From Macrostomum lignano (taxonomy: Eukaryota), in contig NIVC01000278.1 in assembly GCA_002269645.1 (NCBI GenBank), positions 1 through 64,000 of the forward strand: a stretch of DNA of 64,000 nt. Reading direction: 5' to 3'. Position numbers and translations under genes: made by a program. Shown here piece by piece: positions 1 through 64,000 of the stretch (within the stretch, counting starts at the first letter, position 1; every line of letters begins with the position of its first letter). The notes beneath the pieces are model-generated. The model was not told the origin of the DNA. It saw only the letters and a program-made list of their open reading frames with translations, and made no database searches.

Positions 1-3000
1 GCGACATGTAAAAATTTAGAAGCGTCATGTAAACAATCATAGAAGCGTCATGTAAAAATCATAGAAGCGTTCATGTAAAAATCATAGAAGCGTCATGTAA
101 AAATCATAGTAGCGTCATGTAAACAATCATAGAAGCGTCATGTAAAAAATCGTAGAGCGTCATGTAAACAATCATAGAAGCGTCATGTAAAAATCATAGA
201 AGCGTCATGAAACAATCACTAGAAGGCGTCATGTAAAAATCATAGAAGCGTCATGTAAACAATCATAGAAGCGTCATGTAAAATCATAGTAGCGTCATGT
301 AAACAATCATAGAAGCGTCATGTAAAAAATAGGTAGAGCGTTCATGTAAACAATCATAGAAGCGTCATGTAAAAATATAGAAGCGTCATGCAAAATCATA
401 AAGCGTCAATGTAAAAAATCATAAAGCGTCATGTAAAAAATCTAGAAGCGTCATGTAAACAATCATAGAAGCGTCATGTAAACAATCATAGAAGCGTCAT
501 GTAAAAAATCTTAGAAGCGTCATGTAAAAATCATAGAAGCGTCATGTAAAAATCATAGAAGCGTCATGTAAAAATCATAGAAGCGTCATGTAAAAAATAG
601 AAGCGTCATGTAAACAATCATAGAAGCGTCATGTAAAAATCATAGAAGCGTCATGTAAAAAATCTAGAAGCGTCATGTAAACAATCATAGAAGCGTCATG
701 TAAACAATCATAGAAGCGTCATGTAAAAATCATAGAAGCGTCATGTAAAAAATCATAGAAGCGTCATGTAAACAATCATAGAAGCGTCATGTAAACAATC
801 ATAGAAGCGTCATGTAAACAATCATAGAAGCGTCATGTAAAAATCATAGAAGCGTCATGTAAAAATCATAGAAGCGTCATGTAAACAATCATAGAAGCGT
901 CATGTAAACAATCATAGAAGCGTCATGTAAAAAATCATAGAAGCGTCATGTAAAAATCATAGAAGCGTCATGTAAACAATCATAGAAGCGTCATGTAAAA
1001 ATCATAGAAGCGTCATGTAAAAAATCTAGAAGCGTCATGTAAACAATCATAGAAGCGTCATGTAAACAATCATAGAAGCGTCATGTAAACAATCATAGAA
1101 GCGTCATGTAAAAATCAGAAGCGTCATGTAAACAATCATAGAAGCGTCATGTAAACAATCATAGAAGCGTCATGTAAAAATCATAGAAGCGTCATGTAAA
1201 AATCGTAGAAGCGTCATGTAAACAATCATAGAAGCGTCATGTAAAAAATCATAGAAGCGTCATGTAAAAATCATAGAAGCGTCATGTAAAAATCATAGAA
1301 GCGTCATGTAAACAATCATAGAAGCGTCATGTAAAAAATCATAGAAGCGTCATATAAAATCGTAGAAGCGTCATGTAAACAATCATAGAAGCGTCATGTA
1401 AAAATCATAGAAGCGTCATGTAAAAAATCATAGAAGCGTCATGTAAAAATCATAGAAGCGTCATGTAAACAATCATAGAAGCGTCATGTAAAAATCGTAG
1501 AAGCGTCATGTAAAAATCTTAGAAGCGTCATGTAAACAATCATAGAAGCGTCATGTAAACAATCATAGAAGCGTCATGTAAAAATCATAGAAATCATGTA
1601 AAAAATCATAGAAGCGTCATGTAAACAATCATAGAAGCGTCATGTAAACAATCATAGAAGCGTCATGTAAAAATCATAGAAGCGTCATGTAAAAATCATA
1701 GAAGCGTCATGTAAACAATCATAGAAGCGTCATGTAAACAATCATAGAAGCGTCATGTAAAAAATCATAGAAGCGTCATGTAAAAATCATAGAAGCGTCA
1801 TGTAAACAATCATAGAAGCGTCATGTAAAAATCATAGAAGCGTCATGTAAAAAATCATAGAAGCGTCATGTAAAAATCATAGAAGCGTCATGTAAAAATC
1901 ATAAAGCGTCATGTAAAAATCATAGAAGCGTCATGTAAAAATCATAGAAGCGTCATGTAAACAATCATAGAAGCGTCATGTAAAAATCATAGAAGCGTCA
2001 TGTAAAAAATCATAGAAGCGTCATGTAAAAAATCGTAGAAGCGTCATGTAAAAATCATAGAAGCGTCATGTAAACAATCATAGAAGCGTCATGTAAAAAA
2101 TCATAGAAGCGTCATGTAAAAATCATAGAAGCGTCATGTAAACAATCATCAATCATAGAAGCGTCATGTAAAAAATCATAGAGCGTCATGTAAAAAATCA
2201 TAGAAGCGTCATGTAAAATCATAGAAGCGTCATGTAAAAATCATAGAAGCGTCATGTAAACAATCATAGAAGCGTCATGTAAAAATCGTAGAAGCGTCAT
2301 GTAAACAATCATAAAGCGTCATGTAAAAATAGAAGCGTCATGTAAAAATCTAGAAGCGTCATGTAAAAATCATAGAAGCGTCATGTAAACAATCATAGAA
2401 GCGTCATGTAAAAAATCATAGAAGCGTCATGTAAAAATCATAGAAGCGTCATGTAAACAATCATAGAAGCGTCATGTAAAAAATCATAGAAGCGTCATGT
2501 AAAAATCATAGAAGCGTCATGTAAAAATCATAGAAGCGTCATGTAAACAATCATAGAAGCGTCATGTAAAAATCATAGAAGCGTCATGTAAAAAATCATA
2601 GAAGCGTCATGTAAAAATCATAGAAGCGTCATGTAAAAATCATAGAAGCGTCATGTAAACAATCATAGAAGCGTCATGTAAAAAATCATAGAAGCGTCAT
2701 GTAAACAATCATAGAAGCGTCATGTAAACAATCATAGAAGCGTCATGTAAAAAATCGTAGAAGCGTCATGTAAAAATCATAGAAGCGTCATGTAAACAAT
2801 CATAGAAGCGTCATGTAAACAATCATAGAAGCGTCATGTAAAAAATCATAGAAGCGTCATGTAAAAATCATAGAAGCGTCATGTAAACAATCATAGAAGC
2901 GTCATGTAAAAATCATAGAAGCGTCATGTAAAAATCATAGAAGCGTCATGTAAAAAATCGTAGAAGCGTCATGTAAAAATCATAGAAGCGTCATGTAAAA

Positions 3001-6000
3001 ATCATAAAAGCGTCATGTAAACAATCATAGAAGCGTCATGTAAAAATCATAGAAGCGTCATGTAAACAATCATAGAAGCGTCATGTAAAAAATCATAGAA
3101 GCGTCATGTAAACAATCATAGAAGCGTCATGTAAAAATCATAGAAGCGTCATGTAAACAATCATAGAAGCGTCATGTAAAAAATCATAGAAGCGTCATGT
3201 AAACAATCATAGAAGCGTCATGTAAAAAATCATAGAAGCGTCATGTAAACAATCATAGAAGCGTCATGTAAAAATCATAGAAGCGTCATGTAAACAATCA
3301 TAGAAGCGTCATGTAAAAAATCATAGAAGCGTCATGTAAACAATCATAGAAGCGTCATGTAAAAATCATAGAAGCGTCATGTAAACAATCATAGAAGCGT
3401 CATGTAAAAATCATAGAAGCGTCATGTAAAAATCATAGAAGCGTCATGTAAAAAATCATAGAAGCGTCATGTAAAAATCATAGAAGCGTCATGTAAACAA
3501 TCATAGAAGCGTCATGTAAACAATCATAGAAGCGTCATGTAAAAATCATAGAAGCGTCATGTAAAAATCATAGAAGCGTCATGTAAAAATCATAGAAGCG
3601 TCATGTAAAATCATAGAAGCGTCATGTAAAAATCATAGAAGCGTCATGTAAAAATCATAGAAGCGTCATGTAAAAATCATAGAAGCGTCATGTAAAAAAT
3701 CATAGAAGCGTCATGTAAAAATCATAGAAGCGTCATGTAAAAATCATAGAAGCGTCATGTAAACAATCATAGAAGCGTCATGTAAACAATCATAGAAGCG
3801 TCATGTAAAAATCATAGAAGCGTCATGTAAAAATCATAGAAGCGTCATGTAAAAATCATAGAAGCGTCATATAAAAATCGTAGAAGCGTCATGTAAAAAT
3901 CATAAAGCGTCATGTAAAAATCATAGAAGCGTCATGTAAAAATCTAAAGCGTCATGTAAAAATCATAGAAGCGTCATGTAAACAATCATAGAAGCGTCAT
4001 GTAAAAATCATAGAAGCGTCATGTAAAAATCATAGAAGCGTCATGTAAACAATCATAGAAGCGTCATGTAAACAATCATAGAAGCGTCATGTAAACAATC
4101 ATAGAAGCGTCATGTAAACAATCATAGAAGCGTCATGTAAACAATCATAGAAGCGTCATGTAAACAATCATAGAAGCGTCATGTAAACAATCATAGAAGC
4201 GTCATGTAAAAATCATAGAAGCGTCATGTAAAAAATCATAGAAGCGTCATGTAAAAATCATAGAAGCGTCATGTAAAAATCATAGAAGCGTCATGTAAAA
4301 ATCATAGAAGCGTCATGTAAAAAATCATAGAAGCGTCATGTAAAAATCATAGAAGCGTCATGTAAAAATCATAGAAGCGTCATGTAAAAAATCATAGAAG
4401 CGTCATGTAAACAATCATAGAAGCGTCATGTAAACAATCATAGAAGCGTCATGTAAAAATCATAGAAGCGTCATGTAAAAATCATAGAAGCGTCATGTAA
4501 AAATCATAGAAGCGTCATGTAAACAATCATAGAAGCGTCATGTAAAAATCATAGAAGCGTCATGTAAAAATCATAGAAGCGTCATGTAAAAATCATAGAA
4601 GCGTCATGTAAACAATCATAGAAGCGTCATGTAAACAATCATAGAAGCGTCATGTAAACAATCATAGAAGCGTCATGTAAAAATCATAGAAGCGTCATGT
4701 AAAAATCATAGAAGCGTCATGTAAAAATCATAGAAGCGTCATGTAAAAATCATAGAAGCGTCATGTAAAAATCATAGAAGCGTCATGTAAACAATCATAG
4801 AAGCGTCATGTAAAAATCATAGAAGCGTCATGTAAAAATCATAGAAGCGTCATGTAAAAATCATAGAAGCGTCATGTAAAAATCATAGAAGCGTCATGTA
4901 AAAATCTAGAAGCGTCATGTAAAAATCATAGAAGCGTCATGTAAAAATCATAGAAGCGTCATGTAAAAATCATAGAAGCGTCATGTAAAAATCATAGAAG
5001 CGTCATGTAAAAAATCATAGAAGCGTCATGTAAAATCATAGAAGCGTCATGTAAAAATCATAGAAGCGTCATGTAAACAATCATAGAAGCGTCATGTAAA
5101 AATCATAGAAGCGTCATGTAAACAATCATAGAAGCGTCATGTAAAAATCATAGAAGCGTCATGTAAAAAATCATAGAAGCGTCATGTAAAATCATAAAGC
5201 GTCATGTAAAAATCATAGAAGCGTCATGTAAACAATCATAGAAGCGTCATGTAAACAATCATAGAAGCGTCATGTAAACAATCATAGAAGCGTCATGTAA
5301 ACAATCATAGAAGCGTCATGTAAAAATCATAGAAGCGTCATGTAAACAATCATAGAAGCGTCATGTAAAATCATAAAGCGTCATAAAAATCATAGAAGCG
5401 TCATGTAAACAATCATAGAAGCGTCATGTTAAAATCATAGAAGCGTCATGTAAACAATCATAGAAGCGTCATGTAAACAATCATAGAAGCGTCATGTAAA
5501 AAATCATAGAAGCGTCATGTAAAAATCATAAAGCGTCATAAAAAATCATAGAAGCGTCATGTAAACAATCATACAAGCGTCATGTAAACAATCATAGAAG
5601 CGTCATGTAAACAATCATAGAAGCGTCATGTAAACAATCATAGAAGCGTCATGTAAAAATCATAGAAGCGTCATGTAAACAATCATAGAAGCGTCATGTA
5701 AACAATCATAGAAGCGTCATGTAAACAATCATAGAAGCGTCATGTAAACAATCATAGAAGCGTCATGTAAAAATCATAGAAGCGTCATGTAAAAATCATA
5801 GAAGCGTCATGTAAAAATCATAGAAGCGTCATGTAAAAAATCATAGAAGCGTCATGTAAAAATCATAGAAGCGTCATGTAAAAATCATAGAAGCGTCATG
5901 TAAAAAATCATAGAAGCGTCATGTAAACAATCATACAAGCGTCATGTAAACAATCATAGAAGCGTCATGTAAACAATCATACAAGCGTCATGTAAAAATC

Positions 6001-6250
6001 ATAAAAGCGTCATGTAAACAATCATAGAAGCGTCATTAAAAATCATAGAAGCGTCATTAAAAATCATAGAAGCGTCATATAAACAATCATAGAAGCGTCA
6101 TGTAAACAATCATAGAAGCGTCATGAAAAAATCATAGAAGCGTCATGTTAAAATCATAGAAGCGTCATGAAAAAATCATAGAAGCGTCATTTAAAAACTA
6201 ATGAAAGTGTCATTTAAAAAATTAAGAAGCATCATAGTAGAATAAAAGAA
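1..6250. repeat. Satellite array, about 22-bp unit (AATCATAGAAGCGTCATGTAAA[A/C]), 21-23 bp variants; runs off the window start
   Basis: Directly visible tandem unit, roughly 280 copies. More indels in the first 500 bp, and degeneration after about 6000. Confidence 0.98.
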
Positions 6251-7343
6251 GCGTCATGTCAGACATGAAAGGTGTCATGGAAAAATTAAATGCAGCTATA
6301 ATGCTGTGCTGGGGAGAAAAACTGAGACGTCAAGGCTCTCAGAGAATAACTGAGATTACGGGGGGGGGGGTTTCTGAGATGTCAAAGCAAAAGTCAGAAG
6401 CTAATTCAAAGTTCATGTACTTTACTCATTTTTTTTATTGCATTCTTTGTTGGCTCGCCACGGGAGGCGCTGATAGAAGAAGAGTCATGTAAAAAATAAA
6501 AGTAGCACTATATATACATAAAAGAAAAGTCATGTCGAAGTTAAAAGATTCATTTGGGAATTGCTACGATGTCAAAGCTAGGTGGAAATCGTTATAGTGC
6601 TGTGATTCTTAAAGAAGGAATCACTTAAATGTCAAGGCTTAGGGGAGAAGAATTGCTGAGATTTCAAGGCTTTATGTTGGGTTAAAGTTAGGTTTAGGTC
6701 AGGTGTGGGTTGAGGGTTATATTTTATCGAGTTTCAAGGTTAGCAGGGGATTTTTCAGATTTCAAGGTTTATGGGCGCCATCGCTGACATGTTAAGGCTT
6801 ACGGGGGGAATAGCTGAGATGTCAAGGCTCACGGGGGTATAAATGAGATTTCAAGGCTAAAGTCAAAGCTACATGTAGTTTATTGAAAACTTTTTATTAC
6901 ATTATTTGATGCCTCCTCAGGGGAGGGATCGCTGATTAAAAAAGCGTAATGTAAAAAATAAAAGAAGCTTCATGTCGAAGTTAAGATATTCATTTGGGAA
7001 TCCCTACGATGTCGAGGCTTGCAGGGAATCGCTATAATGCTGTAGTAGTGCTATAATGACTCTTAGAGAGAATTACTGAAATTTCAATGCTTTAGGGTTA
7101 GGTTAGGGTTAGGGTTAGAAGGTTGACAGATATTTTTAGATTTCCAAGGCTTATTGGGGGCATGGCTGAGATGTCAAGGGGGGAAGTTGATATGTTAAAG
7201 CTTGTGGGGGGGGGAATTACTGACATGTCAAGGCTTACAAGGTTTGATAGGAGATTTTTTAAGATTTCAAGGATACATGTAGCTTATTAAAAAAACGTGT
7301 ATTGCATTTCTTTGGCTCCCCAACGGGGGGCGTAGATTGCTAG
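6250..7343 (+). repeat. Degenerate about 440-bp tandem repeats ending in a Helitron-type 3' terminus (hairpin + CTAG at 7340-7343)
   Basis: 6521-6600 aligns by eye to 6961-7040 (offset 440). The last copy ends CCCCAACGGGGGGCGTAGATTGCTAG, nearly identical to the termini at 11202 and 14099. Decayed hairpin versions lie near 6455 and 6915. Confidence 0.7.
7092..7118 (+). repeat. Short interstitial telomere-like (TTAGGG)n tract
   Basis: TTAGGG TTAGG TTAGGG TTAGGG TTAG; a more degenerate equivalent lies near 6680-6720 in the preceding 440-bp unit. Confidence 0.6.
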
Positions 7344-7934
7344 TCCTATATACTAAAAATGAAATGTCTGTGTGTATGTGTGAGATAGATTCCAGAAAAA
7401 ACGGCTCAACCGATTTTCTTCAAACTTGCACCATTCGATCGGAAATTTTCCTGGGACGGTACATGCATCCTGGCTAAGAAATTTCTCAATGTTAAAGGGA
7501 TTAAATATTCGAAAAACATGCTTTTTTGCAAAGGTCAAGCAGCTCTTTCGACCTAAAATTCATTGTAAGAATGCTAGAGAAAAAACTGACTGGCTGAATT
7601 CCGATTGTGATAAAGATTGCATCACAACAAGTTGAAAACAGTGCCGAAGAAATGCACACACGACTTGAATGAAATTGCGTAACCATATTGCTAACTCAAA
7701 TTGAGACTGATACTGGCTGACTGAGAAATTGATTATGTCATAACTTTTTACTCCAATTGACTTGCTGTAAGAATTGAATTATAAGGGCCACAATTCATGT
7801 TCTCCAATTGAAAATAGATAGCCAAGATGCAAACAGACTGGAATGCTAATGTAGCGACCTGGGTTCGAATCTTAGTAGTGCAAAAAGATTTTTTTTTATC
7901 AAAACACCTTAAAAACACAAAACTGCTAAACATA

Positions 7935-10480
7935 ATAGAAGCGGAATGTCAAACATAGAAGAGCCACCATGTCAAACATAAAAGAGCCACCATGCCAAAC
8001 ATAAAATAAGCACTATGTCAAACATATACGTGACTCCATGTCAACGATTAAAAAGCCACCATGTCAAAACTAAACGAGCCACCACGTCTAACATTTATGT
8101 GACTTTATGTCAAACATTTAAGTGTCACCATATCAAACATCAAATAGCCACTTTGTCGAACATTAAAGAGCCACCGTGTCAAACATAAAAGAGCCACCAT
8201 GTTAAACATAGAAGAGCCACCATGTCAAACATAAAATAGCCACCATGTCAGACATTAAAAAGCCACCGTATCAAACATAAAAGAGCCACCATGTAGAATA
8301 TTAAAGAGCCACCATGAAGAACATTAAAGAGCCACCGTGTCAAACATTTGGGAGCCACCATGTCAGACATTAAAAAGCCACCATGTCGAACATAAAAGAG
8401 TTACCATGTAGAACATTAAAGAGCCACCATTTCAAACAGTAAAGAGCCACCATGTCAAACATTTAGGAGCCACCATGTCAAACATATATGTGACTTTATG
8501 TCAAACTTTCAAGAGCCACCATTTCGAACATTAAATAGCCACTTTGTCAAACATTAGAGAGCCGCCATGTCAAACATAAAAGAGTCACCAGGTTAAACAT
8601 TAAAGAGCCACCATGTCAAACATTAAAAAGCCACTATGTCAAAACATAAAAGTGCCATCATGTCAGACATTAAAAGCCACCGTGTCAAACATAAAAGAGC
8701 CACCAGGTTAAACATTAAAGAGCCACCATGTCAAACAATAAAGAGCCACCATGTTGAACATAAAAGAGCTACCATGTCAAACATTTAAGAGCTACCATGT
8801 CAAACATTTAAGAGCTACCATGTCAAACATAAAAGAGCCACTATGTCAAAACATAAAAGTGCCATCATGTCAAACCTAAAAGAGCCACCATGTCAAAAAT
8901 AAAAGAGCCACCATTTCGAACATTAAAGAGCCATCATTTCAAACAGTAAAGAGCCACCATGTTAAACATAAAAGAGCCACCATTTCGAACATTAAAGAGC
9001 CATCATTTCAAACAGTAAAGAGCCACCATGTCAAACATAAAAGAGCCACCATTTCGAACATTAAAGAGCCATCATTTCAAACAGTAAAGAGCCACCATGT
9101 CAAACATAAAAGAGCCACCATGTCAGACATTAAAAAGCCACCATGTCGAACATAAAAGAGCCACCATGTAGAATATTGAAGAGCCACCATGAAGAACATT
9201 AAAGAGCCACCATGTCAAACATTTAAGAGCCACCATGTCAAACATTTAAGAGCCACCATCTCAAACATATTTGTGACTTTATGTCAAACTTTAAAGAGCC
9301 ACCATTTCGAACATTAAATAGCCACTATGTCAAACATTAGAGAGCCGCCGTGTCAAACATAAGGAGCCACCAGGTTAAACATTAAAGAGCCACCATGTCA
9401 AACATTTAAGAGCCACCATGTTAAACATAGAAGAGCCACCATGTCAAACATTTAAGAGCCACCATGTCAGACATTAAAAAGCCACCGTATCAAACATAAA
9501 AGAGTTACCATGTAGAACATTAAAGAGCCACCATTTCAAACAGTAAAGAGCCACCATGTCAAACATAAAAGAGCCACCATGTCAAACATTAAAAAGCCAC
9601 CATGTCGAACATAAAAGAGCCACCATGTAGAATATTGAAGAGCCACCATGAAGAACATTAAAGAGCCACCATGTCAAACATTTAAGAGCCACCATGTCAA
9701 ACATTTAAGAGCCACCATCTCAAACATATTTGTGACTTTATGTCAAACTTTAAAGAGCCACCATTTCGAACATTAAATAGCCACTATGTCAAACATCAGA
9801 GAGCCGCCGTGTCAAACATAAGGAGCCACCAGGTTAAACATTAAAGAGCCACCATGTCAAACAATAAAGAGCCACCATGGAAAACATAAAAGAGCCACCA
9901 TGTCAGACAATAAAAGCCACCGTGTCAAACATAAAAGAGCCACCAGGTTAAACATTAAAGAGCCACCATGTCAAACAATAAAGAGCCACCATGTCAAACA
10001 TAAAAGAGCTACCATGTCAAACATTTAAGAGCTACCATGTCAAACATTTAAGAGCTACCATGTCAAACATTTAAGAGCTACCATGTCAAACATTTAAGAG
10101 CTACCATGTCAAACATTAAAGAGCCACTATGTCAAAACATTAAAGAGCCACCATGTCAAACAATAAAGAGCCACCATGGAAAACATAAAAGAGCCACCAT
10201 GTCAAACAATAAAGAGCCACCATGTCAAACATAAAAGAGCTACCATGTCAAACATTTAAGAGCTACCATGTCAAACATTAAAGAGCCACTATGTCAAAAC
10301 ATAATAGTGCCATCATGTCAAACCTAAAAGAGCCACCATGTCAAACATAAAAGAGCCACCATTTCGAACAGTAAAGAGCCACCATGTCAAGTATAAAAGA
10401 GCCACCATGTCAACATAAAAGAGCCACCATGTCAAACATTAAAGAGCCACCATGCCAAACATAAAAGAGCCACAATTTCA
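7935..10480. repeat. Internal satellite, about 21-22-bp unit (AAAGAGCCACCATGTCAAACAT); second array at about 11795-13360
   Basis: Visible tandem unit with many variants and higher-order blocks. Confidence 0.95.
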
Positions 10481-10556
10481 AACGTAAAAGTAAGCGAATT
10501 TTAAAGGAGCCACTATAATGCTAAGGAAATTGTCGCACTAGCTACTTATTGTCTGG

Positions 10557-11065
10557 TGGATGCTTGCTATTTGGGGATGCTATCTATCTGGGGGAGCTTG
10601 CTCTCTGGAAGATGCTTGCTATCTGGGGGATGCTTGCTATCTGGGGGAAGCTTGCTATCTTGGGGATGCTTGCTTTCTGGGGGATCCTTGCTATCTGGGG
10701 GGTGCTTGCTATCTGGGGGATGCTTGCTATCTGGGGGGTGCTTGCTACCTTGGGGATGCTTGCTATCTGGGGGATGCTTGCTATTTGGGGGATGCTATCT
10801 TTCTGGGGATGCTTGCTATCTGGGGATGCTTGCTATTTGGGGGATGCTATCTATCTGGGGATGCTTGCTATCTGGGGGATGCTTGCTATCTGGGGGATGC
10901 TTGCTATCTGGGGGATGCTTGCTATCTGGGGGATGCTTGCTATCTGGGGGATGCTTGCTATCTGGGGGATGCTTGCTATCTGGGGGATGCTTGCTATCTG
11001 GGGAATGCTTGCTATCCGGGGGATGCTTGCAATCTGGGGGATGCTTGCTATCTGGGGGATGCTTG
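10557..11065. repeat. Internal minisatellite, 18-bp unit (GATGCTTGCTATCTGGGG); second array at about 13440-13963
   Basis: Visible unit; explains the MLAIWG / GCLLSG / DACYLG ORFs. Confidence 0.95.
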
Positions 11066-11202
11066 CTGTCTTTTTGCATTGCACTTCATTTAAGTATTTT
11101 GTCTGTTTTCTTTGTGAATGCTTTATTTGGCTATCTTTTTGTTACTTGTAGAGAGCAGAGATTCTATACAGATGTCCCCCAACGGGGGGCGAAGATTGCT
11201 AG

Positions 11203-14099
11203 TCCTATATACTAAAAATGAAATGTCTGTGTGTATGTGTGGGATAGATTCCAGAAAAAACGGCTCAACCGATTTTCTTCAAACTTGCACCATTCGATCG
11301 GAAATTTTCCTGGGACGGTACATGCATCCTGGCTAAGAAATTTCTCAATGTTAAAGGGATTAAATATTCGAAAAACATGCTTTTTTGCAAAGGTCAAGCA
11401 GCTCTTTCGACCTAAAATTCATTGTAAGAATGCTAGAGAAAAAACTGACTGGCTGAATTCCGATTGTGATAAAGATTGCATCACAACAAGTTGAAAACAG
11501 TGCCGAAGAAATGCACACACGACTTGAATGAAATTGCGTAACCATATTGCTAACTCAAATTGAGACTGATACTGGCTGACTGAGAAATTGATTATGTCAT
11601 AACTTTTTACTCCAATTGACTTGCTGTAAGAATTGAATTATAAGGGCCACAATTCATGTTCTCCAATTGAAAATAGATAGCCAAGATGCAAACAGACTGG
11701 AATGCTAATGTAGCGACCTGGGTTCGAATCTTAGTAGTGCAAAAAGATTTTTTTTTATCAAAACACCTTAAAAACACAAAACTGCTAAACATAATAGAAG
11801 CGGAATGTCAAACATAGAAGAGCCACCATGTCAAACATAAAAGAGCCACCATGCCAAACATAAAATAAGCACTATGTCAAACATATACGTGACTCCATGT
11901 CAACGATTAAAAAGCCACCATGTCAAAACTGCTTGACCTTTGCAAAAAAGCATGTTTTTCGAATATTTAATCCCTTTAACATTGAGAAATTTCTTAGCCA
12001 GGATGCATGTACCGTCCCAGGAAAATTTCCGATCGAATGGTGCAAGTTTGAAGAAAATCGGTTGAGCCGTTTTTTCTGGAATCTATCCCACCATGTCAAA
12101 ACTAAACGAGCCTTCACGTCTAACATTTATGTGACTTTATGTCAAACATTTAAGTGTCACCATATCAAACATCAAATAGCCACTTTGTCGAACATTAAAG
12201 AGCCACCGTGTCAAACATAAAAGAGCCACCATGTTAAACATAGAAGAGCCACCATGTCAAACATAAAAGAGCCACCATGTAGAATATTAAAGAGCCACCA
12301 TGAAGAACATTAAAGAGCCACCGTGTCAAACATTTGGGAGCCACCATGTCAGACATTAAAAAGCCACCATGTCGAACATAAAAGAGTTACCATGTAGAAC
12401 ATTAAAGAGCCACCATTTCAAACAGTAAAGAGCCACCATGTCAAACATAAAAGAGCCACCATTTCAAACATAAAATAGCCACCATGTCAGACATTAAAAA
12501 GCCACCGTATCAAACATAAAAGAGTTACCATGTAGAATATTAAAGAGCCACCATGTCAAACATTTAAGAGCCACCATGTTAAACATAGAAGAGCCACCAT
12601 GTCAAACATTTAAGAGCCACCATGTCAGACATTAAAAAGCCACCGTATCAAACATAAAAGAGTTACCATGTAGAACATTAAAGAGCCACCATTTCAAACA
12701 GTAAAGAGCCACCATGTCAAACATAAAAGAGCCACCATGTCAAACATAAAAGAGCCACCATGTCAAACATTAAAAAGCCACCATGTCGAACATAAAAGAG
12801 CCACCATGTAGAATATTGAAGAGCCACCATGAAGAACATTAAAGAGCCACCACGTCAAACATTTAAGAGCCACCATGTCAAACATTTAAGAGCCACCATC
12901 TCAAACATATTTGTGACTTTATGTCAAACTTTAAAGAGCCACCATTTCGAACATTAAATAGCCACTATGTCAAACATTAGAGAGCCGCCGTGTCAAACAT
13001 AAGGAGCCACCAGGTTAAACATTAAAGAGCCACCATGTCAAACAATAAAGAGCCACCATGGAAAACATAAAAGAGCCACCATGTCAAACAATAAAGAGCC
13101 ACCATGTCAAACATAAAAGAGCTACCATGTCAAACATTTAAGAGCTACCATGTCAAACATTAAAGAGCCACTATGTCAAAACATAATAGTGCCATCATGT
13201 CAAACCTAAAAGAGCCACCATGTCAAACATAAAAGAGCCACCATTTCGAACAGTAAAGAGCCACCATGTCAAGTATAAAAGAGCCACCATGTCAACATAA
13301 AAGAGCCACCATGTCAAACATTAAAGAGCCACCATGCCAAACATAAAAGATACACAATTTCAAACGTAAAAGTAAGCGAATTTTAAAGGAGCCACTATAA
13401 TGCTAAGGAAATTGTCGCACTAGCTACTTATTGTCTGGTGGATGCTTGCTATTTGGGGATGCTATCTATCTGGGGGAGCTTGCTCTCTGGAAGATGCTTG
13501 CTATCTGGGGGATGCTTGCTATCTGGGGGAAGCTTGCTATCTTGGGGATGCTTGCTTTCTGGGGGATCCTTGCTATCTGGGGGTGCTTGCTATCTGGGGG
13601 ATGCTTGCTATCTGGGGGGTGCTTGCTACCTTGGGATGCTTGCTATCTGGGGGATGCTTGCTATTTGGGGATGCTATCTATCTGGGGATGCTTGCTATCT
13701 GGGGATGCTTGCTATTTGGGGGATGCTATCTATCTGGGGATACTTGCTATCTGGGGGATGCTTGCTATCTGGGGGATGCTTGCTATCTGGGGGATGCTTG
13801 CTATCTGGGGGATGCTTGCTATCTGGGGGATGCTTGCTATCTGGGGGATGCTTGCTATCTGGGGGATGCTTGCTATCTGGGGGATGCTTGCTATCTGGGG
13901 AATGCTTGCTATCCGGGGGATGCTTGCAATCTGGGGGATGCTTGCTATCTGGGGGATGCTTGCTGTCTTTTTGCATTGCACTTCATTTAAGTATTTTGTC
14001 TGTTTTCTTTGTGAATGCTTTATTTGGCTATCTTTTTGTTACTTGTAGAGAGCAGAGATTCTATACAGATGTCCCCCAACGGGGGGCGAAGATTGCTAG
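11203..14099 (+). mobile_element. Non-autonomous Helitron-like element, copy 2 (head-to-tail with copy 1)
   Basis: Same 5' TC end and 3' hairpin-CTAG, followed by T at 14100. The unique segment 11203-11810 is near identical to 7344-7950. Internal satellites differ in length. Confidence 0.8.
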
Positions 14100-14107
14100 T
14101 TTTCTCT

Positions 14108-14349
14108 AAAAATGTTTCCAGTTGTCTCTCCAGGTTCTTAATATACTCAGCCTCATCCATTGTACAAATCCAAGTACCGATGCAAACTAGAATGCAGTGA
14201 GTACAGGAGAAAATATTGGCCCGGCGTTGATATCAATGTCCCTAATATTAATCTAGCTCTCCAAAGACACTGGTTTCATAAATATGGAATAACCTACGTA
14301 AAAGATTACGACAGCTACTATAACTTTGCAGAAATCATTGGGCAATTGT
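14108..14349 (+). pseudogene. Left inverted-repeat copy of the 81-aa ORF, with premature stop
   Basis: Reverse complement of about 17171-17412. ATG at 14112, then TAA at 14139-14141 where the right copy has TAT (Tyr). Confidence 0.8.
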
Positions 14350-14691
14350 GATTTCTTACATTCTCTCAATGATCAACGTCAATACAAACTCTTCACCGTT
14401 GAAATCAACACCCACTACTATAAGGAGTACTAATAGGAGTACTATATGCTAGGACTACTATTAGTAGATAATGAGTTTTTGTTTGCGACAAATATCCGAC
14501 AAACTGTCGGATTTTTTTGCTCAACAAAAACTGTCGGAAAACTGCCGGAAAACTGTCGGAAAACCACCTCAAATACTGGGAAATGCACTGTCGATGTACG
14601 CAGTCTCTATTTGGCGCGTGCAATACAAACCCCCTCCCGGTTCTCTCTTCTCCCAAACACCCGCTAATCCAGCTGAATTTTCTTGCTTGAA

Positions 14692-15147
14692 TCATTCTGC
14701 TCTCTCAACCCCCAGCTCTTTCAGCAGTCTTCCTAGTTCTTTACTTGGCGCGTGCAATGCGAAACCCGCCCTTTCTTCCAAACAGCCGCCAACCCCCAAC
14801 CCCAACTTTGCCTTACCAAAAATAACAGCTTTAACTAGCTTCCGAGCGATCGATTCCCTCCACCCGCTTGAAGTCCCCATATTGTCTAATCTCCTAAGCA
14901 TTTCTTTGTCCCAGCGATTCTTCTCCCCAGGAAAATCTCTATATTTAACGTCATGCCACATACAGACAGAGTCTAGCTCATTCACAGGCTCATGCCCAGG
15001 ATTTGGATTATTGTTTTTATCTAACTGTATTTCAAGTGGATTCAAAGGCCCGCAATATTTGTACCCAGGAACTGTCCAGCCTTTGTTTGGATGAGGAAGC
15101 TTTTCTATCAGTCCATGTGAATCTAAGCTACCACCAGAGCGTGGCAT
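14692..15147 (-). CDS. Parvovirus-type phospholipase A2 protein (PLA2X-like), 151 aa
   Basis: Ca-loop PGYKYCGPLN and catalytic helix PVNELDSVCMWHDVKY match the parvoviral VP1u PLA2 motifs (YxGPGN; DxxAxxHDxxY). The KLGLG tail is typical of Polinton/adintovirus homologues. Confidence 0.85.
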   Translation of the reverse strand: MPRSGGSLDSHGLIEKLPHPNKGWTVPGYKYCGPLNPLEIQLDKNNNPNPGHEPVNELDSVCMWHDVKYRDFPGEKNRWDKEMLRRLDNMGTSSGWRESIARKLVKAVIFGKAKLGLGVGGCLEERAGFALHAPSKELGRLLKELGVERAE

Positions 15148-15175
15148 TATTTATTTAAAATTTTCTTTTTAAAAA

Positions 15176-16182
15176 ATGACAGATCAGAAACTTCAAAAGC
15201 TCTACTACAGTGACAAAGGATTCTTTGTAGGAAAAATGCAGTCGCCAAACTCGCAGAACTAAGTAATGCATCAAAACAAACAGTTGAAAGATGGCTCTCT
15301 AAGCAGGCTGTCTTGCAAGTCTATTTCCCACCAGTAAAATTTGAAAGGCCCCATTTCAGTATTTATAAACCTAATGAGGCGCACCAAGCAGATCTTCTGT
15401 TTTTCCCCAATGACTCAGGCTACAAGTATGCTCTCACAGTTATAGACATTTCCTCCACATATAAAGAAGCTCGTCCACTTAAGACAAAGAAGTCAGAGGT
15501 TGTTGCCAGCGCACTGCAAGAGATCTATGAAACATCTCCTCTAACCTATCCAGAAATGTTCATGGCCGATCAGGGTAAGGAATTCTATGGGGCAGTGAAA
15601 TCCCTTATGGAAAAGAAAAATACAGAGATTCGCTATGGCAGAACAGACCTGCACAGAGACCAAGCGTACGTTGAGAGATTCAATCTAACTCTAGCCAAGA
15701 GACTATTCACTAAGCAGACAGCGCAAGAACTCAAACTGAGTGCGGGGCAGTACTATACAAAATGGACAGACCGCCTCCCCACTGTTATAGAGCAACTGAA
15801 CAATGAAGTCACACGCATGACTGGATTGAAACCGTCCCATGCAATTAAACAAGACACTGTCGAACTTAAGGCATCTCACAGAACACACAACACAAAACAC
15901 ACCTCGAACTACCCTAAGCTTCCAGGAGTTGAATCACCATACATACTGACAAACTCCGAGTTTCCACGCTTTTTATATCTACCTGGAGAGCTAAAGAAAG
16001 ACACTAAAAGAAGAGCTACAGATCCATACTTCAGCCTTGATGTACATAAAATAGACAGACATTTTACCTCTGACTGCGGTGACTATTACTTTTTATCTCA
16101 AGCCTTTAACCCTAAATCCCCCACGCGGTCATTCACTAGAGCTGAACTCCTAGTAATACCAGCTGACACAGAAATTTATTAA
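15176..16182 (+). CDS. Retroviral-like (rve, DDE) integrase of Polinton type, about 335 aa, with a 1-nt frameshift at the A-run 15232-15236
   Basis: MTDQKLQKLYYSDKGFFVG joins the downstream frame NAVAKLAELSNASKQTVERWLSKQAVLQVYFPP if one A is added. Core motifs HQADL, TVID, ADQGKEF, VERFNLTL. C-terminal RRATDP...RSFTRAELLVIP. Confidence 0.88.
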
Positions 16183-16198
16183 AATATTAAAATAAAAA

Positions 16199-16645
16199 AT
16201 GACAAAGATTGAAACCAGAACCATCAATAAACTCAATAAAATCATTGAATCAAAGAGACCAGGTCTTATATCAATTAAAGGTGCCAAAGTAAAAGTCGAT
16301 CCCGTGCAGCAAATAGTTCAGTGTAATGAGCAAAGACACAGCATCACAGATGAAAAGTCAGGAGGAATCCGACCATTAACAGCTCTTATCCCAATCATTG
16401 CAGGCGCTGTAAGTGCCGCAGGTGGTGTAGCTGGAGGTGTAGCAACTGCTGTTAAAGCTGGGAATGATAGAGCCCACCAGCTTGAATTGCAAAAGATTGC
16501 AAGAGACAAAGGTATAACAATTAAGGCAGGAGAGGGCTGCTCCGATCGTGATGATTGTGAGCATGAAAATTCTGTAAGCAAGTCTGACATTGTCAAAGCC
16601 ATCGTGACACTGCACAATGCTGGGTTTACAATAATGCGCATGTGA
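16199..16645 (+). CDS. Small protein with adenovirus core protein X (pX)-like hydrophobic motif, 148 aa
   Basis: KSGGIRPLTALIPIIAGAVSAAGGVAGGVATAV resembles the adenovirus pX C-terminal motif (GGxLPxLIPIIAAAIGAxPGIA), preceded by a GG adenain-like cleavage site. Confidence 0.6.
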   Translation: MTKIETRTINKLNKIIESKRPGLISIKGAKVKVDPVQQIVQCNEQRHSITDEKSGGIRPLTALIPIIAGAVSAAGGVAGGVATAVKAGNDRAHQLELQKIARDKGITIKAGEGCSDRDDCEHENSVSKSDIVKAIVTLHNAGFTIMRM

Positions 16646-16648
16646 TGA

Positions 16649-17161
16649 GGTTTAAAACCCCACTTTATAGAGCTCCCGCATAAGCTAGCCGGCAAAAAAG
16701 CTTGCATAAATGTTAAAAATAAAGACAATTGCTGTGGTATATGGGCAGTTTTTTCTGCACTTTTTCATGATAGTGTCCCTCACCACCCCGAAAAAACCTC
16801 AAATTATCAAAATTATTTCAAGTACTATCTCATCGAATGCGAAAAGAAGGGAATCAGGTTTGACAAAGGAGGCTTGGCGATCTCTCAGATCCCTAAGCTA
16901 GAAGAAGTGTTTAATAACAAAATTAGAATCACAGTCTTTGAGTGGAGTGAAAAAACTGAGAAAGTTCAACCGGTCAGGTGTAGCAAAGACGTCTTAGATC
17001 CTGAGGGGAAAAGGCGGATTGAAGTGGATCTTCTAGTGATTGGTAATTTACTAGAGGAGGCTCACTATGGAAAGAGAAAAATGGAAAGCATGTGTGGAAC
17101 GCATGGCATGGGTTTTATTTTTAGAACTTACGTCTACACTCTACAAGGTACAACCTTGTAG
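16649..17161 (+). pseudogene. Fragment of the Polinton/adintovirus PolB N-terminal region (OTU-like Cys protease/terminal-protein domain), no start codon
   Basis: Open frame after TGA-TGA, longer than the track ORF: FIELPHKLAGKKACINVKNKDNCCGIWAVFSAL...QIPKLEEVFNNKIRITVF...PVRCSK...VDLLVI...AHY. Matches the LPxxLxxKKAxINxxNxDxxC...HY pattern, then truncates. Confidence 0.7.
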
Positions 17162-17168
17162 TTGGCAA

Positions 17169-17414
17169 CTACAATTGCCTAATGATTTCTGCAAAGTTAT
17201 AGTAGCTGTCATAATCTTTTACATAGGTTACTCCATACTTATGAAACCAGTGTCTTTGGAGAGCTAGATTAATATTGGGGACATTGATATCAACGCCGGG
17301 CCAATATTTTCTCATGTACTCGCTGCATTCTAGTTTACATCGGTACTTGGATTTATACAATGGATTAGGCTGAGTATAATAAGAACCTGGAGAGACGACT
17401 GGAAACATTTTCAT
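17169..17414 (-). CDS. Small 81-aa viral-like hypothetical protein (right inverted repeat)
   Basis: Intact ATG-to-TAG ORF preceded by an AT-rich leader. Duplicated in inverted orientation at 14108-14349. Confidence 0.55.
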   Translation of the reverse strand: MKMFPVVSPGSYYTQPNPLYKSKYRCKLECSEYMRKYWPGVDINVPNINLALQRHWFHKYGVTYVKDYDSYYNFAEIIRQL

Positions 17415-17988
17415 TAAAAATTTATTTTTTTCAAAGGGTAAGGACCTGCGTTGATAATTTAAAGTCTTAGGGATTTGGTTTCGCGTTGCAAATTGAATGT
17501 GGGGAGAAAAATGCAGATTCTTTTCTGATTGCTTCCAAGATGTTATGGGTGGATGTTAGTGGATTATGTCAGTTTCAGTGAGCATAACAGGTGTCAGTGG
17601 ACACCTGTTATGCTCTGATTTTGTCAGGGATAATATGGATGGATTTAATACGATTATGTTCGAAGTTTTCGGAGCGAGGGCGACCCCCTTTTTTTCTGAT
17701 TCTGTCGGGGATAATATGGATGGATTTAATGGGATTATGGAGGACGTGTGAAAAATTTTGTCCCAGAAGCCCCCTCATTCATTCTACTGCAGTCACAGAA
17801 GCTGCTGCAGGCTGGGCGTCATTCGGTTGCAAGTTTAAAATGAAGCAAAGTTGAGATGCATTCATCCGCATGTTCATCCGCATGTTCATCCGCATGTTCA
17901 TCCGTTCATCCGGGTTCATCCGCATGCAACTGGGCTTCCAGTTGCATGCGGATCTGAGCATTGTAATGATGAACCCAGCCTCACTCAC

Positions 17989-20900
17989 CTGCTCCCACTG
18001 CCACCTGTGCGTGGCCCTCCGTGACCTGCAGCCGAGTAGTGTCTTTGCATGAATCCTGCCAACTGTATGGTTTGCAGCCACCTTCCAGATGGAACATTTG
18101 CCCAGCAACCAGCACAGTCCAGTCAATGTCCGAGTCTGCAGCTGTCCTGCCGTTCACTTGCACCAGACTGTTGGCCCAGCCCTCTGCGTAGCTGCCTGTC
18201 ATCCGTCTGACATCTTGTGTGAGGACTTGAGCGACTCCTTGCAGCCAGTCAGCCAGTCTCTGCTGACACTTTGCTCTCTGCTCGGTGAATCCCGCATCGC
18301 TGAGCAGTCGATGCAGCTCCTCGCTCAGGTGCCTGTCTTGCTGGGGGTCGTCTGAGAGCCTGGAATGATGCGAGATGCGTGTGGGTGACTTGCTCAGAGT
18401 TGGATGGACAGAGCAAGCAGGAGAGCTGAGAGTGCAGCTGCTGCAGCACTCAGACTGGCATCTCAAGCAGGAGAGCTGAGAGTGCAGCTGCTGCAGCACT
18501 CAGTCCAACCCAATCTCAACCCTGCAACCCAATCTCAACCCTGCTGAGTTTCGCTGCAATTTCTGCCCTAAGCTGCCAGCCTGTGGGAAGGCGCAATGCG
18601 GCAGTGAAAGCCGAACCGGTCGGACTCACCGATGAAGACCTGAAACCAAGCGGTGAGCGGCTGCCTGCCGGACCTCTGGGCTTCTACAATGCGGGAAGGA
18701 AAGCCAGGGTTCTCACAGCAATTGAGTCTGAGATTTTCGTGCGACGCAAATAATTTAATTGAGTCTGAAACTCCAATTCGATTTTTACGATTAGCTTTCA
18801 GGTTGCGCAGCTTTATCAAAATACCAGCGTTTTTCAGGTATAAAAAACAAAAAGCGGAGGGAGAGGCGGGCAGAAGCAGGTGACCGAGAGAAAGCAGGCA
18901 ATGAGCAAGAGAGAGCCGCTCACCCCTGGCCAGGTGCGCGAACTGGGCTCGGCTGCTCCTTAGGCTGCAAAATCCAAATTGCAAAAAACGCCAGAGACAG
19001 AAGCAAGAGTGACAGCAATTGCAAACCGCATGAAAAATATCACAGAAATCCAGAACAAAGGGATAAAAAAGTAAGGCCCTCAGCGGTTGGCCTTAAATCA
19101 GAAGAACACTAGAGAGGTGCCGACAGCTGACAACTGAGCGTTTAACCCGAACAGGAAAAAGTAGGGAGGCCTCCAAGCATCAGCAGGGACACCTCCTGGT
19201 ACCAGGGTAGTCTTGTCCGCTCTTGTTCGTCTTGCACTGTCGAACTCGGAGTCTCCAGCTCTGACCACCGGCCTGAGCGTCGCTGACGAGAATGGAGTGG
19301 CGCCCGCAGACATTCGCTCTCCACCTGAACATGCGTCCAGCAGCTGCAGAGCATGGCGGCCCAAAAGGAAAGCAGGAGCTTTCAGTTTCGCCAGTGAAAG
19401 CAGAACCTCTGGGGTTACTATAGGGTCTTTTTGATCGACTGAATGGCTGCTTGTCCGTTTAGCTGAACTACTGGTCAGTCAAGCAGGACTGGGTGATGGT
19501 AGCTGATATCGCTAATTTAAGCACAAATTTAGTATCATTTTTACTTTACTCAAGCATTACACTCAAATTAAATAGTTGGTCACATGACCTCGATTCACTC
19601 CATTACCTTATGATGTTCCGCAGTGTGGGGCAGTAAAATACGAGCTAATTCCTTGTCTGATCCGAAAATATATAATAAATCTATTCGCTAAATTCTCGCC
19701 TCACTCACCCCGCTCCACTGAGATCCAGCAGTCGCAGAACCTGCCGCTGCTCAAATCGCTGTGCCACCTGTGCACACGTCAGACCCCGACCGTTTCGATG
19801 ACTCGCATCCGCTCCTCTGTCCATCAGAACCTTGGCTGCTCGCACATGACCGGCTTCGCACGCTCGTGACAGAGCAGTCCGACCCTGACTGTCTTCAGCA
19901 CGCACTGACGCACCGAGATCGATGAGTTTCTCAATGAGCTCGTGATGACCCGCATCAGCTGCCAGCATGAGAGCAGTGGCTCCAGTGCTGTCTGGCAGAT
20001 CGACATGCTCTGTGCTGACTCGCTCATCATTGATCAGTGTGACAGCAAGAGCGACGTGTCTTTGAGAGATGGAGAGACGGAGCAGCTGCGTGATTTGAGC
20101 TGGCTGCATTCGAGAGAGGGTGTCGGTGAGAACAGAGTTCCTGCCTTCGATGGCCATTGCTGCAGTGAAGCTGAGAATGGCGCTGGATTGGAAGAGCCAG
20201 TCGCACTCGAAACCAAGGGAGGCAACGACATCTTCGCGAAGACGAGAGCAAGCCGCGACTGCGCATTGGAAGCGGAGATTCGTTCCCTGTTCCGGACTTG
20301 AGAGACACGAGATGAAAAACTTTACGACTTCTAAGTAACCATATTTTGCAGCAGATTTGGCAGCATCGATGCAGCAGAGATCTCTGTTTGCTTGGTCACC
20401 AACTTGTGACACGAGAAAATTGACGACTTCTAAGTGACCATGGCTTGCAGCAGATTCGGCTGCTTTGATGCAGCAGCGATCTCTGTTTGCTTGGTCAGCG
20501 ACTTGTGACATGAGAAACTTGACGGCTTCTAAGTGACCGTTGACTGCAGCAAATACAGCAGCTTCGAAGCAGCAGCGATCTCCGTTTCCTTGGTCAGCGA
20601 CTTGTGGCACGAGAAACTTGACGACTTCTAAGTGACCTTTTCCTGCAGCAGATATGGCAGCGTTGAAGCGGCAGCGATCTCGGTTTGCTTGATCATCGAC
20701 TTGTGGCACGAAAAACCTAACGGCTTGTAGGTGACCATTGACTGCAGCAAATACAGCAGCGTTGATGCAGCAGTGATCTCTGTTTCCTTGGTCAGCGACT
20801 CGTGGCACGAGAAACTCGACGACTTCCCACTGACCATTTTTTGCAGCAGATTCGGCAGCGTCGATGCAGCAGCGATCTCTGTTTGCTTGGTCAGCGACTT

Positions 20901-23900
20901 GTGGCACGAGAAACTTGACGACTTCCCACTGACAACGTTCTACAGCAGATTCGGCAGCTTTGATGCAGCAGCGATCTCTGTTTGCTTGGTCAGCGATTTG
21001 TGAGACGAGAAACTTGACGACTTCTGAGTGACCATTTGTTGCTGCAGATTCCGCAGCGTCGATGCAGCAGCGATCTTTGTTTGCTTTGTCAGCGACTTGT
21101 GGAACGAGAAACTTGACGACTTCCCACTGACGATTTCTTACAGCAGATTCGGCAGCTTTGATGCAGCAGCGATCTCTGTTTGCTTGGTCAGCGACGTGTG
21201 AGACGAGAAACTCGACGACTTCCCACTGACGATTTCTTACAGCAGATTCGGCAGCGTTGATGCAGCAGCGATCTCTGTTTGCTTGGTCAGCGACTTGTGG
21301 CACGAGAAACTTGACGACTTCTAAGTGACCATTTGTTGCTGCAGATTCCGCAGCGTCGATGCAGCAGCGATCTTTGTTTGCTTTGTCAGCGACTTGTGGA
21401 ACGAGAAACTTGACGACTTCTAAGTGACTATTTCTTGCAGCAGATTTGGCAGCGTCGATGCAGCAGCGATCTCTGTTTGCTTGATGAGCGACTTGTGGCA
21501 CGAGAAACTTGACGACTTCTAAGTGACCATTTGTTGCTGCAGATTCCGCAGCGTCGATGCAGCAGCGATCTTTGTTTGCTTTGTCAGCGACTTGTGGAAC
21601 GAGAAACTTGACGACTTCTAAGTGACTATTTCTTGCAGCAGATTTGGCAGCGTCGATGCAGCAGCGATCTCTGTTTGCTTGATGAGCGACTTGTGGCACG
21701 AGAAACTTGACGACTTCTAAGTGACCATTTGTTGCTGCAGATTCCGCAGCGTGGATGCAGCAGCGATCTCTGTATGCTTGGTCAGCGACTTGTGGCACGA
21801 GAAACTTGACGACTTCTAAGTGACCTTTTTCTGCAGCAGATTCGGCAGCATCGATGCAGCAGCAATCTCTGTTTGCTTGGTCAGTGACTTGTGGCACGAG
21901 AAACTTGACGACTTCCCACTGACCATATATTGCAGCAAATACAGCAGCGTTGATGCAGCAGTGATCTCTGTTTGCTTGGTCAGCGACTTGTGACACGAGA
22001 AACTTGACGACTTCTAAGTGACCATTTGTTGCTTCAGATTCGGCAGCGTCGATGCAGCAGCGATCTTTGTTTGCTTTGTCAGCGACTTGTGGAACGAGAA
22101 ACTTGACGACTTCTAAGTGACTATTTCTTGCAGCAGATTCGGCAGCGTCGATGCAGCAGCGATCTCTGTTTGCTTGATGAGCGACTTGTGGCACGAGAAA
22201 CTTGACGACTTCTAAGTGACCATTTGTTGCTGCAGATTCCGCAGCGTCGATGCAGCAGCGATCTTTGTTTGCTTTGTCAGCGACTTGTGGAACGAGAAAC
22301 TTGACGACTTCTAAGTGACTATTTCTTGCAGCAGATTTGGCAGCGTCGATGCAGCAGCGATCTCTGTTTGCTTGGTCAGCGACTTGTGGCACGAGAAACT
22401 TGACGACTTCTAAGTGACCATTTGTTGCTGCAGATTCGGCAGCTTTGATGCAGCAGCGATCTTTGTTTGCTTTGTCAGCGACTTGTGGAACGAGAAACTT
22501 GACGACTTCTAAGTGACTATTTCTTGCAGCAGATTCCGCAGCGTCGATGCAGCAGCGATCTCTGTTTGCTTGATGAGCGACTTGTGGCACGAGAAACTTG
22601 ACGACTTCTAAGTGACCATTTGTTGCTGCAGATTCCGCAGCGTGGATGCAGCAGCGATCTCTGTTTGCTTGGTCAGCGACTTGTGACATGAGAAACTTGA
22701 CGGCTTCTAAGTGACCGTTGACTGCAGCAAATACAGCAGCTTCGAAGCAGCAGCGATCTCGGTTTCCTTGGTCAGTGACTTGTGGCACGAGAAACTTGAC
22801 GACTTCTAAGTGACCTTTTCCTGCAGCAGATATGGCAGCGTTGAAGCGGCAGCGATCTCGGTTTGCTTGATCAGCGACTTGTGGCACGAAAAACCTAACG
22901 GCTTGTAGGTGACCATTGACTGCAGCAAATACAGCAGCGTCGATGCAGCAGCGATCTCTGTTTCCTTGGTCAGCGACTCGTGGCACGAGAAACTCGACGA
23001 CTTCTAAGTGACCATTTGTTGCTGCAGATTCCGCAGCGTGGATGCAGCAGCGATCTCTGTATGCTTGGTCAGCGACTTGTGGCACGAGAAACTTGACGAC
23101 TTCTAAGTGACCTTTTTCTGCAGCAGATTCGGCAGCTTCGATGCAGCAGCAATCTCTGTTTGCTTGGTCAGTGACTTGTGGCACGAGAAACTTGACGACT
23201 TCCCACTGACCATATATTGCAGCAAATACAGCAGCGTTGATGCAGCAGTGATCTCTGTTTGCTTGGTCAGCGACTTGTGACACGAGAAACTTGACGACTT
23301 CCCACTGACGATTTCTTACAGCAGATTCGGCAGCTTTGATGCAGCAGCGATCTCTGTTTGCTTGGTCAGCGACGTGTGAGACGAGAAACTCGACGACTTC
23401 CCACTGACGATTTCTTACAGCAGATTCGGCAGCGTTGATGCAGCAGCGATCTCTGTTTGCTTGGTCAGCGACTTGTGGCACGAGAAACTTGACGACTTCT
23501 AAGTGACCATTTGTTGCTGCAGATTCCGCAGCGTCGATGCAGCAGCGATCTCTGTTTGCTTGATGAGCGACTTGTGGCACGAGAAACTTGACGACTTCTA
23601 AGTGACCATTTGTTGCTGCAGATTCCGCAGCGTCGATGCAGCAGCGATCTTTGTTTGCTTTGTCAGCGACTTGTGGAACGAGAAACTTGACGACTTCTAA
23701 GTGACTATTTCTTGCAGCAGATTTGGCAGCGTCGATGCAGCAGCGATCTCTGTTTGCTTGATGAGCGACTTGTGGCACGAGAAACTTGACGACTTCTAAG
23801 TGACCATTTGTTGCTGCAGATTCCGCAGCGTGGATGCAGCAGCGATCTCTGTATGCTTGGTCAGCGACTTGTGGCACGAGAAACTTGACGACTTCTAAGT

Positions 23901-26208
23901 GACCTTTTTCTGCAGCAGATTCGGCAGCATCGATGCAGCAGCAATCTCTGTTTGCTTGGTCAGTGACTTGTGGCACGAGAAACTTGACGACTTCCCACTG
24001 ACCATATATTGCAGCAAATACAGCAGCGTTGATGCAGCAGTGATCTCTGTTTGCTTGGTCAGCGACTTGTGACACGAGAAACTTGACGACTTCTAAGTGA
24101 CCATTTCTTGCAGCAGATTCGGCAGCGTCGATGCAGCAGCGATCTCTGTTTGCTTGATGAGCGACTTGTGGCACGAGAAACTTGACGACTTCTAAGTGAC
24201 CATTTGTTGCTGCAGATTCCGCAGCGTCGATGCAGCAGCGATCTTTGTTTGCTTTGTCAGCGACTTGTGGAACGAGAAACTTGACGACTTCTAAGTGACT
24301 ATTTCTTGCAGCAGATTTGGCAGCGTCGATGCAGCAGCGATCTCTGTTTGCTTGGTCAGCGACTTGTGGCACGAGAAACTTGACGACTTCTAAGTGACCA
24401 TTTGTTGCTGCAGATTCGGCAGCTTTGATGCAGCAGCAATCTTTGTTTGCTTTGTCAGCGACTTGTGGAACGAGAAACTTGACGACTTCTAAGTGACTAT
24501 TTCTTGCAGCAGATTTGGCAGCGTCGATGCAGCAGCGATCTCTGTTTGCTTGATGAGCGACTTGTGGCACGAGAAACTTGACGACTTCTAAGTGACCATT
24601 TGTTGCTGCAGATTCCGCAGCGTGGATGCAGCAGCGAACTCTGTTTGCTTGGTCAGCGACTTGTGACATGAGAAACTTGACGGCTTCTAAGTGACCGTTG
24701 ACTGCAGCAAATACAGCAGCTTCGAAGCAGCAGCGATCTCCGTTTCCTTGGTCAGCGACTTGTGGCACGAGAAACTTGACGACTTCTAAGTGACCTTTTC
24801 CTGCAGCAGATATGGCAGCGTTGAAGCGGCAGCGATCTCGGTTTGCTTGATCAGCGACTTGTGGCACGAAAAACCTAACGGCTTGTAGGTGACCATTGAC
24901 TGCAGCAAATACAGCAGCGTCGATGCAGCAGCGATCTCTGTATGCTTGGTCAGCGACTTGTGGCACGAGAAACTTGACGACTTCTAAGTGACCTTTTTCT
25001 GCAGCAGATTCGGCAGCTTCGATGCAGCAGCAATCTCTGTTTGCTTGGTCAGTGACTTGTGGCACGAGAAACTTGACGACTTCCCACTGACCATATATTG
25101 CAGCAAATACAGCAGCGTTGATGCAGCAGTGATCTCTGTTTGCTTGGTCAGCGACTTGTGACACGAGAAACTTGACGACTTCCCACTGACGATTTCTTAC
25201 AGCAGATTCGGCAGCTTTGATGCAGCAGCGATCTCTGTTTGCTTGGTCAGCGACGTGTGAGACGAGAAACTCGACGACTTCCCACTGACGATTTCTTACA
25301 GCAGATTCGGCAGCGTTGATGCAGCAGCGATCTCTGTTTGCTTGGTCAGCGACTTGTGGCACGAGAAACTTGACGACTTCTAAGTGACCATTTGTTGCTG
25401 CAGATTCCGCAGCGTCGATGCAGCAGCGATCTTTGTTTGCTTTGTCAGCGACTTGTGGAACGAGAAACTTGACGACTTCTAAGTGACTATTTCTTGCAGC
25501 AGATTTGGCAGAGTCGATGCAGCAGCGATCTCTGTTTGCTTGATGAGCGACTTGTGGCACGAGAAACTTGACGACTTCTAAGTGACCATTTGTTGCTGCA
25601 GATTCCGCAGCGTCGATGCAGCAGCGATCTTTGTTTGCTTTGTCAGCGACTTGTGGCACGAGAAACTTGACGACTTCTAAGTGACCTTTTTCTGCAGCAG
25701 ATTCGGCAGCTTCGATGCAGCAGCAATCTCTGTTTGCTTGGTCAGTGACTTGTGGCACGAGAAACTTGACGACTTCTAAGTGACCATTTGTTGCTGCAGA
25801 TTCCGCAGCGTCGATGCAGCAGCGATCTTTGTTTGCTTTGTCAGCGACTTGTGGAACGAGAAACTTGACGACTTCTAAGTGACTATTTCTTGCAGCAGAT
25901 TTGGCAGCGTCGATGCAGCAGCGATCTCTGTTTGCTTGATGAGCGACTTGTGGCACGAGAAACTTGACGACTTCTAAGTGACCATTTGTTGCTGCAGATT
26001 CCGCAGCGTCGATGCAGCAGCGATCTTTGTTTGCTTTGTCAGCGACTTGTGGAGCGAGAAACTTGACGTTTTCAACGCGACCATTGCGTGCAGTTTCTAA
26101 AGTCGCCTGAATGATGTCGCTTAAGTACCCCTGGGTTGCAGCGCGTCGAGCAGTTTGCGAGATGTTGTCGGTGGGGACGGGCTGATGGCGACTTTGATTT
26201 TGGTCCAT
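17989..26208 (-). CDS. Ankyrin-array cGAS-like receptor, paralog 1: exons 26208-19709, 18683-18630, 18359-17989; last (Mab-21 C-terminal) exon absent from window
   Basis: The 2167-aa ORF stop lies inside a GG|GTGAGT donor (phase 2). The 54-nt phase 2-2 micro-exon and 371-nt NTase exon have canonical AG/GT sites and keep frame. NTase motif GSYAEG...DSDIDW. Confidence 0.8.
20300..26070 (-). repeat. Coding 99-bp/33-aa ankyrin-like repeat array, about 58 units
   Basis: Consensus xxGHLEVVKFLVPQVADQANRDRCCIxAAxxAA, frame intact throughout. Followed by canonical ankyrin repeats (GATALMLAADAGH, GRTALSRACEAGH). Confidence 0.95.
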
Positions 26209-26369
26209 TGTTCTGGAAAGGGGTTTCGAAGATAGAGGTTAAGTGTGAAAAGGAAAAAGGTGAAAGAGGAGGGGAGAAATAGGAGAGGGAGGTTTAAATG
26301 GGAGGGAGGAAAAAATAGAGGAGGAAGGCAGAAAGAGGAGAGGGAGACAGTGAGGATCGGGGAGCAGGA

Positions 26370-26700
26370 GAAGCTGGGAGAGGAGAGGGAGACACTGGGG
26401 GAGGAGAGGGAGACACTGGGGGAGGAGAGGGAGACACTGGGGCAGGAGAGGGAGACACTGGGGGAGGAGATTGAGACACTGGGGGAGGAGAGGGAGACAC
26501 TGGGGAAGGAGAGGGAGACACTGGGGAAGGAGAGGGAGACACTGGGGGAGGAGAGGGAGACACTGGGGGAGGAGAGGGAGACACTGGGGCAGGAGAGGGA
26601 GACACTGGGGGAGGAGAGGGAGACACTGGGGGAGGAGAGGGAGACACTGGGGAAGGAGAGGGAGACACTGGGGAAGGAGAGGGAGACACTGGGGGAGGAG
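26370..26700. repeat. 21-bp minisatellite (GAGACACTGGGGGAGGAGAGG) in the 5' UTR intron of paralog 1
   Basis: Visible unit; explains the GEERETL ORFs. Confidence 0.9.
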
Positions 26701-26749
26701 AGGGAGGCACTGTTAGGGAGAAAGAGGGGAGGGAGCGGAAATACAGCTT

Positions 26750-26850
26750 TGTGACGGTAAACTTTTTAATTAATTTTGAAGAGACTATAAACCTTGCCTG
26801 AAATCTTTGGCTGCTGTCAGAGTGGCAGATGTCAGTCACGGCCTCTGTCA
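26750..26850 (-). promoter_or_regulatory. Putative non-coding first exon/donor region of paralog 1, homologous to 45460-45560 of paralog 2
   Basis: Shared sequence ATCTTTGGCTGCTGTCAGAGT.GCAG.TGTCAGTCAC. Donor CAG|GCAAG at 26797 versus CAG|GTAAG at 45507. Confidence 0.55.
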
Positions 26851-27714
26851 GCTAGAGGGGCAGATGTTTCAAAGGTTTGTGCAGACGTCGATGCCAGCTC
26901 AGAGTGACAGATCAGAGTGCTCAGGTCGCAGCTCAGAGTGACAGATCACAGTTTAACCAAAACTCGAGGGAAAAAAGAAGGGAATGAGGGAGAGGCGAGC
27001 AAAAGGCAGTCTATGAACTCAGAGTAAAGGATTTTGTCGGTGAGCAATCGCAAGCCTAATTGACAGCTCACTCCAATGCCAGTCCAGCAGACTGCGGCAG
27101 GGCAGAGCAGGACTCACCAATCGCCAGTTATGATTATGAATTCGCCAGTCTGCTGATGGAGCGGCAGGCAGAGACTCGCAGGCCACAGAGAAAACGGAAC
27201 TCGCAAAAGCAGACGGGAGGCCCTGCAGCAAGCAAACACGGTACTTGAGATAAGAGGAAGAGGCAGTGGCTGAGGGGCGCAAAGACTGGACAAATCCGCG
27301 GCGGGCTGCTACAGAAGTACCGAACGCTGGTTCTAATAAGGGAAGGCTGGGAGATGAAGCGAGCGGACGCTCGTACGAAGCCGGCACAGAAATTTGTTCG
27401 CGTACACTTGCGGTGGGCAGACAGCGCAAGAGGTTGGGCCGAAACGCACATTGGAAAGCGGAACCTCTGCCCCACCCCTGACCCAAAGCAATGGATAGAC
27501 TGGCTTGGGGAACGTGGAAGGCCCAGGCGTTCCAGGCTCCAGCCCAGTAAGTTTCCAAAGAGTAGCTTGTCCAAGATCCTCATAAGCGGCGGTAGCTGAC
27601 TGTCGGCTCAGAATTCTCGATCATTTCGGAATGAAAAGCAAATCCGAAATTGGCAATCTCGGTCTCGCCTTAAAGCTGAACGAACTCTGCATAACTAAGC
27701 ACTAAGTTCACTGG

Positions 27715-28812
27715 AATCTGAGCTCGAGTTCCATTGGAATCTGAGCTCGAGTTCCATTAGAATCTGAGCACGAGTTTCATTGGAATCTGAGCACGAGTTT
27801 CATTAGAATCTGAGCACGAGTTTCATTGGAATCTGAGCACGAGTTTCATTAGAATCTGAGCACGAGTTTCATTGGAATCTGAGCACGAGTTTCATTAGAA
27901 TCTGAGCACGAGTTTCATTGGAATCTGAGCACGAGTTTCATTGGAATCTGAGCACGAGTTTCATTGGAATCTGAGCACGAGTTTCATTGGAATCTGAGCA
28001 CGAGTTCCATTGGAATCTGAGCACGAGTTCCATTGGAATCTGAGCACGAGTTTCACTGGAATCTGAGCTTGAGTTTCATTGGAATCTGAGCTCGAGTTCC
28101 ATTGGAATCTGAGCTTGAGTTCCATTGGAATCTGAGCACGAGTTTCATTGGAATCTGAGCACGAGTTTCATTGGAATCTGAGCACGAGTTCCATTGGAAT
28201 CTGATCTCGAGTTCCATTGGAATCTGAGCACAAGTTTCATTAGAATCTGAGCTCGAGTTCCATTGGAATCTGAGTACGAGTTTCACTGGAATCTGAGCTC
28301 GAGTTCCATTGGAATCTGAGCACGAGTTCCATTAGAATCTGAGCACGAGTTCCATTAGAATCTGAGCACGAGTTTCATTGGAATCTGAGCTCGAGTTCCA
28401 TTGGAATCTGAGCACGAGTTCCATTGGAATCTGAGCTCGAGTTTCACTGGAATCTGAGCACGAGTTTCATTGGAATCTGAGCACGAGTTTCATTGGAATC
28501 TGAGCACGAGTTTCATTGGAATCTGAGCACGAGTTTCACTGGAATCTGAGCTCGAGTTCCATTGGAATCTGAGCTCGAGTTTCATTGGAATCTGAGCACG
28601 AGTTTCATTGGAATCTGAGCACGAGTTTCATTGGAATCTGAGCTCGAGTTTCATTGGAATCTGAGCTCGAGTTCCATTGGAATCTGAGCACGAGTTCCAT
28701 TGGAATCTGAGCACGAGTTTCATTGGAATCTGAGCACGAGTTTCACTGGAATCTGAGTTCGAGTTCCATTGGAATCTGAGCACGAGTTTCACTGGAATCT
28801 GAGCTCGAGTTC
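27715..28812. repeat. 23-bp minisatellite (TGGAATCTGAGCACGAGTTTCAT)
   Basis: Visible tandem unit. Confidence 0.95.
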
Positions 28813-29554
28813 CGTGTACATGCTACGGGAAGTTCTAAATAAAGTACTTTTACAATGCTATAATACATGTATTCTCCTTAATAAATTGTGATCCAAAACA
28901 CTTTTATGTTCTGGCTGCTTCCACGCCTCCAGTGTTGCCAGGGCTGACCGCTCGCCTACCTGCCACTCACCGAGCATTTGCTCTCCGCTTGTCTCCACAA
29001 TTTTCCGCTCCTGGTGCAGTTTGAGTTTGAGCAGTGCGCCACTCGGGCATTTTGCAGCAGGTGAATCCAGCGGCTGAGCTGAGGGGCTGCTGCGGCCCCA
29101 CTCAAATTTTGAGCTTCTCTTCTCAACAGGCTGAGGACCAGCGCTCAAAGGCAGCCTCTGCAGCGCAGCCATGGCGCCCTTTTCCTGCTGCCCCTGCATT
29201 GCGTTAAGACGTCAGTGATGGTGAAGACACGGTGTGTGGAAAATCTCTAACCTGTGATTGACCTCCGCAGTGAGGCCAGCACGGTGTCACGAAAGCATGT
29301 CTGATGCAGTTTTGATATTTTGATAATTTGCTGGGATTTTATTTCGCATTCAGTTTTCTTTGAGTTCCTCACAGCTTTGCAAACACTTTCTGCATAAATA
29401 TGCCCTCTCCATTGAACATAAACTCAATCCCGCAAGCACAGAAGAATCCTTCAAGGATTACTAAGTAGTCCTTGGAATCCTTACGGTGCACTCGCAGCAC
29501 AAAAGTGCTTTGATGCCTTCAGGCACAATTATATTTGAAAAGAAGGCCAATGTA

Positions 29555-30210
29555 AAGAGATGCGGGGGAGGCTGAGAAGTAGATAGAGATGCAGCTGAGA
29601 TGCGGGAGGGACTGAGAAGTAGATAGAGATGCAGCTAAGATGCGGGAGAGGCTGAGAAGTAGATAGAGATGCAGCTAAGATGCGGGAGAGGCTGAGAAGT
29701 AGATAGAGATGCAGCTGAGATGCGGGAGAGGCTGAGAAGTAGATAGAGATGCAGCTAAGATGCGGGAAAGGCTGAGAAGTAGATAGAGATGCAGCTGAGA
29801 TGCGGGAGGGACTGAGAAGTAGATAGAGATGCAGCTGAGATGCGGGAGGGACTGAGAAGTAGATAGAGATGCAGCTGAGATGCGGGAGGGACTGAGAAGT
29901 AGATAGAGATGCAGCTGAGATGCGGGAGAGACTGAGAAGTAGATAGAGATGCAGCTAAGATGCGGGAGAGACTGAGAAGTAGATAGAGATGCAGCTAAGA
30001 TGCGGGAGAGACTGAGAAGTAGATAGAGATGCAGCTAAGATGCGGGAGAGGCTGAGAAGTAGATAGAGATGCAGCTGAGATGCGGGAGAGACTGAGAAGT
30101 AGATAGAGATGCAGCTGAGATGCGGGAGAGACTGAGAAGTAGATAGAGATGCAGCTGAGATGCGGGAGAGACTGAGAAGTAGATAGAGATGCAGCTGAGA
30201 TGCGGGAGAG
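29555..30210. repeat. 40-bp minisatellite (GAGATGCGGGAGAGGCTGAGAAGTAGATAGAGATGCAGCT)
   Basis: Visible tandem unit. Confidence 0.95.
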
Positions 30211-30394
30211 CCATTGCATAATATATATGCATTCATTTATATTTAGGTTAGGTTATAATTACAAATTTATTACCTGCAATTATGTTTTGTAACAAAAAAT
30301 TGCAATAACAAACAGTTATAACTTTCAATGGATTCAAGCATCGGAAATCGTATATGTAAGTTAATTGTCTATTAAAATAAAGTAGCTACATTAC

Positions 30395-31875
30395 ATCCCA
30401 TTACATTCCATTACATACCATTACATTTCATTCCATTACAATACATTTCATTACATTCCATTACATTACGTTACATTCCATTACATTCTATACATTCCAT
30501 TACATTCCATTACATTCCATTACATTCCATTACATTCCATTACTTTCCATTACATTCCATTACATTCCATTACATTCCATTACATTCCATTACATTCTAT
30601 ACATTCCATTACATTCCATTACATTCCATTACAGTCCATTACATTCCATTACATTCTATACATTCCATTACATTCCATTACATTCTATACAGTCCATTAC
30701 ATTCTATACAGTCCATTACATTCCATTACATTCTATACATTCCATTACATTCCATTACATTCCATTACATTCCATTACATACCATTACATTTCATTCCAT
30801 TACAATACATTTCATTACATTCCATTACATTACGTTACATTCCATTACATTCTATACATTCCATTACATTCCATTACATTCCATTACATTCCATTACATT
30901 CCATTACTTTCCATTACATTCCATTACATTCCATTACATTCCATTACATTCCATTACATTCTATACATTCCATTACATTCCATTACATTCCATTACAGTC
31001 CATTACATTCCATTACATTCTATACATTCCATTACATTCCATTACATTCTATACAGTCCATTACATTCTATACAGTCCATTACATTCCATTACATTCTAT
31101 ACATTCCATTACATTCCATTACATTCCATTACATTCCATTACATTCCATTACATTCTATACAGTCCATTACATTCTATACAGTCCATTACATTCCATTAC
31201 ATTCCATTACATTCCATTACATTCTATACAGTCCATTACATTCTATACAGTCCATTACATTCCATTACATTCTATACAGTCCATTACATTCCATTACATT
31301 CCATTACATTCCATTACATTCCATTACATTCCATTACATTCCATTACATTCCATTACATTCCATTACATTCTATACAGTCCATTACATTCTATACAGTCC
31401 ATTACATTCCATTACATTCTATACATTCCATTACATTCCATTACATTCCATTACATTCCATTACATTCCATTACATTCCATTACATTCTATACAGTCCAT
31501 TACATTCTATACAGTCCATTACATTCCATTACATTCCATTACATTCCATTACATTCTATACAGTCCATTACATTCCATTACATTCTATACATTCCATTAC
31601 ATTCCATTACATTCCATTACATTCTATACATTCCATTACATTCTATACATTCCATTACATTCCATTACATTCCATTACATTCTATACATTCCATTACATT
31701 CCATTACATTCCATTACATTCCATTACATTCCATTACATCCCATTACATTCCATTACATTCCATTACATTCTATACAGTCCATTACATTCTATACAGTCC
31801 ATTACATTCCATTACATTCTATACATTCCATTACATTCCATTACATTCCATTACATTCCATTACATTCCATTACT
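30395..31875. repeat. (ATTCCATTAC)n / CATTC-type pentamer satellite
   Basis: Visible. Contains an internal 364-bp direct duplication (marker ACGTTACAT at about 30468 and 30832). Confidence 0.95.
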
Positions 31876-32814
31876 CTTCAGTGACGATTTCGTCCAAACA
31901 TTCTTAGAAATCGTCCGACTCTCCCCAAAGCTGAAGCTGTTTTGCTTCAGAGGGCAGCGCTTCAGAACGTCTAGAAATCAGCCGAACGGACGCCTGCTGC
32001 ACTCCAAGATGAGATTTGAAATGGACGAACCGCAGCTCGGTCATCAGCTTTGCCAGGTGCGCCTGAAAGACCTTGGCATCTTGACATCAGATCTGGATGC
32101 CTTCAGCCAGCACGGAGACAGCCGCAGAGCTCGACAGCAATTTCTTTTGCCAGCTTCCGTGCATCGGCTGCCTCATCAGCGACCCGCTACTCAGCTTCTG
32201 CAGCTCTCGGGCCTCCTTGTGCAGGCGGCGGCTGTGCGAGTTGACGGCCGCCTTGGTGGCCCGCCATGCACCGCAGATGCGGCACTGCTCAGAGGCGTTT
32301 CGGTCTGGGATGCCGCAGTTGCGTGTGCGCTGCAGTTGCCTTCACAGTGACATCGGTAGCGGCTGCAGCTCTGATGCCATTTTTCAGATCGTCCATTTTT
32401 TGCACTTCGGCCATCCTTGGACAGGCTGGCCGAGCCTCGAATGTGCGATCCCGACCGACTCGCATGGGCAGCTGCAGGATTTGCCTGCTTACAGCTTCCT
32501 GAGATCATCCTTCGCCCGCAATGGGTTCTGTCTGGAGGATATTTTACTGTACAAGCTGGTAGCTGGTGTCGCCATTGATGTAAATAACTCTATTGAGAGA
32601 CTCATGATACTTGCAGATTAAAATAGCTTTTAAGAATAATAAATAGAATAAATTCACTTTTTCGACAAAGAGCGGAAAAAATCTTTACAATAATTAGAAA
32701 TCCGTGCCAAAAAACTTTTTAAACTACACTTTATCCTTCAGCCAGTATTGTCATACAATCAATGAAGTAGTCATTGCGTTCAGAGGTGGAGACGACGGAA
32801 AATGAGAGGCGGGA

Positions 32815-34255
32815 GAGGGATCAGATAGGGTGTGGGATCAGATAGGGTGTGGGATCAGATAGGGTGTGGGATCAGATAGGGTGTGGGATCAGATAGGGTG
32901 TGGGATCAGATAGGGTGTGGGATCAGATAGGGTGTGGAATCAGATAGGGTGTGGGATCAGATAGGGTGTGGGATCAGATAGGGTGTGGGATCAGATAGGG
33001 TGTGGGATCAGATAGGGTGTGGGATCAGATTGGGTGTGGGATCAGATTGGGTGTGGGATCAGATAGGGTGTGGGATCAGATAGGGTGTGGGATCAGATTG
33101 GGTGTGGGATCAGATAGGGTGTGGGATCAGATAGGGTGTGGGATCACATAGGGTGTGGGATCACATAGGGTGTGGGATCAGATAGGGTGTGGGATCAGAT
33201 AGGGTGTGGGATCACATAGGGTGTGGGATCAGATAGGGTGTGGGATCAGATAGGGTGTGGGATCAGATAGGGTGTGGGATCAGATAGGGTGTGGGATCAG
33301 ATAGGGTGTGGGATCAGATAGGGTGTGGGATCAGATAGGGTGTGGGATCAGATAGGGTGTGGGATCAGATAGGGTGTGGGATCAGATAGGGTGTGGGATC
33401 AGATAGGGTGTGGGATCAGATAGGGTGTGGGATCAGATAGGGTGTGGGATCAGATAGGGTGTGGGATCAGATAGGGTGTGGGATCAGATAGGGTGTGGGA
33501 TCAGATAGGGTGTGGGATCAGATAGGGTGTGGGATCGCATAGGGTGTGGGATCAGATAGGGTGTGGGATCAGATAGGGTGTGGGATCACATAGGGTGTGG
33601 GATCAGATAGGGTGTGGGATCAGATAGGGTGTGGGATCAGATAGGGTGTGGAATCAGATAGGGTGTGGGATCAGATAGGGTGTGGGATCAGATTGGGTGT
33701 GGGATCAGATAGGGTGTGGGATCAGATAGGGTGTGGGATCAGATAGGGTGTGGGATCACATAGGGTGTGGGATCACATAGGGTGTGGGATCAGATTGGGT
33801 GTGGGATCAGATTGGGTGTGGGATCAGATAGGGTGTGGGATCAGATAGGGTGTGGGATCAGATATCAGATAGGGTGTGGGATCAGATAGGGTGTGGGATC
33901 AGATAGGGTGTGGGATCAGATAGGGTGTGGGATCAGATAGGGTGTGGGATCAGATAGGGTGTGGGATCAGATAGGGTGTGGGATCAGATAGGGTGTGGGA
34001 TCAGATAGGGTGTGGGATCAGATAGGGTGTGGGATCAGATAGGGTGTGGGATCAGATAGGGTGTGGGATCAGATATGTGTGGGATCAGATAGGGTGTGGG
34101 ATCAGATAGGGTGTGGGATCAGATATGTGTGGGATCATATAGGGTGTGGGATCAGATAGGTGTGGGATCAGATAGGGTGTGGGATCAGATATGTGTGGGA
34201 TCATATAGGGTGTGGGATCAGATAGGTGTGGGATCAGATAGGGTGTGGGATCAGG
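32815..34255. repeat. 17-bp minisatellite (GGGATCAGATAGGGTGT)
   Basis: Visible tandem unit. Confidence 0.95.
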
Positions 34256-34356
34256 TGGCTGTCTATTTCCTAGAGAGCTCTGTGCTCTCGCCAACCTCTA
34301 CGTTCCTCTTTGTGCTCGTGGAGTTCCTCTCCGGGCTGGGTACTAAGGGTTACGTT

Positions 34357-34555
34357 TGGCTGTGTGAGGGCTGCCTGTGGCTGTGTGAGGGCTGCCTGTG
34401 GCTGTGTGAGGGCTGCCTTTGGCTGTGTGAGGGCTGCCTGTGGCTGTGTGAGGGCTGCCTGTGGCTGTGTGAGGGCTGCCTGTGGCTGTGTGAGGGCTGC
34501 CTTTGGCTGTGAGGGCTGCCTGTGGCTGTGTGAGGGCTGCCTGTGGCTGTGTGAG
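34357..34555. repeat. 21-bp minisatellite (GGCTGTGTGAGGGCTGCCTGT)
   Basis: Visible tandem unit. Confidence 0.9.
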
Positions 34556-36324
34556 GGCGGTCCTGCAGTCCCTGCCTGACCGTCAGAGGGCGGCGCAGCT
34601 CCAGGCAAGCCGAGACCTGGACGCTGGCGGAGTGGCTCGAATCGCAGGCCGAGGCGGCTGCTGCACTGCAGATGCTGCAGAGCCGAGCGGCCACCCACAG
34701 CCGGAAGTTCAGGAGGTGCCGCTGCTGGCGCTGCAGGCAGCCACCGGCGATTCTGCGACTGCCTGCTGGCTGAGGAGGTGCCGGCTGACCTTTGATGTTA
34801 TTGTGGCCTAGCAGCCGTTTGTACTTTTATTTTTGTCTGCAGGGATCTTGCAGGTGATCAACTGTAGGATTCTCATGTTGTATTCAGGAATTTTGATTTG
34901 TTAACTTTAAAATCGTGAAAGCTCTCAGCACGCGGCACTTTGAAGGCAGCATTGTGGGGCGGATAACTCAAAGGGTGATGTGATAGATACAATAAATGTA
35001 TATAGCATGCACGATAAGCAACTATTTAGGCCCTACTAGACAAACCTACTTGGAGCGTTCGGAGATTTTAAAACTATTGGCCCTAATCGCCTATCGCCGG
35101 TCGGCGAGTCCTACCAGTCTTTCTCCAATAGCCGCAGGTACAGTACCGGAAAAGAAAGAACGCAGGAGAAGACGAACCGAACGGATTTAGAGAGTGATAA
35201 TCCTAGCAAGAATGACTAATTTTGATTGACTTGACGATTTAATTAGATTTAATAAAGTTACAAAATTCAATGCGATTCGCGGCGCAGATGATTTGAACGA
35301 ACAATAATAACGATACAACGATTAGTAATAATTAGTTACGCAACTGGCAAGCGGATCTCAGCTGAGGAAGAAGAGGAACCGAACACGGGAGCACGGAGAA
35401 GACTCCTAACCCCTGGCCTAAACCAGAAGCTACACTCAAACGAGAGCCCTGCCGAATTGACCGTTCAACGGAGCACTGACTAAATTCTATCAGCGCTGCC
35501 CTTCAGTGTGACACTGAGGCCCTCTGGGTCGAGGCCACGTACTTGATCAGATCCGACAGTCTCTATCTAGACCGCGCTTAATAGCGACGACTTCAGACAG
35601 AAATTTGCCGTAGACGTTACGCTACAAGACTGAAGCGGTCGGGCAGGGAAGCAAAACACGGACCGGGGTGACGAACTCAGGCGCCTCAAAGCGCGAACCA
35701 AAACTAGGCAAAACGGCCGGGTAGCCGGAACAAAACCAAGGCCGGGGAAAGAGAGAGAGAGAAAAGTGAGATCCGATTGCCAAACACACTTTCATATATA
35801 GTCAGAGTCAAACCCCTCAAAACCCCCCTCAAGCCGGGTGGTGGTCGTCTGGCCGGCCGCTCGCTAAGCTGATTTGCACTGTGCCCGCGGCGCCGGGTAG
35901 ACTTGGATTTTGCCGCGTGCCAGGGTCCAGGCCGGTTCTGATTGGCTGACCGCGCAAAGCTGGGGTTCGCAGAAAAACTCACAATTGAGAGAGTCACAAT
36001 TGGTGTCTGACTTCTAACCTGTTTACACAAAATTGATTCTAACTAACAAGAAAAGTACATTGAAGACGTGACTAAATTAAAGCAAAATACAATAATTATC
36101 AACAATAATACAGAAGCTACTAACTAATAGAATTCAGAAATTACACAAAAGGTGCTCACACTACAGTGAGTTCGAGAAACCATGCACAAACTCTTCCATT
36201 ATTTTTCAAATTTAATGGCGACCTGGAAAAGGCAAGCAAACATACATGTACTACGAGTGTATTTTAACAAAGCTACATGAAATATTATGAAACAGCAATT
36301 GATAAAATAATGGAATTTTAGGTA

Positions 36325-36615
36325 ATGTTCATGAGGGAGCTGTCAGGCTGTCAGTCACTGAATGTTCATGAGGGAGCTGTCAGCCTGTCAGTCACTGAAT
36401 GTTCATGAGGGAGCTGTCAGCCTGTCAGTCACTGAATGTTCATGAGAGAGCTGTCAGGCTGTCAGTCACTGAATGCTCATGAGGGAGCTGTCAGCCTGTC
36501 AGTCACTGAATGTTCATGAGGGAGCTGTCAGGCTGTCAGTCACTGAATGCTCATGAGGGAGCTGTCAGGCTGTCAGTCACTGAATGTTCATGAGGGAGCT
36601 GTCAGCCTGTCAGTA
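36325..36615. repeat. 37-bp minisatellite (GAATGTTCATGAGGGAGCTGTCAGGCTGTCAGTCACT)
   Basis: Visible tandem unit, about 7-8 copies. Confidence 0.9.
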
Positions 36616-37129
36616 ACTCAATATTCATTCTGAGAGCAGGTTCTTAAATAAACCAGGAGCATGTACACACAATGTTTTAAGCCACAAAACACAAAATATT
36701 TATAAGATATCTATAGCAAAATATCTCAAACAGCTCCCACAAAAGCCAGAGAAGCTTACAAAATTCTGAGTTCAACTCGCCAGCTTCTTCCTGACCCAGC
36801 CGACCTTTTAGTTTTTCAGTTTCATGCAGACAACTGCTACCTGTAAATTTGGCTTGAATATTTTCATTAAACAGCATTGGCAATCGGGTATTGAATTCCG
36901 CAGAACAAAACTGCAGAGAAAAGCCCGCATCAAAGCAGACACGCAGTTTGAACGGAAAAAGCAATTCAGCATGCAGTGTGAATTGAATTGCAGCGCAAAT
37001 ATACAAAACTGCAGTTCATAGCAGGAGGGCTGCTGGCACTCGATGGCTTTGGACCTGCTCATTTCCTAAACAGGCAACAGAATCAGCAAAAGAAAAAACT
37101 ATAGACATTGATCCAACATCATGTAAAGA

Positions 37130-37625
37130 CAACCCAACAGCATGTACAGACAGTTCAACAGCATTTACAGACAACCCAACAGCATGTACAGACAATCCAA
37201 CGGCATGCACAGACAATCCAACAGCATGTACAGACAATCCAACAGCATGTACAGACAATCCAACAGCATGTACAGACAATCCAACAGCATGTACAGACAA
37301 TCCAACAGCATGTACAGACAATTCAACAGCATGTACAGACAATCCAACAGCATGTACAGACAATCCAACAGCATGTACAGACAATCCAACAGCATGTACA
37401 GACAATTCAACAGCAGGTACAGACAATCCAACAGCATGTACAGACAATCCAACAGCATGTACAGACAATTCAACAGCATGTACAGACAATCCAACAGCAT
37501 GTACAGACAATCCAACGGCATGCACAGACAATCCAACAGCATGTACAGACAATCCAACGGCATGCACAGACAATCCAACGGCATGCACAGACAATCCAAC
37601 GGCATGCACAGACAATCCAACAGCA
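37130..37625. repeat. 21-bp minisatellite (CAACAGCATGTACAGACAATC) just 3' of the paralog 2 stop
   Basis: Visible unit; explains the VHAVGLS / QQHVQTI ORFs. Confidence 0.92.
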
Positions 37626-37751
37626 TGTGGAGGTGTTTTCATGCAGAACCAGCAGAATCCCATCAAGTCAGCATGCGCCAGAATAAACAGTTTGATTTAA
37701 AAGTCTAAAGTACATGAAATTTGTATCAGCATCGAACACTGCATCAGGCAG

Positions 37752-40700
37752 TCAGTCTGACTCAGCCTTCCTTTTCCGACCTCGACTTTGCGACGCGGCT
37801 TTGAGAACTCCGGCTGCATCAAGTATCTCCAGCTTTTCCCTGACCCAGCCGATCTTCTCCTCGTCCTGCGTCTCCATGGCGACGCGTCTCTCTTTCTCGA
37901 TCATCTCCATCTGCTGCAGGCTGAGCTCCACGTGCTCGCGGCAGTCGCTGTAGTGAGCCAGAGTGAGCAGCTCCTCCAAGTCCGGGTCTCCAAGCAGCTG
38001 TTCAATCCAATGATCGAATGCGATTGCAGGTGCGCGATTGCGGAGCAGCTCAGCTTGGAGACTCCAGCTCAGGCAGCGGAAGTTCACGTACAGGTGGGAG
38101 GAGAGAGGCTGCGACAGTCTGGCTGTGAACAGAGTCTGCGTGAACTCGGGAAGGAATGGGAAGCGAGGCGGAGAGTCGCAGGGGAGGCAGAACCTCCACG
38201 CCCAGTCTGAGTCTTCTGGCAGTTTTGGAATGTACCACTCTTCTCGAATATAATGTGGCTTCAACCCTGACTCAACCTGATGTCTCTGCAGCTCCATCGC
38301 GAGTCTCTCAGCCTCCTTAGATTCTCCGAACTTCAAATGCGCCATGGCGGTCATGCACAGGGCGGCGCACTTGCACCACTGCAGCCGATGATGATGCAGG
38401 AGACTGAGCTGCCTCATCAGGGTGTCTCTGTCGCTCGATTCAGACTGCAGCTCGCCCACACACTGGTGCAACAGACTGTACACGTCTGCGAACTTGTAGT
38501 GAATTTCTGGATAGCAATCACTTCCTTTCCTGATCTCCGTGACAGCAGGCGGCGCTGTCAGAGGGAGCAGAGTGAACGGGTGAAAGTAGAACTTCTCTGA
38601 CTGCAGAGGTCTCACGAGTCTCCTCAGCTGCTCGACCACTCCGCCGATGTCGCTTCTCAGCTCACAAAGTCGGTCTCGAACCCTCGCCTTCGTGTTGTCG
38701 AAGTCGCCGCCGATTCCAGCGTTCTTGAAGTAGAGCGGAGCGTCGGGCATGAAGAAGTGCGGCATGCACTCATCGGGCGAGCTGCTGCTCGAGTCGATGA
38801 AGCTCAGCATCATGTCGAGAGACTCGTTGAGCAGAGCGATCAGATTGTGGGGCTGCCAAGTTTCAATCGAAGGATCTGTGCCATGCTTCTCCAGCATGAA
38901 GAATAGCAGAGACTTTGCATGGTAGGTCTTGAGTCCAGGTGTGTCCAGAGTGAGCGGCAAGTGTCTCTTGAAGATGAACTTGATGAGTGTGAACAGCTGG
39001 CCCTGGACTGTGCTCAGCCGTCTCATGATGTCTTTTTCTTGGAAGCTGAAACTCACTCTGAGCTCGTTGGTCGAGCTCGGTCTGGTCGCTTGAACGAGGT
39101 GAACAAATCCAGGTAATTGAAAAAGTTTTTTAATTCTGTCCTCACAGAAACTGCTGCAGCAGTGGATCGCTTGGCACGTGTCCTGTGCAGGCCTCACACC
39201 GTATGCCGTGGCTGTCACTGCAGGTTGGCTGCCTGCAGAGCGCAGTGAGCAGAGATTCGCTTTGTGGCGAGTGAAAAACGTTGGTTGTTTTAAAACTGCT
39301 TGAATGTGTTAGTTGATTTCGTTCTGTTTTTGTGTCAGTGCTACTACTGTAATTAATGAATAAAGCTATGTATTCGTTGAAATGCTAATTGCTTCATGGA
39401 GTTCATGGTAAAAAATCTTTCTTAGTATATTGGATTTTACTTTCTTTCAGATCAGGATTTAACAACTTGCGTATTTTAAGAGTTTTTATACTGTGTGCAT
39501 ACCATTCCTAAATAATTATTTGATATAACCTCCGAAATGCTGAGGCGGTGCAATTGCAAGAATTTCAATTTAATGCGAAATGAGTGCTGAATCGCATTTT
39601 AGAACGGACTCAAACTCCGGTTGAACTTGTGAACTCTGAAGTTCAAGCACTCCGTATCGAATAAAAATTGAACAGAGTTTTGGACTTTGATAGTGAGCCC
39701 AGCGTCACTGACCTGCTCCGACTGGCACCTGTGCGTGGCCCTCATTGACCTGCAGCGGAGTGGCGTCTTTGCATGAATCCTGCCGACTCTTTCGTCCATT
39801 GCAGCCACCTTCCAGATGGAACTGCTGCCCAGGAACCAGCACAGTCCAGTCAATGTCCGAGTCTGCAGCTGTCCTGCCGTTCACTTGCACCAGACTGTTG
39901 GCCCAGCCCTCTGCGTAGCTGCCCGTCATCTGCCTGCGATAGTCATCCTGTGTGAGGACTCGAGCGACTTCTTCCAGCCAGTTAGCCAGTCTCTGCTGAC
40001 ACTTTGCTCTCTGCTCGGTGAATCCCGCCTCGCTGAGCAGTCGATGCAGCTCCTCGTCTGAGAGTCTGGAAGGATGCGAGTTTGTGGAGCAGGAGAGGTC
40101 AGAGTGCAGGTGCAGTCAGTGGAGGCGGATTTAAAAATTGCAGTGGCCCAATCTCAATCCAAGGAAGGCAGGGGGCAGTGAAAGCGGTCAGACTCACGGG
40201 TGGAGGCGGTGAGCAACTAGTTGTGGGTGCTGTGTGTTTCTGGAATGTGTGAAAGATTTGCGAGGTAATGTAGCGAAGTGATTGCAAGTAGAGAGACAAA
40301 TGGCAACTGACTCGGTGGGATTTAGCAGCCGCAGCACCTGCCGCTGCTCAAATCGCTGTGCCACCTGCGCACACGTGAGACCCTGATTGTCTCGATGACT
40401 GGCATCGGCTCCATTGTCAATAAGAATCTTGGCTGCTCGAACGTGACCGGCTTGGCACGCTCGTGACAGAGCAGTCCGACCCTGACTGTCTTCAGCACGC
40501 ACTGACGCACCGAGATCGATGAGTTTGTGAATGAGTTCGTGATGACCTGCATCAGCTGCGAGCATGAGAGCAGTGGCTCCTGTGTTGTCGTCTGAGAGAT
40601 CGACATGCTGTCTGCTGAATTGCTCATGATTGAGCAGCGTGACAGCAAGAGCGACGTGTCTTTGAGAGATTGAGAGACGGAGCAGCTGTGTGATTTGAGC

Positions 40701-43700
40701 TGGCTGCATTTGAGAGAGGGTTTTGTTGAGAACGGAGTTTCTGCCTTCGATGGCCATTGCTGCAGTGAAGCTGAGGATGGTGCTGGATTGGAAGAGCCAC
40801 TCGGGCTCAAGGCGGAGAGAAGCAACGACATTTTCCTGAAGACGAGAGCAAGCTGCGACTACGTACTGGAAACGGAGATTCGCTTTTAGATCTGGACTTG
40901 AGAGACACGCGATGAGCAACTTGACGATTTCAAAGTGACCATTGTCTACAGCATATTCGGCAGCTTTGATGCAGCAGGTGTCCCTGTTTGATTGGTCATT
41001 GATTTGTGGGACGAGAAACTCGACGATCTCAAAGTGACCATATTCTGCAGCTTTTTCGGCAGCACTGATGCAGCAGGTGTCTCTGTTTGATTGGTCACTG
41101 ATTAGTGGGACGAGAAACTGGACGGTTTGAAAGTGACCACGGAGTGCAGCAGATTCAGCAGCTTTGATGCAGCAGGTGTCCCTGTTTGATTGGTTATTGA
41201 TTTGTGAGAGGAGAAACTCTGCGATTTCAAAGTGACCCTTGACTGCAGCTTTTTCGGCAGCATTGATGCAGCAGGTGTCCCTGCTTGATTGGTCATTGAT
41301 TTGTGGGACGAGAAACTTGACGATTTCAAAGTGACCACGAATTGCAGCATATTCGGCAGCTTTGATGCAGCAAGTGTCCCTGTTTGATTGGTCATTGATT
41401 TGTTGGACGAGAAACTTGACGATTTCAAAGTGACCACGAATTGCAGCATATTCGGCAGCTTTGATGCAGCAGGTGTCCCTGTTTGATTGGTCATTGATTT
41501 GTTGGACGAGGAAATTGACGATTTCAAAGTGAACACTGTCTGCAGCTTCTTCGACAGCTTTGATGCAGCAGGTGTCCCCGTTTGATTGGTCATTGATTTG
41601 TTGGACGGGAAACTTGAAGAATTCAAAGTGATCATTGTCTGCAGCTTTTTCGGCAGCTTTGATACAGCAGGTGTCCCTGTTTGATTGGTCATTGATTTGT
41701 GGGACGAGAAACTTGACGATTTCAAAGTGACCACGGAGTGCAGCTTCTTCGGCAGCTTTGATGCAGCAGGTGTCCCTGTTTGATTGGTCATTGATTTGTG
41801 GGACGAGAAACTTGACGATTTCAAAGTGACCACGAATTGCAGCTTTTTCGGCAGCTTTGATGCAGCAGGTGTCCCTGTTTGATTGGTCATTGATTTGTGG
41901 GACGAGAAACTTGACGATTTCAAAGTGACCACTGTTTGCAGCTTTTTCGGCAGCTTTGATGCAGCAGGTGTCCCTGTTTGATTGGTCATTGATTTGTGAG
42001 ACGAGAAACTCAACGATTTCAAAGTGACCATTGTCTGCAGCATTTTCGGCAGCTTTGATGCAGCAGGTGTCCCTGTTTGATTGGTCATTGATTTGTGAGA
42101 CGAGAAACTCAACGATTTCAAAGTGACCATTGTCTGCAGCATTTTCGGCAGCTTTAATGCAGCAGGTGTCCCTGTTTGATTGGTCATTGATTTGTGGGAC
42201 GAGAAACTTGATGATTTCAAAGTGACCACGAATTGCACCATTTTCGGCAGCTTTGATGCAGCAGGTGTCCCTGTTTGATTGATCATTGATTTGTGGGACG
42301 AGAAACTTGATGATTTCAAAGTGACCACGAATTGCACCATTTTCGGCAGCTTTGATGCAGCAGGTGTCCCTGTTCGATTGGTCATTGATTTGTGGGACAA
42401 GAAATTTGACGATTTCAAAGTGACCACGAATTGCAGCTTTTTCGGCAGCTTTGATGCAGCAGGTGTCCCTGTTTGATTGGTCATTGATTTGTGGGACGAG
42501 AAACTTGACGATTTCAAAGTGACCACTGTTTGCAGCTTTTTCGGCAGCTTTGATGCAGCAGGTGTCCCTGTTTGATTGGTCATTGATTTGTGAGACGAGA
42601 AACTCAACGATTTCAAAGTGACCATTGTCTGCAGCATTTTCGGCAGCTTTGATGCAGCAGGTGTCCCTGTTTGATTGGTCATTGATTTGTGGGACGAGAA
42701 ACTTGATGATTTCAAAGTGACCACGAATTGCAGCTTTTTCGGCAGCTTTGATGCAGCAGGTGTCCCTGTTTGATTGGTCATTGATTTGTGGGACGAGAAA
42801 CTTGACGATTTCAAAGTGACCACGAATTGCACCATTTTCGGCAGCTTTGATGCAGCAGGTGTCCCTGTTTGATTGATCATTGATTTGTGGGACGAGAAAC
42901 TTGATGATTTCAAAGTGACCACGAATTGCACCATTTTCGGCAGCTTTGATGCAGCAGGTGTCCCTGTTTGATTGATCATTGATTTGTGGGACGAGAAACT
43001 TGATGATTTCAAAGTGACCACGAATTGCACCATTTTCGGCAGCTTTGATGCAGCAGGTGTCCCTGTTCGATTGATCATTGATTTGTGGGACGAGAAACTT
43101 GATGATTTCAAAGTGACCACGAATTGCACAATTTTCGGCAGCTTTGATGCAGCAGGTGTCCCTGTTTGATTGATCATTGATTTGTGGGACGAGAAACTTG
43201 ATGATTTCAAAGTGACCACGAATTGCACCATTTTCGGCAGCTTTGATGCAGCAGGTGTCCCTGTTCGATTGGTCATTGATTTGTGGGACAAGAAATTTGA
43301 CGATTTCAAAGTGACCACGAATTGCAGCTTTTTCGGCAGCTTTGATGCAGCAGGTGTCCCTGTTCGATTGGTCATTGATTTGTGGGACGAGAAACTTGAC
43401 GATTTCAAAGTGACCACTGTTTGCAGCTTTTTCGGCAGCTTTGATGCAGCAGGTGTCCCTGTTTGATTGGTCATTGATTTGTGGGACGAGAAACTTGACG
43501 ATTTCAGAGTGACCACTGTTTGCAGCTTTTTCGGCAGCTTTGATGCAGCAGGTGTCCCTGTTTGATTGGTCATTGATTTGTGGGACGAGAAACTTGACGT
43601 CTTCAAAGTGACCATTGAGTGCAGCAGTGCAAGTGGCCTGGAGGAAGTCGCTGAAGTACCCATGGTTTGCAGCGCGTCGAGCAGTTTGAGTGATGTTGCC

Positions 43701-43739
43701 GGTAGTGACGGGCTGATGCAGACTTTTATTTTGGCTCAT
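37752..43739 (-). CDS. Ankyrin-array cGAS-like receptor (Mab-21 family NTase), paralog 2, complete: exons 43739-40312, 40239-40198, 40065-39713, 39232-37752 (about 1767 aa)
   Basis: All junctions are GT/AG and phase-compatible (2,2,1). NTase GS...DSDID plus a probable third acid in PAQDTCQAI. Mab-21 motifs LRVSFSFQEK, KTYHAKSLLF, MPHFFMP. The track ORF start at 43910 is intronic polypyrimidine tract; the true ATG (MSQNK) follows an acceptor at 43744. Confidence 0.85.
40910..43620 (-). repeat. Coding 99-bp/33-aa ankyrin-like repeat array, about 27 units
   Basis: Consensus xxGHFEIVKFLVPQINDQSNRDTCCIKAAExAA. Confidence 0.95.
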
Positions 43740-44189
43740 TTTTCTGGAAAGCGGTGTAGGATGAGAAATGGTAAGAGTGGGATAAGAATTAAGGAGAAAG
43801 AGAGGAAGGGAGAAAGAGGGGGACTGAGTGAGAAAGAGAGACGAGGCTGGGAGAAAGAGGGGACAGAAGGAAAAAGAGAGGATGGGAGGAAGAGGCAGAG
43901 TGAGAAGCAAGGGAGGGAGGGAAATAGAGAGGAAGGAGTGGGAGTGAGAAAGCGGGGAGGGGAAAAGAGGGGCATGAAAGGAGAAGAGGGGAGGGTGAAG
44001 GAAGGGACGGAGGGAGAAAGAGGGGGTGAGTCTGTTAGATGAAGAGATTGTAGCGGTTCCAAGACCTTCTCTGGGTGTCTGAGTGAAAATTCTGAGTTAA
44101 TTTCTCATGATTCTCATCGAAAATACGAGTGATTTTGTAGGTATAGGTCAAGGTAATCTTTGTCCTGTACAGTTCTGTAGTTGAGACTG

Positions 44190-44930
44190 AGAGCAAAGTG
44201 AAGGTAATTCTGTCCTAGTTGGGAGCAAAGTGAAGGTAATTCTGTCCTAGTTGGGAGCAAAGTGAAGGTAATTCCGTTCTAGTTGGGAGCAAAGTGAAGG
44301 TAATTCTGTCCTAGTTGGGAGCAAAGTGAAGGTAATTCCGTTCTAGTTGGGAGCAAAGTGAAGGTAATTCTATCGTAGTTGGGAGCAAAGTGAAGGTAAT
44401 TCCGTTCTAGTTGGGAGCAAAGTGAAGGTAATTCTATCGTAGTTGGGAGCAAAGTGAAGGTAATTCCGTTCTAGTTGGGAGCAAAGTGAAGGTAATTCCG
44501 TTCTAGTTGGGAGCAATGTGAAGGTAATTCTATCCTAGTTGGGAGCAAAGTGACGGTAATTCCGTTCTAGTTGGGAGCAAAGTGAAGGTAATTCTATCCT
44601 AGTTGGGAGCAAAGTGAAGGTAATTCTATCCTAGTTGGGAGCAAAGTGAAGGTAATTCCGTTCTAGTTGGGAGCAAAGTGAAGGTAATTCTATCCTAGTT
44701 GGGAGCAAAGTGAAGGTAATTCCGTTCTAGTTGGGAGCAAAGTGAAGGTAATTCTATCCTAGTTGGGAGCAAAGTGAAGGTAATTCTGTCCTAGTTGGGA
44801 GCAAAGTGAAGGTAATTCTATCCTAGTTGGGAGCAAAGTGAAGGTAATTCTATCCTAGTTGGGAGCAAAGTGAAGGTAATTCCGTTCTAGTTGGGAGCAA
44901 AGTGAAGGTAATTCTATCCTAGTTGGGAGC
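44190..44930. repeat. 32-bp minisatellite (GGGAGCAAAGTGAAGGTAATTCTGTCCTAGTT), with a single inverted copy at about 45325-45352
   Basis: About 23 visible copies. The reverse complement AGAATTACCTTCACTTTGCTCCCAA lies downstream. Confidence 0.92.
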
Positions 44931-45520
44931 AGCAACTACAGGCGGCGTAGAAAATTTTAAGAAAAATAGTCTAGTTTGAACCAAAAGTGGTAAAAGTAAG
45001 CGAAATGGGGCACCGCTATATTCTGTAGATGCTTGAGCCTTCGTCGCTCAGTCTCTAAGATTCTTGTGTGCGGCATGCTTTTTCCGACTTTGGGTCAGAC
45101 AGATATTCAATCGTTGCCACATTTCGCTTACTTTTACCACTTTTTGTTTTGATGTTTTGATGCTATCACCTTAAACAGCTATTTTTATAAGTCTAAAGCT
45201 CACACCCAAGCCACAGAAAAATGCCACATTTGAAATTAATTTTGTCATATTCGGGCTTGAAAGGGTTTACTTTTTATAGAGCACACCCACTAGCTTTGTT
45301 AGTAGTAAGGACGTTGAGAATTGAACAGAATTACCTTCACTTTGCTCCCAATTTTGCTCACGTTGCCATGTAGTCCTGTACGCTTCATGCTATTGCCTGT
45401 GCGAAAGAGGGGAAGGGAGAGGGAGGGCGGGAGGGAGAAGGAGAGGAGGGAGCAGAAATGCAGCTGAAGAATTTTTAAATGAATTTTAAAGTGACTATGA
45501 ATCTTACCTGTGATCTTTGG

Positions 45521-45732
45521 CTGCTGTCAGAGTAGCAGCTGTCAGTCACCGGTGCTTCTCCTGTCTGCTGTCAGAGTAGCAGCTGTCAGTCACCGGTGCT
45601 TCTCCTGTCTGCTGTCAGAGTAGCAGCTGTCAGTCACCGGTGCTTCTCCTGTCTGCTGTCAGAGTAGCAGCTGTCAGTCACCGGTGCTTCTCCTGTCTGC
45701 TGTCAGAGTAGCAGCTGTCAGTCACCGGTGCT
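45521..45732. repeat. 44-bp tandem repeat (about 5 copies) in the putative first exon/promoter of paralog 2
   Basis: Units start at 45521, 45565, 45609, 45653 and 45697. A single copy of the motif lies in the paralog 1 homologous region. Confidence 0.9.
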
Positions 45733-46059
45733 GTCTGCACGGTCAGGCAGTCTAAAATTCAGATTTTGCTGAAATTTTCAACCTGTTTGCTTACCGCCTG
45801 CCCCAGCAATGCTTATCTGTGCCTCACTCGGCAGCTGTTCGCACAGCGACATTCCACTTTGACATCAGCTCGGCTGCTGTCTTATCCAAAGAGACCTGAA
45901 ACCACAGATGCGGGCTGCCCACAGCCTGCCTGCTTCAGCCACTGAGATTTTTATCAACTGGGGTTGGCGAAACGTTTTGAGGCTTCGGCTGTAGTTGGAA
46001 CGCCTGCGGCTTGGTGCGGATGCAGTGAGAGAGGCAGATTGTCATTGGGGCTGCTGTGG

Positions 46060-46700
46060 TTCTGGGGTATGTGCAGCTGTATTGGGGTACATGCAGGCGT
46101 ATTTGGGTATGTGCAGGTGTATTCGGGTATGTGCAGGCCGTATTGGGGTGCATGAAGGTGTATTCAGTTATGTGCGAGTTTAGTGGGTATGTGCAGGTGT
46201 ATTAGGGTATGTGCAGGTGTATTGGGGTATGTGCAGGTGTATTGGGTGCATGCAGGTGTATTGGGGTATGTGCAGGTGTATTGGGGTATGTGCATGTGTA
46301 TTGGGTGCATGCAGGTGTATTGGGGTATGTGCAGGTGTATTGGGATATGTGCAGGTGTATTGGGTGCATGCAGGTTTATTGAGGTATATGCAGGTGTATT
46401 GGGTGCATTGAGGTGTATTCGGGTATGTGCAGGTGTATTGGGGTATGTGCAGGTGTATTGGGGTATGTGCAGGTGTATTGGGGTACATGCAGGTGTATTG
46501 GGGTATGTGCATGTGTATTGGGGTATGTGCAGGTGTATTGGGGTATGTGCAGGTGTATTGGGGTATGTGCATGTGTATTGGGGTATGTGCAGGTGTATTG
46601 GGGTATGTGCAGGTATATTGGGGTATGTGCAGGTGTATTGGGGTATGTGCAGGTATATTGGGGTGCATATTGGGGTGCATATTGGGGTGCATGCAGGTGC
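46060..46700. repeat. About 20-bp minisatellite (GGTGTATTGGGGTATGTGCA)
   Basis: Visible unit; explains the many overlapping ORFs. Confidence 0.92.
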
Positions 46701-47359
46701 ACACACCAACCCCCAAATAAATCGCAGAGTTGCGGGGCCGCGAGAGACTCACCGGTGCTCGTAGGCGGGGCTTCAGGCGGCAGCAGTGCAGGGCGGACCG
46801 ACTGACTCCGCAATATTCGCGGGCTGCAAGGAGATGGCTGCCCTGGCATTTAAGCAGTGGCTGTCAGAGGTGCAGAGGCTGGGGTAAACATTCATCTGTA
46901 ACTGCTAGCTTGCCGCCTTTGGCTGCACGGAGGCCGGCAATATCACATGACACATCACATGACATCAGCAGCAACGTGCATTTCCAACTTAGCTGCAGCC
47001 TGATGAGAATCGCAGCTGTTTATCCAGCGCAGTTCAGCCCGTCACTGGCCATGGTGAAGATTGCTATCGCCATGGCAGCGGTGCACAGGAGCGATCTGGT
47101 ATGCAGCACTCTCGAGTCCATCTGCATCAACAAGCACAGCTGACGCTTGCCAAGTCGGATGGCTCAGTTGCTAAGCAGCGGTGCTGGGCATCTGCTGAGG
47201 AGCTGTGAGTTGAGGGCACTGCGCTGCACTTTGGATTGCGCAGGCCAAGTTTTGCTGGATTCGGTTGGAGCGGCTCTGTGGGTCCGGGATGAACCTGTGC
47301 TGACTTCGAGTTGCAACAGCAGATGGTGCGAGTTTTTGCCTGTGGCATTTCTTTGTGAG

Positions 47360-47575
47360 GCTGTCCAGGGAGCAGTGTGAGGCTGTGCAGGGAGCAGTGA
47401 GAGGCTGTGCAGGGAGCAGTATGAGGCTGTGCAGGGAGCAGTGTGAGGCTGTGCAGGGAGCAGTGTGAGGCTGTGCAGGGAGCAGTGTGAGGCTGTGCAG
47501 GGAGCAGTGTGAGGCTGTGCAGGGAGCAGTGTGAGGCTGTGCAGGGAGCAGTGTGAGGCTGTGCAGGAGAAGGTG
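47360..47575. repeat. 22-bp minisatellite (CAGTGTGAGGCTGTGCAGGGAG)
   Basis: Visible unit. Confidence 0.9.
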
Positions 47576-47654
47576 TGAGGCCAGACTAGACTTTTGACTG
47601 CTTTTTATTGCATGCACTTGATCTGTGGCAGTCAAATTGCCGGCCTACTCATAC

Positions 47655-48140
47655 CGACACTGGGGGAGGAGAAGAGACATGCACTGGGGGAGGAGAAGAG
47701 ACATGCACTGGGGGAGGAGAAGAGACATGCACTGGGGGAGGAGAAGAGACATGCACTGGGGGAGGAGAAGAGACATGCACTGGGGGAGGAGAAGAGACAT
47801 GCACTGGGGGAGGAGAAGAGACATGCACTGGGGGAGGAGAAGAGACATGCACTGGGGGAGGAGAAGAGACATGCACTGGGGGAGGAGAAGAGACATGCAC
47901 TGGGGGAGGAGAAGAGACATGCACTGGGGGAGGAGAAGAGACATGCACTGGGGGAGGAGAAGAGACATGCACTGGGGGAGGAGAAGAGACATGCACTGGG
48001 GAGGAGAAGAGACATGCACTGGGGGAGGAGAAGAGACATGCACTGGGGGAGGAGAAGAGACATGCACTGGGGGAGGAGAAGAGACATGCACTGAGGGAGG
48101 AGAAAAGACATGCACTGGGGGAGGAGAAAAGACACTGGGA
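47655..48140. repeat. 24-bp minisatellite (ACTGGGGGAGGAGAAGAGACATGC), related to the 21-bp array at 26370
   Basis: Visible unit; shares the GACA..CTGGGGGAGGAGA core. Confidence 0.92.
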
Positions 48141-48402
48141 GCTGGGGGAGGAGAGAGAGACACTAGGGGAGGAGAGGGAGACAGTGGAGAGAAAAGAGCT
48201 ACAAAGTAGATGCGCATTGCAAAGTCGAACTTGGCCAGTTTGCCACATGATTGAAAATATTTCCATGTATTTTTAGCTCTGAGCCGCCCAGTCAAAGCTC
48301 AAGCGTTATTCAACGTGAGAAAAGCAGAAGACAGTCATAAAATTCCGGAAGCAGAAATTAAATTCCAAGACTTTCACCAGAGGCAAAAATTCTTCAGAGG
48401 CG

Positions 48403-48742
48403 TCACATGAGGCTGGCGTAGCGACTGCCACACTGAACGTCCAGCGCTTGGCAGGCCTCGCAGTTGGGGCCATCGATGGGGCCGCAGTAGGCGATGCTGT
48501 CACCGCTGCCACCGAGCTCTGCGAGTCCCATGATGGCCGCGCAGTAGAAATGCCCGTTCTCCGAGCTCAGGGAGGCGACTCGGCCGAACTTGTTCACCAG
48601 ACTGTTGCCATGCGTTACTTGGAAATTCGCCAGGTCAATTGTCATGCAGTGGACACAGTTGCAACCGTCCTGGGATGAATGAGATGGGGGAGAGAGACTG
48701 TGAGACAGACAGATAGACAGACAGACAGACAGACAGGCAAGC

Positions 48743-48779
<37 letters not shown>

Positions 48780-48828
48780 GGCAAGCAGACAGACAGACAC
48801 ACAGACAGACAGACAGACAGACAGACCC

Positions 48829-48915
<87 letters not shown>

Positions 48916-48916
48916 C

Positions 48917-49003
<87 letters not shown>

Positions 49004-49056
49004 CACAGACACACAGACACACAGACAGACAGACAGACAGACAGACACACAGACAC

Positions 49057-49095
<39 letters not shown>

Positions 49096-49104
49096 CACAG
49101 ACAC

Positions 49105-49183
<79 letters not shown>

Positions 49184-50336
49184 CACAGACAGACAGACAG
49201 ACAGACAGACACACACACACACAGACAGACAGACAGACAGACAGACACACAGACACACAGACAGACAGACAGACAGACAGACAGACCCCAACCCACCTGC
49301 GGTCCGCACACGCCGCTACAACAGTCGCAAGGCGGGCCATTCAAGGGGCCACCGCAGTAGGTCTTGCCATTCTCGGCCAGCCTGGGATCCCGCTCTGGTG
49401 GATCTTCGTACTGCTGTGGGGGCTGCTGCTGACTGAAGAGCAGGTGGTGATTCTCCAGCAGTTCACGCCTGTGTCTGTTCACCAGGTGATCCAGGAAGTC
49501 GTTTTCTGTACCGGTGAACCGGCACTGGGCTGCTTGGCACCGGTGGATTCTGGCAGACGCCTGTGGCGGCGGCCTCCTGATGGGTTGCTGCGGTGGAAGT
49601 TGTGGCGGCGGCTCGCGCACTGAGTCAAATGCAAAGCGCTCGCTACGGCAGTAGGGGCACCTGGGAGAGCGGTTAATGAGGGAGCGAATTAATCATGGAT
49701 TACTGACAAGCATTGGCTTAGAGTGCCTTTAGATATCTCCTAGATTAGCCATAGAAATTCCTTGAATTAACCATAGATATGCCTTAGACTAGCTATAGAT
49801 ATCCTCCTAGATTTTTCATCTAGATATTCCCTAGATTATCCATAGATATCCCTTAAATTTGCCTTAGATATCCCCTAGATTATCCATAGATATCCCCCTA
49901 GATTAGCCATAGAAATCCCCTAGATTAGCCATAGAAATCCCCCTAGATTAGCCATTGATATCCCCTAGATTAGCCATAGATATCCCCTAGATTAGCCATA
50001 GATATCCCCCTAGATTAGCCATTGATATCCCCTAGATTAGCCATAGATATCCCCTAGATTAGCCATAGATATCCCCCTAGATTAGCCATAGATATCCCCT
50101 AGATTAGCCATAGATATCCCCTAGATTAGCCATAGACATAAGACATAAACGCAAGCAGCCAGCCAGCGCCAGAATGCAAACCTGCCACTCGCGCCACCCT
50201 GCCCAGCAGTCTGTTGCACAGCTGCGATGCAGTTGTTGCAGAACCTGTGCCTGCAGCACCTGGACACCACTGCCCGCTGAACTGGACCCATGCAGATTGG
50301 GCATTCAGAATCGTTCGAAGCTCCCACTGTCGCCAT
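48403..50336 (-). CDS. RING-finger (C3HC4) protein with SIAH/TRAF-like zinc finger and two Cys-rich modules; exons 50336-50182, 49660-49297, 48669-48403 (261 aa)
   Basis: The RING CPIC...[10 protein letters not shown] is completed by RCPYCR across a phase-2 intron. [10 protein letters not shown]...LDHLVNRH zinc finger. The phase-0 intron contains (CAGA)n. All junctions are GT/AG. Confidence 0.85.
48705..49286. repeat. (CAGA)n microsatellite, intronic
   Basis: Visible. Confidence 0.97.
49730..50135. repeat. About 22-bp minisatellite (CTAGATTAGCCATAGATATCCC), intronic
   Basis: Visible. Confidence 0.88.
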
Positions 50337-51874
50337 ATTATAGATTTATAGAAAAACTAAAAAAATAAAACAGGGTTGCTGGTTTAGACTTTTAGTTTAA
50401 ATTTAGCTCAAATGATTTTAAAAATAATTACTAATTCTAACTTACTAAGGTACATTGTAGATTTGTTATCAGATAAGTGTTATCACAGTCACAGGCAATC
50501 GTTGCGTTTACTTACCTTGAGTTTAAATTCAAAGTTTTAAATTAAAGTAAAGTGGCTTAAGAGTGAATCTTATTTGCTAATAGAAAACTATATAATTGCT
50601 AATAAATATCCTAGAATAATTTTAATAGAAAATTATATTATCGTAAATGCAGAAACAATAATAGTACCACTTTGATATTCTGATCAAAAGCGAAAACTCC
50701 TAATGGAGTGGTGTTCGTTGTGCCAACTAGGAACTTTCAGGATAGAAAAGGGACAGGACAGACAGACTGGGGGTGGGTAAGGAAAGGACAGCGAGATAAC
50801 TGTACAGTCTTCAGTGTACATTGGTTAGTTTAAAATCAATGTACACACTGGCTCCACCACCTCTCCGTAGCCCCCAGGCCCGCGATGGGGGTTTAGTCTA
50901 AAAATAGCATACTGACGAATCATTGGTAAGGGACGCACGTCGCACTCTGTCAGGCGTGGCGCTTTGTTGAGCTAGCGGCTCAGGCTCGATTCCAAGCTCG
51001 ATTCTAATTCTAAGTGGGGCTAGATTCGAATGCTCGGCTTGGCTCTGCTCGTGCAATTAACGGCCTGTGCGTATGACTGCGTACGTATCCGCGCGCTTGT
51101 GTGCCTGCTCAGGGGGGGGGGGGGGGGGGGTGGGGGTCGGCGTAATGGGCAGTAATGCCTCTCGCCGGTTGTGTGACACTGTCACTTACGCTCGTATTAA
51201 AGTGCGCCCAGGGTGCACACAGCACAGGCTCCTACCCTACCCCTAATAAAAATGCCCACTAACGCTATGCCACAACACAGATTCTCTTGTTCCTAAGTAT
51301 AAACAGGAAATCACAAGAGAGCAACAGGGGTAATGACTTAATAAACTGTTGTGCGCTCGTGATTAAAAATCTAAATGCTACACTCCTTATTTATGAAGCA
51401 AAAAATGTTAATTTGGGCATTCGAATTGTGTTTTTCTGATTTTTCTAGCCATGAGATAAAATTTTTATCTAGCTAGGCTACTGTGAGTAGAGGGTTCAGC
51501 ATACACTATAAACGATTTTGACTCTGAACAAAGGATGCCGCTCAAGACTATCAAGCTCGAGCAAAATCCTAAGGTCAATAATCAGTAAGTTCGATTTCAG
51601 TAATGCTAAAGAAATTTTCTAAAAGCAAATAAAAAATCTAAATTTGAATATCATATCACAATATAATAACCCCACGTAAACAGGTGCAAATGTTCTGAAA
51701 GATGAGCTCTTACTCATAAAATCTTACCGCAATTTAGCTTGACAAGCTTTTTTACCTCGAGGTAAAACCAGATAACGCATGACTGCGGGACAGAGGAGGG
51801 GAGAGAGAAGAGAGAAGAGAGATAGGAAAAAGGAGAGGCTAGGAAATGAAGAAGAGAGGAGTGACGAAATAGAA

Positions 51875-52260
51875 GAGGAGAGGAGAGAAGAGGAGAGGAG
51901 AGGAGACGAGAGGAGAGGAGAGGAGAGGAGACGAGAGGAGAGGAGAGGAGAGGAGACGAGAGGAGAGGAGAGGAGACGAGAGGAGAGGAGAGGAGAGGAG
52001 AGGAGAGGAGAGGAGAGGAGAGGAGAGGAGAGGAGAAGAGAGGAGAGGAGAGGAGACGAGAGGAGAGGAGAGGAGACGAGAGGAGAGGAGAGGAGAGGAG
52101 ACGAGAGGAGAGGAGAGGAGACGAGAGGAGAGGAGAGGAGAGGAGAGGAGAGGAGAGGAGAGGAGAGGAGAGGAGAGGAGAGGAGAGGAGAGGAGAGGAG
52201 AGGAGAGGAGAGGAGAGGAGAGGAGAGGAGAGGAGAGGAGAGGAGAGGAGAGGAGAGAGA
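51875..52260. repeat. (GAGGA)n microsatellite
   Basis: Visible. Confidence 0.97.
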
Positions 52261-52749
52261 AGATTAGAGCGAAAAGAGCTGAGAAGAGACAAGGCCTTAA
52301 GCGCGCCGGATTGCTATTGTGCAGTTTCAAATGACCCAAGGGCTGGATGCGGGCCGCATGTGGCCCGTGGGTCGGAGGATGCCCCCCCCCCCTAATCTAA
52401 AGTTTACTTTGTTTCTTTCTGTCTAAATTATTAGTTCTATTCACAAACGCGGTATAAGACCAGAACAGCAGGTAAAAATCTCTTAATTACTCAAAAAGGC
52501 TCCATGATTTCAATTTGCAGCTATAATTAACTGATCAATAACTTGCACTTTTGTTCAAAATTGAACCGTAGGACAGTCTGTGTTTGGGTTAATAAGGGCA
52601 CCAGACTCACAGACTTTTGATGATAATAATGATGAAGAAAAGCTTCCCAATAAGCTTTCGCTCAAAGCATCTGAGCAACCCCCATGAGCCACGGCATTTC
52701 GGCGATTTCACCATGAGCATTGACATCTCAGCAGCTCCCCTAGCTAACT

Positions 52750-53262
<513 letters not shown>

Positions 53263-54804
53263 ACTCAGATTTCTCATTCTCAGTCATAACGGGCTTCACC
53301 TTAAACTTTTTGCCCCCCCCCCAAAGCCACCAACCAAAAAAGCAACAGGATTTCTGTTCGCGCATTAAATTAGCAAGTTTTGTTCACTTTGGCATCCTTG
53401 ACTCAGCAGTCTGTGATTGGATTAAAAAGGCCATCTGACTAGTGATGATGGAGAACGGCTAAACCAGCTCGAATTCCCCCAGCAATTATCGGTGACATTC
53501 GCCCATTCCATTTGTTCCCGTTGCGCCATTGAGCATTTTTTACGCAAGACATTTCTTCGCTCCACTATATTGTGGAGCAAAGATGAATTGGCAGACTTGC
53601 AAATTCCATTGGAGAAAATTGGATTAAATCCCTGATCCCCACAGAAAAGCAAATTGAATGTGGACTCACGGCAGATTTGTTACCCCCAGGCGACGGCGCT
53701 GCTCATGTCACGAGCTGTCTCACACAGAAAGACAGTCAAGCGCGACATTTCGAGACTGAAAAAATCTCAGAGAAACCTGCAATTATGTTGGGTTCGAAAC
53801 TCCCCAAATATCAGAAGTTAGGCAATGCTTTAACGGGGAACTTTTTTCTGCAAGTTTTTCAGAGGCCGATCTTGTTCCTTCTAATTTAGCTAAATTAAAA
53901 GTCAACTTGTCAATCAGTTTTTATATTACACAGATTCTTTCTTATAGGCATCATAACTATAGCCTGTCGAGCTGAGTTAGACAAAAAAATTATAGTAAAC
54001 AAACAAACAAACAAGGAGCTGACGTGCGACGGGATACAGACTTGACAATTGACATACAAAGAAAGACATCACGGATACAAAACTTATATATATGTTATTC
54101 GAATCTTATGAGCCCCATGCTAATTTAGGGCATCGCTATAGACTTCGCGCGCGTGTTTTAACAAAATATTTCACGCTCGAGTGCTCAGACTCAAAAGCGC
54201 TCAATGATCTCAGGGCCCTTAATGGACCTAATATATACTGTATACAGGGGGTGTGATCTCCCATGGCAGGGTGAGAGAGACATGTTCGGCAGAGCGTATA
54301 TTGGCCACGCTGTCATGGCAACACCATAGAACCGTATGGCTTTGCTTGCGTCGGCTTCAATAAGCTCCCTCAATTATGACAAGCTGCAGTGACTTCCATG
54401 ACTTTCCAATGTCCCGTGCCAGCTTCAGTGAGCACAGCTCGAGTTTGGGGTTTGGGAGGATTATTTGCTAGAAAGGGAGGCATATGGATGGTGGGGAACT
54501 CGGCTTCACAACTTCTCTATAAAAGAGTCAAAATTGACCAGTCAAGCAGATTTCTTTCTTTAACAACCCTGCCTGTCATAATAATATCTCTCACTTTCTT
54601 GTTGTCAAGGCATGCTGGATGCCTTGTTGGCCTTCCAAATTATCAATGGCTTCATTTAGTCTTTAATAGGCTGTCATAATTGATTGTTATTCTATATGGG
54701 ATACATTTGAATACATTTGGGATTTTCCGCTGACTTGCTTAATTCTCTCATTCATTGCTTTGGCTTTGAGAAGCCACTTTTGCTGGCCTGTTTTTTATCA
54801 ATCT

Positions 54805-55845
54805 TCTCCTCTTCTCTTCTCTCCTCTCCTCTTCTCTCCTCTCCTCTCCTCTTCTCTCCTCTCCTTTTCTCTCCTCTCCTCTCCTCTCCTCTTCTCTCCT
54901 CTCCTCTTCTCTCCTCTCCTCTCCTCTCCTCTTCTCTCCTCTCCTTTTCTCTCCTCTCCTCTCCTCTCCTCTTCTCTCCTCTCCTCTTCTCTCCTCTCCT
55001 CTTCTCTCCTCTCCTTTTCTCTCCTCTCCTTTTCTCTTCTCTCCTCTCCTCTCCTCTTCTCTCCTCTCCTCTCCTCTTCTCTCCTCTCCTCTTCTCTCCT
55101 CTCCTCTCCTCTTCTCTCCTCTCCTCTCCTTTTCTCTTCTCTCCTCTCCTCTCCTCTCCTCTTCTCTCCTCTCCTCTCCTCTCCTCTTCTCTCCTCTCCT
55201 CTTCTCTCCTCTCCTTTTCTCTTCTCTCCTCTCCTCTCCTCTCCTCTTCTCTCCTCTCCTCTTCTCTCCTCTCCTCTTCTCTCCTCTCCTCTCCTCTTCT
55301 CTCCTCTCCTCTCCTCTCCTCTTCTCTCCTCTCCTCTTCTCTCCTCTCCTCTCCTCTTCTCTCCTCTCCTCTCCTCTTCTCTCCTCTCCTCTCCTTTTCT
55401 CTTCTCTCCTCTCCTTTTCTCTTCTCTCCTCTCCTTTTCTCTTCTCTCCTCTCCTCTCCTCTTCTCTCCTCTCCTCTCCTCTTCTCTCCTCTCCTCTTCT
55501 CTCCTCTCCTTTTCTCTTCTCTCCTCTCCTCTTCTCTCCTCTCCTCTCCTCTCCTCTTCTCTCCTCTCCTCTTCTCTCCTCTCCTCTCCTCTTCTCTCCT
55601 CTCCTCTCCTTTTCTCTTCTCTCCTCTCCTTTTCTCTCCTCTCCTCTCCTTTTCTCTTCTCTCCTCTCCTTTTCTCTCCTCTCCTCTCCTTTTCTCTCCT
55701 CTCCTCTCCTCTCCTCTCCTCTCCTTTTCTCTCCTCTCCTCTCCTCTTCTCTCCTCTCCTCTCCTCTTCTCTCCTCTCCTCTCCTTTTCTCTCCTTTTCT
55801 CTTGCCTTCTCTCCTCTCCTCTCATGTCCTCTCCTCTCGTCTCCT
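54805..55845. repeat. (CTCCT)n/(CTCTT)n microsatellite
   Basis: Visible. Confidence 0.97.
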
Positions 55846-57077
55846 CCCTTCCCCACTCTGTTAAGACCTAGCAACAAAAACTAAAACCAAAGAACTTGCT
55901 ACAGGCCCGTTTCATTCTTAAAATTCTTGCCTTACATGCGAAGGTGAAAATTGAATTCCTATGTGTGACACTTCGTCAGGTTTTGAAGTGCCAATGCCAA
56001 CTGAATTCCCTCGCATCCGATGATGGGTGTTTAGGTGCAAATGTTGCTCTACTCCATGTCTCCTATTTGCCCCTCAGACTTGTTGATGCAGCTAGGCTCT
56101 TTATCTTTTTGTCGCGCTAAAACTCTTCTTCATTTTGAAAAAAGGTGTCAAAATGAGCTGTTAGAGGTCCGTTGGCACAGGATGTCGAACGAGGTGTGAC
56201 TTTAGTTCCGAGTCCTCTAACAGAGTCAGACTCTCAGATTCCCGCAATTGTTAATAAACACCCCTAGCTTCATCATCAAGGTTCGCGCATGTGACGCAGT
56301 GGTCAGGTGCGACCTCCCCCCCTGCGGTGAAAATTACAAACCCCGTTGCCTCGCATCTCGATTTGAAACTTGAAAGCAATTTCAGTTAGCAAAAATGAAA
56401 ATGATTCAAGCATTGGATGATGGGCAGGCTGAGAGCTCGCAGCCCCTCAGCAGCCAATGGGAAGTCAGCCGAGACTGCATCGAGAAGAAACTCACGACAG
56501 AGCTCCACAGAGTCGGAGGCGGGACCCCACTGGCTCAGCCAATGGCAAGCCGGTTGGGGGCGGGTCCTCAGCCCCAACCTGCCCCCTTGACCCCCGGACA
56601 TCGCCATTCTCGCCCACCCTGTAATAACAAATAAGTAGAGGTTTCCAAAGCCCCCCCGAGCTCCGCCCAGTTTCGTATCAAGCCGAAGTGAATTTTGCAC
56701 AGGAATTTTGTTAAGCCGCTGACCGCGCGCAGTCCGAAGGCTGTAATTTTTGCCAGTAATAATAACCGGGGGCAACCCATCTTGTATGCTTTGTTACCCC
56801 ACAGCCTAGGCTGAAGCGTTCATTAACATAATTAGCATTTATCAGCTTTTCACATTTGACAAGTGAACGACTCGCGAAGTTTTTATTTCATTGGATAGAA
56901 ACTCAGTACTGCTGCTGATATTAAAGCGCCTTTTGAGGACCAAAGTGACCTCATGTACAACGCTACTGATTTCGGCCGCTATCACCAGGTAAGTCTTTGT
57001 AGTGCTTGCTTGTTCGTTTAGTCTGCTACTGTGAGATAAGAAATCAAAGAAACTAAGGGCTCTAATTCTCAGGTAAC

Positions 57078-57520
57078 CCGCCCTCTGAAAATCCGCCCCT
57101 CTGAAAATCCGCCCCTTGGAAAATCCACCCCTTGGAAAATCTGCTCCTCTGAAAATCCGCCCCTTGGAAAATCCGCCCCTTGGAAAATACATCCCTCTGA
57201 AAATCCGCCCCTTGGAAAATCCGCCCCTTTGAAAATACATCCCTCTGAAAATCCGCCCCTTGGAAAATCCGCCCCTTTGAAAATACATCCCTCTGAAAAT
57301 CCACCCCTTGGAAAATCCGCTCCACTGAAAATCCGCTCCTCTGAAAATCCGCTCCTCTGAAAATCTGCCCCTTGTATAATCTGCCCCTTGGAAAATCCGC
57401 TCCTCTGAAAATCCGCACCTTTGAAAATCCGCCCCTTAGCAAACCCGCCCCTTGGAAAATCCGCTCCTCTGAAAATCCGCCCCTCTGAAAATCCTTCCCT
57501 TAAAAAATCCGCCCCTTGAA
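57078..57520. repeat. About 16-bp minisatellite (GAAAATCCGCCCCTTG)
   Basis: Visible unit containing CCGCCCC. Confidence 0.9.
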
Positions 57521-58039
57521 ATGTCACGAATTCAATGCCATTCTCACGTAGCAAAGTGAGAAATGTAAACATCTGTTCGAGTAGCAGATGAAGGTCATTA
57601 TACAACAGATATAACATAAGCAACATTCGTAATTATGATTATGCAGCTTCATCACTGGAAGCTGCTCACTTGGACAGTAGCAAATAGGCCGTATATTTTA
57701 GTCAAGGCAGAGTTTGCAGTGTGTCATTATTTCGATAGGAGACGCTGCTCTTGCGTGGGGGGCCACCCAGACAGTCAGTCAAGTCATGAATTCTATATTG
57801 ACTCTGCCTTCTCGCTATAGGTCAGACTGTAGTGTCAGAAATTTGCTCACCAACTGGACAAACAGATGAGGCATATCTGATGGGGGAGGCTGGCAATGTC
57901 TGAGAGACTGACTAAGAGAGAGAAAGTGAAGGACAAATAATGAAAGGGTGATGGAGAGAGAGATGGAGACTGAGCAAATGGATAAAGACGGTGAAAGGCG
58001 AGGGAAGAGGAGGTTAGAACGAGATGGTAGTCAGGAGAG

Positions 58040-58600
58040 GGTTGATAGGAGAGGGTAGCCAGGAGAGGGTAGTCAGGAGAGGGTAGTCAGGAGAGGGTAG
58101 AAAGGAGAGGGTAGTCAGGAGAGGGTAGACAGGAGAGGTTAGACAGGAGAGGGTAGACAGGAGAGGGTAGACAGGAGAGGGTTAGACAGAAGAGGATAGA
58201 CAGGAGAGGGTAGACAGGAGAGGGTAGACAGGAGAGGGTAGACAGGAGAGGGTCGACAGGAGAGGATAGATAGGAGAGGGTAGACAGGAGAGGGTAGACA
58301 GGAGAGGGTAGACAGGAGAGGGTAGACAGGAGAGGGTCGACAGGAGAGGGTCGACAGGAGAGGGTAGACAGGAGAGGGTAGACAGGAGAGGGTAGACAGG
58401 AGAGGGTCGACAGGAGAGGATAGATAGGAGAGGGTAGACAGGAGAGGGTAGACAGGAGAGGGTAGACAGGAGAGGGTAGACAGGAGAGGGTCGACAGGAG
58501 AGGGTCGACAGGAGAGGGTAGACAGGAGAGGCTCGACAGGAGAGAATAGATAGGAGAGGGTAGACAGGAGAGGGTAGACATGAGAGGATAGAACGAGAGC
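58040..58600. repeat. 14-bp minisatellite (GACAGGAGAGGGTA)
   Basis: Visible. Confidence 0.92.
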
Positions 58601-59146
58601 TTAGAAGGAGAGGTGGGAGGAGAAGGTAGGAGGAGAGGGTTAAAGAAAATATACAAGGAGGGGGCGAGGGGCAAGTGAGGAGGGTGGAAGGCAGTCGAAA
58701 AAGGAAGTTCAGGCATTTTATTTCTCAACTTACCTAACCCTGTTCTCCAAAGTATTTTCAGCTTCGCTGAACCAAAACTCATCCTAGCAGTGAGCACTGA
58801 GTGAGCAGGGTTTTGACAAGTCCCGAACAAATGCGATGCGACAGCCCCCCTGAGTTCCCTCACCTATGAGCACAATCCCCTAAACTGACTGCGAGGCTAA
58901 CCTTTCTTCAGAGATTTGAAATCGAGATGCCTTTTTGCACCCCCTAGGGGGATTGGTGTTGGGAATTTTATCTCTCGCGCCGCTCACCCCGAGGCAACGG
59001 AGATGGTTGAAGGTCGCTCAGCTTTCACCGCACTGGCATCCTAACTATTAATTATGATGATGACATTTCTCGATAAGAATTCTCCAATTGGACATGTAAT
59101 GCTTTTAAACTCACCAATTGTTCTTCGATTTTCTAAATCAATACAG

Positions 59147-60502
59147 GAAGCTGTTCATCTACATCATCATCATCAGCAGCAGCTTCATCAGAGCACTCAG
59201 CTGCCTAGCGGTCCAGCGGATCCTCAGCTGCATCACCACCAGCCGCAGCAACAGCAGCAGAGGCATCTCCGCAGTCCTCCGGAAGCAGCTTCCGCTTCAG
59301 CCGCTCTGGTCGCTCCGGCAGACAGCAGCGGCAGCCCGGCTGCGCCTTCGCCGCTGAAGGCGTCTCCTGCCGACTCGTTCAAAGATGCCACAGCGGCGGC
59401 CGCTGCAGCCGCAGCGGCTGTCTCTCTGGCGCCGTACTTATATCCGACGCCGCAGAACGGACAACAACAGCAACAGACACAGCATCAGCAGTACCTGCCT
59501 CACCATCAGCATCATCAGCATCATCAACAGCCGCAGCAGCCGCCCCGGCAACAGCAGCAGCAGATCATTCAGCATCCACGCAGCGATCATGCAGCTGAAG
59601 CTGCTGCCTCAAAAACTACCGATAGATTCGCTGCGGCAGCCGCGGCGGCAGCGGCAGCGGCGCTCTACCATCACCACCCGGCCGCCTGGCACACCCAGTC
59701 GTACCTGTCGGACCTGCCGCACGCCTTTGGCTGGCTACACGGACATCCGGGAGCTGAGCAGCCGCAGACAGTCGCCTACCATCAGCACCAGCATCACCAC
59801 GCCGCGACTGCTTACAACGGCTCAGGCGCACCCGGTGGCAGCTTCTATTCCGGTCAGCAGCAACTGAGCGCCGGTCAGCCGTCTCCAACTATGCCTCATT
59901 ACTATCAGCAGCATCAGCATACCGGATATTTTGGAGCTCATGCACAACAGTCGCAGTTGCATCTGCCGCAACCGCCGCAGCATCAGCAACAGCAACATCC
60001 ACCAAATCAGCCACGCCAGCAGCAGCCGCCGCAGCAAACGCCAACAGCCGTGAAGTCACCAAAAAAGTCTGGCAGCGCCTCCAGTCGAGCCACCTGCGAC
60101 TGTCCGAACTGCCGCGAAGCTGAGAGCCTCGGATCGGCAGCTGCCGCTCAGACTCGCCTGCGGCTCGGAGGCAGCGGCGGCTCCGGCTTGCACAACTGCC
60201 ACGTCCCCGGCTGCGGCAAGGTGTACAACAAGACCTCTCACCTGAAGGCGCATCTCCGCTGGCACACGGGCGAACGGCCTTTCGTCTGCAGCCTGGCGCA
60301 CTGCGGCCGTCGCTTCACCCGGTCGGACGAGCTGCAGAGGCACGTGAGGACGCACACCGGTGAGAAACGCTTCGTGTGCCCCGTGTGCGGCAAGCGATTC
60401 ATGAGGTCCGACCACCTGGCCAAGCACTCCAAGACTCACACAGAGGGCAGCCAGTCTGCTCCCATTGCAGTTGACGACGGAAATGGCGGGGACTCAGTTT
60501 GA
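59147..60502 (+). CDS. sp6-9: Sp-family (Sp6-9 clade, Sp8/9-like) zinc-finger transcription factor, main exon; the N-terminal exon is upstream and not located
   Basis: Buttonhead box [13 protein letters not shown] followed by GLHNCH (Sp8/9 read [13 protein letters not shown]...GLHSCH). Three C2H2 fingers KTSHLKAH / RSDELQRH / RSDHLAKH. Probable acceptor TACAG at 59146 in phase 0. Gln/His/Ala-rich N-terminus. Confidence 0.9.
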
Positions 60503-60599
60503 GAGAAGTCCCGGATGACAGTCCTCATTCACCGTGCACTTTCTGCTATGAACTGCGTGTTGTCAGTCATTTTCCTGATATTGCCTACTCTAAGATTCT

Positions 60600-61370
60600 C
60601 GACGCTGACCTACTCTACCTAACGATTCTCGACCCTGACCTACTTTCTATCCAACCATTCTCAACCCTGCCCTACTCTCTATCCAACCATTCTCGACCCT
60701 GACTTACTACTATCTATCCAACCATTCTCGACCCTGACCTACTACTATCTATCCAACCATTCTCAACCCTGACCTACTCTCTATCCAACGATTCTCAACC
60801 CTGCCCTACTCTCTATCCAACCATTCTCAACCCTGCCCTACTCTCTATCCAACCATTCTCAACCCTGACCTACTCTCCATCCAACCATTCTCAACCCTGC
60901 CCTACTCTCTATCCAACCATTCTCAACCCTGACCTACTCTCTATCCAACCATTCTCAACCCTGCCCTACTCTCTATCCAACCATTCTCGACCCTGACCTA
61001 CTACTATCTATCCAACCATTCTCAATCCTGCCCTACTCTCTATCCAACCATTCTCAACCCTGCCCTACTCTCTATCCAACCATTCTCAACCCTGCCCTAC
61101 TCTCTATCCAACCATTCTCAACCCTGACCTACTCTCTATCCAACGATTCTCAACCCTGCCCTACTCTCTATCCAACCATTCTCAACCCTGCCCTACTCTC
61201 TATCCAACCATTCTCAACCCTGACCTACTCTCTATCCAACCATTCTCAACCCTGCCCTACTCTCTATCCAACCATTCTCAACCCTGACCTACTCTCTATC
61301 CAACCATTCTCAACCCTGACCTACTACTCTCTATCCAACCATTCTCGAACCCGACCTACTCTCTATCCAA
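60600..61370. repeat. 32-bp minisatellite (CCTACTCTCTATCCAACCATTCTCAACCCTGA) downstream of the Sp gene
   Basis: Visible. Confidence 0.92.
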
Positions 61371-63477
61371 CTATTCTTCTTCTAACTTACCTTCACAAGA
61401 AAACACCGTCTTAACTTATTCAGTTCAAAATTACCTTAAATGCCTAAATGATATTTCGTAATGCCATTGAAGCTTAAAAGCCAAAAATATGTAAGGGTGC
61501 TCTCTATTTCCCTTGAATCTTGCCACCTTTTTTGTACATGCAATTTTTTCCCAAATCAACTTGGTTTCAGTCATCCAATTTCGGATAGTTTAACCCAATT
61601 TGTTGCGTATCAAATCAAGTGATCGACATTTTTTATGTATTTTTTTTCTTTAAAATGGTGCTACATATCGCCACGCAAGTGTCAGATTATATTATATCAC
61701 ATATTTTCTGCTTTCAACCGTGCTGTTTTGCTTTTGCTTTTTTCTTAGACGATTCTCTAAAATGCGTTTGGGCATTTCTAGGGATGATTCGTAAAATTCA
61801 CTGTCAATACCTGCACTGATTCTTCAGGTGCTAATTAATCTGTAATTGTTTTTACTTCTTACAATTTGAACATTAAAAATAAAAATTGCTTACATTGTTA
61901 TCGATGTTTGACAATGCGGTTTACATAACCTAAATTAATTGCAGTGATTAATTTATTAGAGAGATCTCATGCCACCACATCACAAACAGCACCTCAAGTT
62001 GCCATGCTGCAAATTGCTTTTACAGACAGTCACGCAATGTCAAGCGTCTTCAGACACCCCCTGCAGCAATTTATTAATTAATAATATGATATTGTCACAG
62101 ATTTGACACACGTCATATTGGCGTGTTTTAAAAACCTTATTTATAACAGTAGGCTATCTTCAGGAATTCGAGCAGATTCAAGTGCTTGATGGACCTCAAG
62201 TTCGGTACCTGTATCTATAGAAGTCTCAATTAATTGACAACAGGAAACTTCGAAACTGGCAGTGTTTATTATCACTAAAGTTTTTGAGCATTCGATTTTC
62301 TAAAGTTACTTTTACATCGTTGACGCAGAACGCGTCTTATTCGACGATAAATTGACAATCTCGGCTTGAACTGCACTTCATTTTACGTCGCTTTGTGCAT
62401 GTATGTCGCTTTGATAATGACTTGTTTAACGGTTTTTTTGAACAAGCACTGAGTATTTGTAATCTAAACGTTGACTTTGAATGTTATGCTCAAACCATCT
62501 TGCCAAGGTGCCGTTGCGAAAGCAGTCTTCTTTACTAGAGATAAATCTTCTTAACACAATCCTTCAAATAGGAGACACTGGTTCACACTTTCCTGCTGGC
62601 TCTAGATTAAAATTTGTCCAAGTCACGCGACAGAGAGAGAGAGAGAGAGCGTCAGGCGATTCACTGAGAGCTATCCTGGGCGGGGGCAGTTAGCTTTTCT
62701 AAGACTTTGAAGAACTTCCATTTCGTCAGTCAAAGACACCGATCGAGCCGATAGCGTGCCAAGTGGCGCTTCAAAGTCGTCGCATGCAGCTGCAACAACA
62801 ACAACAATGGCATCATCAACAGCAGCCAGCAAAAACTGTTAAGAAGAAGCGGGTCAAAGGCTTGCGAATTTCTCTCTCTTTGCGCCTCTGTCTGTCTGTG
62901 TCACCGTGCGTCCCAGCGGGAGGTCTCCCTACACCAAACGCTCTCAGATCCATTTGAACTCTCCCCTACTGCCTAAGCTTGTACAATCGACAGATCGAGC
63001 TGGGGCCATTGTCACAGCTGAGATAATTTCCCAATAGAAAACTTCGGCAAAGAGTTGCACGGTTGAGGGAGTCTGGACAAAGGGGATGAGGGGGGGGGCT
63101 GCGGGTTTTGATGGAGGACGAGCTCAGAGCGACTCTCTGGGCACCGAATACTCGCTCAAATGCGAGCTGCTCTCCCTCTCTCGCGCGCGCGCCTCCGGTC
63201 CAATTTCAAAAAATTCCATCCAGCGAAACCTGTGATTATCTGGTGGGCGCTTCGGGGCTCCGCGCGCTTCGGTGTCTCGTTTCAGACAGCTGGGTGCAGC
63301 TCTGCCATGGAGGGCACGAGGCCCGTCCCGCATACCAGCGCTTGGTATTGCATATACTATGAGGGCTGAGGCTCTCGCATGGAGCTGTCACTCCTTCACG
63401 CATTGGTCTGAGGCCTAGTATGGCTATGGCCTTGGTAGGACTCCGAAATCAATTCACTCGCGTCAATACAAAAAAGT

Positions 63478-64000
<523 letters not shown>

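What the first reader, a model, noticed from the sequence alone, without database searches (positions are those of the whole stretch)
37752..43739. Giant ankyrin-array fused to a cGAS-like nucleotidyltransferase, hidden by splicing
Seen: three separate track ORFs (1238 aa, 74 aa, 488 aa) join into one about 1767-aa protein through four exons with canonical, phase-compatible junctions (GA|GTCAGT 40311, AG|40239, CC|GTGAGT 40197, AG|40065, G|GTCAGT 39712, AG|39232). The architecture is about 27 atypical ankyrin repeats, canonical ankyrin caps, an NTase core (GS, DxD in DSDID, probable third Asp in QDTCQAI), a Mab-21 helical lobe and a helical tail. Established: Mab-21/cGAS-like receptors (cGLRs) are innate sensors that make cyclic dinucleotides, and ankyrin-fused members are known in some invertebrates. 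Inference: this is a ligand-activated second-messenger synthase whose very long repeat arm is the sensor.
Basis: partly seen in the sequence, partly recalled or inferred. Interest (0 to 1): 0.88.

Follow-up and report, generated by a model that had tools for sequence, protein, structure and literature searches.

The report
Flatworm ankyrin-array cGAS-like enzyme gene
This is a real spliced gene of the flatworm Macrostomum lignano that joins 27 near-identical ankyrin-type repeats to a cGAS-like nucleotidyltransferase. The protein family is already catalogued as predicted cGAS-like receptors, so only the very long repeat array, which the public gene model omits, is new.

Summary
On the minus strand, exons 43739..40312, 40239..40198, 40065..39713 and 39232..37752 join through GT-AG introns into one open 1767-aa product.

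The window is Macrostomum lignano DNA. The public model BOX15_Mlig004872g1 (797 aa) already joins the canonical ankyrins to the NTase. It starts at an internal Met and omits the 27 x 33-aa array, whose frame is broken in the older assembly.

All three introns sit at the same positions as introns in a paralogue's gene model (Mlig016402g1).

The C-terminal half is a Mab-21/cGLR-type NTase:
- Pfam Mab-21_C passes its cut-off.
- The family profile hits only cGAS and cGLR1 in the PDB.
- hhalign against Mab-21 proteins gives 99.85% probability.
- GS, DxD and the third Asp are conserved across paralogues.

The family is not new. Li et al. 2023 list M. lignano ankyrin-fused predicted cGLRs. They cloned NTase-domain constructs of two paralogues 78-81% identical to this protein, and neither is marked among their 15 active enzymes.

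Enzyme activity, ligand, a sensor role for the array and a STING partner are all untested.

A second paralogue with 58 repeat units lies next door.

Verdict: new member of a known kind, moderate interest.

The parts
40312..43739 (-). Exon 1 (3428 nt), with ATG at 43739..43737. It encodes the N-terminal leader, the 27-unit array, a linker and the canonical ankyrin repeats.
   Evidence: One continuous ORF. The leader MSQNKSLHQ is homologous to the N-terminus of P0008 (MGQNQSRHQ) and of the neighbouring gene (MDQNQSRHQ). An AG lies just upstream of the ATG (ttccagaaaaATG).
40902..43574 (-). Array of 27 tandem units of exactly 33 aa (99 nt). The consensus is NDQSNRDTCCIKAAEKAAIRGHFEIVKFLVPQI. These are atypical ankyrin repeats.
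   Evidence: TRF finds 27.3 copies, 93% matches and 0 indels. Three units alone score Ank_4 E 6e-15 and Ank_2 E 7e-11. Variation is concentrated at unit positions 16, 17, 19 and 20, just before the GH.
40359..40610 (-). Canonical ankyrin repeats (GATALMLAADAGHHELIHKLIDLGA... through ...GADASHRD), which cap the array on its C-terminal side.
   Evidence: Pfam Ank, Ank_2, Ank_3 and Ank_5 hits at exon-1 residues 1044-1127 and on the isolated segment. The AF2 model has pLDDT 80-93 here.
40240..40311 (-). Intron 1 (72 nt, GTCAGT...CCAG). It is in frame with no stop, and the public model retains it as a 24-aa insert.
   Evidence: Only P0001 carries the insert SVAICLSTCNHFATLPRKSFTHSR among 21 paralogues. 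The homologous 84-nt stretch in paralogue locus L002 contains a stop and is spliced out of the annotated model.
40198..40239 (-). Exon 2 (42 nt; completes the Glu codon split by intron 1, then encodes NTQHPQLVAHRLHP). It is probably a linker micro-exon.
   Evidence: A 42-nt exon sits at the same position in L002/P0008. It is present in P0002, P0008 and P0009 and absent from P0005, P0013 and P0014.
40066..40197 (-). Intron 2 (132 nt, GTGAGT...CCAG), which must be spliced.
   Evidence: The ORF stops at 40194 inside the donor. It is spliced in P0001.
39713..40065 (-). Exon 3 (353 nt). It encodes the N-terminal helix of the NTase, the GS motif (39923..39918) and DSDID (39863..39849).
   Evidence: GS and D-S-D-I-D are invariant or nearly invariant in 21 paralogues. 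They align to GS and SDxD of Mab-21 proteins.
39233..39712 (-). Intron 3 (480 nt, GTCAGT...GCAG, 37% GC).
   Evidence: It is spliced in P0001 and in all paralogue models (GAG|SQPAVTA). The homologous intron in L002 is about 17 kb.
37752..39232 (-). Exon 4 (1481 nt including the stop). It carries the third catalytic Asp (39182..39180), the Mab-21 C-terminal helical lobe (Pfam hit 38948..38733) and a 279-aa family-specific helical tail (38591..37755).
   Evidence: Pfam Mab-21_C scores 24.7 bits against a 24.1 cut-off and is found in 8 of 9 family members. cGAS hits fall on this lobe. The tail has no Pfam match but is predicted helical with pLDDT mostly 75-95.

Best explanation
The locus is an intact, spliced Macrostomum lignano gene with three or four coding exons. 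It encodes a protein of about 1750-1790 aa (about 198 kDa).

The protein has these parts, in order:
- A short leader.
- 27 near-identical 33-residue atypical ankyrin repeats.
- A linker.
- Two to three canonical ankyrin repeats.
- A Mab-21/cGAS-like nucleotidyltransferase with an intact catalytic triad.
- A family-specific helical tail.

It belongs to a large expansion seen here only in Macrostomum proteins, plus one unnamed metagenome fragment. There are at least 87 clusters at 50% identity. Published work has already listed members of this family as ankyrin-fused predicted cGAS-like receptors.

Shown here: gene structure, domain homology, conservation of catalytic residues, and tandem duplication with a 58-unit neighbour.

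Inferred:
- The enzyme makes a nucleotide second messenger when activated.
- The ankyrin part is a protein- or ligand-binding or regulatory platform. Its variable residues sit on the usual ankyrin binding face.
- The array grew by recent unit and block duplication.

The product, the ligand and the downstream receptor are unknown.
For: Gene structure:
- The product is an open 1767 aa.
- Introns 2 and 3 are used in the public model P0001, which is 100% identical over the 610-aa C-terminal query in the search table, with one Y/S mismatch on direct comparison.
- All three introns and the 42-nt exon 2 are conserved in the P0008 locus.

Ankyrin array:
- Pfam Ank_2 E 3e-182 on exon 1.
- Three units alone score Ank_4 E 6e-15.
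- 27 units of exactly 33 aa with no indels.

NTase:
- Mab-21_C passes its gathering cut-off and is found in 8 of 9 members, best E 3e-8.
- The family profile against the PDB hits only cGAS (E 4e-5) and cGLR1.
- Foldseek places cGAS 8g10 (E 5e-6, TM 0.52 on the target) as the only non-ankyrin hit in the top 50.
- The profile search of 1.84 billion proteins has a distant tier at E 1e-11 to 1e-15. Of 29 proteins taken from it, 26 carry Pfam Mab-21 and all 29 carry Mab-21_C.
- hhalign gives 99.85% probability and E 8e-31 over 282 columns, with GS, SDxD and the third Asp aligned.
- G235/S236, D257/D259 and D322 (P0001 numbering) are invariant or nearly so across paralogues down to 38% identity.
- In the AF2 model, GS follows a strand, and DxD and the third Asp each sit at the start of a strand, as expected for this fold.

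Literature (Li et al. 2023):
- Ankyrin-fused cGLRs exist.
- M. lignano PAA68676.1 (= P0008) is listed with Ank_2 domains.
- Five M. lignano proteins were cloned for the screen.

Variation in the array is concentrated at the positions just before GH. These match the randomised positions 13/14 of designed ankyrin binders (from my own knowledge). A crude pN/pS is 1.55 there against 0.50 elsewhere.
Against: - No enzymatic activity has been shown for any member. The five M. lignano constructs in the published screen, including paralogues 78% and 81% identical, have an empty 'Note' column, so they are not among the 15 active enzymes. Those constructs lacked the ankyrins, and many cGLRs are inactive without their ligand.
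- The Pfam Mab-21 NTase model (PF03281) does not hit this protein, and Mab-21_C passes only narrowly.
- The fold match is modest (rmsd 11 A). The domain-only model was poor (pLDDT 59, best hit MAB21L1 at E 0.11).
- The loop between GS and DxD carries a conserved 8-residue insertion not seen in relatives.
- The catalytic core has pI 6.4, whereas nucleic-acid-sensing cGLRs tend to be basic.
- Most flatworms lack cGLRs. The six flatworms in Table S5 of Li et al. are listed with no cGLR and no STING, and the planarian S. mediterranea lacks cGAS and STING. STING was not tested in M. lignano.
- No direct transcript evidence for the array was available here.
- The pN/pS estimate ignores that the units are not independent.
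Confidence: 0.6

Rival explanations
1. The enzyme is a cGLR-type synthase, but the long array is not the sensor. It acts instead as a scaffold, oligomerisation or localisation module, or as an autoinhibitory arm. Ligand recognition would lie on the Mab-21 core, the extended activation loop or the conserved C-terminal tail.
For: - In characterised cGLRs, the ligand binds a surface on the core.
- Array length varies widely in the family: 3 units in P0008, 7 in P0037, 27 here and 58 next door. The core and tail stay conserved. That fits a dispensable or tunable arm better than a specific sensor.
- 27 near-identical units offer little surface diversity.
Against: - The variable positions fall on the canonical ankyrin binding face.
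- The core is not basic, so a classical nucleic-acid groove is not evident.
- No direct data either way.
Confidence: 0.25
2. The Mab-21 domain is not a second-messenger synthase. It could be a non-catalytic adaptor, as proposed for MAB21L1 or MiD51. Or it could transfer nucleotides to another substrate, such as RNA or protein.
For: - Paralogue cores are not flagged as active in the published screen.
- PF03281 is not hit.
- The SDIDW motif and the long GS-to-DxD spacing resemble general Pol-beta NTases.
- One member has a weak MTPAP-like hit at E 0.097.
- No STING is known in flatworms.
Against: - GS, DxD and the third Asp are strictly conserved across paralogues down to 38% identity, which argues for catalysis.
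- The only solved relatives found by sequence are cGAS and cGLR1.
- The nearest large family carries both Mab-21 domains.
Confidence: 0.15
3. The array is not part of the protein. It would be an unstable minisatellite, or an assembly artefact, lying upstream of a 797-aa protein that starts at the internal Met, as annotated.
For: - The public model starts at MAIEGRNS.
- The window is full of non-coding minisatellites.
- A second frame of the array is also open (853-aa ORF), so openness alone proves little.
- In the other assembly the array frame is broken.
Against: - The period is exactly 3 x 33 with zero indels over 27 units.
- The units are significant ankyrin matches.
- The same units and the same N-terminal leader are coding in P0008 and P0037.
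- The frame links a conserved start Met to the conserved linker.
- Array length is essentially the same in a second assembled copy.
- pN/pS is about 0.5 outside the variable positions.
Confidence: 0.08

Closest known systems
Ankyrin-fused predicted cGLRs of Macrostomum lignano listed by Li et al. 2023 (for example PAA68676.1 / BOX15_Mlig016402g1 = P0008, and PAA93208.1 / BOX15_Mlig001946g3)
   Same: Same family:
- 78-81% identity over the NTase, Mab-21 lobe and tail.
- Same N-terminal leader.
- Same 33-aa repeat type.
- Same canonical ankyrins.
- Same intron positions.
   Different: - P0008 has 3 array units, against 27 here.
- Intron 3 is about 17 kb there, against 480 nt here.
- This gene's public model lacks the array altogether.
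Invertebrate Mab-21/cGLR clade: unnamed proteins of 600-900 aa from eukaryotic assemblies that carry Pfam Mab-21 and Mab-21_C, some with TPR repeats
   Same: - Homologous catalytic core (hhalign 99.85%, E 8e-31), with GS, SDxD and the third Asp aligned.
- Shared motifs downstream of the third Asp: [W/L]R[I/V]SFS..E[R/K], YH.KT..F and W.P.NL.
   Different: - Only 24% identity.
- The relatives have Pfam PF03281, which this protein does not reach.
- They lack the 8-residue insertion between GS and DxD.
- They are fused to TPR repeats or to nothing, not to ankyrin arrays.
Vertebrate cGAS and Drosophila cGLR1 (solved structures)
   Same: - Bilobed Mab-21 NTase.
- The family profile hits only these in the PDB, on the helical lobe.
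- cGAS is the only non-ankyrin fold match.
   Different: - No zinc-thumb motif H(X5)CC(X6)C.
- No basic N-terminal tail.
- Core pI is 6.4.
- A large N-terminal ankyrin arm and a 279-aa C-terminal tail.
- Product and ligand are unknown.
[quoted passage not shown] 2023)
   Same: Same design principle: a cGLR core with appended protein-interaction repeats, in a species with a large cGLR expansion.
   Different: - A different phylum.
- The coral has 7 STING genes, while STING is unknown in M. lignano.
- No near-identical array of 27-58 units is reported there.

Membership tests
Mab-21 / cGAS-like receptor (cGLR) family | Mab-21 C-terminal helical (HhH/H2TH-like) lobe | tested here: met
   - PF20266 scores 24.7 bits against a 24.1 cut-off, E 2.7e-5.
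- 8 of 9 family members match, best E 3e-8.
- cGAS chains match this lobe at E 4e-5.
Mab-21 / cGAS-like receptor (cGLR) family | Pol-beta-type NTase core with a G[S/G] motif, [D/E]h[D/E] and a third acidic residue | tested here: met
   - GS at residues 1205-1206, DSDID at 1225-1229 and D1292.
- They are invariant or nearly so in 21 paralogues.
- They align to the same motifs in Mab-21 proteins.
- Their strand positions in the AF2 model fit the fold.
- Caveat: the Pfam PF03281 model itself does not hit.
Mab-21 / cGAS-like receptor (cGLR) family | cGAS-like bilobed three-dimensional fold | tested here: inconclusive
   - Model of P0001 (pLDDT 74): cGAS 8g10_A at E 5.4e-6, TM 0.52 on the target, but rmsd 11 A.
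- Domain-only model: pLDDT 59, best hit MAB21L1 at E 0.11.
Mab-21 / cGAS-like receptor (cGLR) family | Synthesis of a cyclic di- or oligonucleotide second messenger | not testable with these tools
   This needs biochemistry. In the published screen, the five M. lignano constructs have no 'active' note.
Mab-21 / cGAS-like receptor (cGLR) family | Activation by a ligand (pattern recognition) | not testable with these tools
   No ligand is known. Core pI of 6.4 argues weakly against nucleic-acid sensing by the core.
Mab-21 / cGAS-like receptor (cGLR) family | A cognate receptor such as STING in the same genome | not tested
- M. lignano is absent from the stored Table S5 of Li et al..
- The six flatworms in that table are listed with no cGLR and no STING, and S. 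mediterranea lacks STING.
Ankyrin repeat | 33-residue helix-turn-helix repeat that matches ankyrin profiles | tested here: met
   - 27 units of exactly 33 aa.
- Three units score Ank_4 at 55 bits (cut-off 22.7) and Ank_2 at 43 bits (cut-off 27.3).
Ankyrin repeat | TPLH motif at the start of helix 1 and a GADxN hairpin loop | tested here: not met
   - Array units have DTCCIKAAEKAA in place of G-TPLH-AA, so helix 1 is about 4 residues longer.
- The loop PQINDQSNR is about 4 residues shorter.
- The two or three C-terminal repeats are canonical (GATALMLAA...GASV, GRTALSRAC...GADA).
Vertebrate cGAS orthologue | Zinc-thumb H(X5)CC(X6)C used in DNA binding | tested here: not met
   A regular-expression search of the 1767-aa product finds no match.

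The most novel reading that the evidence does not exclude
The two adjacent arrays (27 and 58 near-identical units) could be fast-evolving recognition modules. Variation sits on the ankyrin binding face, and the two assembled copies differ by whole-unit gains and losses. On this reading, minisatellite-like expansion, contraction and unit shuffling would diversify the specificity or valency of a cGLR sensor arm in the germline. That would be a repeat-driven way of generating innate receptor diversity, in a phylum otherwise thought to have lost cGLR signalling, and possibly acting through a receptor other than STING.
Probability: 0.12. Interest if true: 0.75.

Novelty: new member of a known kind. 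Interest (0 to 1): 0.36.

Why it matters
The finding corrects a public gene model, from 797 aa to about 1767 aa. It shows that M. lignano ankyrin-cGLR genes can carry arrays of 27 and 58 near-identical repeats, placed side by side.

Published biochemical tests of this family used cores without the ankyrins. If the ankyrin arm is needed for activation, that could explain why none was flagged as active.

M. lignano can be studied by RNAi and transgenesis. It is also an exception among flatworms, which mostly lack cGLRs. It could therefore show what cGLR-type enzymes do when a classical STING pathway may be missing.

Tried and rejected
- My first splice reconstruction was out of frame because I misread two acceptor coordinates by one base. 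One search corrected it.
- The PDB profile search with the full-length alignment A1 was swamped by ankyrin proteins, as was the Foldseek search of the full model. I repeated the sequence search with a C-terminal-only alignment.
- The second structure prediction, on the C-terminal part with 9 sequences, was poor (pLDDT 58.9). Its fold search gave nothing significant.
- An exact look-up of the exon 1 product found no record.
- The gene's own locus tag (Mlig004872g1) was not found in the stored supplements of Li et al., some of which are truncated.
- Literature searches for Macrostomum with cGAS, STING or Mab-21 gave nothing specific.
- I did not search for STING in M. lignano. The word-seeded protein search would be saturated by vertebrate STINGs, so a negative result would mean nothing.
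- I considered and rejected a bacterial or viral origin. The window is 98.5% identical to M. lignano contig NIVC01002066.1.
- The last exon of the neighbouring paralogue was sought by tblastn and not found in window 1..17980.
Full report
WHAT IS IN THE SEQUENCE

The window is eukaryotic and rich in minisatellites.

- GA|GTCAGT, with GT at 40311.
- ...TTCCAG|AAAC, with the exon starting at 40239.
- CC|GTGAGT, with GT at 40197.
- ...TTCCAG|ACTC, with the exon starting at 40065.
- CAG|GTCAGT, with GT at 39712.
- ...CTGCAG|GCAG, with the exon starting at 39232.

Joining 43739..40312, 40239..40198, 40065..39713 and 39232..37752 gives 5304 nt with one terminal stop and a 1767-aa product. My first try failed only because I misread two acceptor coordinates by one base.

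Introns 2 and 3 must be removed, because the frame is closed at 40194 and at 39705. Intron 1 is 72 nt with no stop. Splicing it, retaining it, or skipping the 42-nt exon 2 all stay in frame.

WHERE IT COMES FROM, AND WHAT IS ALREADY ANNOTATED

The C-terminal 610 aa match a Macrostomum lignano protein, BOX15_Mlig004872g1 (P0001, 797 aa), reported at 100% identity over full coverage, with one Y/S mismatch on direct comparison. About 35 further hits are all M. lignano, apart from one unnamed metagenome fragment.

P0001 already joins the canonical ankyrins to the NTase across introns 2 and 3. It retains intron 1 as a 24-aa insert and starts at an internal Met (MAIEGRNS), downstream of the whole array.

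Its contig (NIVC01002066.1, locus L001) is collinear with window 44931..32964 at 98.5% identity. Within the gene, the two copies differ only by substitutions and three indel events, all inside the array: +98, +98 and -198 nt. These leave the unit count essentially unchanged but break the frame in L001, giving ORFs of 702 and 607 aa in different frames.

That is the likely reason the public model misses the array. So the 'hidden' part is the array, not the NTase.

SUPPORT FOR THE SPLICE MODEL

Among 21 paralogues:
- Only P0001 has the intron 1 insert.
- P0002, P0008 and P0009 read NPTE|NPQH..., which is the spliced form with exon 2.
- P0005, P0013 and P0014 read NPTE|ISD..., which lacks exon 2.

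In the P0008 locus (L002), the annotated model removes an 84-nt intron at the same position. That intron contains a stop and is homologous to ours (SVAIC...FTHSR). The model keeps a 42-nt exon 2 and removes the next intron. Intron 3 there is about 17 kb.

The start Met and leader (MSQNKSLHQ...) are shared with P0008 (MGQNQSRHQ...) and with the neighbouring gene (MDQNQSRHQ...).

THE ARRAY

TRF reports a 99-nt unit x 27.3 copies with 93% matches and 0% indels. At protein level there are 27 units of exactly 33 aa at 43574..40902, with consensus NDQSNRDTCCIKAAEKAAIRGHFEIVKFLVPQI.

Three units alone are significant ankyrin matches: Ank_4 E 6e-15 and Ank_2 E 7e-11. The units are atypical. TPLH is replaced by TCCI, helix 1 is about four residues longer and the hairpin loop is about four residues shorter.

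Variation among units is concentrated at positions 16, 17, 19 and 20, just before the GH. By my own knowledge of designed ankyrin binders, that corresponds to the randomised binding-face positions 13/14. A crude pN/pS is 1.55 there and 0.50 elsewhere. The units are not independent, so this is only indicative.

Unit types recur in blocks (KAANS, KAAIR, NGAIR x n, NAADN), which indicates recent block duplication. The last nine units are more diverged.

A second frame of the array is also open. Openness alone is therefore not evidence of coding. The 3 x 33 period without indels, the ankyrin profile matches and the homology to coding repeats in paralogues are the evidence.

THE CATALYTIC HALF

- Pfam finds Mab-21_C just above its cut-off (24.7 against 24.1 bits) and nothing else. 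8 of 9 family members match it, best E 3e-8.
- A profile of the C-terminal half hits only cGAS (E 4e-5) and cGLR1 among 177,635 PDB sequences.
- An AF2 model of P0001 (pLDDT 74, pTM 0.68) has GS after a strand, and DxD and the third Asp each at the start of a strand.
- Its only non-ankyrin Foldseek hit in the top 50 is cGAS: E 5.4e-6, TM 0.52 on the target, rmsd 11 A.
- A domain-only model was too poor to use.
- A profile search of 1.84 billion representatives gives 790 hits, 87 of them at E <= 1e-30. All of those I checked are M. lignano.
- Of 29 proteins taken from the distant tier of that search (E 1e-11 to 1e-15), 26 carry Pfam Mab-21 and all 29 carry Mab-21_C. Some also have TPR repeats.
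- hhalign between the two families gives 99.85% probability and E 8e-31 over 282 columns, with GS, SDxD and the third Asp aligned.
- These residues are invariant or nearly so across paralogues down to 38% identity.

Differences from relatives:
- A conserved 8-residue insertion between GS and DxD.
- No zinc thumb, and a core pI of 6.4.
- A conserved 279-aa helical tail with no Pfam match.

WHAT IS KNOWN

Li et al. 2023 (PMC9980059) make these points:
- They describe about 3000 predicted cGLRs.
- They state that nematodes and most platyhelminths have none other than Mab21-like proteins.
- Some cGLRs are fused to ankyrin or TPR repeats.
- Table S2 lists M. lignano proteins, including PAA68676.1 (= P0008, 81% identical to ours), with Ank_2 domains.
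- Table S3 shows five M. lignano proteins cloned for the screen. These include PAA68676.1 and PAA93208.1, which is close to P0012 and about 78% identical to ours.
- For the four constructs whose start can be placed, the cloned sequence begins at or just before the NTase, so the ankyrins are left out. The 'Note' column that marks the 15 active enzymes is empty for all five.
- The authors note that many cGLRs are inactive in vitro, probably for lack of the right ligand.

A 2026 paper reports that the planarian S. mediterranea has no cGAS or STING.

So the architecture and the family assignment are already in the literature. Activity, ligand and receptor are open.

NEIGHBOURHOOD

A tandem paralogue lies next door on the same strand:
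- An ORF at 26208..19705 (2167 aa) has 58 units of 33 aa and the same linker and canonical ankyrins.
- It has a GTGAGT donor and an NTase exon at 18322..17987, which is 82% identical to ours.
- Its last exon is not in the window.
- The region beyond holds minisatellites and an integrase-core fragment at 15313..16182.
- Given the 17-kb intron 3 in the P0008 gene, the exon may simply lie beyond the window. Or this copy may be disrupted.

VERDICT

The gene is a bona fide member of the M. lignano ankyrin-fused Mab-21/cGLR family with an intact catalytic triad. The most likely function is a regulated nucleotide second-messenger synthase whose ankyrin part binds a partner or ligand. No step of that mechanism has been shown.

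What is new is the corrected gene model and the extreme, recently expanded arrays. Novelty: new member of a known kind. Interest: moderate (0.36).

Noticed in passing
window 17987..26208 (- strand): A tandem paralogue of the focal gene lies on the same strand. It is a 2167-aa ORF with 58 units of 33 aa (99-nt array at 20317..26093, 87% matches, no indels). It has the same linker and canonical ankyrins and a GTGAGT donor near 19712. Its NTase exon at 18322..17987 is 82% identical to ours. No last exon is found in window 1..17980.
   Followed up: partly
window 15313..16182 (+) and 1..14000: The sequence where the neighbour's last exon would be expected holds an integrase-core (rve) fragment (E 2.9e-7, just under the Pfam cut-off) and AT-rich minisatellites. 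These are a 23-nt unit x 279 copies at 1..6259, 23-nt arrays at 7928..10490 and 12088..13372, and duplicated 18-nt arrays at 10552..11071 and 13434..13968. This suggests either a long intron loaded with transposon remains or a disrupted gene copy.
   Followed up: partly
L001 (NIVC01002066.1) against window 40900..43600: The two assembled copies are 98.2% identical in the gene. They differ by whole-unit-sized indels in the array (+98, +98, -198 nt), which also shift the frame in L001. This could be assembly error, an allelic or homeologous difference, or real array instability.
   Followed up: partly
P0008, P0043 (paralogues); window 43739: Some paralogues start MGQNQS or MGNQNS, which fits the N-myristoylation pattern MGxxxS (from my own knowledge). 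The focal gene starts MSQNKS and its neighbour MDQNQS, so both lack Gly2. Membrane anchoring may therefore differ among family members.
   Followed up: no
window about 39860..39150 (residues about 1243-1300 of the product): Conserved Cys and His residues lie in and around the insertion between the DxD strand and the third-Asp strand. C90, H112 and C145 of alignment A2 are invariant, and there are also a DTC motif and a CC pair. This might be a metal-binding site. AF2 confidence is low here.
   Followed up: no
window 39917..39864 (loop between GS and DSDID): A nearly invariant 8-residue insertion (within NSLVQVNGRT) sits in the loop that corresponds to the cGAS activation loop. It is absent from the Mab-21 relatives in the hhalign alignment. 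The model has pLDDT below 50 here.
   Followed up: no
P0007 (UniRef M. lignano model, 1036 aa): After a complete family core, this model continues into a second, more divergent NTase module (GSYSEGWGNSL...SDIDV...RPAMD). It is either a tandem double-cGLR protein or a chimeric gene model that spans two adjacent genes.
   Followed up: no
window 36324..37628 and 44191..45732: Non-coding minisatellites flank the gene closely. A 21-nt unit x 24.7 copies (37111..37628) and a 37-nt unit x 8.2 copies (36324..36628) lie just 3' of the stop. A 32-nt unit x 23 copies (44191..44931) and a perfect 44-nt unit x 4.8 copies (45521..45732) lie 5' of the start.
   Followed up: no
window 59054..60502 (+): A 482-aa ORF has C2H2 zinc fingers near its C-terminus (zf-H2C2_2 E 3.7e-12). 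It is probably an exon of an unrelated gene.
   Followed up: no
window 16199..16645 (+): A 148-aa ORF gives a short Pfam Adeno_PX match (28 bits over about 30 residues) in a Gly/Ala-rich stretch. This is most likely a low-complexity artefact next to the integrase fragment.
   Followed up: no
array units, window 40902..43574: Every unit carries an invariant Cys-Cys pair (DTCCI) where canonical ankyrins have TPLH. That gives 56 cysteines in the array. The meaning is unknown.
   Followed up: no
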